The notes under the pieces are model-generated. The model made no database searches, was not told the origin of the DNA, and was given only the letters and a program-made list of their open reading frames with translations. 64,000 bases of DNA from Setoptus koraiensis. Its lineage: Eukaryota; Animalia; Arthropoda. Shown here piece by piece: positions 1 to 64,000 of this stretch. The DNA lies in contig CM106586.1 of assembly GCA_048013815.1 (NCBI GenBank), positions 6,758,001-6,822,000 on the forward strand. Reading direction: 5' to 3'. Each line of letters starts with the position of its first letter. Position 1 is the first letter of the stretch. A program made the position numbers and the translations under genes.

Positions 1-1994
1 CAGACGCGAGTTTGCGCCAGTTTGCTGGCGTGTGTTTGCCCGTTCGCGAGCTGAACCTGATTTCAAAATCCGTTCGGACAATTCCGTTTGCAAGTATGCA
101 CGATATCGATCGACCGAAATCAAACATTCGAGCGGAAGTCACAGGGCGGGCCGGTGGGCTCACGAGTCGTCGCGAGCCACCCCGAGCCGTCACAGGTAAA
201 CAGTGATGCGCGGCTCGCGGCGCGGCCGCCGGACGGGCTAAAGGAAAAACAGGAAGAATCGCAAGAATCGCAAGAGTTGGAGCAATTAAAAAGATTGATA
301 GTGCCGCGCGCGTCGCGGCCGCATTATGTAACATTTCTTTGCGCTGTCAATTCATTTCTGTGTTTGCCTTTCTCTGCCTCTCTGCCTCTCTGCCGCTCTG
401 TCTTGTCCGTCTCGTGCGCCCCATATTCCCATATTTAACTTGATATTTATCGTCGCATTTGTCGTCATGTTCATCGCCATGTTCATCGTCTTGGTTATCG
501 TCATCGGGCGAGCTTTTATGAAATTTATTAAACAATATTAAACAATGAACGTGGTGCATTTTGCAACACCGACGCGTCGCCAGCATCCGTCGCCCGTCGG
601 CCGCTCGATGATTGATGGAGCGCAACTGGTTGTGGCCACCAAACTCGCTTAAAACTCGCCTAATGCTCGCCCATTCGCGTGTAGGTGCTGCGTGGACGAT
701 GATCGATTTGCTTTCGGGGGCCCAATTGTGCGCGAAAGAGTGTTCTTCGGTGTTGCGAGATGACACACCAACCAGCGCCAAAAGAGGAAACATTTTACAA
801 GTTGCAGTAAATACTTTTATCGCATCACTAATGGCATGCGACCCACTATCGGGCCCGTCATTCGCACACTATTAGGCTTAGTGTGCTATATAGTGTGTTA
901 TATAATAGTCATTATATAATAGTTATCATATTATTAATATATGACGACGTGGCACGGTAAATGCGGTCGGCAAATATTGCGCAATATGCGCCCCAGTTTT
1001 GGTTGCATCACCTATATATATAATATACATTATAATGTGTAACAAGTTGGCCAGTTGCTACACTTCGGGTTGCGACACTTTCCAGCCGCTGATCCGATTC
1101 GTCGCGATTCTTTGCGCCTCGTTGCGATTCTTTGCGATTCTTTGCGCCTCGTTGCGATTCTCTGCGCTGCGTCCCGATTCGCGCAAGTCGAGCCGGTTTT
1201 AAAGTGTCGCAGCACGAGAGGACAACAAACAACAAATTGACACGAGAAGTGTTGAAGCGAAAACTTGAGCGTTGCAAGTTGCACAATGGCCACAAAAGGA
1301 AACCCTTCGCGGCGCCACCAGTTGCTACAAACTGTTGCTCAAGTGGCCCGGCCGGCCACACCGGCTATCAGATGCCGCTTGTCCACATTGGTGGGGCCCA
1401 AAGTGGTGATGATCAATTGGAGCTGCGACGGCGCTGCTTAAGATGCTTATGATTACATAACATTGTTGTTTATTTTGCTTCGCTGATTGCGAGAGGCGCC
1501 GTCCGTTGTTTGCACTTATGTGTGTTGCGACGTTCTTATGGGAACTCACGGCCGGCCAGTTTGCGTGCCAATAACCGACAACTAGAATCAATAGTTGCGT
1601 AACAGACAATCCAATGCTTCCATCACAATCGATTCTAATTTCGATTTCTTTCTCGGCGCCCCACACTGACGCGCAGCCCCACGCTGGTGCGCAGCCCGGG
1701 CCCCATCTGTACGTGCTGGTGTGTGCGTGTTTGGTGCACCTCTCGAGAGTGCCAGTGATCAAGTTCGCTCCAGTTGATTCAAGTGAGACAGCGCCAACTC
1801 AGGTGAGCACTGATATTTGCTGCTGCACCCATTTGTGCGACTATGCACCAACGAACGCTGCCGAATTCGCCAGATTCGCCCGATTCTCCCAATTCGCCCA
1901 ATTCGCAGTTTGAAATGTGCACACAAACAGATGTATTTGTTTGGTGCATCGCGAGCGAAATGTCGCTGCAAATGCACCGACAGAAACTGGTGTT

Positions 1995-2063
1995 AACCGA
2001 TCAAAACCGATAGAAACCGATATAAACCGATAGAAACCGATAGAGACCGATATAAACCGATGG
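1995..2063. repeat. 10-bp tandem repeat (AAACCGATAG-like) x7
   Basis: ACCGAT recurs every 10 bp. Confidence 0.9.
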
Positions 2064-2290
2064 AAACTGGTGGCAACCGGTGGAAAACGCGGGCCCAGAT
2101 CGGTGAGAAAAGGGGAAGAGTTAACAGGAAATGATTACTTGTTACTGGGGCTCATTAGCGGGCGCATCCTGTGCCGATTTGCGATTCGAACGCGAGAAAC
2201 AGAACGAAATTAATGAGTTTGAAATGATTTAGATCGTCATGTCGATTTGTTGCGCGCCTCGTCTGAGTCTCGATGCCCGGCTGGCACAGT

Positions 2291-2337
2291 TGGCCCACTC
2301 TGGCCCGCTCTGGCCCGCTCTGGCCCGCTCTGGCCCG
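2291..2337. repeat. 10-bp tandem repeat TGGCCCGCTC x~5
   Basis: Read directly from the sequence. Confidence 0.9.
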
Positions 2338-4675
2338 AATCGCTCCTTTGGCCCCCGAAGCTGGCCGAATGTGGGCCAATGTCGGCACTGTGCGCCAATT
2401 ACGTAAGCCCAATGACAGCCGATTTAACTTGTTCGCTTGTGTGTGCCGAACAAGCAACAATTGTGTGTTATGTAATACCGACTTGGCCGACTTGCGCAAC
2501 ATTTCGACAAAAAGTACAAACAAAAAGTATTTGTGTTGTAAATGTTGTATTATTGCAACTGTAAATAGTAACTAGCAGCCTCGTGGTAACCAGTGGCAAT
2601 ATCGCCACGTAGTACGTGCTGCCAATTGCGTGATGCAACAATTTTGCGACAATCACGAGCGGCTTTGCACGAGGAGAGGGCGACACGAACACGTACACGA
2701 ACACGTACACGAACAGTGCGTATGCGAGTAGTCGCGTCTAATCATTTGTTGCATCACCAGTTTGTGCATAATAGACACTGGTTGTACTTACTAAACCATT
2801 ACATAACAACAATGGCAATAAATCAGCAGCGGCAGCAACAGGCAGCTACAACAACAAATAATGATGATGATAAATAAAAAGCAAACTCGTTATTCTCGCG
2901 TCGCAACTCACCCAATTTACACGCAATTTACATGCTGCATACAACTGTTACAACTGTCGGGTATTTGCCTGAACTGAATGCCAACTGAATGGGGCGACAT
3001 TCAGTTGGGGCGCCGCTAATAGTGGCACACAAAAGAACGGGGCGACAGCGAGAACAAATCAATGATCAATGAATTCTTTTATCCCTTTTGCCCGTGCTGT
3101 TTGTTTGTGTGCGTGTGTGTGCGTGTGTGTGTGTGTGTGTGAGAATGCTCGCCAGGCGATCGAAGAATCGCCAATAAAAGATGAATTACATGCATAACAT
3201 GTGTTTATAATGATGCTCGTCGTACGCTGGCGACAATAATAATAATAATCATTAGTTATTCACTGTCACTCTCGCAGTGATTCCGTATTGCCCACTGGAG
3301 GTGCGATATGGCGACTGTGTGAACAATCAACAGTTGGCCGGCCCGACGATGCTCGCATTGCGCATTGCGCAACCGTTCCCAATCGGCGACTCTCAATTCG
3401 AGAATCTCCGTCCGAGAGTGTCCGTGCGAGAATGCGCATCGGCCCTCAATGGCGCCGATTTGCCGATTATATTTATAAACGCACCAGCAAACCAGCGAAC
3501 AAGCGAACCGGCGAACCAGCGAACCAGCGGCGACCATTGGCGACATCCGAAATAGCAGCAACTCTTTCTGGCGCGGTGCACGTGATCCGTCCGCGTGCCA
3601 GCTTAGCGCGCCGGTGCACGCCGTCGCAAATCGATTGCAAATCGCGCTGCTTGTGATCGCCAGTTCGAGTCCGATTTCCATTTCGGGTTCCATTTGCATT
3701 GCGAATGCGATTCCGAATGCGATTCCGAATGCGGATCCGAATCCGAATGCGAATCCGACCGAATCAATTCAAGGGCGGCTCAACGGTGGCCGGGCCGCCT
3801 CCAATGCAAATAATGCGCTTATTTCGGGCCAGTTCTATTTCGAGAACCGGCCCCAAGCAACAGGCTCAGCGCCCGCGCCCGCAAACCGGCGCTCGCTCCA
3901 CTGATGATGGGGCCGTAATCGATTGGAGGCGCCTCGGAACGGGTCGCGCAAACCCGGCGAAACTGTTGATTCGAAGGCGCTCCGTTGCGACAATTGCGCC
4001 GACACTCTTGATTGTACTTTGGGCAAATCTCAGCGCGTGTTTGCTCGCGCTCTCCAACGCGCCCATGTTGCTGCTCCACTTTCGGCACCTTGCGGCTTAG
4101 CGACTCGCGGCCGCTTGATTGGCCCCGAATCGATGCAAATTTGCCAAATTGGGCGAACTCGGCAACTTCGGCAACTTTGGCATCTTGGGCAACTTCGGCG
4201 AATTCGGAATACGCAAGGCCGATTCTGCGCGTTCGGTGAGTGGGCGCAACGAAGCGCCGGGGCATTAGCCAAATGGCGCGGCGATCGGCCTGCACCGCGA
4301 TTCACCGCGATTCACTGCGATTCAGCGTGATGCCGCGAAAAGGTAAACGGCCAATCGACTGATGCATTTGGCAGCGTTTTCGCAACGTGCTCCAGTGGCT
4401 TAGCACGCGAAAGTGTGAGATTATCAAATTGAAAGATCGCGCACTTTGTGGCGTGGCGCAGGGCAGTGTTACGCAATCGCTAGCATTGCCCAGCGGGGAT
4501 AAAGTTGGCACAAAATAAAATAAAATTGATGCCGCAAACAGAATAAAAGCTGCCCAAGTGAGCAGCTGCAACTGGTGCAACCGATGCTGCAACCGATGCT
4601 GCAACTGATGCAACCGATGCAACCGATGCAACCGATGATGCCGATGATGCCGATATCGCGCACCGGCTCACACAA

Positions 4676-4742
4676 ACAAATTACGCAACGGCTCGCGCGA
4701 ACAAATTACGCAACGGCTCGCGCAAACAAATTACGCAACGGC
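4676..4742. repeat. 25-bp tandem repeat x3 containing TTACGCAA
   Basis: acaaattacgcaacggctcgcgc units start at 4676, 4701 and 4726. Confidence 0.9.
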
Positions 4743-6288
4743 ACACGCACCAACAGCGAGCGCTCGCAAAGGGGGCCAGGGTGTGCAAATTAGGTGGGCG
4801 TAGCGCTTGATGATCTTGCATGATTCAGCCATGCCGGCCACAGGCAATACCGGCCATGGGCGATAAAAATGGCTGCAAACAAGCTGCGACAGCGCCACTA
4901 ATTACGAATCGCTCACCGCCAGCTGGCCGGCCCCTCAACTTGGCCCGTCTCTCTCGGGCAGCTTTGTCGGCCGGCCGGCCGGCGGGCCGCAAAACAGCGG
5001 GCCGTCACCGGAAAGCGAGACAGCCGCACTGTCTCGTTTTCCGTAGTAGTGACTGCAGTGACTACAGGTCTCGTGGGCCGCTATCCGCGAGCCTCTTCGG
5101 GCCGGCAAGCTCGGTCGGCCCGTTCGGCGTAAGCCAGTTCCGGTGCCGTCACGGGCCGAAATGCGCCGCTGAAAACTGTGCTTGCTACATTGCACATATT
5201 ACCGTGCAACTCACACCGGACTGTGCCGACTCGCGCTCGGGCCTAACTCGGGCTAACTGGTGCGAACTGGGGCCGAACTCGGGCGCACTGGGGCGCGCTC
5301 GGGCTGCGCCGGCGACCCGCAGAGGAGCCCCGGGTTCGGGCAAAGTTCACGCGGGCAACAAGCAAACTATAGACTGGACAGCGCGGTCGGTCGGCGCACA
5401 ACGGCTACGCTGCCCCTTACAGCGCACGGATAAACGAGTGTGCCTAATTGAGACGCTTTGCGGAACGCTGACATGTAGATTAATGAGGCGCCATAAATTA
5501 AGTGGCGGCCGTCGGTCAAGTTTGGGCGCGTCAAGTGCCGGTCACTCATCGCTGCGCCGTGTGCCGATCTGTGTCGCTGGCTGGTGTTCTCGTGCGATTT
5601 CTCGGGCGATTTCTTGGCCGATTTGCCCGGCGATTTCTTCGACAAACAAGCGGCCGTCGCGTGTTTTTTCGCCCGTCTTCGGCCATCCGTTCCGATCGGC
5701 TCGCCCAATTTGGCCAATTCGGCGGCCAATCGCTGGCTGTCACTGTGGTCAGTGAGTCGGCCAACTGTCAGCCTCTTTTGTGAATGGAACCAACGTGGGC
5801 CCCTTCACAGTGCTCACAATTTAGCGCGCCATTAACTAATGAACATTCTCGCTAATTTGCATGCGTGCCCACACCGCGCCGTCACAAGCACGCCATGCAA
5901 ATGACAACAATACAAGACGTGCCAACAATGGCACGTCTTGTATTGTCGTCTTGAGGTGTCGCTGGCCGGACGAACACAACGGATGATTAATCAATCGGGC
6001 ACCGGCGCATCAATTACCCGGCCCGCTCTGGTGGACCGCTGGCTCGGCCCATTGTACTTGTGTCTGTCATTGTTGGCCGCTTGCGCCGCAAACAATCGCG
6101 CCTCGGACACGACATTTCTCTTACGGCCACTTGTGTCGCTTGCGGCATTCGCCGCTACAACCCTCACCGGCGCTCACTTGCGCCTCTTTCTGGGGCCTTG
6201 CGGCCGGTCGTTTGGGCATTTTGGGGGCTTTGCGGCCGGTCGTTTGGGCATTTTTCGGGGCTCTTCGGGGCCGTTCTCGGGCGCGGTT

Positions 6289-6385
6289 GCGGGCCGGGAA
6301 ACTTGTTAGCGCGCGGGCCGGGAAACTTGTTTGCGCGCGGGCCGGGAAACTTGTTTGTGTGCGGGCACCGGGAAAATTGTTTGTG
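6289..6385. repeat. 24-bp tandem repeat x~4 (gcgggccgggaaacttgtt)
   Basis: Units start at 6289, 6313, 6337 and 6361. Confidence 0.9.
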
Positions 6386-8946
6386 CGCGGTGCACAGCGC
6401 GTCTGTGCGGATATGGCACGCAGGTAAGTTTGCGGGGTCGAAGTAATTGTTTCGGGCCCACAAGGTTGCAACAATCGGCAACATTGTGGAACAGGAAACG
6501 GCGCACCGGCGTGCGTGCAGTTCCTGTTCCAGCGACGAGTGCGCCGTACGCGGCGTCGGTCATTTGGTGGCGATTGTTTATTATTATCAAATGAATTGTT
6601 GCGCCTCTCGAGCGGCTCGCGCGATCGCCGCTCAATTGATTGGCGACCGAAAGTGAACCGGGCCGGCCCATTGTGTCGCGGGCATTGTGGTGCGGCCAGC
6701 GGTGCCCAATGCTCGTGGCGGCAATGAGAGTAATGGCAAAGTTTTGCAGACCAATGCAGGCCAGCACGCGATAAACGTCGCCAGTGCGCCGGTGATAAAA
6801 TAATATCTAAAATAATAGAAAATAATAGAACCAGACGATGCGGCCAACAGCGGCCAAAATATCCGCTCAGCAGTCTGGCAGCGAAAAAAACGAAAAGCGA
6901 AAAGAATGGCGAAACGAGCACAATGGAAAGTGGACGCAGTTTGTTGCCGCCAAGTGCTGCGCCAATGATGCAAATTGAATAGAGAATCACGATTATGTAA
7001 TGGCTGTTGCTGTTGCTCTTGTGATTTGATTTGGTTGCACAGCCCGCGACGCCAACAAAACAGCGCGAATTGTGCAATCATTGTATTACAACGACGGCAC
7101 AATGGCGATCGGATAAATCGGTCGCTGCGGTCGCGCATTGTTCTGTGCTGCAGCGCCGACGTGTGCGTGCTGCACGTGCTCGTACTCGTGCTATATGACG
7201 GGATAAATGCGAGATGCACGGGACACGTGAGATGCAGCCTGAAACGAGCGGCGCGGCCTATATCCGCTCGCCACCCGACCGCGATATAGGCTCGGGCCGG
7301 GCGACTCGCTGGCATCTCGGCGTGGCCAACTGTCGCGCCGATCGCCCATAAAGATGACCATTAAGATAACGTGCGCGATCTGTGCCCGTTTGTGCCCGTT
7401 TGTGCGCGTTTGTGCCCGTTTTCGGCTTGAAACTGGTCAACTTTTGGCCCCGTTTTGGCGCCAATTGCACATTGAGTCATCAATGAGATAACTGTTGCGC
7501 AACAGCAACAGTTATCTCATGAATGCGCCAGCAAATTGTGCGTCAGTGTCAGTGTCAGCCTCAGAGGCAGTTTGCAGCAACGACGCCAACTGCGATATAA
7601 TGCATTTTGCCGCTGATATAAGAGCAAATCTAGAGCAACTACGTGCGCGTATGTCACTGTTGTTTTATCTCGTGTTGCTTTTATCTCGTGTTGCACGTAG
7701 TTACGTCGGCCACGATGAGCACGCCGCAGACAGGGAGCGACCACTCGACAAACATCGACAGCGACAAAGACAAACAAGCACTCGAAAATCTCTAATCTGC
7801 GACTACCGGCGCAGATAGCGCGACTAAACCGGCCGGCGCACAATTGAGCCACTGCCACGAGACGGTAAACGAAAGCGAGCTTTCGAAAACTCAAGAGTTG
7901 TTGCCAGTATGAGCGAAAAGAACCCAACAAGGGGATTTTCAAGTTTCTGTGCAAGTCTCGTCCGCGGGCAACGACAGCGGAAGAGCAAGTTTGCCCAGTT
8001 TGGCAAACTTTCCACTTTGCTGGAAACTCAAAACTCGAAAATTTGTTTTTCTCGCCACTCGTTCGGCCAACACTCAATTCACTTTGTGTTCAATTCACTT
8101 TGTGTTCGAATTCTCCACAATTCGGGCCCGCAGTGACGGCCAAATTAACTTGCGTAACTTATGCGTGCGAGCGCTCGTCGTGACGCAACAACAGCGACGC
8201 AACAACAGCAACGCGCACACTTCCGGCCGCACAACGCGCAGCGCAACGATATTAAACGTGGACGAATCATCAAGTGGTTGGCGAGTCAATCGGTCAGCAT
8301 ATGTCGGCATATGCCCAATGTACAACTATTGTGTCCGATGGCCGCACTGACATAATAACAGTGATAATACAAGTAATAAAAATAACAGCGCGGATTAGAT
8401 CTGGTGCGCACTGACAATGATGGCCGGCTGATTATGCAAATATTGTTAATATTGTTAATATTGTTGTCGTGCGTAATCTCGTTACTGACCATTGGACAGG
8501 ATTCGCGAGTCGACAGTGGACAATCGCGAGTCGACAGTGGACAAGCGAGAGTCGACGGCAAGTAGATCGAGTGTCCGCCGGCCAGATTACGTATTATCGT
8601 TATTGCTTGTTGCTCGCCTGTTGCCGGTGGCGTCGAAAATGCACCAATGAACCGGCAATCAAGATGCTGAGAGCGCCTGTTGAGCGCGTCAGTCCGCGGG
8701 GCCAAGTGGGGCGCCGCCGTGCACTGCCAGTCGCCGGCGGAGGGCCGTAGAGCGGAATGAGGAGCCTCAGAGAGCCCCTGAGAGACTTTGAGAGTTACAG
8801 AGAGCCCCAGAGGGCTGTAGCGGGCCGCAGAGCCATGCAGAGATCAGTGGGCAGATAATCCATTAATCAAAATTAGCCATATTGTGTCGCCGGCGCGGCA
8901 GATTACTCCGGCGCAAGATTGTTGCTGTTGTTGGGTGATTCCAGTT

Positions 8947-9012
8947 GCGCCACTGCACACTAGAGGCGCCACTGCACACTAGAGGCGCCACTGCACACTG
9001 GAGGCGTCACTG
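8947..9012. repeat. 19-bp tandem repeat x3.5 (gcgccactgcacactagag)
   Basis: Units start at 8947, 8966, 8985 and 9004. Confidence 0.9.
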
Positions 9013-12000
9013 CGAGATTGCGATCGCGACAATTATCGGCCAGTGGACACACCGCAACTGGACACTCCATTCACCTGAGTTGTGTTTGCCACGAGTGCAC
9101 AATTGTGGCACAATTGTCGCACAATTTGTGTCGCGGCAGTTATTGTCGTTGTTGTTGTCGGCGAAATGTTGTTGTTGACGCAGTGTCGTTGTCGGCGCAG
9201 TGTTGTTGTTGGCGAATGTTGCGCCGGACAGGAAGCGACGAGCCGCGGGCCGGATTACTGCGCGATCCAGTGAAATTATGCGCCGGTGGGGCCATAAAGC
9301 CAGTTGCAAACTGCGCTGGCAGCGAAACGCGAAACTGGATCAACTGCAGATCGGCACAAATCGGCACCGATAACAGGCCGATATTGGTCGCATTCGCACA
9401 GGTAACAGTCGCGCACGGGCAGTTGTTAATTTTTTAGTCATTAAAAAGATTATACACACGCTAATTCAGTCATATAATCTGTGTCGCCGCTTGCTGTTGT
9501 GTCCATACATAAATGTGTAAATGTGTGTGTGTGTATATTTTGTGACAAATCAAGCACAATGGTCAGTCGCAAAACGCCAGCCAGTGGCGTGTAAGTGTGT
9601 GTGTAAGTGTGTGAAAACGGGCATAAAACCCGAATCGACCGCAACCAAAGTCAATAGGCATGACTCGGCACCGAAACTGGCCAGAAAATCCAGTCCAGCG
9701 AGTCATCATTTGGTCATTAGTTTGCGCTCCGATAGTTGCCATTTCGGCCACACAAACATGGTATGTTTGTGCAAACCAAACATGGCGATACGACACAATG
9801 TGCAACAACAATTAATCATGTATCATATTGCACACACTTCTAGCAGGTTATATAGCAGGCAACCGGCGCCGTTTCCGGTTTGCTGCAAACCGAAACGGTG
9901 CCTTTGTGCAATTAATTGACTTGCTCATGCGCACGTTTGCAGTGAATTAATTTAATTTTAATTTTAATCCTATGATGTTGCAATAATTTGGTGCATATCG
10001 GACACATTATGTGCGCCATGTCCTGCCTGCTGCATTTGGGCCAATAAAATGAAACAGTGATGCGACAAAATAAAATAACAATGCGACTAATATAATAATA
10101 AAATGTAGCGAAGAAGAGGCGTCCGTCGAGGAGCGTTCCGGCCCCAAAACGGCGATACGAATAGTGCGCAGATAGAACCAGCGAGACCAACAGAAAAAGG
10201 CGCAGACGAAGAAGAAAAGACGCAAAAAAGAAACAACGAACGCTCTCTCGATTGCTGATTGTCCGCTGAGTTGCCTGAGCCGGTTTCATCTGCTACGGCG
10301 ACGAATGCGAAATGGGCGCTTCCGGTCGACCGGCGCCTCCCTCTTCGGGCCTCACTGCCAGTGAGTCACTGGGCTCGCATAAAAACTTCTTATTACTTCT
10401 TAAAAAACCAACAAAAAATCTTTTTCTTTTTTTGCGACAGCAGTAAACTATTATTACCATACCATTGGGCGCTCATTGTCTATTTGAATTGTATTTGAAT
10501 ATTATTGCGATTTATTTATTATCCCAAAATTGTGATTCACAATGGCACACACTGCATAAGTGCTGCGAATGCGACCACTGCACCAGAAACGATTGATGCC
10601 GCCAAGTGGGGCCGGTGCAGCCAACGTGCACCCCACTATCGCCACTATGGCCGCCAATCAGTCAATTGACTTTTGGCAATGCCACCAATTGCAATTGGTC
10701 ACGTAGAACTTGTTGGGTATAAGTGCGCAAAATTTGCATAATTGTGACCACTTCAATGGGGTGATTTGTGGGCCCCAGATTGGCAATTGATTGCAAATGC
10801 ATGGGACAGTATATAGGTGATTACTGTCTCACGCTGTTGGCTGCTCTTATGATTATTATTTGGCGATATTAGCCGTCGGCCGTTTATTTATTTATTGGTT
10901 GGCCGTTGGCTGGCTTTTGTTGTCATGACAACACCAGTGAGAGAGCGGTGAGAGCAACAGTTGCAGTGACAAGTCAAGCGTCGCAAATTGCTGCAACAAG
11001 CAACAAATTGTGACCCAGACGCGCCAGAAAAGTTATGAATGAGATATAAACAAAAAGAGAAACAATGATAATGATTATGATTATCGCCATCATGCGGCGC
11101 CCGTGCCATTATGCGGCGCCCGTGTCAGGCAACGGCGCGCAATCAACGAGCGACCATGAGAGTTTGTTGTTGCGCTGCCAGTTCGCAGCGATTCGCCAGC
11201 AATCCGGATAAGTTTGCCGGCCAATTCGGGCAAATTTGCTGACCAATTCGGACAAATTTGCTGACCAATTTGGATAAATTTGCATCGATGGGCTGTTTTC
11301 GGAGCGAGTGCTTGGGCACACCGATTCGAGCCGAGTCCACAAGTTGTTTGTCGATGCGCGACAGCGAGAGTGAGCGAAGATATAAATTATTGTTTGCCAA
11401 GAAGAACCAGGTTAAATCAACAGTTGTCATTGTGACTAATGACATGGGCACGACCAACGATCTTGTTTCCACGCCGGCCGGTGCCACGATGTCCGCCGCC
11501 GCACACCCGCTACAAGTGGTTCCCATGGCCAGTGGTCAGTTGTCAATGGGCAGCGGTCGCTGCGGTCACTTCTGGTGCCGGCACCAGATCCGGCTGCTCT
11601 TGTCCGGCTTGTCGCTGGCACACAGCACAATGGTTGGCCCAAAAGAAACAAATGACAAGAAATAAAAGTGTTTCCCTCGCTGACACCATTCCCTCGCCCG
11701 CCGGTACTTGTCGCCGCTGTCGCTCGGGCACCGCCGCCATCGCCGTGCCTGGCCGCTCACTGTACCGGTGTCGTACCGGTGCCGTATCGGTGCCGTGCCG
11801 ATGGGTGCGTGGCCGCTTTTTGGCCGCGTTTTTCGCGCTGCTCTGCGCGTCTGTTTTATCGGTTTCGGGGCCCGGCGGCGTCGCATTGTCGCACACGAGA
11901 GGCCCGCCGACGGCAGCCGAGAGATAATGTGTTCGGGGCAATATATCACTCGATTAAGTTGCCACTGATGCGCCGTGAGGGTCGCTCGCGCAAATCGCCA

Positions 12001-12249
12001 CCGCGTCTAATGAGAGTCGCCCTAGACGCGCCAGAATCCAGTGCCGACACGGACAGCGCCGCCACCGCTGACACAACCGACGGCGCCGACACAACTGACA
12101 GCGCCGACAGCCGGGCCCGTCAGTCGGCGCGGCTCCCCCCCCCAGATCTACCTGTCGTGAGGAGTCGCTCGGTCACGAGTTGGTCGCGGCCCGCGACGAC
12201 GAGCTAGCCACAGCTCGTGCGCCGCCGCACTCACCGCCGGTGACTCGCT

Positions 12250-12760
12250 GCTGTCGGTGGGCCCGCCGTTTCCGGTCAATCAGTTTGTCCATTGGGGCGG
12301 TTCGCTCAGCTGGCGATCGCTGGCACTGGCCAGTGCAACCGGTGGCCGCTGTTCGCTGACCGGCCGTGCCGTTGCGCCTTGTCACCTGTGTCCGGCGACC
12401 CGGGCGCCAATTGCCGGCCAACAAGCGCAGCCAACAACAGCAACACTTGATGCGGCCCGCCCAGTTGCAACGGCCAAACAGCAACGCCGGACCTGGCTGG
12501 ACCGGACCGGACAACCACGACGCCGGGCCGGATAGCGGCAACAGCGACGCCGGGCCGCACAACAACAACAGCAACGCCGGGCCGGACGAGGGCAACAAAT
12601 GGTGAGCACGCGCGCGACCAGTGGCCGGCAATTAAGGCGGCCGGAGTCGTGATCGGGCCGGCGATCAATGGTTGCAGCGACTAATTACGGCGACGGCGTA
12701 CGAATTAATTTTCAACAATTGTTAACAACTTTTAACAGCGCCTCGATCGCCATATGCGCC
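12250..12760. repeat. Left arm of a diverged inverted duplication (partner 25630-26130)
   Basis: 12378-12400 is the exact reverse complement of 25968-25990 (23 bp). A 33-bp block with 1 mismatch and further collinear blocks support it; coordinate sums are constant at ~38.4 kb. Confidence 0.85.
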
Positions 12761-12850
12761 GGCGCTCCACGTGAGCACCGGCGCTCACGAGGGGAATTTT
12801 CAGGTGAGGGTTGAAACTGGAAAATCTCTGGGCCTCTCGCTTCGGCGTCA

Positions 12851-12910
12851 CTGTCGCTGTTGGCTGTCACTGTTGGTGCCGGCACCAACAGTGACAGCCA
12901 ACAGTGACAG
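12851..12910. repeat. 60-bp zero-spacer palindrome (30-bp arms, 1 mismatch)
   Basis: ctgtcgctgttggctgtcactgttggtgcc | ggcaccaacagtgacagccaacagtgacag. Confidence 0.95.
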
Positions 12911-15129
12911 ACCAACAACCGCGACTATCGCACTGGGCCCATTGGGCACAATCCGCATTGGGCACGCTGATTATGTCATCAGCGGTCACCGGCGGCGGCT
13001 GTCATAAACTCACTCGGACACAATGCAAACACTGTCTGCCAAACAGTGTGTGTGTGTCAACTCTGGGCCGGTTTTGTCTTTGGGCGTCTCTGGTTGCCCG
13101 TTGCGGGCGCGCTGCGTGCAATGGGCCCCACGATGGGCGGCCGCATCCATGGACACTGTCCATTGGACAGTGTCCGCTGACGGTTTGCATAACTTTGCAC
13201 CGCTGCACCACTGCGCCTCTGCACCAGTGAACCGCTGCACCATGGTTGCAGTGGTTCGTTCCGTTGCAACTTGCAACCGTGGGCCGTTCGAAGTTCGGGG
13301 GTCCGCCGTCAGAGCGAAGGCGCCACGACAGTTCAATTGACAGTTGTCGCGTTCGGCGCAACCAACTGTTGCCGGCCGATCGACGCCGCTGCTCAATAAT
13401 AAGATAAATGTGCACCAAATGACATTCTGTCTCGAACAATCGCGTCGGTCGGTAGGCAGGCCAATTGCAAATGGCCAGTCGTAAATTACATTACATTGCA
13501 CAACAAACAAGGCCGTTAATTTGTTGCAATTTGCGTGACTCGTCCACCGCGGCCTATATGGCCACTTCCTCATTATTATTTTCACTGTCACTGTTTACCT
13601 GTGCGCTGCGATATTGCGCTGCGATGTATATAATTTGTGAAACAAAATTGCCCAATTGGAGAGCCATTCCAACCAACGAAAGTGCCTTGTTTATCTGGCC
13701 CCACAACCGGATTGACTCTGCACCGCACGCGGTTTATCTGGCCCCACGACAGGATCGACTCTGCACCGCACGCGGTATCAGTGCGCGTCGCTCGGGCTCA
13801 CCTGAGCGGCCGTGCAATACCGTTCGCCTTCAGTGGTTGTTACGCAAATTTATTTGTGATTGTTATGTCTGCGCCGGTCACAGACTGTCCACTGTCTGTG
13901 CCTATATGTGCTCGCCGAAGAGAGGCGCAAATTGCTCCGCTCGGCAATTGTCTGCGCCGGTACCGCTGGTGTCGCCGGTATCGTCGGAACGCCGGCATCT
14001 CTGCGCAATGTATGAATATATGGAGCGTAGATCCCGTTTGTTTGTGTCCACTATGCGCGGCGCACGGTGCACAGTGGACGCAAACAAACGGTGCTTGTGC
14101 AAATGTTGCATAACACTCGCTGATATTACATCAGTGATATTACATCAGTGATATTATATCAGTGATATATGCGCAACATTAATATTTGCGTTTGTGTCTG
14201 TGGCATTGTTCTTGTCTGTTGGCCGTTGTTTGTCCGGCTCGCATTGTGTCGGCTCATTTGACGCGCCCAATTAATTAAATTAATAACCTATTAATCCCGT
14301 CTCCGCAGCAACCCATTGAGCGGCCGCGATCAATGGCCGGCCCCACCGCGCCGCGACTCACCGCGATCAAACATTCGGGGCATAAATCAGTGTTGCGCGA
14401 ACCGGCGTTGAGAGCATGAAATTTTTTATTTTTTATCTTTTGCACCATTACCGCGCATTCCCATGGCCAGTGCTTACGTAACGCTCGTCACCGGCTGCTC
14501 ACTCGCTGCAAGCTGACCGATTGGCATGCCCGTCTTTTCGGCGCACCGTCGGGCCTGTTGTCGGGCCTGTTGTCGGGCCTGTTTGTCGTCGGGCATCGCC
14601 GGGTCGCCGGGCATCGCCGGGTCGCCGGGCATCGCCGGGCCGTCGGGCCGCCGGGCATTACCGGCCGGTCGCTAATGACGAGCACATTATGCGGGCCATA
14701 TATCATCCGGTGGCTTGTTGGCCACTGGTCGCCGCTGACCAACTGACCAGTGGCACTCATTACACCACACACTTATCATCTCCTTATTACACTTATCGCC
14801 GGCATGCTAATAATGCCAGCACAGTAACAATGCTGCAATAATACGTGTGCATTACGTAACAAATGTGCCAAACATGCATTATGTATTACATAATATGTAA
14901 CAGACGCTAGGCATGAGCAAACAGTGCGACTTGTTGCGAGCTCACTTGTTGCCTCAATGTTTGCACAGTCACCTGGCCGCGGCGATCGCGGCCAATTGTT
15001 GGCTGGCAATCGCTGGTTATCGTATCGTGTTGTCAGTGTTGGCCGGCGATTGTTTGTCATTGTGAGCCAATCGTTTGTGGAAATCGCTTTGGCCACTGGC
15101 CAGCAGCTCAAACTGCAACTCACGCCAGC

Positions 15130-15183
15130 TCACCTGGGCACGGACTCACCTGGGCACGGACTCACCTGGGCAGCGCACAGGTG
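15130..15183. promoter_or_regulatory. 16-bp tandem array of CACCTG E-boxes plus an opposing CAGGTG
   Basis: CACCTG at 15131, 15147 and 15163; CAGGTG at 15178. The repeat is certain; regulatory function is inferred. Confidence 0.35.
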
Positions 15184-17264
15184 AGCTTGTTTCAACTGAC
15201 AGCTCGTCAGCCGAAACAAGCTGACACAAGCACATGTGATCACACAAACTGGACATGATCACACAAACGGTGTGTGTGTGTGACAGCAAATGGGGCAGCC
15301 AGAAAAGATGCACAAAGTAGATAAGACGCACAGTGGTCATCGCGCCACTGACCAGTGCGGCGGTTAATGGCCCGAGCGGGCAGTGGTCAGTTGGGGCTGC
15401 ATGTCGAGTCATGTTCGTTTGTGTGGCCATTATCGGCCAACAACAACATGTTGTTGTATGTCGGTAACAAGCAATAACAAGCTAATAAGATAATTGAATT
15501 GGCGAGTGACTCTCAATTAAAATCAGCAGTCGCTACAGCGGCGACACAACCGCACAACAACCGCCTAACAGCGACTCAACCGCCTAACAGCGACTCAACA
15601 ACCGCACAACAACAGCGACACGACGCCAGCAACAGCCCGCGGATTTGCACTCGATTTTATGGCTCGATTCTGGGCGTCCGGCGGCCGCTCTCGTTCGCTT
15701 ATCTCGCGTATATTATTTCGGCTAATCGTTCGTTAAATTGCTCATTGAATTTGCTCTCTTTACGGCTTCTCTCGTTGGCTTCTCTCGTTGGCTTCTCTTG
15801 TTGGCACCCGCGAGGGCAAGTGTCGTACAAGTTGTAACTATTTAAAACCAACAACAGCAATCACTTGTTGTCGCTGTCGGCCGATATGCAAACTGTTGTC
15901 GACTGACATGCTAACCGTTGTCGGCCATTACGGTGCGTATCGCGGCGTGTATCGGCGCGAATTTCGGACGCACCGACGCCAACGACGACAAGTCATTGAA
16001 CCAAGCTCCCGATAATTGCCCGAGCGACCGATAGTTGCGACACTGGCCGATAGTTGCAAGAGTTGGCGACGTTGCGCCCCTTCGCCTCTCGGTCCGGCGA
16101 TGCAACCAGCTCGCCGCCAGCAAATCAGCTGGCCAGCGCCAAATCAAACAGCAAATAGCCATCAGGCCCCGATTGGGGCCCCATTTTGGCGCAGCGGCCG
16201 CGTCCTGTCGGCTCGCAGTGCCGCCGTGCGTGCATCATGACAACAACATGTTGCCGCGTAGATTAGTCGCAGTTAATCTAGGCGACCCGAGCGCCACTGA
16301 ACCCATTCGAGTGCGGCGCAACTTTGCACGAATATCCGCGCAACTATCCGCTTCGCAAAGTACGCGTATAAGTATTTAGGTGGTTGCACCGTGCCGCGGG
16401 CACAGGATTTCACGCTTGGCCAGCCGGCCTGTGCAAATCTGGCGCTCGGATTAGGGATATTGCAGCGCTGGCCGGAGTGGCGACCACTCGTGTGCGATAC
16501 CCCGGCCGCGATACTTTGACTGCCGATTGCGATACCTTGATTGTTGGCCTCTGAATGGACCCGCCAGCCATTGAATAGACCCGACGGACACTGAATAGAC
16601 CCGACGGACACTGGATAAACAACCGGTGGAGTGACCGGCGGTCAAATCCAGTGCGCAACAGATGACGCCGAGCGCGTGCTAGCGTCATGCGGCGTTATCT
16701 TGTCCGCCGGCGGCCATTGTTGTTTGCATTATGTGCCATTGTCACTGATCCGGCCGGGGGGACACATTTGGCCGAGTCGCCACATTGTTGGCCTTTGTCA
16801 TTCGGGCGCCGATGGTGCGATTCCGCTGAGATTGTGTGCCCATTGTGCTCGGATTTAGCGCCGATTGCGGGCCGGTTGTGCGCTGATTGTGTGCGTGTCC
16901 GAGCGGGCCCACGTCGGCCCGTCGAGTTGTGCCGCGCCAGCGATAATATTGTTGCGATAATTGTTGTTTGCGTTGCACGGGCGGGCTATTAGTGCCCATA
17001 GGTGAGTTATTGGGCCCAAACAGCGCGTGCTGTGCCCGTCAAGGAGTCAGCGTCGCTGTCAGTTGGCCAGTTCGGCCAGTTTGGCCAGTTTGGCCAATTC
17101 GGCCAATTTGCCCCCGCTCACATGGACGTTTCCAGAGGCTCACGTCGACCTTTCTGAGCGCTTCGAACGCTCGATCGGCGCGCAGCGATCAATGTCATTG
17201 TCGTCTAATGGGCAAACTATCAATCAATGCGGCGTCTAATGGGCACAAACTTGTCGCGGCTGCC

Positions 17265-17343
17265 TGTTGCCAGCACAGTGTTGCCAGCACAATGTTGCCA
17301 GCATTATGTTGCCAGCTCAATGTTGCCAGCATTATGCTGCCAA
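17265..17343. repeat. 14-bp tandem repeat x6 (tgttgccagca...)
   Basis: Read directly from the sequence. Confidence 0.9.
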
Positions 17344-18450
17344 CGTAGACGGATAGACGAGTGCCAGCGAAAGACTGGCCAGTTGGGCCAACTTGAGCCC
17401 TCGAGAACGTGTAAAACACGTCGCACATATGACACAAACAACAAATGTTGTTTGACTTGTCCGAGAGTCGCTGCGACGGTCAGCGCGACACGCTGCCCAA
17501 CACGCACAAACACGCACAAACACGCGCAAACACGTACGACCGATCGGATAATCACCGCGTGTCGCTGTTGCGGGGGTGGGCGACCTTTGGCTTGCGCTGG
17601 CTTGCGTTGGCTTGCGCTGGCTTGCGCTGGCTTGCGCTGGCGTGCAAATTGAACAGCGCCAACGGTGGGCACGGGCAACAGTTGTTGTTGGTGGCACTTA
17701 TTTTCACCTTATGTTATTAATGGTGTCACTATTATTAGTGTCAACATACTGTTGTTGGTGCACGGCCAAAACCCACAACTGCCCATCGACATACCGACGC
17801 GAATAGACGCGGACATGACACATAAATCTAGCGACTTTGCACAGTTTGTTTGGCGCGTCTAAGCACGCCCGATATTCACTTATTGTCAGCGACAATAAGT
17901 GTCCTCTCACTCTGACAACACGACACAACATTTTCGACAAACAACCTCATTTCCTGCAGCCCTGCCTCTACCGGCCGCCACTGGCGCCAACTTGATTTCA
18001 GCGAATCAAGTTTGCCGTCATGTGTCCAACAAAGTTTGCCGTCATGTGTCCAACAAAGTTTGCGCGGCAGCACGCGCAGCAGCACGCGCAGACTGGTTCG
18101 CGCGCGATTCCGCTGCGAGAGAGCGCCACTTGCGTCACTGCGGGCCTCGCTGTTTGCATATTTGTCGGGGCTGTTTGCATATTTGCTGTCACTGTTTGCA
18201 TATTTGTCGCCGTTGCGGCATGAGTGGCCCAAATCTGTCCGCTCGCGGGCCCATTCGTGCCTGTGAGCTATTTATAGTGCCTTGCATAGACTATAGACAC
18301 AGGCGCCATATAGGCGACGGCGGACGAGGCTCCAATTACATAAAGTCGGGCCTGAATCAACAAGTGGCGACTGGAGCGGAAGAAATCTCCGCTGGCGGCG
18401 CTCCGCCAGTGACAGTTCAATTGTTGGCTGTTGTGTAAACCGGACAATTT

Positions 18451-18504
18451 GACCAATGTGACCAATGTGACCAATGTGACCAATGTGACCAATTTGACCA
18501 ATTT
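18451..18504. repeat. 9-bp tandem repeat GACCAATGT x6
   Basis: Read directly from the sequence. Confidence 0.9.
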
Positions 18505-21500
18505 GTGCAATTGTCGGCCGGCCATTCACAAATTTGCCATCATCAACGTGAACCACCGACAAGTAAATGAGCTCAAATTGCAAACGCACGGGCCACAAAA
18601 GGCGACACTGACCACAACATGACCACACAATGCAACACACACAATTGCTCGCACAAACAATTGATATAACATGTCGATTTTTTACAATTTTTTCACTCCA
18701 ATTCAATTCAAAAGGCGCTATTTTAAGCGCCGTCGCAACCTAATAGCAGCTCCACAAAAGTTATATCTAAGTCATCGTCATCATTCATGAAAGTTTGCTC
18801 ATTCTTTTGTGTGGCCCCTCCACAATAACGCATGTATCTGCCATGTGATACAACAATGGCAACAGGCTGCTAAATCAAATGAAAACATAATAACTCTTAA
18901 CAGAAATAACAATGCGTGGGCGCATCTCAGCGCACCTCAATGGGCGCCACAACGAGCACAGGATGAGCATGTTTTGGCCCAATTGAGCAACTAGGTCATC
19001 GGCATTCGATCATTAAATCATGCGTTCGATTATTGAATATAATTTATCATATTATTAATATATCATGATGCGAGCACGATGCACCACGCTGGCCACACAG
19101 ACCCCACGGACCCCACAGACCCCACAGACCCGGCGCGTAAGCAATGTATCCGGCGCGTGGACTAGCCGCTACCGATTGGCAAGCGTTGCCTCCGTTGGTT
19201 ATTATGTCATCACTGATGACTCATAAGCGTCGATCGAGGCCAGCTCCGTCCGGCCAGCTACCTGTGCGCAACACAATACCCGTGCAATGCAATAACTGTG
19301 CAATACCTGTGCAATACCTGTGCACTACAATACCTGTGCGCGTGCAACACTAGCCTGTCTCGGCCCGAGACTCTCGGGCAAGGTGAGGTTGAGAAACTTT
19401 CTCGGAGAGGGCGCTCAGCTGACTCGCTCGCGGTGGATAGATGCGCGGTGGATAGAGCCACGACGGGTTGAGCCGCGCCGGATTGAGAGGCCAGTGGTGG
19501 CACGAGTAAGCGATTCGAGTTGGCATATTGATTACATCACTCACGGGGCAATCGGCGTCGACGGGATGTGCGCGGGATATAGCAGCAAGTTGGTTGGCTC
19601 GAGTAACGTGACGTAACATTATTGCTGAAAATCCCGGCGCAAGCCATTGAGCAAATATTGACCTGTTACGGTTAAATTGCATCTCCAGCGACAACTGATT
19701 GGCCCGTGAGTGAATTGCAATTTTCAACTTTTCCTCTCTACGGTGACATATAGTGAACATGGCGACATGTAATGAATATGGTGACATGAAGTGAATATGG
19801 CAGTGATATAACCGGCAATCAATGGGACCGGTAATTGATATTGGCAGAAGGATGCGAGAGGAAGGATTGAACAGATGACAGCAATTGTCAGTTGGCATGG
19901 GTGTTTGCAAATGGCCACACTGACCTTGGCCACCAATCTCGCCGGCCCTCGCGTTGGCGCCAATCACAATGATTGTTGGTTGATTGATTGCCGTTTGTTG
20001 CCGTTGCGCAACAAACTACAAACAGTCCCCCGTTGGCCAGTTCAACCGTTGCGCTTGCTGGGTTATCTGGTATATGCATACTTTATTGTGTATTTATATT
20101 TGTGATTACGTAAGCATCAGCGTCGCGTATTCGTGACAGTGCGTTTGTGACGCAACAGGCTGCTTGTCATTCGCAGACGAGATTTATCTCGAGTTAGATC
20201 AGTCAGTTTTTCATTCAGTGCAGTTCAACTGCAACTACCAGCAATTGCATTTGTTAGCGGTGCCAAAGTGACAGTTGCACGCATCAATCACACACAGGCA
20301 AGGGGCCCCAAATAGCGAGTATTCATCGAGTTATGTACACGATGATCATCATGTCTCACGTGCACCGTTGACAGTGGCCACCAGCCATGAATAACGCTGT
20401 CCGCGCACCGTCGTGCACCATCGTGCACCGTCGTGCATCAACGTGCACCAACGACAAAATGCCCAAGGGCGGAAATGGAAATAAAAATGAAAACGAAAAT
20501 GAAAATGAATTACGCGCGCTCACACTACAATTGGCATACCGGTGGCGAACGAAAGCGAAAATTTATGTAATATTTATCTTGTCCGCCAGCTCATTATTAT
20601 TCATATTTCGCTCATCACAATAAGTCACCGTGAGCGCGGTGTGTGTGAATGACACTTGGCCGGCGCACAGTTTATAAATTGAATAAAATAACTGTCACTC
20701 GTTGGCTCTGTCAGACAGGGACTGGCGTTGGTGCTGGCATTTGATTTGCGATTTGCCAATTGCGCATAGCGCACGAACATAGCGACCGTCACAGATGCTC
20801 ACTTAGCGGAAGTGGCCACCCAGCGGCCATCACTGGCGACAGCGAGCGAAAGTTGCGCAACACTCTCGCTATCTGTCATCTCTCGGGCGCAACAGCAACG
20901 GGCGCGTTGTTTTGAGCCGCTCTCGCAACGATTGCGCAACAACAACGTCGCAACAATTGCGCAACAATTAGCGCTGCAGGCTCGCGCAGCCGGTCAGCTG
21001 GTCACCTGGTGGCTGTACGGCAGCAACGATCCATTGCGCAATGACGATCCGTTGCGCAACAACAATGGCCCGTTGCCTGTTGATGATCAATAGGCCATGT
21101 TGACCATCAATAGTGCGAATAGGCGCCCATCGGCGTGTCGCCTCGGCGGCGTGCGGGCAGATGTGCGCGGGCCGGCGGCCACTTGTTGGCGCGGTCGTCG
21201 CTGTTGTTGGGCCACTAATCGTTCATTAGTGTCCGCTGGCCGGAGTCGGCGTTTTTGTTTGCAACGCGCACTCGGCCGCTAGCTGGCGTTTGCGCCACTG
21301 GCGTGCTGCTGGGACGCGGCCGCTCGTGGCGGCCCGTTGACTTTTGGCTCGGCCGGCCTTGGCCGCGCCGTCATCTGTTTGCGGACTGCAGTGTGCCGGC
21401 GCATGAATAGATGAGTAGATAATAATAGATGATAGCGGCCAAGCTGGCAGCAGGTGGCGCATAAACGGACGCAACCGCGCAACCTGAACTGCCGGCCGCA

Positions 21501-22308
21501 CAAACGGGCGGCCGACAGCGTCGAGCGCTCCGCTCGAGCGTTCCGTTCGGCGCGTTCGAACGTTCGGACGTTCGGCGCGTTCGGACGTTCGAGCACGGCC
21601 GGCCGAACGCTCCGAAGGCCGCGAACGCTTCGAAGCGAGCGAACGCGCCGAACGCGCCGAAGCCAGCCAACGCTCGAAGGCCGGCGCGCAGAAGCCCGAT
21701 TGTGGCACGAGCCATTCGCAAATATCTGGCCACACGACCAGCACACACCGACTGACCGCTGGCCGCCGGGCCGAGGCCGGCGGCCAGCAAACAGCAGCCA
21801 ACTCGAGAGAAGCAACACGTGCAGGTGTATCTCGTGCTCATCAAATAACAGTGGGCTGGCAACACGCACACACACACAACAATATAACGTGCTCTCGGCG
21901 AGCAGCTGCTCGTCGCAATTTGCACGTGTCTCTCTCACTTGTGCGTGTGCTCAAAATGTTGTGGGCTCCCCACTCGAGCGAACGGTTTGTAGTCGGCGGA
22001 CGGTCATCATTAGAGCGTCACAGCCACCAAACATTTTGGCAGCCACCACCATTTCAGCGCTCAGTCTTTTTGCGGGCCTTTTTCTCGGCCTTTTGCGCAC
22101 ACCGTCAATCGCCCATTTCGCCCCAAACATTTTCGCGGCGACCAGCCGAATTTTGGCTGCTGGTTGGTCGCTCGAAGCCCTCAGTTCGAAGGCCGCCAAG
22201 GCTTGTGTCGCTCGTGATACGTGGCCGCGCATGTCGGCCAAATATCACTCACGAGCCATGTCGACAAGCCGCTCGATCCCCCGACTTATCGAGTCGATAA
22301 TATCGACC

Positions 22309-22371
22309 TTATAATATCGAGCAATAATAATAGCTTATAATATCGAGCAATAATAATAGCTTATAATATCA
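22309..22371. repeat. 26-bp AT-rich tandem repeat x2.4 (ttataatatcgagcaataataatagc)
   Basis: Units start at 22309, 22335 and 22361. Confidence 0.9.
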
Positions 22372-22644
22372 GCAAGCTCTCAACATACTCTCTAGCAAGC
22401 GTGAGGCGCGATTGTGTGACGATCACAGACAGATCCAATTGATTGAACTGTTATTGACCACAGTAGACAGCGATATCAGTGCAGCGAGCACTAGTCTGCT
22501 ATTTGATTTCTGCATAATTCTTCCCAGCAATTCACCCATTAATTGACTTAATTAATTGACTCGATTCGAGTAGGCTCGGCCAACCATCTGAAAGCGATAT
22601 GTGCCTGAAATTGATAGACCACTTGTTGATTGAAAGGAAAAGTC

Positions 22645-23003
22645 ATTTTGTCCAGGCTGAATTGTTTTGGATCATGGTGCATCGAGCCTTATTGTGGACA
22701 GAAGACGACGTCTGAATACAGTATCGAGTAGTTCGTTTGGCCGCAACAAATCACTAGGGGCCCCAGACGGATAATCAACGAGTAGCAGGGACTCTTAAAT
22801 TCTGGGATGCACACAATCAATTTGGCGTTGTCGAGGCCTATATGCACTTATTCTCCACCAGAGACAACCGCTTTACCCTATCTAGTTATATGTTTGATTG
22901 GTGTGAGTTAATACGAGATGCTGGCCATCTATCGTTGTTTGCAATTGGTACGATGCAATCATTGTCGGACAATGAGCCTATTTTGGATAGTTGCCCTCAT
23001 CGA
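22645..23003 (-). pseudogene. Decayed copy of the neurobeachin 3' end and probably part of its 3' UTR
   Basis: 22782-23003 aligns to 54477-54765 with an internal deletion. It translates RVKRLSLVENKVHIGLDNAKLIV versus gene RVKSLSPVENKYILVGLDNGKLIV. The extension into the 3' UTR (22645-22760) is weaker. Confidence 0.8.
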
Positions 23004-25168
23004 CCATAGCCAGCCCAAATGCGACTGACTGGCTGCTGCACCATTGCTGCACCATTGCTGCACTATTGGTGCACCATTGGCGCACAGTTGGTGCACGCAC
23101 CAACCAACCGCCAACTAGGCACCAACCAGCACCAACTGTTGCCATAGTTCGTGTGGCATACGACCAGCGACTCTCACAATGTCAGATAAGTAGAGTGACA
23201 GTGCCACTGCAACGGGCACGCAGGGTGCTCGCGCTGGAGCGGTCAATCAGTTTGGCCGGTGCAAGCGAGCGCGATTTGTGTGAATGAGCGATGAGATGGC
23301 GCCCACCACGTGCAGCGTGCACCACAGTGAACAATATTGGCACGCGCACACACACACACACAAACGAGAGCAACCGACTGTTGAACAGCGACACAGCACC
23401 TGAGCAGTTGGGCACACAAAAGGACATGTGCACCAGTTGGTGTGTTTGCCATTTGGCACTGTCAGTTGTTTGCTTTGTCAGCGGGCAAATTCAACCAGCG
23501 TTTGGGGCGAGTGGCGCGCGCGAAACTGGAGCAACCGGAGCAACTGGTGCACATGTCCTCTGGCGCCCGAACCGCTCAGGTGCTACCTCGTTCGCTCTCG
23601 CTCTGGTTGCCGGCCCGTGCAACCAGAGCCGGCCCACGCGCCCACCGACTCCGGACGCTCGCCTCTGTCGCTCGCTTCGGACGCTCGCTTCGGACGCGCG
23701 CTCCGGACGCTCGGGTCGGCGAGCCGCCCACGGGCATGCACCGCCCGTCTGTGCCGGCTCTGCTCGGCGCAAATCGTGCCCGCTGTGCCCGCTGTGCCAA
23801 TCGTATATACATATCGTACATGTATGTTTGCGGGCGCCAACCAACGGCTCGGCCGGCAACAACGCGCAGTTGCACGATCTGTGCCCGGTTGCTCCAACTT
23901 GCGCGCGCCCGAATGGTGCACGCGTTGCTTGTTTTGGTGCGTACGCGCGCCGGCCGACATGTGCACCAGACGCTCCAGTTATGCGTCTGGCGATTCGCAC
24001 AACTGACCACTCCGGCAATTGAGTGGGCGAGCGTCACAAAGTGCAAACTGGGCACCGTCGGCCATTGAGGGCGACCAATCATCTGGCTTGCGCGTGCATC
24101 ATCTGCAGCTCATCTCGATACACGGTCGCCGGTCGTGGGCCGCGAAACGCCAGCTGAGCCACTGACACAGGTCAGCCCAAGTGAACTCAATCGGACCCTA
24201 ACGAGTCGTTAGCGACGACCGACATACATGGATCTGGTGCGCATCGCGGTGGCCGGTGGTGCAACGGCGCTGCTCGGTGCAGCCGCGCCGGCTCTGAACG
24301 CGGCCCACGAGTGGCGCTAAAACTGGCTGCACGTTCGTGCCCGATGCACCAACTGCGGGCCAATTCGTTGCAACAATTGTGCAAGCGGCACCAACTCGCA
24401 GCTTGCAACTGGTTTCGGCCAGCACCAACTGGTGCACAGTTGCCATCGGTGGCGGCCGGCCGGTGCTGATATCCAACGGCCGCCGCTCATCACGAGCGAC
24501 TGCAGGCTGCAGCTCGGCGCGTGCCCTCCGCCACCGCCGTTGCACCGCCGCTTGCTGCACTGTTGCAGCACTCTCGCACCACCGCTTGCGCCACTGCTTG
24601 CAGTGGTGCAACAACTGCCGCTGCTGCTGCAGCAACGCGCGCCACTGTGTGCGCCCCCATTTGTGACGTGTGCACCAACTGTGATACGCAGTCTGTAATA
24701 CAGACTCTGTATCACAGACTCTGTATTGCAGACACCACCTTGTGCACCACGTAATTCGCCCCCTAGGTGCACCCGCCACGCAACGGCAGCATGTGCGCCT
24801 CTATGTGCACCGGTCGCGGTGCAATGCCACACACGCACGCGTTGCGAGTTGCACCGTGCGCAATGCACTATGCACCGTGCGCACTACAACCGTCGTTGGC
24901 GATGAGCAGCGCCCAATTTCGCAACTGTGTGTCTAATGTTTGTAATGACGTTCCACTGACAGCCTAACTTACGGTAATCATGCAATGCACCACTCACACT
25001 AGCGACAACACTAACTGGTGCTCGTCGTAACAATGCCGCTGCCGCCTGTGATGACGCAACAATAATGGTGCAGCCCCACGCGAGGCCCGTGCTGAGCGCG
25101 TGCCGGCGTGTGAAACTGCCACTGGCGCCAGTTCGCACGTGCATCAATCCGGTTGTTTGCTCATTGCG

Positions 25169-25171
<3 letters not shown>

Positions 25172-25199
<28 letters not shown>
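25172..25199. repeat. (AC)14 microsatellite
   Basis: Read directly from the sequence. Confidence 0.95.
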
Positions 25200-25202
<3 letters not shown>

Positions 25203-25629
25203 ACGTAATGTGGGAACCGTTGGATAACCGTTGAGTAACCGACATTGCTGGGTGCCCAGTTTGGGCGGCAGGTTGAGGTGCACCAGCGGCGGTGCGAGTG
25301 CGGCACTTGTGTCGCTGGTTGCAGCGTCAATTTGGCGTTTTGTCGGCGCCGTTGCTGCATCCGGCCCGATCGGCGGATCATGACGATGGCCGGGACAGAG
25401 GGCGCCACCGTCGCGCGCCCGAGAGGCTTCAGCAGTGTTATAACAACAACAACATTACAACAAGCAGAGGCGCTGCTGCGCCTCAGCCCCTCAACCGGGC
25501 CGCAAAGCAGCTCAGTAGAGCGGGCTTGTGGCGGGTTTGTGGCGGGTGTGAATGCCCGGTGAATACCCGGTGCATGCCCGGTGAATACCGACTATAGCGC
25601 GTTGAAATAATGATAATGATAGCGCTAAT

Positions 25630-26130
25630 CATGAGCGGCGCATATGGTAATCGAGACAGTGGATGTGCAATCGTTGAGTTGAGTAACGTATTGAGAGCTT
25701 GGACGACGAGCTCGGACGGCGCAGCAACGATTGATCGCCGGACCCGGCCCTATCACGACTTTGGCCACCTTAATTGCCGGCTAGAGCGCGCGCGCGTGCA
25801 ACGCGGGCCATGATTTGTTGCTGTCGGCCGGCACTGTTGCTCGGCCGTCGTAATTAGGCAGGCCGCATCAAGTGCTGCTGTTGTTGCTGTTGTTGTTGCT
25901 GCTGTTGTTAGTGTTGTTTGTTGCTTCTGTTTGTTGCTTCTGTTTGTTGGCCGGCAATTGGCTCACAGGTCGCCGGACACAGGTGACAAGACGGGCTGGC
26001 ACGGTGAGCGAACAGTGGCCATCAGTTTTTGGCCATCAGTTTTTGCTGGCCACCAGTGCAAATGATCCCAAGGCCAGTTGAGCAAACCGTCGCACAAATT
26101 GATTGACCGGAAACGACGGGCCCACCGACA
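25630..26130. repeat. Right arm of a diverged inverted duplication (partner 12250-12760)
   Basis: As for the left arm. Ends ~20 bp before the neurobeachin relic at 26150. Confidence 0.85.
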
Positions 26131-26149
26131 GCCGAGAGACTGAACTGCA

Positions 26150-26472
26150 ACTGACAGTGTTGCTGCTGATAAACGACAGCAGAATAAGCCACCTATGGCT
26201 TTATGGTCAACATACAATTTGGTAGGTGTTGTCATGCGTAGCACAACGTTTTGCGATATGGCAACTATTTGAAATTGTGTGGTTGTTGTATGTTACAAAC
26301 AACTCATCTCATCGAGAGCGTCTCATATCAGTACTGGTAGTGCGATCATAATCAAGGTGGCGAGAACATTTGATTCACAACAACCAGTTTTCACCCTGAT
26401 CACAAGCAAAATCAAAGCGTGCTAATTCAATCGTACACGAACCAAATAGTGCAAAGTCGTTGTCTCCGGCGG
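26150..26472 (+). pseudogene. Decayed inverted copy of the neurobeachin C-terminal coding region
   Basis: Aligns to the reverse complement of 54553-54863. Translates DKRQQNKPPMALWSTYNLVGVVMRSTTF, IIKVARTFD and ANSIVHEPNSAKSLSP, with stops and frameshifts. Confidence 0.9.
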
Positions 26473-26478
26473 GTTCCA

Positions 26479-26602
26479 ATCTCGACGCGCAACATCTCGA
26501 CAACACAACATCTCGACGTACAGCATCTCGACAATGCAACATCTCGACAATACAACATCTCGACGACGCAACATCTCGACGTACAGCATCTCGACAATGC
26601 AA
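26479..26602. repeat. Minisatellite: 8 copies of invariant ATCTCGAC with variable 7-8 nt linkers (period 15-16 bp)
   Basis: Core at 26479, 26494, 26510, 26525, 26541, 26557, 26573 and 26588. Confidence 0.95.
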
Positions 26603-27215
26603 TCCATCTTGTATTCATGTTCATTAAACGCAACACATGATGCAGGCACGTAACACTCACAATGATGTCAGAATAAAGACTTGTCGATATTTTGCAGATA
26701 TTTTGTCGAGATACTGTGCGTCGTGTCTCGGCCGCTGTTCATACCGACACCTATTGTTTACATCGACACCTATTGTTTGTATCGACAGTTGGGTGGGCGC
26801 AACTGCAATTACAGCAATGGCACCAGTGGCACACATGTTGAATTAATTGGTCGCGTCGGACAACTAACGCCAACTGGACAAACCACAATTGGTCTGCAGC
26901 ACGGACACATTTGCGCTCGCTGCACAGTTTGGTGGCTGCGAACAGGGGAATTCGAAGGCCGTTGGTGCAATTAGCACAATGCCGGTCAGCCGGCCCAATT
27001 AAATGAGCTGGCCAGCCACTTGAGAGCCGTCTGAGCGTCCATTCAAGGCGATTAATGGCGATTCATTTAGTGGACTGAGGCGCTCATTTAGCAGACACTA
27101 AATGACTGCAAGGCACTGCTTGGCCGGGCGGTACGACCGGCCCGATACTCTATTCGGGATACATGGTGGGCGCACAGTCAATATGATGCAGATATATAAC
27201 AGTTAATATGATGCA

Positions 27216-27252
27216 GCCTGTATCATGCAGACACAGTCTGTATGATACAGGC
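27216..27252. repeat. Hairpin: 17-bp arms, 3-nt loop
   Basis: gcctgtatcatgcagac aca gtctgtatgatacaggc (one G:T pair). Confidence 0.9.
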
Positions 27253-28859
27253 AGTGGGCCCTCATGCGACGAGTGCTACTGGTCAATTTGCATATCGCTT
27301 TGCGCGGCGTCGGTGGCGTCAGTTGCGTCATTGGTGTCAGTTGTGCCAGTATGAAGCTGGCTGGTGCAGTTGAGCGCCTGAATTCAGGCGCTGACAAATA
27401 GCACAGCGCACACTCGCAACATTATGCAACAATAATTAGAGGCGCGCAATCATCATTAGAGGCGATGGTTGCGTCACAGCAAAGCAGTCAGCAAACACAA
27501 TTAGCATAGGTGAATTAGCACAGACAAATTAACATAGGTGAGCACATTGGCACAGAAGAATCGGCACAGAAGAATTAGCCCAGAAGAATCAGCTGACAAG
27601 AGACGAATTAGCATAGACGAATGGTGGCCAACAGCGTCACGTTAGCTGGCGCGTTGCCAGGTAAGTGACGCTGTTGGCATGGCTGCCGACAGGACACAAG
27701 CAAGAGGCCGCAAACAAAGAGCGAACAGGTGCCCTCTGTCGGTCCGATGGCACCTGTCGGGCGTTGCAGTGGCCAGCTGACTTTTGACGACGTGCTGGCA
27801 CTTGGACGGGCCGGCGAGTTGCACGTGCTGGCACGTCCAACCAGAAAGAAGCCAAAAAAGGATCAGGTGTCAGCTGTTGCGGCGCCGGCCGCAAACTGGC
27901 TGACACTGGTGAGCCAAAAGAGACCCAAAGAGACTGTTTGCTGTGCGCGCTGGCCTGCTTGCGTTTATCTCAGCAGTCGTGTCGAGAGTGGCCGCACACT
28001 GGCCATTTGCAGCCATTACCTGTCGAAGCGGCCGGCCAGTTAGTGTGAGGTTGGCCCAATGCCATTGGGCCAATGGCTCGTTCATTGGCCATTGAGACTC
28101 GCAATTTGAGAGGCCGATCGAAGGCGCTCGCTCAGCACAGTGGACATCTCTGGCCCAAAGTGACCGCTGTTTGTGCGTGTGTACGTGACCACTTGAGCCG
28201 TTCTTCGGCCATCATTATCCGAGCGCAGCATAGATTGGACGGCACAGACTGAGCGTTGCTTTTTTCCAGCTCTCGCCGGCCCTTTGGCAGCTCTTCGGCG
28301 GCTCTTCGGCGGCTCTTCGGCGGCTGTTTGCCAGTGGCCAGTGGCCAGTGGTCAGTGGCCAGGTAGTCTTTGTCTCGCGCACACATTGCAAACAGTCCGC
28401 CAGTGGACGCTTCGACCAACAATACGTGCGGCCACTCGATGGCCCGAGCACCTGTTGCTTTTGTCGTGCCAGGGCTGCTTCTGTTGCCGGCCGCTGTGTC
28501 GTCGTTAGCTCCGGGCTAACACACACACACACACGCACACACACCAAACAACTGGCCACATTTACCTGTTGCATTTACCTGTGTCCGTTTCACGTTGTTA
28601 TCTGTGGCCATCATCACACAAATATAAGCTCCAGGCCATCAGCTGATTGACAGTGTGCTGTTTGTGCCGAGCCGCCGCTAGTTGGTGTCGCTAGTTGCTG
28701 GTTGCTGGTGTCACTAGTTGCTGGTGTCGCCGGTAGTCGGTGTCGCTGGTTGTCGGTGACGTTGGTTGTCGGTGTCGCTGGTTGTCGGTGACGTTGGTTG
28801 GCTTTGGGCTTTGGTTCGTTCCATCGACGCACACTTGTCATGAAGCACACATGACGATC

Positions 28860-28990
28860 GGATCGTATTCATTTCATCGACAATACGCTGTTTCACTCAT
28901 AAAACATTTCACTTGTTAGAGCATTCGTTGCGCAACAAGGTACGTATTTCATCGAACCAGGTGAGCTTACCTGTCCGACTAACAATTTGT
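28860..28990 (+). pseudogene. Relic of the 52308-53207 orphan gene (sense orientation)
   Basis: AFVAQQGTYFIEP-GELTCPTNNL versus AYIRTNERQYFVQPIGGEVSYQMTNSL; roughly 60% nucleotide match by eye. Confidence 0.45.
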
Positions 28991-29164
28991 AAGGCAACAA
29001 ACGATCCCCTTGGCACATGCAAATCCGTGTCGCACAATATTGGCTGCGAGCCTTCATCTGAGCCTGCCATGACAAGCTAGCTTGTTTTTCAATTCGAGTT
29101 ACGCAACCAATACTTTCATAATGAAACGTGATTAGCGTGAATGATGTTGCCAATGAATGAATTC

Positions 29165-29435
29165 TGTCAGGCTTGAACACTTTTATACCCACTCGCGTTG
29201 TCATTCATTTGTTTGCTGCGTTCATCTCTCGCGATATCTCAGTCAATGAAACCTGAACCGAGCCTGACATGACTAAGGTGATATTTTGGCTATCAGATGA
29301 GTGTAATCGCTGCCTTGTATCAATTTAGAGAGGCACAATATCGACACTGACAGTAATGTTGCGATGTAATCTTTTGGTTTCTCTTCTAGGATCTCGCATT
29401 GTCGATTGTCGACCAAATCACGCACAGCTTCACGT
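29165..29435 (-). pseudogene. Relic of the 52308-53207 orphan gene (same strand as the gene)
   Basis: Gapped match to 52585-52890. VRDLVDNRQCEIL versus VIDFVSDDNRVKIV; DIVPL*IDT versus DIIGSVPLNEIET. Confidence 0.55.
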
Positions 29436-29586
29436 TTTGATTAGAATTAAACTACAACTATAAGTGATATGAGTGAGCCGGCGAGCGTTGGGCACCGAAG
29501 TGTCATTCGCGCGGTAAGTTATCGGTTAGTCGGTAGCGGGCGCGGATTGTTCCGCTGCCGCGGGTTGTTCGCAGGCAAACCGTTGC

Positions 29587-29699
29587 GGCGGCTCGTTCGG
29601 CCGAATTGTGGAGGCGGCTCGTTCGGTCGGATTGTTGTGGCGGCTCGTTGGGCCGGGTTGTTGAGGCGGCTCGTTGGGCCGGATTGTTGAGGCGGCTCG
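29587..29699. repeat. 26-bp tandem repeat x5 (ggcggctcgtt.ggccggattgttga)
   Basis: Units start at 29587, 29613, 29639, 29665 and 29691. Confidence 0.9.
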
Positions 29700-30474
29700 G
29701 GTGTCGCGGAGCGGCCAGTGACGGGCGACGCGAATTGGCAGCCACCGGACAAAGGCAGAGCTCGTTCCAGCGAAACGCACAAGCAACCGACTCACCTGTG
29801 AATCGTTTGTGCAGCGTTTCGAAGGCAGCACCTGCACACTTTATCGGCGTTATTTTGCACCTTCGCGCAGTCACACAAACAAACCAAAAGTTTGACGTTT
29901 ACCTGTGTGCGTGTCTGCCATGTTTGCTCATTAAATTAAAAGCAAACAAAGCTCACAATCAACAGGTTGAGCCTTCTTTTTGGCTGGCTCTGTCTGTCGC
30001 TGTTTGGGCCGCTTGTTTCTGCTCGCTCAGGCCGATCGCCCGATTCAATCCGATTCAATTAGGTCAGTCGCGCCTGGTGCTGCCGCTATCGCCATTTATT
30101 ATATTGTACGCCGGACTGTGAATTTGAGACGTGCTGGCTGTTGAGAACGCAAACACAATCGCATCGATACAAACTACCTGTTGTCGCAAGCGCCGCCTGA
30201 ATATTGTTTGATACTGCTGGACATTGTTTGCTCCGCTGACCAGTGTCTTCATGGCCGCTTAGCGTTGGTTGGCGCTGGTTGGCGTTGGTGGTTTCGCTTG
30301 GACGAGCGGGCGGCAATTTACCTGGCCAGTTGAGTTTTTAGCCGCGTCGGCACACGGGCTGTTGCATCGCACCGCCGCACCGCCGCACCGCTGCACCGCC
30401 GCACCATCGCACCGACTGCTGCAGCGCTGAGCTTTCGCAAAGTGGCCAGTGTTCACGCACCGCTATTCACGTCG

Positions 30475-30517
30475 ATACGTGGTCAGTATTCACGACGCGT
30501 GAATACTCACCACGTAT
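30475..30517. repeat. Hairpin: 20-bp arms, 1 mismatch, 3-nt loop
   Basis: atacgtggtcagtattcacg acg cgtgaatactcaccacgtat. Confidence 0.9.
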
Positions 30518-30821
30518 AGACGCGTATGGTGCAGCGCCCGTTAACAATCGTGTCGCACAAACGCAGCAGCGACAGGTGCACGCGTGGCGGCGCTGCTGTT
30601 GCAATTCCGTTTCGCTTGTGTTGGCCGCTGAGTCGTGGCCGCAATCGAAATCGCTAATTGATCGTCGCGCTCGCTGACCACTGCAGATATTATGCACAGA
30701 TATGCGCAGATAGGCACAGGTATGCGCAGGTATGCACAGCATATGTACACTTACAGCGTATGCACGCTTGCAAGTTGCAAGTTACAACTGTTGCCAAACT
30801 CGGCGCAGTGGCCCGCTGACC

Positions 30822-30897
30822 ACTCACCTGAACAGATAGAACTCACCTGAACAGGTAGAACTCACCTGAACAGGTATAACTCACCTGAACAGGTAGA
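30822..30897. promoter_or_regulatory. 19-bp tandem array x4 of CACCTG-aa-CAGGTA bipartite E-box units
   Basis: actcacctgaacaggtaga units start at 30822, 30841, 30860 and 30879 (the first has CAGATA). Function is inferred. Confidence 0.4.
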
Positions 30898-33800
30898 AAA
30901 GTGACAGGTCGTGTTTGAGTTTGCTGCCGCACGGTTGCGGCGCTAATTTCAACCATGCAAGCGATGAATGCAAGCGATGAATGCAAGCGATGAATACAGG
31001 CCAAGGAATTGGAGGAATTGGTGGAATTTGCAACTGTGTCGCTGGTCGTGGCTAAGCACTGGCATTGTGTTTGTGTCCACTGGGCAGCTCAGTGCAAACA
31101 ATAACGGTCGGCTCCCCTTTCTCTGCGGCCGCTGCGGCAACGGGCAGCTCGTGGAGAAATATCTGCACGAGCAATCTGGCAACCTGTGCAGCGCCCGTCT
31201 GAATCAATTGGCGCTGGTATCAATAATTGGAATTATGGTTGCCATTGTTGTTGTGTGTGTGTGTTGGCACAGTTGTATGGCACTCGGCACGACAGTGTTT
31301 GCCGGCGGTGCCGCTCGAGTGGCCAATTGGTCGGGCCGCTCAACTGGCAGCTCCCGAGCGCAAATTGTGAGCGGACCGGTTAGAAATAGTTTAGCCGGCG
31401 ATGCCTGGAATGGCAAACACTAATGGCTAATTCCGTTTCGGCAGCAAGTGCTCTCAAGTGCTCGAGCGCCGCTTATTTTGCTTTGCCCGTTGTTGTTGGT
31501 GGAAACGGTGCGGCCAACAAGCGACAGAATACAGTGCAAGCTGACACACAGTGGGCACCGTTTGTTGGCCGCTTCGAACGCGTTCAATTGGCTTCGATTG
31601 TTGCTGTTGAGTTGGTCAGTTGTTTGGCACGATTGGCACTCGGCTGGTGTGAGCGTGATACAAAAACAGTTGAGCGAACAGGTAGCCAGTGGACAGTGGC
31701 CAACAGTGACCATACTGTTCGCGCTGGCCCCGTTTGGTTGCCCCATTTTGGGGCTCGACGCGTTGAAAAGCGGCTCAAAAGTGAACAATTCAATATCGAT
31801 TGCAGTGGCGATTCTCTGTGGCCCTCTATAGTACAAGTTGGACATCCCATCAAGAGAGCCTATTGTGCGCTTGACGCAGCCACTGTCAAGCAATTCGTCC
31901 AATCGCTATCAGTCTGGCCCCAATTTGCAGTCTGGCCCGAATTTGCAATCCCTCTCGCGGCGAGCAAACGAAGTGGCGTTGGATTGCGCAACACGAGCGA
32001 ATCGGTCTCGAGAGCATAGTTTGGGGCTCGCTCGTTGACCTATAATGAGCGACTCGATGAGTCGCGTCGCGTTCGTCTTGCGGCCGCCGCTCAAATCAAC
32101 TGTCGCTTTGCTCGTGTTTGGGCTTGTCGCAAAAGCGACATCAACAACAAAAGGGGGGGACGACGACGACACCGACAAGGCCAAACACGAGGCCCGAATT
32201 CAATTGTGAGTTAGCTCGGCCGCACCAATGCGCCACAATGGGTTCGAGTGGGGATAAAGCATGAGTTTATAAGTGTTGAGAAGCGTGCGAACAAGGTGCA
32301 AATAGTGAATTTGTTTGCCAAATAGTGATGAGAAGCGACAACTGGAGCAGCGGCCAGATTTGTAACGTTATTGTTATTGACTACTAATCGATCGTTGAGA
32401 GTGGGGCGCCACTCATATGCACTCAACCGGCCGCAGCCAGATTGTCAAGGTTACACAATGCCACCGCCAGGCACCACAAAGCGACAACCAGGCACCAAAC
32501 GAGCGAGACGCACAGTGGCAACTTGTGCCAGCAACAGTAACCATGGCAGCGTAATCTGTGCCGCTGTATGTCACTCGCGAGCGCCCCGACAACAACTCAT
32601 GCAACAACCAATGAGGCTCCAATGAGTTTGACAGTGCCCCCCCCCCATGCCTGCCAATCTGGCGCCCGTTCCCACTGTCAGCGCGTTGCATCAGCTGATT
32701 TTGGCACCGCACCGCTGAGGAATTTGCGAGCCAGTGGGCGACACTGCATTGTTGCCCGAGCCAGTGACACAATCGACGGGCCCATTGTTTGCCCGTGCTC
32801 GTGCAAGTTGCGCGCTGCCAGCGCGCAACTTGGTCGCGCCGAGTTGCCAGTTGAGAACGCCAAGTGTCGCGCTTCGAAATTCGAATTTTGAAATTCTCAA
32901 GTCGAAATTCTCAATTCGAAGCGCTGGGTTCAAGTTGGCAGTTGGTCAGCGTCAAGCGTCAAGCGCCAGCGTCAAGCGGGATCGAGCTCGAGTTGGCAGA
33001 GGCCGGCGCAGACTGGTATGGTCAGGCCGGCTACCGTTGCCACTTGCGCAGGTAGCTGAGGTGACACGGGAGCGGCCCGGATTGCGGATTGTTGCCGTCA
33101 GTGGAGCCAGCGGGTACGACACAAACACAACACAACTGGCACATTCACGAGTCGCGTCGGCTCGTTGTGGCCAATCGAATGGCAATAACGAGAGCGTGCA
33201 CAATTCAACTCGAATTGCATCTCGCACCAACTGTCTGCATCTTGCACCAACTGCCTGCATCTTGCACCAACTGTCTGCATCTTGCACCAACTGTCCCATT
33301 GCAACGATTCGAGTTCGAAGGCCCAACAAGGCCAGCCAGAGATAACAGTTGCCGTTGTTGTTGTTGCTGTTGTCGCTGTCGTTGTTGTTGTTGCTGTCGT
33401 TGTTGTTGTTGCTGTCGTTGTTGTTGTTGCTGTCGTTGTTGTTTTTGTTGTTGGTGGCGCTGTTGTCTCCGGCGAGTTCCCACAATTAACAATCCGCAAC
33501 GACGCACTTACCGCTAGGCGCCGTTAACAAACTAGTTGCTTGTTAAAAGCAAATCAGCCCATTGCACGTGCTCGCTGGCGTTGTTGTCGCTACTGTTGCC
33601 GGCAGTGTCGTCGTCGTGGTTGTTGTGGCCGTTGTCGCTGTTGTCGCTACGGCTGCTGTTAGTGTCGTTAGTGTCGCTGTTGTCGTTGTTGTGGCCAGTG
33701 TGGCCAGTGTCGCGCTTATCGGATAAGTCCCATTCGGGGACAACACGTAACATGTGGGCCTATATGGGCCGTGTCGTCTTGTGTTTGTTTTGGGCCTCGT

Positions 33801-34654
33801 CGTGTTCGGCTGCTGGCTGGTCGCGGTGCCAGTGCCGGTCGCAATCGCTTTCTTGGGCACGTTGGGCACGCCGAAAATTGTGGGCCGGCAGCATGGGAAT
33901 GGCGTGCAAACCAAAATGAATTATGTCACCTACTGGCCACTGATACACGACGCATAACTCGACTCGATGATGTTGCACGCTGGTTCGGTTGTTGTGTTTG
34001 TCTCTGTCACCGGCTCGCTGACACGTCGCGACTCGCGACGGTGCGCTTCGAAGCCCGCCGAAGCCCGCCGAGAGTCGCCGAAGCCCGCCGAGAGTCGCCG
34101 AAGTCAGCCGAGAGTCGCCGAAACTCGACGAAAGTCGCCGAAATCGGCGAGAGGCCGGGCAACAGTCGCGCCGCTCGGTAATCGCATCGCCGTCCGCTAA
34201 CGCGATAATGCGCCTCCTAATGATGCAACGAGCGCAGTAGTTTAGTTTGGCAACCACTGTGACAAGTCCATGTCGGGCCCGAATTGTCACAACCACCAGT
34301 TGACTCTTTATGTGCTCGTGTTTGCGTTTGCGTTTGTGTGTTATTGTCAATGTCAGCAGCCAAAATGCCACTGTTTCAACACTGTCCACTGTTGCTCAAT
34401 ATTCACCGATATCCACCCATATCGACCAATATAAGCGCCGGTATCGCGTTGCGACAACCAATAATGATTGTGTGACAGCGCCAGTGGCATATGCGACTAT
34501 CGCTCGCACTAAATTACTGACAGGCACTGTCATTTGAGTGAGACCATATGCAAATTGGCGGCGCAACCATCGCACATGCCGTGTCAGTTGCCCGTCGCCA
34601 GCCACAGATATTTACCTGTGTCAGTGTTGAGTCGGTGTGAGAGTTGTCTGGTGC

Positions 34655-34830
34655 AAATGGGTGCATGAGAGAGTTGCCATTCTGTTGCATTCTCAACGTT
34701 CTGCTGTTCACGCGTGATTCTCACGTGCGTCAGCCCTGATTGCGGCCTCAATCATCGTTATCAGTCGGCGGTATCGGCGGCGGCGGTGTCAGCAACGAAA
34801 TTGCGAGATATCGGTGCGCCAACAACAAGA
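34655..34830 (+). pseudogene. Relic of the COQ3 5' region
   Basis: SVGGIGGGGVSNEIARYRCA versus DVGCGGGILSEPLARLGA; upstream gcatga..gagagttgccatt versus gcatgaacaagttgagagtgccactt. Confidence 0.45.
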
Positions 34831-35599
34831 GCAAACAACAACGACAAGTAAGTCACCGTCGTTCAGTCGTTCAGTCGTTTAGTTGTCGTAATCATTTTTT
34901 GTCAGCCGCATCTCGTGACGACGCACACAATAATGGCGACATTATGTGCCGTGTCTGGCATTATTAGCTGGAGAGGCGCAGTTGATCAACGGTGAGCAGT
35001 TGCGACGGTTACGCAATTATTTTTAATTTGAATCAGCGATGATGATCGATCTGTGTCTGCGGCCGGCGCATCCTTTCGGGCCTCGCGTCTCGCACGACTC
35101 TCATGATAATATCATGTTGCTGTCTCCAACTGCGACTTTTCACTTTTCACGTGCCGTCTCGAGACCGACGACACGAAATCGCGGCAACGACCACGACGAC
35201 GACAACATGCGACAATGACGTGATACGACAATGGCGCTCGCATCTGGCCAAAATGGCATTCGATCATCACTGTCCGACGTTTGGGAGATTTCCCATTTCT
35301 CACCAGGGCACCACCCCGGGCCGGACAGCGGCCTTGGGGCAGACGCGGGCCATCGGGCAGACGCGGGCCATCGGGGCAGAAGCGGGCCGGACAGCGGCCA
35401 TCGGGCCAGTAACGGGCCATTGGGGCAGACGCGGGCCGGCGAAAACGGGCCCAGACGCAACAGTGCGTGACAGTGGCCAGGTAGCCCACAGGTAGCCCCG
35501 CAAGTCGCTACTTGTTGAGTGGTTGTCAGTGGCCAGTGGCGAGCGGTGCCCCTTTGATTGGTGGTGACAAAAGAACGCGAGCACCGGCGATGAGCAAAC

Positions 35600-35875
35600 G
35601 GCTGATAAGCATCGACAAATAATGGCCAAACAACAACAAGTTGCCATTGTTGCTGCCGTTTGTGTGAGACAGATAGACATCTTGTGAGAGATAAACTCAT
35701 TGGGCGACTTGCCGGCCCGCAACGAGTCTATTTTCGACACAAACGGTGGCGCCAATCGCTCAAAAATGAGCACGCCCTTGGCCGCCAATATGCAAATGTG
35801 ATGTTTTGAGGCACGAAATTCATTTTTTCCATTCAACTGCCACCGCTCACTGGCAGCGCCTCATTGAGGGCAATT
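35600..35875 (+). pseudogene. Relic of the MRRF core
   Basis: Ungapped SLFSTQTVAPIAQK (35725-35766) versus NLFKLKDVAQISRK. EGN lies 138 bp later (139 bp in the gene). Spacing to the COQ3 relic (~960 bp) matches the gene (~935 bp). Confidence 0.55.
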
Positions 35876-36673
35876 TGTCATCGGCGAGCAAACTTGTCGC
35901 CACTGCTGACCACTTGTCCGCGCCACTGTGTCGCTGGAGTCGCTGGTGCCGCTGGTGTCGCCACTGTCCAGTCGGGTAGCCGGCAACTTGTTTGCCAGCG
36001 GTCGGCGGCTGGAGGTCGGCAGTTGCCAATTGTGGCCACTGGTAGCGCACCGCGCCAATTGGAGGCGCAAACATGCGCCCGGTCTGGCCGGTTACATTAG
36101 CGCCGGGCCGGCACAGTGGCCACAACTGGTCAAACACGCCAAATCGATGTTATCAATCGGCGCTCGTCGATTCATCAATCGGCCGATTGATCGTGGCGAG
36201 CGCTGCAGATCATAAAGGGATAAACAAAAAAGCTAATCTAATCTCTGTTCACAGACACGGGCAGCTCTTCGGGTCTCAGGCTTGTGGGTTTAGGCGGCGG
36301 CGGCGGATAATCCGCGGCGCGGCGCGGTGCGGCGTTTCTTTTCCGAGCGCCGGCGCCGCTTTTTGTTGTTGTCCGCGTCGCTTAGTTATGCCCGACAGTC
36401 GGTCAGTTGTCAGCGGTCAGCTGGCAACGGTACGACACACACACAACAGTTTTGGGCAATATTGATTATTATCTAGACGGGCCTGGTCATTAGCCCGATC
36501 AGTGGCTGTCATCGCGCCGGTACGTCACCGGCGCTCGGTCACGCCATTTGATGGGGCCGCCAGGCGGAGCCAACGGTGGCTAGATTAGCATAATTTGTCC
36601 GCATCAATCACCGCTGGCATCGACAAACAGCAGCATTTGGCCGTCATTCTGGTCGACGGTTTGTTGGCCGGCC

Positions 36674-37462
36674 GGTGCACGAGCGACGTGCACCAGACCT
36701 GTGCACCGACCACTTGATGCGCAAGTAGGTTGTCGGTGCCGGTGCCGACGGTGCGATGGCGCGACGGCGCGACGGCGCGACGGTGCGATGATCTGGCGTT
36801 GAGCGATGCTCGGCTCATCATTTCGACGTACGGGTCAACGTGTCATCGGATTTGGGGCGCCCCCTTGCTCTTGGTTGCTCTGGGCAGACTTGCTCCGACA
36901 TGAGCGAGCACCAGATTACGATACGAGAAAAGTTTGACCCACCTGGCGACCGCGCCGGGCGCACTTCCCGCAGCCAGACGACGATGTACGGCACGAAATA
37001 CCAGATCTACGGTACGAAATACCCGATACACGGTGCAGAATACTCGTCCGCTGTCGATAATCGGGCTCAACGAACTGGCTCAAAGCAACCAAATATGACC
37101 GCTCGTTAGGAACGACAAGTAGTCAATCGATTTCTATCTATATTACACACCGGTCTCGTATCGTTGGCCAAAGCTCGGCGACCCAGGTTAACTAATTGAG
37201 CTAATTGAGGCCGCGTTGCTGGCAAGCATCAAGCAAAAATCCGAGATCGGACTCGCGCTCGCACAGATATCATATCGCCGATATCACCGTCCATTGTCGC
37301 GGGTAATAGTTCAATCAAGTGGACCTGCGAATGTTTTCCTCTCGGCAATCGTCACCCAGTGGTGCACGAGCGACCGTGCACCAAACTTGCGCACCTCAAT
37401 GCGCAAGTTCGTTATCGCTGCTGGTGCCGACGGTGCGATGGTGCGACGGTGCCGATGATCTG
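36674..37462. repeat. Dispersed direct duplication: 36674-36795 and 37361-37462
   Basis: Both copies read ggtgcacgagcgac..gtgcacca...atgcgcaagt...ggtgccgacggtgcgatgg.gcgacgg...gatgatctg. Confidence 0.8.
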
Positions 37463-38280
37463 ATGATTCATTGTGGCCAGCAGTGGCAATGACAAAAGCT
37501 GAGGTAGCAGCAACAGATGACAGCGAGAGAGCGAGCACGATTAGCGGCCCCCACTCGGTAAACAGGGCAAGGCACAGGCCGGTCGGCATGACCGAGCGGC
37601 TTTGTTGGGCTGCCCGAGCGGCCAGTGGCAACACAATGACCTCGTTTCAATATCGTCCTCCATTGAGCACGATGGCATTTCGCGCGGCGCGGCGCGACAC
37701 CGCGACCGGCTACTTGCACGAGCTGCCAGCGCTCACCTTGGCTCACCTCGGCTCACCTCGGTATAATGGGCATAGTTGCGGCGGGTTGGCGCTTATAGGC
37801 CAAGTGGTCACACAATTAGCATACTGTTCTCATCGGCATCCATGGCCGGCCGCGCTTGTTTGCCATTCCATTGGAATGGGCAGCCAATTGCATGCAACGG
37901 AATGATATTGTTCGCAGCAGACACAGTGGCGTTTTGAGTCTGGCGTGTCGTGTCCAGCGTTTATCCAGCGCGCGGCCTCAAGTGAATGGGCCTGGCGCGG
38001 CATTGGGTTCGCGCCCGGAGATTGATCGCGTCGGCCGCTCGGTAGCCGGCCCGCAACTGCGTGCGCCATTAGCCGGCCCGGCTACTGTCGCCGGCCAGTG
38101 GCCGCTGGCCACTGGCCACAACGCTCGTCGCACACACAGGTTTGGACAGGTAAGGCCAGGCCATTGTTGGACGGTGCGACACACACACACAGTTAGCGCG
38201 GAATAATTTGTGCCCGATTGTCAAAGTATTGTCATGCGCGCAAACACAATCAATTAGATCAATCGGTTGAAGCAGCCGAG

Positions 38281-38389
38281 CGTGCACCACGGTGCAAGCC
38301 GCGAGACGACAGTGCACCACGGTGCAAGCCACCAGACGACAGTGCACTACGGTGCAAGCCGCCAGACGACAGTGCACCATTGGTGCAAG
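38281..38389. repeat. 30-bp tandem repeat x3.6 with internal palindrome tgcaccacggtgca
   Basis: Read directly from the sequence. Confidence 0.9.
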
Positions 38390-39784
38390 ACAGTGTCAGC
38401 AGGCAGGTAAAGCAGCGAAATAAATCGCCTGCTCACAATCAGTTAGTGGTGCAAACAATCAGGTTGTCAGCGTCGTTGAGCTCAGGTGAGAGTTGCCAGA
38501 CAAACAGACTCGGTGTCGGTGTTCGCGCCGCATTGTGGCCCGGCATTCCTGGCGCTGTTGTTCCAATTCATTATTGTCGTTGTTGGCTGGTTGTTGTTGG
38601 CCGATCCACAAAGGCCCGCGAACGGCCACGAAAGCGGAGGCTTATTGTTTGGACTCGCTGGCCTCGCAGCAGCGGGTGCATCTGTCGCAAATCCCTGCTC
38701 GTGCACATGTTTCGCTGCCACTGGCTACGCACTGTCCATTCATTCAGGTGAGTTTGCACCGCGCGAGAACTGCGACACCGATTCGCTGTCGCAAGCTGAC
38801 ACGGGCACGAGCACAAAAAACGCTCACTGTGCTCCATTTATCCATTTGCTGCACACACACACACACACGTTTTAACGCTTATCCATTTATTGGGCCGTCC
38901 ATCCATCTATTTATCATTATATGTCCATTTAGTAGAGGCATGCCAGCCCGGCAGTCTGACACGCTGGCCCGCGATCCATTGATCGCATTGATGGCAACTT
39001 GTTGCCCTCGCTGCCCGCGACTCGAGTCCCAACTCGAGTCGCGCCGCAGCCGGTGCGCGCAGCTACCTACGGCTACCTGCGAACGGCCAACGAGCGAGCG
39101 AACGAGCGACCGACCGGCGATCGTTGGTGTGAAAACACGCATTTCTTCACGTGCTGGCCGGCTTTGTTGGCGCTGTGCACACTTGATGGCATCAAGTTGA
39201 TACTGGCCGGCCCCATGATGCGCCGGCCCGTGGTGCGCTCTGTCGCAGCGCGCACAAACACCGGAACACGTCCACTGACCGTTACTTGTTGCTCTCGTTA
39301 CCTGGCCGATCACGGGCTCACCGGCTCACCGGCTCACCGGCTCATGGGCTCACTTGGCTCGGCCAAGTTGGCTGTGACATGCTTATTGAACTGCTAAAAA
39401 GAAGGTAAACGCTGCGCACACATTGTTGTGCGCGATTCAATTCAATTTGATTCTTCTCGTTTATTCTTTTATGTTCTTTTTGTCAATTCTTGTCCGTGTT
39501 TCTTTCTCTCGCGCTGGCACTCGCATCACGATGACCAACGGCCAGCAGTGATATACTTGCACCACGGTGCACGGTGCACGTTGCTAAAAAACTTGTCAGC
39601 TCGCCTGTCGCTGCGCTCAGGTGATCCGAGCCAGGCAAACAAACACACACACGCACACACACACAATGATAACAAAGGAACCATTCAGACAAAAATCACA
39701 GTTAGATGTTTATTTAGTGTTGTTTTGTTGGCCGGTGCACCGGTTGCTGCACCGTGTCACATCATTTACTCGCTGCACCAGTGG

Positions 39785-39924
39785 CATATGCACCGTGCAT
39801 ATGCACGGGCAGCGCCAACGACCCCAGCACCATTTTATATCAGCAGCCAGGCACCACATATATATTTTGCAAATTGTCAGCCATATGCCAACTCACAATG
39901 TCAGCACACTGTGGTGCGCATATG
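39785..39924. promoter_or_regulatory. Cluster of four CATATG E-boxes (candidate Twist-type bHLH enhancer)
   Basis: CATATG at 39785, 39798, 39882 and 39919, 3.7 kb upstream of the snail copy 1 ATG. Confidence 0.4.
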
Positions 39925-40419
39925 CAGTCGATATGCACACCATATCGAGGTTGCACCGCACCACCGTGCACACCTCGATATGGTAGCCAGTTCCGACGGG
40001 CCATTGCGGCGCACCGACCTGCACCGATCGGCACCAACTGCGTGCACCGGCCGGCGGCAGCAGCTGACAGCGTGGCAGCTCCTCTTTCGCACCACCTGCA
40101 CCCTCGCTGCCGGGCCTCGTTGCAATGGGTTGCCGGTTGGCAGTCGCCGGTTGCCGGTTGGCAGTTGCAGGCGTCGGGCGTGCTGTCGGAGCGGCGCAAA
40201 TCGGCCAACAGCGACCGAGCGGCGACAACCGCGCCGAAGAATCGACGCAGCGCCGACAGCACCTAGCGGCCTGCCAATAATATTGGCCCAATAGCAGCCT
40301 GCCAGTCACTGGCAGCTAGTGGCAGCCGACACTGGTGCGCTCGGTGCGTGCACCGAGTTGCACCAGTTGTCACCGTGCGAGCGTGGTGGTGTCATCGCGC
40401 TCGTTTGCGACCATACTAT

Positions 40420-40770
40420 GGTCACCATAGATCGCCGTGAATTTGCGCAACTCCGGCCCGGTAAACCCGATTCCGACGGGGAGCCATTTGCGACCAACGA
40501 TTTGTCGATCAAACTCTTGAATGGCCTTGTGTTTTCCATTGAATGCGATTTGTTTCGTTGCAAGCGTCCGGCCCGACAGGTAGATCGATGGTCGTGGCTG
40601 CGACCAGCGATCGCGACAGTGGCGCCAATGGCGCTAGTGGCAACGTCCATCAGTTCAATCCGTCTGGTTTCAACAGGTCGCCCAGTGACGGCGAACGAGG
40701 CTCTCGATTCAGTTCGCCGACACCAAACCAAATAATCGTATCGAGCAGAACAATGATAAATAACAGATTT
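40420..40770 (+). pseudogene. Decayed inverted copy of an internal neurobeachin segment
   Basis: Aligns to the reverse complement of ~59925-60270. IKLLNGLVFSIECDLF versus IKLLNDLMFSIECDLF; DSGANGASGNVHQFNPSGFNRS versus DSGANRVSGNIYQFNPSGFNRS; frameshifted. Confidence 0.92.
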
Positions 40771-42214
40771 ACCAGCAGCCTGCTACTGGCACCGCCAGTA
40801 ACAGGCGACAACTGGTGCGCTTGGTGCACGCATCGAGTGGTGCATGTGTCTGACACAACCTATGCCGCATGGGCTATGCGCCACACTGTACTACTAGTAG
40901 TGGGCCCTGCCGGTGCACGGGTGCGCGCAACAAGCGGCATATGGCACTAGGTGCGCTCGCGGTGCTCAAGTGCACACGGGCCGGTTTTGCATGCCACTTT
41001 TGTCGATCTTTATCTCACTATATTTCGCGGCCTCACTATGATTCTTGGCCGGGCCGGCACCCAGCGGCCCCGCGAGCACGTATTGTTGCGCGTCGCTCGC
41101 TACTGGTTGCTCTGTCGACGCCAGAGTCTGTTGGTGCTGCCGCTGCTGCACCATGTTGTCCGACTGATTCATTCGCAATGAACGATGATGGTGCAGCAAC
41201 TGGTGGTGCGCATATGGCAACTCCGCACCCAGCTGCCGACAAACACGCAAAGGCCGCGACACACATGCGCGTCGAGAGGGGTGCACCGTGCACCAAACAA
41301 TTGTGCCATCGGTGTGCACAGGTTGTGGACAGTTTGCGCGCACAGTGTGATAAAAAGTGTCTTTTTGTCAAAAAGTGTGGCACACTGGCGCGGACAGAGA
41401 GTGGGCACAATTGACACAATGCCACTGCGACAATGGGCCCGTGTTTGCGAACACTGTTGGCCGAACACTGTCAGCAGTGTCGGCAGAATCGGCAGTGTCG
41501 GCAGTGTGGCCGGAGTAGCCAAAGTGGCCTGCGAGCAGACGACACACGGAGCAGAGAGCGACGAATCGATCGATTACTGTGCCAGCAGACGAGCGCGTCA
41601 GCGAGCAACAAAACTGCACACGCACCGTTCACCTGGCCGGTTGTTGCCAGGTGAACAAGAACAATTGTCGCCGTTGTCGCTGGCCTGGTGCTGGTGCGTC
41701 CGACAAACGCCGCCGCCCACGACACACGCTCCGAGCGTCGCCGTGTCACATGGTGCTGCTGTTGTTGTCGTTGTTGCTGTCGTTGTTGCTGTTGCTGTCG
41801 TTGTTGCTGCTGCTGTCGTCTGTGTCGACAGAGCAACATGTGGCATTGGACGCCAGTGATTGGAGGAAGCCTCGCCGCGTCGCTAAACGAAATTGCAATT
41901 GCACGCGGGGCCCGCTGCAATTTGTGACGCTGCGCTCGGTGCACGCCGCAGCGCACGGCCGGAGTGTGCTGCATCGCTGCATTGGCTGCTGTGCACCAGT
42001 CGGGCACAGCGGCTCTGTTGCGCGAGTTGCATAATTACACTAGTGCGAGTCGAGTAATAGCCGATAGCAGTTGAACTTGTTGTTGCAGTTGCAGTAGCAC
42101 TTGTTGTTGACTAGTGTGCCGCAGCAGCACTTGCACTGCATGCAGCGCAATATAGTTTGTCGAGGGGCGCTGAACTTGAGCTCGCAACAACGACAGCAAC
42201 ATCAACTGCGACTG

Positions 42215-42215
42215 C

Positions 42216-42265
<50 letters not shown>
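42215..42265. repeat. (CAA)17 microsatellite
   Basis: Read directly; homologous position upstream of copy 2 at ~47900-47985. Confidence 0.95.
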
Positions 42266-43178
42266 CGACAGCAACTGCGACTGCAACAGGCCAACAGAGC
42301 GGGCAAACAATTGTGCAAATCCGACGCGGCGATAGATCGCGTATCAGAGCTGCTGCGGCGAGCAGTTGATCTGTTTTCGCGTTTCGGCGCGACCGAGCAC
42401 GCAGACAGTCGCAAAAGTGCACACAAACGAACGCAGGCTTAACATTTAACAATTGCAACGACTGGTCGTCGTCGTCGACGACGACGACGAGACGCTGCTC
42501 GACGGATAAAGCCAAGGCACCACAACAAGTGGAAGTTGAGCGTTCACGGTCACTGACTGCACTGCCGAGCACACACTGGACTGGCCGTCGGCCGGACTCG
42601 CCGACGTCGAGGTCGCCGTCGCGTAAACGTCGACAAGTGAACGTCGAGTGAACGTCGTCGACAAGCGAGAAAGACGCGAGAGGCGCCACTCGCAGCAGCC
42701 GACCAGGCGGCCGGGGGGCCTCGTCCGGCGACAAGTGATTGCCGCTGGCAAGTGCATGCGGCTGGGTGCACGCAACAGCCGGCCGAGGGGCACCGTTTGT
42801 TGGTCGCTGTTATCGCATTCCATTCTAACAGAGAGTTTCTGTTGCGCGTTTGGCCCTTTCGTTCGGGCACGCAGCTCAACAACCGGCAAACGCACAATTT
42901 GTGTGATACAACAACAAGTTGCGAGCGGACAAGTGCCACAACTCGCCGGGCCGGACCGCTCGGCCAACCAGCAGGCCAGTCCGGCCCGACAGGCCCGACA
43001 GGCAGTGAATGGGCGCCAAGGGCTACTTGTTGGCAGCTTCCATTGGCAGCTTGTTCGCCTCGAAAGTTGAGACGAGTAGAAACGACCCGACAGTCCAACG
43101 CGATTTGCCATTTCTGGTGCACCCTGTACGCCGGTGTTGTGCGCACAGTGGGTACGGTACAGGGCGTACCTGTTGTGC

Positions 43179-43207
43179 CAGGTATTATACCTGAGGTATA
43201 ATACCTG
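43179..43207. promoter_or_regulatory. Perfect 29-bp palindrome built from CAGGTA/TACCTG sites in the snail copy 1 promoter region
   Basis: caggtattatacct g aggtataatacctg, ~420 bp upstream of the ATG. Confidence 0.4.
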
Positions 43208-43390
43208 TGCACACTGGCAAAATGTGCAAATGTCAATATAGATTGTGCCTAATACCGCGTGCGCATGCGCCGCATTTGGTGTCCGGCACAGTGCGACGAA
43301 TGCGCCCATTGCGCATGTGTGCGTTTGGCTGTTGTTGGCTGCTGTTGACTGTTGTTGGCTGTTGTTGGCTGTTGTTGGCCGCTGTTGGTA

Positions 43391-43404
43391 TCAGTCGATC
43401 AGTT
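43391..43404 (+). promoter_or_regulatory. Candidate arthropod Initiator elements (TCAGTC, TCAGTT) for snail copy 1
   Basis: Two TCAKTY-type matches ~225 bp upstream of the ATG; no TATA or DPE seen. Confidence 0.3.
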
Positions 43405-43623
43405 GCCAGTTTGGGTGAATTGAGCAAACGCAAACAACATTTCGTCATTTCACGATTGCATCTCGACCCGTGAACGTCGCAATCACAATCCCGCAAACAA
43501 TTGTTGATTCACCAATTCGCCAGCAACAACGCAACAACCGCAACAACCGCAACAACCGCAACCACCGCAACAGCAGCAACAACAGCAACAACCGCAGCAA
43601 CAACAAACTTCAAACAACAAACC

Positions 43624-44184
43624 ATGCTTCTGTCCTATCTAGCCAAGCTATACAATGGCGCGCACCAAACCGGCCAGGGCAACATTGAACACCAGGCGGC
43701 CCTCATTGAGACGCTGCGACAACAACTGGCCACCCAACAATTGGCCCCCGTGGGCGGCAACTCGGACGAGCAACCCTTCGACCTGAGCATCAAGTCCACC
43801 TCGAGCTCCTCAATGGGCACCATGAGCAGCAACAGCAACAACAACAACAGCATCAGCGACGGCGGTTCCATATCAGTCAAATTAGACCTAATGCTCGACG
43901 ACAGCCAGCAGCACACCAACAACCCCATCATGTTGAGCGCCTCGTCGCCCTCACTCAAGTCGCCTAAACGATATCTCATCGATCGTTACATCCAACAATC
44001 AATGCAACATCATCATCAACCACAACAACAACAACAACAACAACAATCGCCACTGCACCAAAGCCAAGCCAACAACAATCATCATCACGTTGGCCAACAG
44101 CCACTACAGAACATATCACAACAGTCGAACAATATGGTTGTCAATGTTAATCTAATGCAACAATATCAATTGCAGCTCCAACAA

Positions 44185-44215
<31 letters not shown>

Positions 44216-45057
44216 AGCAACACGATCAATATCTGGCCGCTCAGACGTTGCAACATCTACAACAGGGCAAATTAACATCGTCGCCATACAACAATCATCA
44301 TCACAATTCCACATCGCCACAAACAAACCCAATTCAATTGCACCATCGCCAGCCAGAAGCCAAAATAGCTTTAGATGATCTGTTGCTCAAGCAACAACAC
44401 CACCACCAACTTCAACAACATATTCAGGAGCAGCTTAGATTGCACAAGAAACAGCACCATCTTGAAATGGACGATGATCTAATATCGGGCGACGACGACG
44501 ACGACTTGGACTTGGACGACGAAGAGGACGACGACGCCTTCGATATATCATCTAGCGAATCGTGTCACAGCCACCATCATCACGAGAACAACGATGACAA
44601 TATGCATATTCATAAGCAGCATAAATGTAGTCGCAAAACAAAAAAAGTCAATCATCATCACAGCGATCAAATGAAACAAGCCACCCACAAGCCTCAACCA
44701 TTCAAAGTTATTAGAGATGATGACAACAATTTCTGTTGTCAATATTGTGCCAAAAAATACACATCCGTAGGTGCATTAAAGATGCATATAAAAACACACA
44801 CCCTGCCATGCCAATGTCCCACTTGTGGCAAACAATTTTCCAGACCCTGGCTATTGCAAGGACACATTAGGACACACACCGGAGAGAAGCCATACAAATG
44901 TAATATCTGCGATAGAGCCTTTGCGGATAGATCCAATCTCAGGGCTCATCTACAAACGCATGCCCAAGTTAAAAAGTACTCTTGTAAATGTTGTTCAAAA
45001 ACATTCTCCCGTGCCTCATTATTATCCAAACATGAGGAACATTGCACTGTGAAATAA
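43624..45057 (+). CDS. snail: Snail-family C2H2 zinc-finger transcription factor, copy 1 (477 aa, intronless)
   Basis: First ATG of the ORF is at 43624 ([10 protein letters not shown]). Four C-terminal fingers carry the diagnostic [49 protein letters not shown] and KTFSRASLL. CtBP-type motif PFDLSIK; poly-Q/H/D tracts. Family is certain; orthology within snail/escargot/worniu is not assigned. Confidence 0.95.
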
Positions 45058-45084
45058 CTGCAATGACACCATCGGGACCTGTTT

Positions 45085-45262
45085 GACATTGTCTATGTAT
45101 TTGTACATATTTATATTTATATATAAAAAATATTTATTTATTATTATACAATACACTTTATTATTGCACATTACCATTACTTTTCCTTCTGGGCATAAAA
45201 TCTAATAACATTTCTTTCGTTGCATGATACATCATAGATCTTCTGTCGGCATTCACAGTGTT
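45085..45262 (+). repeat. Snail copy 1 3' flank, homologous to 49061-49239
   Basis: Shared AT-rich tract, then a ~65-nt block with 3 mismatches (aaatctaataacatttct.tcgttgcatgatacatcatagatcttctg.cggcattc.cagtgtt). Confidence 0.9.
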
Positions 45263-46267
45263 AGCAACATACCTTGTCTTCGCTTTTCAGTAATACTTAA
45301 TCGAGTTGTGACTTGGGGCTTTCCGTTTCGGCACCTTATCGCATGGCCCACAGATAAAGGGGTTGATCTACCTGTCGCAAGTTGGATTATGCCACTGTGA
45401 TTTTTTGCCATGTTGGTATCGATTTCGCTATTGTTTTATTGATATACTGGACGAGAACTCGTTGCTGAGACTTTGAGACAAGATTGTTGGCAGTTGCCTC
45501 GAATGCATACAGAAAGTTATGAGAGCCGCACTCACCAAATTAGGACTGTTCCTTTTCGCCTCTCAATGTCAGGATTCTTCATCATTGAGATGGGAAGAGA
45601 GGGAAAATCTTATGATTTCAGTTTGTGATAAATGAAGATAGCTTATCTGATTACAACATGCCGGGTACCAATCACTATATGTGAACATTGAATGTGATCT
45701 TATGGAATATCATGCTTTATGCTCAAAAGCTATGAAAAGCTGGTGTTGAATATCACAACTATATAGATCGAACCAACTGCGAATGCCGTATACCCAATTC
45801 AGGGTTCGAAAGCTGTTTGAACTGATTTCCACACTAAAACCATGGTGCGAACAACAACAAAAATTGATAAAGTTGATCTTGTTTACCTAATTAGGAAGCC
45901 TGTAACTTTTGGACAACTGTATTCTTCATCAGTTCTAAGTGTCCAGCATAATCAATGGCCCTTTCATGAGTAGAGTATAGAGATCGTCAATCACACAATT
46001 GGCTAGTTTGTACTTTGTATCTGTGTGGATATATTGGTTTGCGTTGGGATTGCCTTCGATGGTCGATAACTTACTCTGTAAGAGATCGCTCATGTGATAT
46101 TTTGATTTGCGCTGATATATGAGCAAAGTAGCGCACAGTATATGAGCTGATAAGCAGTTTAAATGCTGACACAATCCAAGAAGACGCCAATTACAATGTA
46201 ATGTAATGTAACGAATATGTAGTGGACAGCTTGTCGACATCACTCATGATATATGTTGACTGAAATG

Positions 46268-46355
46268 CACGCCAGCAGTGTGGCGACGCTGGTCGGGCAC
46301 GCTGGCAAATGCACGATCTTGCAAATCATATCATACAGAATGATGATATGATTTG
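46268..46355 (+). pseudogene. Possible further-decayed copy of the end of the 40.4-kb neurobeachin fragment
   Basis: cgccagcagtgtggcgacg...caaatcatatcatacagaatgatgata resembles 40678-40760 and gene caaatggatcatatcttgcagaacaatgata. Confidence 0.35.
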
Positions 46356-48213
46356 TAATATTTTGCCGGATGAATTGGCATCGGAAGAGCGCACAATGGA
46401 CGCCACTAATGAAAGCGCTCGATGTATCGGCGCTAACAAATGGTCGGTGCCGGTGTTGCTGCTACCTGCTCGTGGTGGTTGTTGCTGTCGCTGTTGTCGA
46501 CTGGCAGTGGTGCCAGCAGTGATAGTAGTGGTGGTTGTGGTGGTTGTGGTGGTAGTAGTGGTGTTAGTGGTAGAAGTAGCGGTGGTAGTAGGAGGAGGAG
46601 GAGCGTCCACTTCCGACTTTCCGGTTCACACGGTGCAGCGCAGCGTCGATGGCGCTGCGCGTACCAACAGAGCGCAAACTGACCACTGAGCGGCGACGAT
46701 CAACTTTTGGCCAACTTTTGATAAGTATCACAATTACTGCTATTAGTATCACTGGCCACCGCTGCCGGTGCACCGATTCACCGATGCACCGCGACCAACC
46801 TGCCGCACCAACCTGCTGCACCAACCTGGCGCACAGTTGATGCGCGCAGTTGTTGTTTGTGTTTGTTGTGTGTTTGCTTGGCCGGCCTGGCACCGGCCAG
46901 TTGCACACCGTGTTGGCCGAGGGCGCCTTTTGGTCGCTATGTCAGCTGACTTTTGCCACTCGCGGCGCAGTGTCGCTGCCAGCGCCTCGGCCGTACAGGT
47001 AGGCGCACAGGTAAACAACCAAACAACCAGGGCGCAGGCAAAGGCAGACGCTCAGGTGAAGCGCGTTGTTGCAACAGGTGCACCTTGATTAGCATCTTTG
47101 ATCTGCTGGCTCTGATCCAAAAACAGCCACTGTGCGTGTGTGTGTGTCAGGCTCATTATCGCCCGCGAGCAGGGCACGCTTCTCTGGCTGTTTGTCCGCA
47201 ACTTGCCCCTCCATCACAATCTCATGATCAGATGCGACTCGTCTGCAGGTTGCTGCAGCAAGCACCAAGCAGATACGCTGGTGCAACCTGCAGACGATGC
47301 ATGCAGACGATGCATGCAGACGAGATGCAAACAAGGTGCATGCAGCGGCAGCATCTGCTGCAGCCGGCCTGCAGCCAGCAGCACGTGCACCATTTTAGTG
47401 GCTGCGGCGCTGCCCGATGATGCCGACCGGTGAGCCTTGCTGCTGGCTTTGCAACCGCTGCAAAGCCATTGGACAGGTGCGACACGGCTCGTCGCACACA
47501 ATGGCCGACACAGTGTGCACCTTTGTATTTTTGTGTTGTTTGTTGCTGGTCCATTAGCATTGGCTCAGTGGCTTGTCAGTGTCAGTGGTGCAGCTTGTGT
47601 GTCGCTTGTGGCCGCAAGCGAAAAGTCTCTCGCCCGCGCTTCCACTGCCCCACACAAAAGTGCCTACTCACACTTGAACTGGTGCCTACCACCAATTTAA
47701 GCCGCTGCCTAAATTGCCCGTGCCGCCTTGTGCTCACAGGTAATTTCCGCTCGATCGGGCCGGAGGCCCCGGCCCGCTGTGCACCACTTTGCACCGCTGT
47801 GCACCACTGTGCGCGACAAGCGAACACCAAGCGACAGACCGACCACAACACTATATTACACAATGATATAGATGTGCAATATAGTGTAGTGGCAACCAGT
47901 CAACAACGGCAGCAACAACAACAGCAACAACGACAGCAGCAGCAGCAGCAGCAACAACAACAACAGCAGCAGCAACAACAACAAACGATGCAGAGTGCGC
48001 CTGGTGCAGTATAGACTGCACCAGGCACCAGATGTAGCGCATGCGCATCGGGCATGTTTTGCTGCTGTTGACTGTTGGTGTGCGCATTGAATAACAAACA
48101 CAAACACAAACATTTCGTCATTTATCGATTGCATCTCGACCTGTGAACGTCCCAGTTACACTAATTCAACAACAACAACAACGACAACGACAACACCAAC
48201 AACAACAGCCACA

Positions 48214-49050
48214 ATGCTTCTCTCTTACCTTGCCAAACTATACGACTACACAAACAACATTGAACAACAGGCGGCCATCTTCGAGGCGCTACGTCAATTG
48301 GCCCATGTTAACGACAACAACATCGCCCTGGAGGAGCCGTTCGACTTGAGCGTCAAATCGAGCTCCGGCTCGTCGCTGAACAGCAGCCACAACAACAGCT
48401 CCGTTGGCGAGCTAAGCGCCTCACTAAAGTCACCCAAAAGATGTCTCATCGAACGCTACATTCAGCAACAACAATCGCCACAACCACTACACCCAAACCA
48501 AAGTAACAATATGGTTGTTAATCCAATGCAAGCATACGACTTGCAGCTACAACAACACCACCAACTTCAACACCACCACCACCACCACCACCAACTTCAA
48601 CAACATACCCAGCTCATGTTGAAACAGCACCATCTAATATCAGACGACGACGAGGAGGACGATCCAAAGAAACAGGCCACCCATAAGCATCAACCATTCA
48701 ATGTCATAAGAGATGATGACAACAATTTCTGTTGCTCATATTGTGCCAAGAAATACACATCTGTTGGTGCATTAAAGATGCATATAAAAACACACACCCT
48801 GCCATGCCAATGTCCCACTTGTGGCAAACAATTTTCCAGACCCTGGCTTTTGCAAGGACACATGAGGACACACACTGGAGAAAAGCCATACAAATGTAAT
48901 GTCTGCCATAGAGCCTTTGCGGATAGATCCAATCTCAGGGCTCATCTACAAACTCATGCCCAAGTTAAAAAGTATTCATGTAAATGTTGTTCAAAAACAT
49001 TCTCCCGTGCCTCATTATTATCCAAACATGAGGATCACTGTTTGAAATGA
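48214..49050 (+). CDS. snail: Snail-family C2H2 zinc-finger transcription factor, copy 2 (278 aa, intronless)
   Basis: Same N-terminus ([10 protein letters not shown]), PFDLSVK motif, and four fingers nearly identical to copy 1. Intact ORF. Confidence 0.95.
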
Positions 49051-49357
49051 TGAGATGATCGACTTGTCTATGTACATATATATATATATATTTTTATATA
49101 AAGAGTATTTATTTATTATTATATTATACACTTTATTTTTGCACATTATTATTACTTTTCCTCTGGAAAGAAAAAAATCTAATAACATTTCTCTCGTTGC
49201 ATGATACATCATAGATCTTCTGACGGCATTCGCAGTGTTGCAAATGTTTGCGGTTTCCATTGAGGCGATCTTGGGATTCTACACCCCTCTTTGAGTCATT
49301 CATTGGACCATCATCATCTATATCGCCATTAACATCCTCGAAACACCAGAGGGGTTT

Positions 49358-49625
49358 CTCTAGTGCAATGATTGTTCCATCTTCCTCTCGCTCGCTATAT
49401 CGCTATATCTTTCGACCAGTTCATCAAGGTAAGATTGCTTGTAGATGACAGAGGTCGTTTCTTAGCAAAACAATTGATTGCAGCATCTTTGGGCCATTCT
49501 AGTTTTTTACGTATAAGTAGGAACAGATCATAAAATCAGATCTGTTGGATCCGTGCCTTCAGTGCGCCGCTATGGCTTTTTTAGGATTGTTAGCGAGCGA
49601 TTTCTCGCAAACAATATTGAATTTT
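49358..49625 (-). pseudogene. Frameshifted Atg8/GABARAP-like ubiquitin-fold relic
   Basis: In order and at Atg8 spacing: IVCEK ... PTDL ... LIRKKLEWPKDAAINCF ... LDELVERY ... EEDG, compared with family VICEK...PADLTVGQF...IRKRI.LP.EKAIF.F...MGQLY...DEDG. Several frameshifts; no C-terminal Gly motif. Confidence 0.55.
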
Positions 49626-49630
49626 TGCGT

Positions 49631-49911
49631 TTCCTCATGTGTCGGAGCTTGATCGTGGACCCTACATTAAATGTGCAAACATTTATGATCCGCCATGGGA
49701 AAAGTAAGCACTGCAGCTCAAATTGAAGCACAAAGAATTTGCCTTGGTCGAATATGAACTCCCCGAAGCCGCTCAATTAGCACTAGACCTGATGAATGCT
49801 GTCATGTTGGGCTGAAGAAATATCAAAGTAGGCAGACCATCCAATATGCCTCAGGCTGATCCAACAATACAACAAAACACAGAGCAAGCAAAAGATTACA
49901 ATAGAGTCTAG
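49631..49911 (+). pseudogene. PUF60: PUF60/half-pint RRM1 fragment with premature stops
   Basis: [43 protein letters not shown]...YNRV* matches the PUF60 RRM1 end ([37 protein letters not shown]). TGA at 49813 replaces Gly. LMCR lies upstream in another frame. Confidence 0.88.
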
Positions 49912-49963
49912 ACGACGAGGATGACAATCAAATGAAACAAGCCGTCCATGGGCCTCAACCATT
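49911..49963 (+). pseudogene. Short third snail relic (pre-zinc-finger segment)
   Basis: gacgacgaggatgacaatcaaatgaaacaagcc...cctcaaccatt matches copy 2 (gacgacgaggaggacgatccaaagaaacaggcc) and copy 1 (atcaaatgaaacaagcc...cctcaaccatt). Translates DDEDDNQMKQAVHGPQPF. Confidence 0.75.
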
Positions 49964-49973
49964 TATTCAAGCT

Positions 49974-50672
49974 TCAACCACTATGTGACTGATTTAACAA
50001 GTCTTCTGTCTTAGTTTTGAGCATTTTGTCTAAAACATCTATTGAATTATGCATTTCGCATTGCATGTAATCAATAGTATTTCTTACTAGATCCTCCGAC
50101 AAGCTTGCTTTAGTCTGTTGTCTTTTGGCTTTCGATGAGTAGGAGGCAAAAAGGACTTTTATTTCACTCTTTGCCTTTGTAGTGGCCCGGCTAGCTGCCA
50201 TGACCAGTTTCTCTCTATGCTCTCTGGTGACTTTTGGTACAGGTATGTAGATTGTGTTTCCCTCCACTTGGGGATTTGTGTTCCCTAAGGCGGTCAAAGC
50301 TTGTAGTGTTGGCTTGAGAGCCTCTGGCATGGCAGCTAAATTTATCACAATCAAACTGGAGCCCTTACGACTAATTTGGGCCACATCTTTTAGTTTAAAT
50401 AGATTTCCCGATTGAGCATCCTTCTTTCTGTTGTTATCCTTTTTGTCGCTCATATCGTTAGTGTCTTGCATAAGATCGATATCGATGTTATCCACACTCA
50501 ACAAAGCCATTCGACTAGTCAGATTTTTATCAAAGTTATCTTTAACTTCATCCAAGATAGATTTCAATTCCGATCTGTATGATTCAATCTGTACAACAGT
50601 GAGCATTTCGTCGTCGCTCAGACCCACTTTCGGCTTGACTTTTGCTGCCGAGGCCTTCCCTCTCTTGGCTGA
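49974..50672 (-). other. MRRF: Mitochondrial ribosome recycling factor moiety
   Basis: Begins after RRNY with SAKRGKASAAK, resembling the basic mature N-terminus of animal MRRF; RRF core motifs as above. Confidence 0.85.
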
Positions 50673-51677
50673 ATAATTGCGACGTTGTTCAAAATTAACA
50701 GAAGACGACGAATGTCCTATTGTTTTGGTATTATTGTTATCATTGTTATTGTAGTCGCTAGAGAAGGCAGATTTATTGTGCGATCGTGGGTTAGATTTGA
50801 TCGCGTGAATAGCATAGTGGGTCAGGGTTGTAGGTGTCCATATAAAGGTGCCTGATAATGGTTCATACATGAATCCGTTGACGAGTCTTAAATGATAGCC
50901 CATCCTCTCTAGCATTATTTTCAGTCCTACCACATTGACAAACATATCGTAAGTATGTGTGCCTTTGGGCAATTGTTTTAATATGTATTCTCCAAAAAGT
51001 ATGACGCCCAAATAGGCCAATGGTGTCTGATTGATGGTGGTCAAGAACAGACTTCCATTTGGTTTGATGGCCTTGGTGCATTGTTGCAAAAATGGCTCTA
51101 TGTCTCGTATGTGTTCGAGAACCTCTGATGCCACCACAGCATCAAAGTTCTCTATGTTCTTTTGTTCGCCAACAATGTCCTCAATATTACAATTGCGGTA
51201 TTCAGGCCTATCGCCCTCTGACATATTCAATTGGGCGTGCTGCTGAGCCTCGATAATGCTCTCATGGATAGGGTCTATACCCAAGACGCTAGCGCCTAAT
51301 CTGGCAAGCGGTTCACTCAGAATTCCGCCACCGCAACCGACATCGATAATTTTGAATCCTTTGAGGGGTGTTGCTGATGATTCCATCAAATTCAAGCCCT
51401 GCTTGCCCTGTTTCTCCAGTAGTCCATTCCTTATAAGTGGCACTCTCAACTTGTTCATGCCTCTCAATAGAGCAAATTCTTTTCCATTCCACCATTTGCT
51501 GGCATGATCTTTGAATATTTGTCTCTCTGAATAGGATATGTTTGTTTGATTGGAGAGCTCATCTTGATTTAACTTTCTATCCGTCGTCACAAATGATCGT
51601 TTAATTAAACTTGATGCCAAAGTCACGACGTGCGTGTGTCGCCTTGCGTCTCGTTGCAATAATAATTGGGTCAGCAT
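49974..51677 (-). CDS. COQ3-MRRF: In-frame fusion of mitochondrial ubiquinone biosynthesis O-methyltransferase (COQ3) and mitochondrial ribosome recycling factor (MRRF), 567 aa
   Basis: One uninterrupted ORF from ATG 51677. N-half: SAM motif I (IIDVGCGGGILSEPLARLGA), FDAVVASEVLEHI, GSLFLTTIN, LPKGTHTYDMF. C-half: LKDVAQIS, NPQVEGNTIYIPVPKVTREHREKLV (RRF). AATAAA at 49967-49962 on the minus strand. Confidence 0.9.
   Translation of the reverse strand: MLTQLLLQRDARRHTHVVTLASSLIKRSFVTTDRKLNQDELSNQTNISYSERQIFKDHASKWWNGKEFALLRGMNKLRVPLIRNGLLEKQGKQGLNLMESSATPLKGFKIIDVGCGGGILSEPLARLGASVLGIDPIHESIIEAQQHAQLNMSEGDRPEYRNCNIEDIVGEQKNIENFDAVVASEVLEHIRDIEPFLQQCTKAIKPNGSLFLTTINQTPLAYLGVILFGEYILKQLPKGTHTYDMFVNVVGLKIMLERMGYHLRLVNGFMYEPLSGTFIWTPTTLTHYAIHAIKSNPRSHNKSAFSSDYNNNDNNNTKTIGHSSSSVNFEQRRNYSAKRGKASAAKVKPKVGLSDDEMLTVVQIESYRSELKSILDEVKDNFDKNLTSRMALLSVDNIDIDLMQDTNDMSDKKDNNRKKDAQSGNLFKLKDVAQISRKGSSLIVINLAAMPEALKPTLQALTALGNTNPQVEGNTIYIPVPKVTREHREKLVMAASRATTKAKSEIKVLFASYSSKAKRQQTKASLSEDLVRNTIDYMQCEMHNSIDVLDKMLKTKTEDLLNQSHSG
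50796..51677 (-). other. COQ3: COQ3/UbiG methyltransferase moiety, including the predicted mitochondrial presequence
   Basis: Arg-rich N-terminus ending KRSF, followed by complete UbiG/COQ3 motifs ending THYAIHAIK. Confidence 0.9.
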
Positions 51678-52307
51678 TTTTTCGGGGTATTTTAGATTTA
51701 ACAACACGCAAATAAAATATATTATCGACAAAATCTGGTTCTTGTTTTGTGACAGGAAACCAACAACAACAACACGCTGAAAATGTATAAATTAAATATT
51801 GGCTGTTCCAATCGTTCACCGATGGAAATGTAAACATTTTATTACATCAACAAAGCAGAACACATGTCTCGATTTTTACAATATATAACAGCTGTTCTGC
51901 TCAGCTCCATGCGAGCATGCGTTTTGGCGCCCTTTCCCATGAAAACTCTTCCAATTTGGCGAGTCCAACTAAACAATCCTCAATCGAATGTTTTAATTAA
52001 TTTAAATTGTTCCAAACACTACAACTATAATCTACAAAATGCCTTCTGACGAAGCGAACAATATCGCCATGCTCGGGGTATATTCCCTGGTCAATATAAG
52101 TACTTCTTGGTACTGAGGACTTCAACAACTCACATTCGCTGGCAGCCATTTTTGGTCCAACAAACAGTCTAACAAACACCACCTATGCAAATCGTGAAAG
52201 ACACAAAAAAATAATTTGCTTTGATGTTATCGCCAATGTAATGATGATGCAATGATGTAATCTTGCCATTAAATAATCAAGGGCAAGACGGATAACTCAT
52301 ATAGAGC

Positions 52308-53207
52308 TCACTTACCTCGAGGCGTTTCGAACTTGTTGAAATCTGTTTCCGGTGATCTGTAAATTTCGAACTCCAAATGAAGCAATTGTAACTCGGCGTA
52401 GTGGTGTCTCTTCTTTTTTCTCGGAGTTAATGATATCCAGGGTTTATTACAATAATAGTGAGTGTTTTTTTTAAATTTAAAATTCAATCTAGCCACATCA
52501 CTCCATTTGATTGTTTTAATTGATTTGCTATCATTGTCGTCGTCTAGCAAGCTGTTGGTCATCTGATAGGATACTTCGCCTCCGATTGGTTGAACAAAGT
52601 ACTGCCGCTCATTTGTTCTAATATACGCTTGACTGTTTGTTGATGTTCCAATTGGTGTTGACGGTCTATCTAATTGTACAAAGTGCAAATCTATGATGGC
52701 ACAGGTGAATTTAATTGTTACACTTGGCATAAGAGAGTTTAATTGTTCTGTTGATATTGTTTCAATTTCATTCAGAGGCACAGAACCGATGATATCATCT
52801 TGACCACTGTAAATCAATATTCTCCCCGCCAACACAATCTTGACCCTATTGTCGTCGCTTACAAAATCAATCACTTTATCGTAGCTTCTATCTTTCAGTG
52901 TGTTGAGTTTACAAACTCGCCAATCATGTCGAACATTTTTCACTGGTAATGATAATCTTTGTGCCTGAGATATAGCCAATATCGGGGGTATTGTTTTGGG
53001 TACTTGTTGAAGTTCATCACTAAAGTTGGATCTGAGCTCGGAAACATAGACATTAGTAACATAGTGTGGAACTTGTTCATTATCTACATCGTCTTCGTCT
53101 TGGAGATAGTGGTTATCTTTGTTCAATAGCCATATAAAACAGACTAGAGTTATAAATATCAAAAAGGTGATAATGATCACATAAAGCAACCATTTTTTTA
53201 CACTCAT
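52308..53207 (-). CDS. Uncharacterised protein with N-terminal transmembrane/signal-anchor helix (299 aa)
   Basis: ATG-started 299-codon ORF in an AT-rich cluster; hydrophobic WLLYVIIITFLIFITLVCFIWLL. No domain confidently recognised. The 3' end could be spliced (G|GTAAGT at 52315). Confidence 0.7.
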   Translation of the reverse strand: MSVKKWLLYVIIITFLIFITLVCFIWLLNKDNHYLQDEDDVDNEQVPHYVTNVYVSELRSNFSDELQQVPKTIPPILAISQAQRLSLPVKNVRHDWRVCKLNTLKDRSYDKVIDFVSDDNRVKIVLAGRILIYSGQDDIIGSVPLNEIETISTEQLNSLMPSVTIKFTCAIIDLHFVQLDRPSTPIGTSTNSQAYIRTNERQYFVQPIGGEVSYQMTNSLLDDDNDSKSIKTIKWSDVARLNFKFKKNTHYYCNKPWISLTPRKKKRHHYAELQLLHLEFEIYRSPETDFNKFETPRGK

Positions 53208-54478
53208 AACACAAGGAGCTGGTTGCGATTCAATACGACAGTGGCTAGTTATAAATTTAGCAAATGTAGATTTTTTTTTTCGTAAATAATAATTCGTCCT
53301 CAGACACCGACAATCTATTAGTGGTGACTAACTGTTACAATATTTTTGTTTGTTTCCTATCCACACGCTGGTACTTTTGCTTGTAATTTGGCGATTGAGT
53401 CATAATCTAAAAGATAATCACGATCGCTACCACTATACACATACACACACATTTGTTCAAAGTTTAGTTTAATTATTATAACTACTAGGGAGTTTTATCA
53501 GTGGCACTCTTCACTTCAAGCACTCTTAGACTAGAATCGAGAAAATTATTATTATGTACTTATCATGCGAAACTTACATAATTGTTAATGGCTAAATGCT
53601 ACCGATAATTTGTTTTGATGATCATCATTACATAATAACATACACACCATTGTTGTTGCTATCATACTGCATTAGCTAAACTAGCCCATCTAGCGTATCA
53701 ACAGAAACTGTTCAAACATATTTGCCAATGATTTACGAGCTATTTCACTCTCTTTTTTTTGAATAGTTGTATCAAACTGAGGAGAGTTTCATGGCGGTGA
53801 ACAAAAAGCATAACTCACAATACATGACAAATGTCAGCTAGAAGATATTCATGCATCAGTGTTGCAATTGTACGATACGGATGTTCAACAATATATTTAG
53901 ATTCACAAGTACGCCAATGGCGACGATCTGTCATTTGTTTCTGGCACTTGTTGCCATCACACATTTGTATACAATGTACAAGTAATATCTTTTGTCTGTT
54001 GTCACACTAGATATTATGCAGAATATATCATTGCACACATGTTAGGTTCATTAAGCTTCTTTCAATTTAACTGAATCGCATCATCGGCTCTGTCAAGGTG
54101 CCTACAGAAAAGCAGCCGTCTACTACTGTTCATAAAGAGAAAAAAGAATGTTCCATGTCTCAATGGTTAAATGTGCAACGGGACTGTAGATTGACTCGTG
54201 TAAATCTTTCATCTTTTATTATCATTTTTACAATAAATATCTACTTAATATTATGTAATGTGTACTATATATATACATATATATGTATAACTTCACACAA
54301 TAGTAGCTCCGTTTGCCTAATAATAGTTTTTGTGGCTTGGTTTTTTCATCATGGCCTAGATTCAGTTGATTGACAAGATCGATACAATGAATTCGCAATA
54401 ATAACAAACAAGTCACAATAAACAATAATGGATCTCTTCATTGTTGTGGTTGCTGTTGTTGCTGTGCACCAATGATTA

Positions 54479-57400
54479 CTAGAGATTCTTAAAATCTATG
54501 TTGTATACAATCAATTTGCCGTTGTCAAGGCCAACTAATATGTATTTATTCTCCACCGGAGACAACGACTTTACCCTATTTGGTTCGTGCACGATTGAAT
54601 TAGCAGGATTTATATTGCTTGTGTTCAAGGTGTAAACTGGTTGCAAATCAAATGTTCTTATCACCTTGATTATAGTTGGACTTTCAGTTAATATGAGATG
54701 CTCGCCATCTCTTGTTGTTTGTAATATACAACAATCACCCAATTTTGGATAGTTACTATCACCGAATGTTGTGCTACGCATGAGAACACCTCTTAAATTG
54801 TATGTTAGTAATAAAGCCATAGGTGGCTTCTTCTGTCGTTTATCAATAGCAACATTGTCAGTATCGCTACTAGCTGCTGTTGCTTTGTTATTCTCCTTTG
54901 TACAAGCTATTGCTTTCGTTGGCGCCGGTATTGCCAAACAGGCTATAAAAGCCAATTCTCTGGCTAGTCTTATATTTGTTACATAATAGTCTGTCTCGTG
55001 ACGAACGAGACTGTTTAGGGATTCGGGTATGCTCATGTTGCTCGATGTGGTGGTGTCATTATCTTCGTTTGTAGCCATAGATTGCTTTTTGAATGTGCCT
55101 CCACTATTGCTGTTTACTGATTGTTGAGCGCCAGTTGTTGATGCGCCAACATTAGTTGACCTAATACTACTATTATCGACATTGTCATCTAGCTTGGTTT
55201 TATTCGATGGTGACCTTGAACTCGTATGCAAATCATCGCCGAGCATGCTGGCCTCTAGATTAGCTCGTTGTTTGTCCTTTACATAAGGTCGAATTATCGA
55301 ATTTGAGCTGGAGCCTTTCGTGTCGGCGGATGAATTAGCTGCTGATGTTGAATCATTGTTATTGGCAAAATGCATCTCGTGATTATGTAAGCTAGCCAAG
55401 TGTATATTGATCTCTACCAAGCATTCAGCATAAGCAGTTGTATGAACAAGCAACAGGTTACGGCTACCTGATAGTATTAAACCCAACTCAGCGCTGATTA
55501 ACACAGTCAAAATAGGAGATTCGTGGCCGCTAATGGTCAATTTCGGTAACGGATTGTGCACGGCAGACACCCCGCTACCTTCTATCTGGGCATATTTAGC
55601 ATTCCATGTCCACAACAATACAGAACAATCTTGGCTACCTGTAGCCACATAAAAGTCGGCCACTGCATTACATTCACTGCGTGCCATACATGTGATGGGT
55701 CCGCGATGACCATATATAACCTGCGACAGCTTTCCGTAATCAGTGGAGAAAACTCTGAAACTGTTGTCGTAGAAAGAGCCCATAATTATGTGACGACCAT
55801 CCAATGTCACAATGTAATGTGTGCTTGACCACACAACTTCATCGACAACAACAAATTGAGCTTCAGCATTCTGTTGGTTAGAGTCCTGCGATGCTTTTAA
55901 ATCAAATTTGCGTTTAGCATTATTTGAATAGTCATTTGCAGTAGGTATAGACACTCCTGAGCACATATCATTTATGTCTATCAATTGACGTTTGTTGGCC
56001 GATGACGCATTGGTCGTTGATACCGAAACTGATGCCGTCGTGGGCAAGGAAGAAGTTGTGTGCTGACTTGGTGTAGTTGAAGAAATGCCCAGCAATGGAT
56101 CTATCAAGAATGGTTGATTGCTTGGGTCTTTCGAATGCCACTTGTTGATTTGGTACTGATTATTGGCTGTTATTGTCACTATAGAGTAAGGGCCCTGATT
56201 GAGAGACTGACATGTTGCACCCGTTGAAGCTCCTCCAACGCCGCCCAATGCAGCCGCAGATGAGTTATGCAATACACATGGCGCTATGTGAACAATGGGG
56301 GCATTGAATGGGAATTTCACCACCATACAAACCTCGTCAATTATTGGAGAAAACATCAGTGGTGCAACATGAAGAGCGCTAGATCTAGGTGGATGCGGAT
56401 CAGTAGTCAACTGGGATGGAGTTTGACCAAAATGTCGTATTTGTGTTTCGATGGCTTCGCGAAGTGCCGGATCTTGAATAAGATTCAAATTGACATTGCC
56501 TTGATAGGTTAGATAATAGAAGACATTGATAGCACGAATGGCCTCAGGTCCCCGTTGCTTGTAGCCAAATATTAAATCAATCCATTGATGTAACTGACAC
56601 GATACCAATTCAGATTCAAGCGCCATCCTGTGCAACCTTACAAAATGTTCAGCTGACTCGGCCCAGGGTGGAAGCTCCACAGCTCGGAGACCGAAGTTCT
56701 CGTAAAATATCTCAGGCAAATAATAGAATTCAGGTATTAGCTCTTTGACGTTCTGTTGTCCACCTACCAACGAACCCATCCATGCATCACCTATGGATAA
56801 AAAGAGCCTGCTCTCGTCCTCGTATTTGCCGTCTTGCAACGCCATGTAAGCTGTATTGAATTGTCCTCTCAGACGGCTCATCCAACTTAATGTGAAGGCG
56901 GCAGTAGAGTAATGAGTACCATAGTGAAAGGCTGGAACTTTGGGATTGTCCCAATTTTGATAGCGTTCAATAAACTCCAGACGTCTGTCATTATTAAGTG
57001 CTCCCACTGGCTTCGATAGATCACGAAAGTTGGTTGGTAGCGTTAGGTCAAGGTTTTCACTGTCATAGTTGGTCAATATCCAGGGGAACACAGGATATTG
57101 ATTCAAGTCCTGGAAGGTTCTACCAGCTATTGTGTTTAGAAACATCAGGTATTGAAAATTACTTATTTCTCGCTTCTGCCATTTTTGTGTCATATTGGAA
57201 GAGGCGAACAATTGTCTTGGCGAAATTAATGAGGCTCGACGAGATTGTTGGATGCCGTATTTGATACCTACTCCGACAGGCGGCAAGAACTTAATAGCCC
57301 TCTTCACTGTGTCAAAGTCATTGAATGCAAACATGACAGATGTTCTCTGAATTAGGAATATCTCAATAGCATTCTGTTGCAATAGATAGTGACGAGAAAA

Positions 57401-60400
57401 TATGGCTCTAATATCTGTGAGCATAATCTTTCCATTGAAGGCGAGAAACTCGCAATATTTTAAAACTTTCAAATCTAATTTTCGAATTGTCTTGTTCTGA
57501 TTAGTCGACCCTGAAACGTTATTTGTGTTCAAGCATTGGTGATTGTCCAGGTTGTTTGAGTTGCATGATCTAGCGCCCGATGGAGTTCGCTGCTGTTGCT
57601 TTGCTTCGCGCTTCAAAGAATCTATAGTATCATTGATGGCTTGATGTGGTTCAAAATAAAGCTCGTGAGCAGTCAATTGTAGAATACCATCAATGGCATA
57701 TATGTTCCATATAAGAGAGCATTCAGTTGCGAATAGAACAGATCCTGAAAAGTCAGTTGTTGTCTCACAATCGTTATTAAAATTGACATTTTGATCGTCC
57801 ATCTCCCAGTAGTAGTCGTCTCTATCGTGATTTAAGCTAGAATCCCTACTGTCGTATTGCATATTATCGGAACACTTTGAGCTCTTATGATCTTGTTGTT
57901 TGTTTTTGTTTGCAGACTCGTTTGTAGGCAAACAAAGGTCGTCATCTTCAGGTGTGAACTTCATCTTTGTTTTGTCTAGTTCGCCATTGCTTCTCTTATG
58001 ATTTTCTTCCTCCATCGAATCGGCGATACTGCGTTGGTTGTTTTCGTTCACATCCTCCTTGAGTGTTTCATCGTCAGCATCGCCAATCCCCATATTGATG
58101 GGGTCGCTGTTGTCCAGCCCGTCGCAACAACCAATATCGGAACCTCTAGACAAGCTGCTCTCATTCTTACTAGCATCGTTGTTATTTTGATGTTGGTTGT
58201 CACTGATGCTGCATTGATGGTACTGTAACTGATAGTCATCATCCCAAGTATCTACAACAAAACGACGTCTCCTTCTATCATCGTCCTCCCAGTTATCCAA
58301 CTTGTAATTGCGCTTATTCTGGCAGTTAGATGTTTCTTTGAATCGATTGTGCAGCACATAATCACGACGTTTCGCCGAACAAATCAATGAATTTACTAAT
58401 GCCTCCTCGTGCATTCTAGTTGATTGCATCTCGACACATGACAAATTGAACTGCTCATGTTTGGCAACATCGTCAGCACGTAGTCTATTCAATATAAATT
58501 CGGCCTCCATTGCCACGCGTACAATATGGTCCTTCATACCATGAGATAATATCCTACCCTCATTAATTAGTTCTATAAATGTTAATCCAGCGTTCTTCTG
58601 TAGCGTATTCTGCCACTCTTGTGAGCACAATAACATCACTAATTCAACTGGGCTTGTATTTGGTTTTCTGAAGGTTCGATCAGCCTCTTTACTCACAAGA
58701 TCTTGTCCGTATGAACCAAGTAATGTTTTTGACAGAAACATTGAAAAGTCACACATTATATCTATAAGTAATGGACAAACACTTGAAAGAGTGGTCTCAA
58801 GGCGAGTTGTCAACATTTCGCTAATACTACCAGATGCTGATTGTTGTGCAGAGGTTGAACTATTGAATGCTCTAGATGTGATATCAAGTGAATCGTTGTC
58901 ACCAACACTTGCTAAAGGATTAGAAGTTTGGTTACTAATTGTATAATGGTCACTTTCTGTCACTATGTGAGCTTGAGATTGAGTCTCGGGTGAACACTTG
59001 TGGCTCGATGAAGCAATTGTGGCCGAGCTCGTTATGGACGTGGTGTTGCAGGAGATCGAATGGTCTGTGGAGGCGCCAATGTCCACATCCTCCGGTTGAT
59101 TATTCAAATTTTTGTTGTTTCTATTTTGTTGTTGTTTTGTTTCACGTTTCGGTTCAATAATATCGCGATATTTCGATACCATCAACACAGATATAAAATA
59201 CAAACTAGCCAATGCCAAAAATTGTGATTGACGAGACTCTGGATCTTGATCTCTATAAACAGCAGCTTGAATTCTGTTGACATCAATTGTTTGCAATAGC
59301 TTATTCGGGTCCTTGATGGGCACTGATTGAAACGGCAAAAAGGAATGCGTAATGCCTGTATTTGGTGTCTGGTGAGGCGAAAACTCTCCATCTACCAGTA
59401 GATCACTTTGATCTAATCTCAATGCTGAGCTCACAAATAATTCAGAAGCGGACACAATTGAGCAACCGTGATAGTTATCGAACAAATCTCTAGGGAAATC
59501 GCTCGATGTAATAGTGTAGTTACCACCTATGCCCATCGAGGTGATTTTTTGAGTGATAGCTTGAAGCGAGAGACAGTTCTTGACAGCTACAGTGCAAGAT
59601 AAGCGCAAACATTGTCTAAGTATGCCACCGTTTGTGGTGTTCTTGTCAGCTTCTAATTCACTCAGATTGACGTGTGAAGCTGAAAAAACAACTGTATCAA
59701 TTAAATTCACTAATCTGTAAAGTAGAGAATTAGCCTGGGACATCGTGAGTCCTTCGCTAACAACTTGCTTCTGATTACTATTCGAGGACGATGTTGAAGA
59801 CGATGAATTGCCAGTCCTTTGATTTTTTCCACCAGTTGCCTCGGCTAGAAGAGGCAGTAGACCACCGGAAGCGATGACAATATTATCACAAAGTTGTGAG
59901 ACAAAATGGATGATGTTGACGATATAAATCTGATTATCATTGTTCTGCAAGATATGATCCATTTGGTTTGGTGTTGGCGAAGTAGATTGAGAGCCTTGTC
60001 CGCCATCATTTGCCGATCTATTGAAACCGGATGGATTGAACTGATAGATATTGCCACTAACACGATTGGCGCCACTATCATGCTTGTTGGTGCTGGCCAA
60101 CGATGATTGATCAACCTGTCGAGCCAGGCACTTCCAATGGAACAAATCACATTCAATGGAAAACATTAGATCATTCAAAAGTTTGATCAACAAATGGCTC
60201 CATTTGAATTCAGGTATACGAAATGCTGGAGTTGCGGAAATTTTTGGCGCTTGATGGTGCTGATCCTGATGTTGATGATGCTTATGGTGTCGTTGATTGT
60301 GAGAATGCTTTTGGACATTGTCCGTTAAGCTACAGGTAGCCTGTTGTTGTTTCAATTGCTTACTAGTTTGATTAACAATATCATGATGGTGCAAATGATG

Positions 60401-63400
60401 TTGCTGAGATGAATTTGATGGAGTAGATTCTTGGCTTATAGTTGTTCCTGTAGATTCATCGTTTGTTGAGTTTTCTTGCAAAGGTGATCCAACGCTTATA
60501 TTTTCGTCGTCCTCTTCTTCCATGACAGTAACCTCGGCACTATTTAGAGCTGGCGCATTCTCATCATCATTTGGAATAGATGCGTTGCGCACAAACTGAG
60601 TGTCTTCGTTATCAGAGGATAAAATAACATGATCCGTAGTCAAGATCTTTCGGAACTCTCTTGTTGGAGCTAAGTCTACAGTGTCCATATCATCTTCCTT
60701 CTTGATGTTTACTTGATCATCGAGGTTGGTGTCTTCATCATCATCTAGGTTTATCTCCTCTGCTTCATCTTCCAAAATATAAGTAGAGGACTTTTCGGGT
60801 GCCTCAGTTTCACCCGTTTCTACTTTTTGGCCGTCTTTTTGCTCTTCTACACAGGTGTCCTCCTCCTCTACAGAATTCTTTTTCATAGATTGTTGTTGCT
60901 TGATGAGTAGATTAGCGGATTCTTCCTTATGAATCCTCTCGCTGATCGAAATGACGTGAGACGGTGATTGGATTGTGTTATCGTCACAATTATCTTCAGT
61001 ATTGGCCTCACCATCAGCCAATATACTATCGTCAGCCGGTTCAGCCGGATCGAGGTCTATGGACTCCATTGTTGTATTGCCTGACAACATCTTTACAGGT
61101 GTCTGCTGTGGTGATTGATTCTGGGCCTCAGTCTTGCTTTCGTTGTTGAATCTGTCCAATACTTTACTATCCATCGTACTTAATTCATCTAACTTGTGAA
61201 CATTAAGACTTTTAGCTTCATTTTCATCTTCATTCTCATCTTCGTTCTCACGTTCATTTACATCTTGGTCCACATCTTCAGTCGGAGGTTCAATTGTTTC
61301 TTCTTTGTCATCAACGTCAGATGATTTGGAGGGAGAAGGATATTTAGTAGGCTGCGTTTTCGAGTTAACCGCAGATTCCTGTTGGCCATCATTGTAGCTC
61401 TCTGAGTCGGCACCACATACCTTGCTACTGGTCAAACTTTGTATTGCCGAGTCACCACTTTTAGTTGCCGACCCATGCAAGATTGACTTAGTTTCTGATT
61501 CCATGATGATAGAGTCATCTTCGTCGCCTAGCTTGGAATTAACTAGATCATCACCATAAGAGTCGTCATTGATATTATTCACAAAATTATCCGGGGATGC
61601 CTTATCATCTAAACCTGGTGACTCATCATACTCATCCTCTCTCGGATCGACGTCGAATTTCTTCAGTGATGCCATATTAAGATTAGCAAATTGTCCAATA
61701 AAATCATCATAACTGACTTTTGTGTGAATTATTGCCAATGTATCTATCCAAACTCTCCAACCTCCATATTCGTATCGAATGGCATGGTAAAGCAGAACAC
61801 GGAAAATGGCTAATATCTGGTCTCTTAGTAACTCGCAATTGTTACTATCAAAATCAATTAAATTAATAAGCCAGTGTTGCCAGACGGACATTTGTAACAC
61901 TGTTCGACGATTCTCGCGACTATTCACAATGAGATTCCACAAGTCGTTTATAAACACACTTCTTATATCTAAGCTTTGTTTTTGCTGGGGTTCTCTAGTA
62001 TAACTGATAGAGTTCATGTTAGACGGCGCTTTCTTGCCTTCTATGATCAATGATGCAATCACTTTCAGAATCATCGGGTTCTCGATCTTTGCATTATAAT
62101 CCAAACTGGTAGGCTGTTCTGGTCCCACTCCATTGATAGTTTGCCTCTCTGTAGGTTGATGCTGCTGGCCTAAGACAGTTGTAGACTCGATCAAAATCTG
62201 ATATAATGCACGATAAGTTGTGAACGATAATGGGGTGAAGTTTTTCAAATTTTCACATAGCAACATAAACAGATTGTAGGGACCCATTACATCCTGTTTT
62301 CTCTTTTGTGTGCTTTTACTTAAGAACAGGCCAAGTAAGCGCAGTGCCTGAACACGAACATCTTCGTTCGGAGAACTGATTAGTTTGAATATAACCTTGA
62401 CACCCTGTTTAGAATCAAAAGCAGGTATCAGAGTAGCTGGATACTCATTCATCAAAGATTCGAGCATGTTGAGAACGTCCAGTAGATTCTCATCGTTGTT
62501 GACGGTAGATAAATAATTGAGTATGCCTTGTAATTCATCGTGAGGTACAGTAGTAGATCGTAGTATCAGCTCCTTGACAAATAATAGAATATGAGACCTT
62601 ATCTTGCATAGATCAGCGTAACTTGGCCTTAAAGATGTATCCTTTGCTTTCAACTGAATATCTTTCTCCTCTGCTAGCCAATAGTAATATTTTAATGCAT
62701 GTAATGATTGCAGGACAGTTGACACACGTCTTATCTCGCCGAATAAAAAATCTGTACCATTTGAAGAGTTGTTATCATAGGATGAAGATCTCCAGTTTGA
62801 TTGATCATTGACTAATTTTGATTGCAAATTCGATGCATTGGAAGAGGATGCGTATTGCTGATTGATGGCCATCAAGCCAGCAGAGGCGGAAGTCGTTGGC
62901 GTATAGGCGCTTATGAAAGAGGTGCTATTACTAGTTTGATTCACAGTTCCAGTTGGACTTTCCATTGTTGAGTTACTCAAAGCTAGTACATGCTTAGTTC
63001 CATGGAGAAATTCTGTTGCCAAATAGGAATATAGATTGATTTGTAGTTTGGCATCTACATAAATCCACAAAGCTGGATTGAATAATATGTTATCCATGAG
63101 ATGCTTGAGCTGTAGAGAATCACCAGCCGTCTTAGAAGCAGTTATGAGTGTCCTAGTTAAATTGAGAAATATATCTAGTATTTGTTGCGTAAATATTTGA
63201 CGAGCGTTCTTTGTCAATGAACAAGCAATGATCACAAATCCATGACTTTGAATTATTTCGTTGGCAAACCAATGTGGAGAACATTCTAATAGATCACATA
63301 GGAATCCTATCAAAGTTGAACAAGCTTCTGCGTCACCTTTTGAAGCAAACACGTTAAGCAACGGAAATAGACTTCTAGCACATCCGATCGATTGCAATGT

Positions 63401-64000
63401 GGAACAAATGGGTTGAGTGACTATAGCCTTCGTCTGACCCAATAGTGCAGCATGAGGCGATGACATAAAGAAGTTTTGCGCGGAGTTTGACGTGGATGAT
63501 CTCAACGGGGCCGATTGAAGACACAGTGTTCCTCCGTCTACGGCCACGGGTGTATATAGACAAAATAGAGATGCAGACAACTTTTCTTCATATAATACCT
63601 TACTTATTTGCGATGGTAAATAAACCTGACTTTCATTACTATACTTAAATTGGCCCATGTATGAAGGACCTAATCTGTGGATGGCGCATATCTGAGCTGT
63701 GGTTAAGCTCTCATTGAACAAATATACCGCTGACATTTGACCGCAGAAGGAATTTAGCTCACTCCTATCTTGAGACATTGATCCAGATCCTCCAATGAAG
63801 CATTTATCAAATACTTCGTTTGTTTGCACTTGCCATGGCATTTCAATACTTGCAGATAATTGTCCATTTACATAAACTTTTATCTCAGATGCTCTCCATT
63901 TACTGATGTACGTTATTGCACAATAAACCCATTTATAGGATTGAAATTCATAAGCGACACAATGTTGAACACCTTTACCTTTGACTTTCATTGAGGTTAG
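54479..64000 (-). CDS. NBEA: Neurobeachin/rugose/LRBA-family BEACH-WD40 protein, 5'-truncated by the window edge, intronless over 9.5 kb
   Basis: ConA-like VKGKGVQHC...[24 protein letters not shown]; DUF1088-like [28 protein letters not shown]; PH; BEACH (~56400-57200: [54 protein letters not shown]); WD40 repeats. The frame stays open to base 64000, so ATG 63991 is probably internal. Confidence 0.95.
   Translation of the reverse strand, partial: [3173 protein letters not shown]

What the first reader, a model, noticed from the sequence alone, without database searches (positions are those of the whole stretch)
40420..40770. Captured neurobeachin fragment strongly rewritten from AT to GC: a natural mutation-bias reporter
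Seen (hand tally over ~235 aligned bp, 40501-40733 versus 59960-60195): about 31 A->G/T->C differences versus about 5 in the reverse direction, roughly half of them creating CpG. Known: FRIPEFKWS...W is conserved in neurobeachins, so changes such as W->C here are derived in the relic. Neutral pseudogenes normally drift towards AT. Inference: strong GC-biased gene conversion or a domain-specific mutation bias acts in the snail domain; alternatively some synonymous sites of the gene lost CpG by methylation decay.
Basis: partly seen in the sequence, partly recalled or inferred. Interest (0 to 1): 0.75.

Follow-up and report, generated by a model that had tools for sequence, protein, structure and literature searches.

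The report
Gene fragment drifting towards GC
A dead 350-base copy of a mite's neurobeachin gene, sitting in a GC-rich gene-free stretch, has changed mainly from A/T to G/C and is taking on its neighbourhood's composition, a known kind of regional drift shown here in a gall mite.

Summary
Window 40423-40771 is a disabled, inverted copy of neurobeachin codons ~1245-1360 (gene 59925-60275, minus strand), about 80% identical. GC rose from 41% to 50%, and CpGs from 8 to 25.

The direction is mostly as claimed. In columns conserved in five outgroup mite neurobeachins, the AT state is ancestral at 10 of 10 resolved sites in this relic, and at 25 of 30 across all three relics. Synonymous sites are saturated and cannot be polarised.

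The strength is overstated. The implied equilibrium GC is 0.75 (CI 0.61-0.89), or 0.60 on a looser set polarised with two outgroups. Neither differs from the flanks (0.60-0.64). This is ordinary amelioration towards local composition.

The other relics agree only in part: R3 shows the bias on few sites, and R1, in ~50% GC flanks, shows none per site.

The mechanism is open. The bias is in transitions only (69:16, against 6:7 for transversions) and is strand-symmetric. A CpG-context effect appears in this relic alone. I favour GC-biased gene conversion, with a transition-specific mutation or repair bias as the main rival.

The scan had already noted the three relics on this same window (s1-322709).

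The parts
40423..40771 (+). Relic R2: a disabled copy of neurobeachin codons ~1245-1360, with coding sense on the + strand, so inverted relative to the gene. GC is 0.50-0.52 and CpG o/e 1.46.
   Evidence: blastn and tblastn; alignments. It has a stop in the gene's frame and several frame-shifting indels. It carries the lineage-specific linker of this species' own gene.
59925..60275 (-). Source segment of R2 inside the intronless neurobeachin ORF. GC is 0.41-0.42 and CpG o/e 0.72.
54479..63991 (-). Neurobeachin gene, a single 3170-codon ORF. GC is 0.407, GC3 0.384 and CpG o/e 0.81.
   Evidence: ORF list. Homologues named neurobeachin, carrying Beach, PH_BEACH and DUF4704 domains. Composition.
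26150..26472 (+). Relic R1: a copy of the gene's 3' end (54553-54862), 80-83% identical. W>S 26, S>W 13.
22776..23003 (-). Relic R3: a second copy of the gene's 3' end (54470-54765, reaching past the stop codon), in the opposite orientation to R1, with an internal deletion of about 100 bp. W>S 14, S>W 2 in its first 112 bp.
40293..40358 (+). Left copy of a ~66-bp direct repeat that brackets R2.
   Evidence: 77-85% identity to 40774-40838, E 4e-7
40774..40838 (+). Right copy of the direct repeat. It starts 3 bp after the end of R2.
1..43500 (.). GC- and CpG-rich stretch with no recognisable gene, upstream of two snail-type zinc-finger genes. GC is 0.543, CpG o/e 1.18 and TpA o/e 0.61. It runs off the window's left end.
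   Evidence: Composition. No Pfam hit for the 7 longest ORFs. No Rfam family or tRNA.
25720..26138 (+). Old inverted copy of 12244-12679 that abuts R1. It serves as a fourth composition reporter: the copy in GC-richer flanks is the GC-richer one, 20:4.

Best explanation
R2 is a dead fragment of about 350 bp. It was copied as DNA, or as a piece of cDNA, from the middle of the neighbouring intronless neurobeachin gene. It was inserted, inverted, 19 kb away in a GC- and CpG-rich non-coding domain. Since then it has evolved without constraint under that domain's local substitution regime, in which A:T>G:C transitions are fixed about three times as often per site as the reverse. Its composition is therefore moving from the gene's 41% GC towards the 60-64% GC of its flanks. 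This is compositional amelioration. It also shows that the domain's GC richness is being actively maintained. I think the most likely cause of the regime is recombination-associated GC-biased gene conversion in a break-prone domain, at about 0.4 on its own. Shown here: the copy, its disablement, the direction of most changes, and the match to flank composition. Inferred only: the molecular cause of the bias and the way the fragment was captured.
For: The copy is real, disabled and lineage-specific.
The skew is 35:8, with per-site rates of 0.22 and 0.073. It rejects an equilibrium GC of 0.36-0.41 (p 1e-6 to 4e-5) but not the flank value of 0.62 (p 0.13).
In columns where at least 3 of 5 outgroup mites keep the gene's residue, relic-derived W>S against S>W is 10:2 in R2 and 25:7 in all relics. 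Non-synonymous changes in invariant columns are 5:0.
In the three-way overlap of gene, R1 and R3, only 2 of 114 columns changed on the gene branch, against 16 and 18 on the relic branches.
The gene's GC3 (0.384) is close to the nearby non-coding GC (0.34-0.36), so its silent sites look near equilibrium.
The size of the bias tracks local GC. R2 has flanks of 0.60-0.64 and implied GC 0.75. R1 has flanks of about 0.5 and implied GC 0.545. The desert-internal pair gives 20:4 in favour of the copy in GC-richer flanks.
A>G and T>C are equal on the + strand (35 vs 34, from the spectra), so single-strand editing and transcription-coupled effects do not explain it.
Genes nearest the domain have higher GC3: snail 0.50, COQ3 0.44, neurobeachin 0.38.
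Against: The bias is carried by transitions only. Pooled W>S against S>W is 69:16 for transitions and 6:7 for transversions (Fisher p 0.011). Gene conversion should favour both classes.
The looser set polarised with two outgroups shows a weaker bias: u 0.153, v 0.101, p 0.36.
The unpolarisable differences are more skewed (20:1) than the polarised ones (15:7), so some share may belong to the gene's lineage.
The R1/R3 three-way overlap shows no bias (13:10).
There are no recombination, polymorphism or methylation data. Only contigs were available, with 2 variable sites in 6 kb.
Confidence: 0.7

Rival explanations
1. A region-specific mutation or repair bias, not a fixation bias. DNA in this domain suffers an excess of A:T>G:C transition mutations, for example from error-prone synthesis during frequent break repair, or from mismatch or base-excision repair that turns T:G mispairs into C:G, especially beside G.
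For: The bias is confined to transitions (69:16 vs 6:7 for transversions, p 0.011). It is strand-symmetric. In R2 the transition rate is 2.5 times higher where it creates a CpG (19 of 51 vs 16 of 108 sites, p 0.002). The domain's CpG o/e is above 1.
Against: Spontaneous mutation is AT-biased in the animals studied so far (my own knowledge). There are only 13 transversions in total. The CpG-context effect is absent in R1 and R3. No mutation data exist for this mite.
Confidence: 0.3
2. The GC state is ancestral. The gene, not the relic, changed, losing G/C and CpG at silent and weakly constrained sites (methylation decay or AT drift), while the relic kept the old state.
For: The gene's CpG o/e is 0.72-0.81 against 1.46 in the relic. 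Differences that cannot be polarised (linker and silent sites) are the most skewed, 20:1. Five relic CGN arginine codons face CAA or CAT in the gene's variable linker.
Against: In conserved columns the AT state is ancestral at 10 of 10 resolved sites in R2, and CpGs were created in the relic at conserved residues K1263, L1268, H1285, C1288 and L1289. The gene branch is very short in the three-way test. A CpG o/e of 0.79-1.11 is normal for this gene in five other mites, so there is no sign of heavy decay. GC3 is close to the local non-coding GC.
Confidence: 0.1
3. Selection. The fragment was co-opted into GC/CpG-rich regulatory DNA of the snail locus, and the changes built binding sites.
For: The domain is enriched in a few short motifs: TCACCT 36 vs 12.8 expected, and GGTGCACC-like words in R2's flanks.
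Against: About 27 net changes are spread evenly over 270 bp. None of the enriched words arose inside R2 (read from the sequence). The same direction is seen in R3 and in the desert-internal pair.
Confidence: 0.05

Closest known systems
Fxy gene of the house mouse after its 3' part moved into the pseudoautosomal region (described in PMC2631073)
   Same: A sequence moved into a different chromosomal domain is quickly rewritten from A/T to G/C. Comparing the moved part with the unmoved reference reports the local bias.
   Different: Fxy is still a working gene, its new domain's very high recombination is measured, and all 28 replacement changes are W>S. Here the copy is dead and the bias is milder (35:8). 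Recombination is unknown, and transversions do not share the bias.
Pseudogenes and other neutral inserts used as reporters of regional substitution pattern, and amelioration of transferred DNA towards the host's composition (classical work, cited from my own knowledge)
   Same: A neutral copy drifts towards the equilibrium composition of its surroundings. The W>S and S>W rates give an equilibrium GC that can be compared with the flanks.
   Different: This case is in a streamlined gall-mite genome. The scale is kilobases rather than isochores, and there are only three relics plus one internal duplicate.
GC-biased gene conversion landscapes of arthropods (butterflies PMC8175052; insects PMC10978632)
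   Same: Local GC richness in an arthropod genome goes with a W>S-biased substitution pattern that also touches the silent sites of nearby genes.
   Different: Those studies rest on polymorphism spectra and chromosome position. Nothing of that kind is available here. My two literature searches found no study of biased gene conversion in eriophyoid mites; gene conversion is mentioned for the oribatid mite Oppiella nova (PMC8463897).

Membership tests
Gene relic (non-processed or fragmentary pseudogene) of neurobeachin | Significant nucleotide and protein similarity to a parent gene | tested here: met
   blastn E 4e-58 at 78.5% over 274 bp; tblastn E 1e-16
Gene relic (non-processed or fragmentary pseudogene) of neurobeachin | Disabling changes: stops, frameshifts, loss of invariant residues | tested here: met
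   A stop in the gene's frame, several frame-shifting indels, and W1264>G and W1286>C in columns invariant in 34 of 34 outgroups
Gene relic (non-processed or fragmentary pseudogene) of neurobeachin | Copied from this lineage's own gene, not an old paralogue | tested here: met
   The relic shares the species-specific linker, which cannot be aligned in any of the 34 outgroups
Retrocopy (LINE-mediated processed pseudogene) | 3' end of the mRNA with a poly-A tail and short target-site duplications | tested here: not met
   R2 is an internal piece of the gene with no A-tract at its end. It is bracketed by a 66-bp repeat, not a short duplication.
Transposon-captured gene fragment (Pack-MULE or Helitron type) | Terminal inverted repeats, or repeated carrier sequence shared by the copies | tested here: not met
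   There are no terminal inverted repeats around R2 beyond short GGTGCACC-like words. The flanks of R1, R2 and R3 share nothing with each other.
GC-biased gene conversion tract or domain | Polarised excess of W>S over S>W substitutions at neutral sites | tested here: met
   Relic-derived 10:2 in R2 and 25:7 in all relics in conserved columns. Per-site Fisher p 0.0012 for R2.
GC-biased gene conversion tract or domain | The bias acts on transitions and transversions alike | tested here: inconclusive
   Transitions 69:16, transversions 6:7, heterogeneity p 0.011, but only 13 transversions
GC-biased gene conversion tract or domain | Link to high local recombination, and W>S alleles at higher population frequency | not testable with these tools
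   Only assembled contigs of the runs were available. There were 2 variable sites in 6 kb.
Compositional amelioration towards local equilibrium | Equilibrium GC implied by the copy's substitutions equals the flank composition | tested here: met
   R2 0.75 (CI 0.61-0.89), or 0.60 polarised, vs flanks 0.60-0.64. R1 0.545 vs flanks of about 0.5.
Unmethylated CpG-island-like domain | GC above 50% and CpG o/e well above the genome's gene bodies | tested here: met
   Desert GC 0.543 and CpG o/e 1.18, vs 0.41 and 0.81 in the gene
Unmethylated CpG-island-like domain | Measured absence of cytosine methylation, with methylation elsewhere | not testable with these tools
   No methylation data. The eriophyoid genome papers I searched for the term do not mention methylation.

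The most novel reading that the evidence does not exclude
The 43+ kb GC- and CpG-rich gene-free domain upstream of snail is a long-lived hot domain for meiotic breaks and recombination in a tiny two-chromosome mite genome. The same breaks explain both oddities. Repair captured ~300-bp templated copies of nearby sequence: three neurobeachin pieces and a piece of the domain itself, all of similar age. Heteroduplex repair favouring C:G, especially T:G>C:G next to G, then drives everything lying there towards GC and CpG. This would be the first case of GC-biased gene conversion in eriophyoid mites that my two searches could find. It would also be a mechanistic hint, a transition- and CpG-specific bias, at base-excision-type repair as its source.
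Probability: 0.2. Interest if true: 0.6.

Novelty: new member of a known kind. Interest (0 to 1): 0.35.

Why it matters
Neutral inserts of known origin are among the few ways to read a local substitution regime from a single genome. These relics show that the GC richness of this unusual domain is still being produced. It is not a leftover and not foreign DNA. They also show that the regime varies over a few kilobases. In a lineage known for tiny intergenic regions (median 538 bp in Aculops lycopersici, PMC7738191), a 43-kb GC/CpG-rich gene-free domain next to a developmental regulator needs explaining, and the relics give a handle on it. The result itself is a modest, expected kind of finding, and the sample is small: 98 W/S differences in all.

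Tried and rejected
- The scan of genome contigs for outgroup loci was useless. That collection holds only bacteria and archaea.
- No close relative exists in the protein collection. The best hit is Fragariocoptes setiger, at 49% identity in this region. All five outgroups fetched are 57-58% identical overall, so silent sites are saturated and could not be polarised: 7 favour the gene state, 5 the relic state, 1 tie.
- Reads gave no polymorphism spectrum. All runs are served as contigs, with 2 variable sites in 6 kb, and the low-share run X7 covers only the snail coding part.
- I could not walk from neurobeachin to a homologous desert in relatives. Synteny is not conserved in F. setiger or in a metagenome mite contig.
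- A fourth relic next to the 12244-12679 copy: none, with scores at shuffle level.
- A decayed whole-gene duplicate: rejected, because the relics are not colinear and two of them overlap in gene coordinates.
- One-strand RNA editing or a transcription-coupled bias: rejected, A>G 35 vs T>C 34 on the + strand.
- Contamination or misassembly of the GC-rich domain: rejected, same depth as the snail gene and the same sequence in two studies.
- Coding genes in the desert: no Pfam hit for the 7 longest ORFs and no Rfam family or tRNA.

Full report
**What is there.** The window has two compositional parts. Bases 1 to about 43500 have 54% GC, CpG o/e 1.18 and TpA o/e 0.61. The gene-bearing part from about 44000 has around 40% GC and CpG o/e 0.7-0.87. 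The gene part holds two tandem snail-type C2H2 zinc-finger genes. Its largest gene is a single 3170-codon ORF on the minus strand, 54479-63991. That ORF's homologues are named neurobeachin and carry Beach, PH_BEACH and DUF4704 domains. The best named hit is the gall mite Fragariocoptes setiger. Earlier notes of this scan call the genome a gall mite's. Two pieces and about 49 Mb of windows fit the two-chromosome Setoptus koraiensis assembly (PMC11920263), but I did not verify the species.

**The copy.** blastn of the gene against the rest of the window finds three pieces in the GC-rich part:
- R2, 40500-40771, matches gene 59925-60195 at 78.5% (E 4e-58).
- R1, 26150-26472, matches gene 54553-54862 at 79.9%.
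- R3, 22787-22887, matches gene 54481-54585 at 79%.

R3 continues, after a deletion of about 100 bp, to 23003, which corresponds to gene 54765. R2 extends at lower identity to about 40423.

In the gene's reading frame R2 has a stop codon and several frame-shifting indels. It has also lost two tryptophans that are invariant in 34 of 34 outgroup proteins. It shares the species-specific linker between two conserved blocks, which cannot be aligned in any outgroup. So it was copied from this lineage's own gene.

R1 and R3 overlap in gene coordinates and lie in opposite orientations, and R2 is not colinear with them. These are therefore separate small insertions, not a decayed whole-gene duplicate.

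Contigs from two different studies carry R2 without a single difference, at the same depth as the snail gene.

**The tally.** Over the 269-bp core:
- 35 sites have gene W and relic S, against 8 the other way.
- There are 40 transitions and 14 transversions.
- GC is 0.41 in the gene and 0.504 in the relic.
- CpG count is 8 in the gene and 25 in the relic.

Because the gene is AT-rich, W sites offer more opportunities. Per site the rates are 0.22 and 0.073 (Fisher p 0.0012). These imply an equilibrium GC of 0.75, with bootstrap CI 0.61-0.89.

**Direction.** No close outgroup exists. The five mite neurobeachin genes I could fetch are all 57-58% identical in protein. Silent sites are saturated and uninformative there: 7 favour the gene state, 5 the relic state, 1 tie.

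In columns where at least three of five outgroups keep the gene's residue, the gene's base is the supported ancestral state at 10 of 10 resolved W>S sites in R2, with one tie. Across the three relics it is supported at 25 of 30. Relic-derived S>W changes number 2 in R2 and 7 in all. Against 34 outgroup proteins, non-synonymous changes in invariant columns are 5 W>S to 0 S>W. Over all polarisable non-synonymous changes the count is 14 to 5. Several of these create CpG at conserved residues: K1263, L1268, H1285, C1288 and L1289.

The three-way alignment of gene, R1 and R3 polarises changes without any outgroup. It puts 16 and 18 changes on the relic branches and only 2 of 114 columns on the gene branch.

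The gene's CpG o/e (0.81) lies within the range of its orthologues (0.79-1.11). Its GC3 (0.384) is near the local non-coding GC, so its free sites look close to equilibrium.

One caution remains. On a looser set polarised with two outgroups the bias is weaker: u 0.153, v 0.101, implied GC 0.60. The unpolarisable remainder is more skewed (20:1 against 15:7). Some loss of G/C on the gene's side in its linker and silent sites cannot be excluded.

**How strong, and how general.** The W>S share in R2 (0.81) rejects equilibria of 0.36-0.41 GC, which are typical of the gene part (p 1e-6 to 4e-5). It does not reject 0.62, the GC of R2's own flanks (p 0.13). No bias stronger than the one that maintains the neighbourhood is needed.

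| Reporter | W>S : S>W | Per-site test | Implied GC | Flank GC |
|---|---|---|---|---|
| R2 | 35:8 | p 0.0012 | 0.75 | 0.60-0.64 |
| R1 | 26:13 | p 0.60 | 0.545 | 0.48-0.54 |
| R3 | 14:2 | p 0.05 | 0.79 (wide CI) | 0.44-0.57 |

In the R1/R3 overlap the rigorously polarised counts are 13 W>S to 10 S>W.

A fourth reporter turned up. 25919-26138, which abuts R1, is an old inverted copy of 12244-12445. The copy lying in 57-66% GC flanks is G/C at 20 sites where the other is A/T, against 4 the other way.

The picture is a substitution regime that varies over a few kilobases and pulls any insert towards the local composition. GC3 of the genes also falls with distance from the domain: snail 0.50, COQ3 0.44, neurobeachin 0.38.

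**Mechanism.** Chance, assembly error, contamination and coding constraint are excluded.
- One-strand RNA editing and transcription-coupled asymmetry are excluded by symmetry: on the + strand, A>G 35 and T>C 34.
- Selection for regulatory words is unlikely. The changes are spread evenly, and none of the domain's enriched words arose in R2.
- Two processes remain, and they predict the same substitutions: GC-biased gene conversion, and a local A:T>G:C mutation or repair bias.

For gene conversion: it is the only well-documented regional W>S process in animals, including arthropods (PMC8175052, PMC10978632). The closest known parallel is Fxy after its move into the mouse pseudoautosomal region (PMC2631073). 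The effect spills into the silent sites of neighbouring genes. The domain has also repeatedly taken up ~300-bp pieces of nearby sequence, as break repair would.

Against it: pooled over the relics, the bias is carried by transitions (69:16) and not by transversions (6:7, heterogeneity p 0.011). In R2 the transition rate is 2.5-fold higher where it creates a CpG (p 0.002), an effect not seen in R1 or R3.

A repair bias on T:G mispairs would fit both observations, whether it acts on heteroduplexes or on replication errors. I put gene conversion at about 0.4 and a mutation or repair bias at about 0.3. Loss on the gene's side as the main cause gets about 0.1.

**Comparison and novelty.** The principle that a neutral copy reports the regional substitution pattern and ameliorates towards it is classical. 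What is new here is the setting: a gall mite, and a large GC/CpG-rich gene-free domain in a lineage known for tiny intergenic regions (PMC7738191). My two literature searches found no study of GC-biased gene conversion in eriophyoid mites. I file it as a new member of a known kind, with modest interest.

**Limits.** There are 98 W/S differences in total, no close outgroup, no polymorphism data, no recombination map and no methylation data.

Noticed in passing
window 40293-40358 and 40774-40838: R2 is bracketed by a ~66-bp direct repeat (77-85% identical), about as diverged as the relic itself. It could be a long duplication made at insertion, or a recurring GGTGCACC-rich word family.
   Followed up: partly
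window 25720-26138 vs 12244-12679: An old inverted duplicate inside the desert ends 11 bp from R1, and its other copy has no neurobeachin piece beside it. Its divergence (72-79% identity by blastn) fits two neutral branches of the same age as R1. That suggests a composite, multi-template insertion.
   Followed up: partly
window 26490-26544 and 26553-26609: A tandem duplication of about 57 bp (93% identical) lies immediately to the right of R1.
   Followed up: no
window 43501-45057 and about 47430-49050: Two tandem snail-type C2H2 zinc-finger genes. Their 3' coding ends and 3' flanks are 87-95% identical (44664-44963 vs 48660-48959; 45089-45262 vs 49064-49239), and a short upstream piece is shared (43425-43487 vs 48095-48160). 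This points to a recent duplication or to gene conversion.
   Followed up: no
window 1-43500: The desert has more open frames of 150 or more codons than dinucleotide-preserving shuffles (60 vs 36 +/- 5.5), often in several frames over the same spot. The longest (318 codons) is as expected, and the 7 longest have no Pfam hit. Triplet-repeat tracts and uneven stop density probably explain it.
   Followed up: partly
window 1-43500: Short words are enriched over a Markov expectation: TCACCT/AGGTGA 36 vs 12.8 and TTCGAA 34 vs 13.9. GTGCAC and TGCACC words occur about 5 times more often than base composition predicts. These may be binding sites of the snail regulatory landscape.
   Followed up: no
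window 41600-41999 and 43400-43799: CAA/CAG/GTT-type triplet arrays attract thousands of contigs from every run laid. Such tracts are very abundant across this genome.
   Followed up: no
L001 (F. setiger) and L002: The neighbours of neurobeachin differ completely from those in the window (Rogdi and histone-fold genes; an aspartyl protease and others). The snail/COQ3/neurobeachin arrangement is not shared with these mites.
   Followed up: partly
window 21544-21654: A ~110-bp self-complementary palindrome (81% identical) in the desert.
   Followed up: no

What the first reader, a model, noticed from the sequence alone, without database searches (positions are those of the whole stretch)
49974..51677. 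COQ3-MRRF tandem mitochondrial precursor with an internal MPP-type cleavage site
Seen: complete COQ3 and complete MRRF in one intronless ORF. The ~40-codon linker is N/S-rich and UTR-like, and there is no Met between COQ3 residue FMYEP and well inside MRRF, so MRRF has no start of its own. The linker ends QRRNY|SAKRGK (50684-50670), and the N-terminal presequence ends KRSF. Known: R-x-Y/F|S is the R-3 mitochondrial processing motif (MPP plus Icp55-type trimming), and tandem precursors cut by MPP exist (fission yeast Rsm22-Cox11, yeast Arg5,6). I know of no COQ3-MRRF case but cannot search. Inference: stop-codon loss created a polyprotein that co-imports and stoichiometrically couples ubiquinone synthesis and mitoribosome recycling, a form of genome compaction.
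Basis: partly seen in the sequence, partly recalled or inferred. Interest (0 to 1): 0.9.

Follow-up and report, generated by a model that had tools for sequence, protein, structure and literature searches.

The report
COQ3–mitochondrial RRF fusion gene in mites
One intronless mite gene encodes a ubiquinone-synthesis enzyme (COQ3) joined to the mitochondrial ribosome recycling factor; about 40 related mites share the fusion, and its conserved joint looks like a mitochondrial cleavage site, though cutting is not shown.

Summary
Window 49974-51677 (minus strand) is one uninterrupted 567-codon ORF. It encodes a complete COQ3/UbiG O-methyltransferase followed by a complete mitochondrial ribosome recycling factor (mtRRF). 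It is not an assembly or annotation accident:
- 41 other fused proteins were found, one of them from the eriophyoid mite Aceria tosichella.
- A second strain keeps the frame.
- A sister species at 85% identity shows dN/dS of 0.05 (COQ3) and 0.10 (RRF).

Other acariform mites have separate genes. The joint carries a sharply conserved motif, N-[Y/H/F]-[E/Q]-Q-[R/K]-R-x-[L/A/M/Y]-[P/A/S]-K, with Q and R invariant in 42 of 42. This fits the arginine-at-minus-2 rule of the mitochondrial processing peptidase (MPP), as in yeast Arg5,6.

No RNA or protein data could be obtained. The equivalent motif already exists in unfused mite mtRRFs. Human mtRRF is reported not to be cleaved on import.

The N/S-rich "UTR-like" linker is a lineage-specific insert, not a relic of the fusion event.

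Verdict: a real, apparently undescribed animal example of a known kind, the composite mitochondrial precursor. Confidence in the fusion is about 0.95; in internal cleavage, about 0.6.

The parts
49974..51677 (-). Whole fused CDS: 567 codons plus the TGA stop. Encodes the COQ3-mtRRF precursor.
   Evidence: 41 fused homologues. dN/dS 0.08 overall against the sister species.
51591..51677 (-). Putative N-terminal mitochondrial presequence, residues 1-29, ending K-R-S-F.
   Evidence: Basic, amphipathic, only 1 acidic residue. The N-termini of the homologues are equally presequence-like but not alignable. AF2 predicts a low-confidence helix. Cleavage is not shown.
50796..51521 (-). COQ3/UbiG O-methyltransferase domain, residues 53-294, with the SAM-binding motif DVGCGGG at 112-118.
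   Evidence: TIGR01983 at 3.5e-61. UbiG 4kdc at 6.9e-32, aligned to the end of the chain. Foldseek TM 0.75-0.78. dN/dS 0.05.
50697..50795 (-). Lineage-specific N/S-rich low-complexity linker, residues 295-327.
   Evidence: Absent from 24 of 42 fused homologues. An 11-codon indel separates it from the sister species. Two of the three non-synonymous strain variants fall here. pLDDT below 50.
50664..50696 (-). Conserved junction motif N-F-E-Q-R-R-N-Y-S-A-K, residues 328-338. Candidate internal MPP site: R333 at -2, a cut before Y335, then possible trimming to S336.
   Evidence: N in 40/42, Q in 42/42, R/K in 41/42, R in 42/42, K in 33/42. Aligns to R-H-F-A-T-K-K of mammalian mtRRF and to R-x-[M/F/Y]-A-K of unfused mite MRRFs. 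Cleavage is inferred, not shown.
49977..50672 (-). mtRRF part, residues 336-567: a Lys-rich N-terminal extension (336-352), then domains I and II.
   Evidence: Pfam RRF at 2e-19. mtRRF 7nsh and 6nu2 at 1e-23 to 1e-24, with the alignment starting at residue 332. Foldseek TM 0.77. dN/dS 0.10.
50403..50468 (-). Lineage-specific charged insert in RRF domain II, about residues 404-425.
   Evidence: Present only in the window and P0001. pLDDT below 50. One non-synonymous strain variant, D411N.
49962..49967 (-). AATAAA hexamer 7 nt after the stop codon; likely the polyadenylation signal of the fused gene.
   Evidence: Function is inferred from position only.

Best explanation
This is a conserved gene fusion in eriophyoid-type mites. 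It makes one nuclear-encoded mitochondrial precursor with, in order:
- an N-terminal presequence;
- a complete COQ3 O-methyltransferase;
- a short disordered joint;
- a complete mitochondrial ribosome recycling factor that has lost its own promoter, start codon and most of its own N-terminal leader.

Shown: the precursor is translated as one chain, and both halves are kept functional by selection.

Inferred: the COQ3 presequence imports the whole chain. The matrix processing peptidase then cuts twice, once after the presequence and once at the conserved joint ...Q-[R/K]-R-x | [L/A/M/Y]-[P/A/S]-K. In the window that is R333-N334 | Y335, possibly followed by aminopeptidase trimming to S336. This would release free COQ3 for the CoQ synthesis complex, and free mtRRF whose Lys-rich N-terminal extension can then reach the peptidyl-transferase region of the mitoribosome.

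The fusion most likely became fixed during the extreme genome streamlining of these mites. It became irreversible once MRRF had lost its own expression and targeting signals.
For: Fusion real and translated as one chain:
- The ORF and both domains are intact.
- 41 further fused proteins were found: 40 at 43-83% identity (46-85% in MAFFT alignments of 21 of them), including Aceria tosichella UniRef A0A6G1S5C7, plus the deeper P0272 at 34-39% to these.
- The frame is kept through linkers of 13-39 residues.
- At least 8 of 42 have no Met at the DxxEM position.
- Against the sister species, dS is about 0.9, dN/dS is 0.05 (COQ3) and 0.10 (RRF), and all indels are in frame.
- The second strain has indels only outside the CDS. 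Its 3 non-synonymous SNPs fall only in low-complexity inserts.

Unfused state in other Acariformes:
- MRRF stands alone in Oppia nitens, Halotydeus destructor, Leptotrombidium deliense and Brevipalpus obovatus.
- COQ3 stands alone in Dinothrombium and Euroglyphus.
- Those MRRFs carry 45-90 extra N-terminal residues that the fused genes lack.

Cleavage (indirect evidence):
- The joint holds an island of conservation with invariant Q and R. The pattern is a basic residue at about -10, Gly or Pro between, R at -2, a mostly hydrophobic +1, a small +2, then K.
- The 20 residues before the Arg average net charge +3.3 with 0.8 acidic residues, like the N-terminal presequences.
- AF2 gives pLDDT below 50 for residues 300-345.
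- MPP cleaves Arg5,6 at an internal RSY of the same type, and junctions of other composite precursors carry such motifs (PMC8734313).
- Many known composite precursors have a mitoribosome-binding partner (PMC5063612).
- In human mtRRF, the segment homologous to the residues just after the joint (K59-V79) packs between domain I and the 39S subunit at the A and P loops (PMC6486771). A 33-kDa domain fixed about 4 residues upstream would probably clash; this last step is my inference.
Against: - No transcript, proteomic or N-terminal data exist for this gene. The runs found behave like DNA assemblies, and no RNA-Seq run was listed.
- The motif is older than the fusion. It is present about 50-90 residues into unfused MRRFs (P0124, Oppia), where a shorter N-terminal presequence could be the real cleaved signal.
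- Human mtRRF showed no size shift on import into rat liver mitochondria (PMC2566884). Predictors place its signal at 26 residues, upstream of the aligned RHF-A.
- The invariance of Q at -4 and N at -7 is more than MPP is known to need. It could reflect another function.
- Pro at +2 in 20 of 42 sequences is not a textbook MPP context.
- TargetP, MitoFates and iMTS-L profiling could not be run. My presequence-likeness measure is only composition.
Confidence: 0.6

Rival explanations
1. Uncleaved bifunctional protein. The chain is imported, loses only its N-terminal presequence, and stays as one ~60-kDa polypeptide carrying both COQ3 and RRF activities. The conserved joint motif would then be part of the RRF N-terminal extension, with a ribosome-contact or other role, rather than a protease site.
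For: - Human mtRRF keeps its N-terminal extension after import (PMC2566884; PMC6486771).
- The motif exists in unfused MRRFs well inside the N-terminal region.
- Conservation of N at -7 and Q at -4 exceeds the usual MPP requirements.
Against: - In most species only about 14-20 residues separate the folded COQ3 domain from the Lys-rich segment. In human mtRRF that segment is buried next to the peptidyl-transferase centre, so steric clash with the ribosome and EF-G2mt is likely (inference).
- COQ3 works in a membrane-associated CoQ complex unrelated to ribosome recycling.
- The joint is predicted to be disordered and accessible.
- The joint has an invariant Arg in a presequence-like context.
Confidence: 0.25
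2. Two proteins made without proteolysis. MRRF would be translated on its own from an internal start (M354, or an internal promoter or IRES) while COQ3 is made from the upstream ORF, so the in-frame joint is incidental.
For: - A Met lies at the start of the RRF core in most species.
- One metagenomic relative (L004) has the COQ3 end and MRRF in different frames, with ATG-ATG exactly at the break. Separate initiation may occur in that lineage.
Against: - At least 8 of 42 fused proteins lack that Met.
- A product starting there would lack both a targeting signal and the Lys-rich extension.
- There would be no reason for the frame to stay open through variable linkers in 42 sequences, nor for the motif upstream of the Met to be invariant.
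- There is no stop for COQ3.
- The AATAAA in the window's linker is not conserved in the sister species.
Confidence: 0.07
3. Artefact or decaying gene: a mis-assembly, a read-through annotation of two neighbouring genes, or a pseudogene.
For: No RNA evidence for this locus. The linker is of low complexity.
Against: - Independent assemblies, including a different strain, give the same continuous ORF.
- 41 fused homologues come from many samples.
- Purifying selection is strong on both halves.
- Catalytic and SAM-binding motifs are invariant.
Confidence: 0.02

Closest known systems
Arg5,6 of Saccharomyces cerevisiae / arg-6 of Neurospora (tandem mitochondrial precursor cut by MPP)
   Same: - Two complete enzymes in one ORF behind a single N-terminal presequence.
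- The junction carries an Arg at -2 with an aromatic or hydrophobic +1 (RSY in Arg5,6, RNY here), in a positively charged, presequence-like stretch.
- The organisation is conserved across a whole clade (PMC8734313).
   Different: - The Arg5,6 partners act in consecutive steps and form a complex, whereas COQ3 and RRF are functionally unrelated.
- Arg5,6 cleavage is proven by import assays, purified MPP and mutants. Here nothing is tested.
- Fungal rather than animal.
Atp25 of S. cerevisiae (Rsf + M domain) and Rsm22-Cox11 of S. pombe
   Same: Composite precursors that join a mitoribosome-binding factor of bacterial ancestry to an unrelated inner-membrane biogenesis protein. Woellhaf et al. note that one partner is often a mitoribosome protein (PMC5063612).
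   Different: - In Atp25 the ribosome factor is the N-terminal half, and cytosolic toxicity of the free factor was shown.
- Here RRF is the C-terminal half, and no toxicity or cleavage data exist.
- The partner proteins are different.
Stand-alone animal mtRRF (human MRRF; Oppia nitens XP_054158723, Halotydeus destructor KAI1286873)
   Same: - The RRF half is an ordinary mtRRF with the Lys-rich N-terminal extension and the R-x-[aromatic/hydrophobic]-A/S-K motif at the same alignment position.
- The core motifs (PKVTREHRE) are kept.
   Different: - Stand-alone proteins have their own start codon and 45-90 N-terminal residues.
- Here these are replaced by an entire COQ3 protein, and only the last ~10 residues of that leader survive.
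Stand-alone COQ3 / UbiG (TIGR01983)
   Same: Full-length match to the end of the UbiG fold, with the SAM-binding motif and family-specific C-terminal strand kept.
   Different: No stop codon after the domain. The window's lineage also has a 15-residue insert near residue 86-100.

Membership tests
COQ3/UbiG O-methyltransferase (TIGR01983) | Profile score above the curated equivalog cut-off over the whole domain | tested here: met
   206.4 bits against a cut-off of 102.95; residues 53-288 cover profile positions 3-227 of 228.
COQ3/UbiG O-methyltransferase (TIGR01983) | Class I methyltransferase fold with the Gly-rich SAM-binding motif | tested here: met
   D112 and G114-G118 (DVGCGGG) are invariant in 22 sequences. 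Foldseek to UbiG 4kdc/5dpm gives TM 0.75-0.78.
COQ3/UbiG O-methyltransferase (TIGR01983) | O-methylation of ubiquinone intermediates | not testable with these tools
   Needs an enzyme assay or complementation of a coq3 mutant.
Mitochondrial ribosome recycling factor (Pfam PF01765 RRF) | Profile score above Pfam's gathering threshold | tested here: met
   70.4 bits against 29.7, residues 424-561. The bacterial equivalog TIGR00496 scores 40.2 against a cut-off of 149.1, so it is not met. This fits the closer match to mitochondrial than to bacterial RRFs.
Mitochondrial ribosome recycling factor (Pfam PF01765 RRF) | Closest solved relatives are mtRRF, including the mito-specific N-terminal extension; two-domain L-shaped fold | tested here: met
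   7nsh_BG at 2.5e-24 and 6nu2_z at 2e-23, aligned from residue 332/350 to 561. Foldseek TM 0.77 to 6nu2/7nsi/7l08.
Mitochondrial ribosome recycling factor (Pfam PF01765 RRF) | Splits post-termination mitoribosomes together with EF-G2mt | not testable with these tools
   Needs biochemistry.
Composite (tandem) mitochondrial precursors processed internally by MPP (Arg5,6, Atp25, Rsm22-Cox11) | Two complete, otherwise independent mature proteins in one ORF with one N-terminal presequence | tested here: met
   The N-termini are basic with 0-1 acidic residues. This is composition only; no predictor was available.
Composite (tandem) mitochondrial precursors processed internally by MPP (Arg5,6, Atp25, Rsm22-Cox11) | MPP recognition motif (Arg at -2/-3) at the junction | tested here: met
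   R is invariant in 42 of 42, with Y/N/H, then L/A/M/Y, then P/A/S, then K. Same type as the mapped RSY of Arg5,6.
Composite (tandem) mitochondrial precursors processed internally by MPP (Arg5,6, Atp25, Rsm22-Cox11) | Internal presequence-like segment (iMTS-L) just upstream of the junction | tested here: inconclusive
   The 20 residues upstream average net charge +3.3 with 0.8 acidic residues. However, the window's own linker is N/S/D-rich, and TargetP/iMLP/MitoFates could not be run.
Composite (tandem) mitochondrial precursors processed internally by MPP (Arg5,6, Atp25, Rsm22-Cox11) | Precursor is actually split into two polypeptides inside mitochondria | not testable with these tools
   No proteomic or import data. 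Human mtRRF is reported uncleaved at the aligned position, which cautions against assuming cleavage here.

The most novel reading that the evidence does not exclude
The fused chain is not cut at the joint. These mites would then run mitoribosome recycling with an RRF permanently tethered to a CoQ-biosynthesis enzyme, physically linking the inner-membrane CoQ synthesis complex to terminating mitoribosomes. Alternatively, the joint toggles between fused and split states by 1-nt frame changes, with the linker serving as MRRF's own presequence, as the L004 contig hints.
Probability: 0.2. Interest if true: 0.8.

Novelty: new member of a known kind. Interest (0 to 1): 0.52.

Why it matters
- Composite mitochondrial precursors cut internally by MPP are documented in fungi and plants, and only "potentially" in animals (PMC8734313). 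A fusion kept across a whole superfamily of mites would give a natural animal test case for internal MPP processing.
- It fits the observation that such precursors often hide a mitoribosome-binding factor behind another protein.
- It shows how extreme genome streamlining can strip a gene of its own promoter, start codon and targeting signal.
- As a rare genomic change, shared with one deeper acariform lineage (P0272/L004), it may be a useful marker for the disputed placement of Eriophyoidea.
- Practically, the public entry for Aceria tosichella is named only as COQ3, so the mtRRF of these mites is hidden from annotation.

Tried and rejected
- **RNA evidence.** The four runs laid on the locus behave like DNA assemblies: contigs of 14-55 kb spanning several genes, with flat depth. 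Run X4 has only short pieces inside ORFs and none across the linker. A second run search restricted to RNA-Seq listed none. Short Logan contigs that might have been transcripts (L002, L003, L006-L008) carry neighbouring genes, so they are genomic.
- **Alternative polyadenylation.** An AATAAA sits in the window's linker at 50777, but the hexamer is absent in the sister species. Rejected.
- **The longer TTG-started ORF (585 aa).** Not conserved. Rejected.
- **A second copy in the window.** tblastn of the protein against all 64 kb finds only itself.
- **Metagenome scan with P0127.** No confirmed locus.
- **Single versus double origin of the fusion.** P0272 does not group with the eriophyoid clade in either half. 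The AU test does not reject one clade of all fused sequences (p 0.16 for RRF, 0.44 for COQ3). Left open.
- **Literature.** Searches for a described COQ3-RRF fusion, and for gene fusions in the eriophyoid genome papers, found nothing.
- **Predictors.** Only crude charge and hydrophobic-moment measures were used.
Full report

Yes. On the minus strand an ORF runs from ATG at 51677 to TGA at 49976-49974, 567 codons, with no stop or frame break.
- The N-terminal half (residues 53-288) matches the UbiG/COQ3 equivalog TIGR01983 at 206 bits (cut-off 103).
- The C-terminal half (424-561) matches Pfam RRF at 70 bits (cut-off 29.7).
- Among solved structures the best matches are E. coli UbiG (6.9e-32, aligned to the last residues of the chain) and mammalian mitochondrial RRF (7nsh 2.5e-24, 6nu2 2e-23). 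The mtRRF alignment starts at residue 332, inside the joint.
- An AF2 model built on 22 homologues gives two folded modules joined by a segment of pLDDT below 50 (residues 300-345). Foldseek recovers UbiG (TM 0.75-0.78) and mtRRF (TM 0.77).

**2. Is it an artefact?**

No.
- Contigs from independent runs cover the locus. One 14-kb contig from a different strain differs by 8 SNPs inside the CDS and has indels only outside it: 7 nt just after the stop, 1 nt in the A-run before the ATG, and 3 nt further upstream.
- Five of those SNPs are synonymous and lie in the folded domains. The three non-synonymous ones (R298Q, S306P, D411N) fall in the two low-complexity inserts.
- A sister species (P0001, locus L001; 83% identity by BLASTP, 85% in MAFFT alignments) has the same single ORF.
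  - dS is about 0.9, and dN/dS is 0.05 for COQ3 and 0.10 for RRF.
  - Every indel is a multiple of three.
  - It has stops upstream of the same ATG, so the TTG-extended ORF in the mechanical list is not real.

**3. How widespread is it?**

A search of 5.8 billion proteins returned 40 proteins that carry both a COQ3-type methyltransferase and an RRF domain, at 43-83% identity.
- One is UniRef A0A6G1S5C7 of the eriophyoid wheat curl mite Aceria tosichella, named there only as COQ3.
- The rest come from anonymous assemblies. All contigs I fetched are genomic.

Other acariform mites have ordinary separate genes:
- MRRF in Oppia nitens, Halotydeus destructor, Leptotrombidium deliense and Brevipalpus obovatus;
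- COQ3 in Dinothrombium tinctorium and Euroglyphus maynei.

In trees of each half, the window plus P0001 fall inside or next to a strongly supported clade of the other fused sequences, including Aceria (98* for RRF, 100/100* for COQ3). The window therefore most likely comes from an eriophyoid mite; this is an inference.

A further, much more divergent fused protein exists: P0272, at 34-39% identity to the eriophyoid ones, with a relative on JGI contig L004.
- Its COQ3 half sits inside the acariform clade (98/96*), but not next to the eriophyoids in the free tree.
- The AU test does not reject a single clade of all fused sequences (p 0.44 for COQ3, 0.16 for RRF).
- Whether the fusion arose once or twice stays open.

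**4. Anatomy of the joint**

I anchored all 42 fused sequences on the joint.
- 24 have exactly 14 residues between the last Lys of the COQ3 fold (HYAxxAxK) and an invariant Arg. The rest have 13-39.
- The window's N/S-rich stretch is therefore a lineage-specific expansion. It is shared only with P0001 and differs from it by an 11-codon indel. It is not a fossil UTR.

Within the joint sits an island of conservation. Numbered for a cut one residue after the invariant Arg:

| Position | Residue(s) | Count (of 42) |
|---|---|---|
| -10 | K | 20 |
| -9 | G | 29 |
| -8 | L/I | 32 |
| -7 | N | 40 |
| -6 | Y/H/F | 39 |
| -5 | E/Q | 40 |
| -4 | Q | 42 |
| -3 | R/K | 41 |
| -2 | R | 42 |
| -1 | Y/N/H | 39 |
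| +1 | L/A/M (also Y, V, S) | 31 for L/A/M |
| +2 | P/A/S | 40 |
| +3 | K | 33 |

- A Lys-rich run follows.
- The 20 residues ending at the Arg average net charge +3.3 with 0.8 acidic residues, much like the N-terminal presequences of the same proteins.
- The standalone mite MRRFs carry 45-90 residues before the equivalent R-x-[M/F/Y]-A-K. The fused genes have lost all of that leader except its last ~10 residues.
- At least 8 of 42 have no Met at the DxxEM position, so independent initiation of RRF is not a conserved option.

**5. Most likely mechanism**

The pattern fits what is known for composite mitochondrial precursors.
- MPP cleaves yeast Arg5,6 both after its presequence and at an internal RSY (Arg at -2, aromatic +1). 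Icp55 trimming is predicted to follow.
- Presequence-like segments with MPP motifs sit at the junctions of Atp25, Rsm22-Cox11 and others (PMC8734313).
- Woellhaf et al. note that one partner of such precursors is often a mitoribosome protein. They showed that the free ribosome-silencing factor of Atp25 is toxic in the cytosol (PMC5063612).
- In human mtRRF, the residues homologous to those just after the joint (K59-V79) lie between domain I and the 39S subunit, at the A and P loops (PMC6486771). A folded 33-kDa COQ3 domain attached a few residues upstream would probably not fit. That is my inference, not a computation.

I therefore favour this sequence of events: import by the COQ3 presequence, an MPP cut at R333-N334 | Y335, optional removal of Y335, and release of two independent proteins.

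From memory rather than any tool result: classical work on MPP describes a proximal Arg, a distal basic residue about ten residues upstream with Gly or Pro in between, and a hydrophobic +1, which the consensus here fits. Also from memory, Icp55 belongs to the X-Pro aminopeptidase family, which would suit the frequent Pro at +2.

**6. Why the processing claim stays uncertain**

- There are no RNA or protein data for this gene.
- The motif is older than the fusion. An unfused MRRF (P0124) has NYYQRR about 50 residues in, behind a separate, typical N-terminal presequence. Oppia has NYTSVRSMAK about 85 residues in.
- Later authors used a construct lacking a predicted 26-residue signal, still upstream of the aligned RHF-A.
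- Invariant Q at -4 and N at -7 exceed what MPP is known to require.

So conservation alone cannot separate "protease site" from "functional part of the RRF extension". My estimates:

| Reading | Probability |
|---|---|
| Fusion is real | about 0.95 |
| Internal cleavage at or near the motif | about 0.6 |
| Uncleaved bifunctional protein | about 0.25 |
| Separate translation | under 0.1 |

**7. Comparison with the known, and novelty**

Each half is an ordinary member of its family. The whole works like the Arg5,6, Atp25 and Rsm22-Cox11 class. The sequence-level criteria of that class are met. The defining biochemical one, actual splitting, is untestable here.

I found no paper describing a COQ3-RRF fusion or gene fusions in eriophyoid genomes. 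It is best filed as a new member of a known kind, of moderate interest:
- a clade-wide animal example of a composite mitochondrial precursor;
- a possible rare-genomic-change marker;
- an annotation trap, because the mtRRF of these mites is hidden under a COQ3 name.

Earlier unverified notes on this genome report several mitochondrial genes with borrowed presequences. If that is true, it would make reshuffling of targeting signals a wider theme of this genome. I did not test those notes.

Noticed in passing
L004:1-240 (JGI 3300030609, contig Ga0247634_10062497): In a distant relative, the COQ3 C-terminus (frame 1, ...NYAMHVEKLTSFKESSSSK...) and a complete MRRF (frame 2, starting ATG-ATG at 149-154) lie on one contig but in different frames. 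The break is at an A4 run. The close relative P0272 has them in one frame. This is either an assembly indel or a natural split state in which the S/K-rich linker plus the YEQRR-YLAK motif would serve as MRRF's own presequence.
   Followed up: partly
P0002 (Aceria tosichella UniRef A0A6G1S5C7), residues 1-75: The predicted N-terminus is a decayed copy of the same protein's COQ3 C-terminal strand and joint (compare ...EPISTGLIYQQTTRH... with ...KPISTGLNYQQKRH...). This suggests a partial tandem duplication upstream of the gene, or a mis-called start.
   Followed up: no
window 51830-51900 (minus strand), L001 5775-5850: A conserved non-coding block about 150-220 nt upstream of the start codon stands out against dS of about 0.9. 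It holds an inverted repeat, CAGAACA ... TGTTCTG, around a CAGCTG core. An AATAAA follows at 51843. It could be the 3' UTR and poly(A) region of the upstream same-strand gene (52308-53207), or a promoter element of the fusion gene.
   Followed up: partly
window 51377-51421 and 50403-50468 (minus strand): The window and its sister species share two lineage-specific inserts that all other fused homologues lack: about 15 residues in COQ3 (near residues 86-100) and about 20 charged residues in RRF domain II (near 404-425). Both are predicted to be disordered.
   Followed up: no
window 48214-49050 (plus strand): The neighbouring ORF encodes a Snail/Scratch-type C2H2 zinc-finger protein with long His/Gln runs. 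Reads from the second strain show many SNPs and small indels around 48849-49193.
   Followed up: no
same genome, other windows (notes s1-325845, s1-325846, s1-330798, s1-330813): Earlier unverified notes claim that several mitochondrial genes of this genome (NDUFS8, IleRS, SCO1, CISD3) carry presequences copied from other mitochondrial genes. Together with this fusion, that would point to frequent reshuffling of targeting signals.
   Followed up: no
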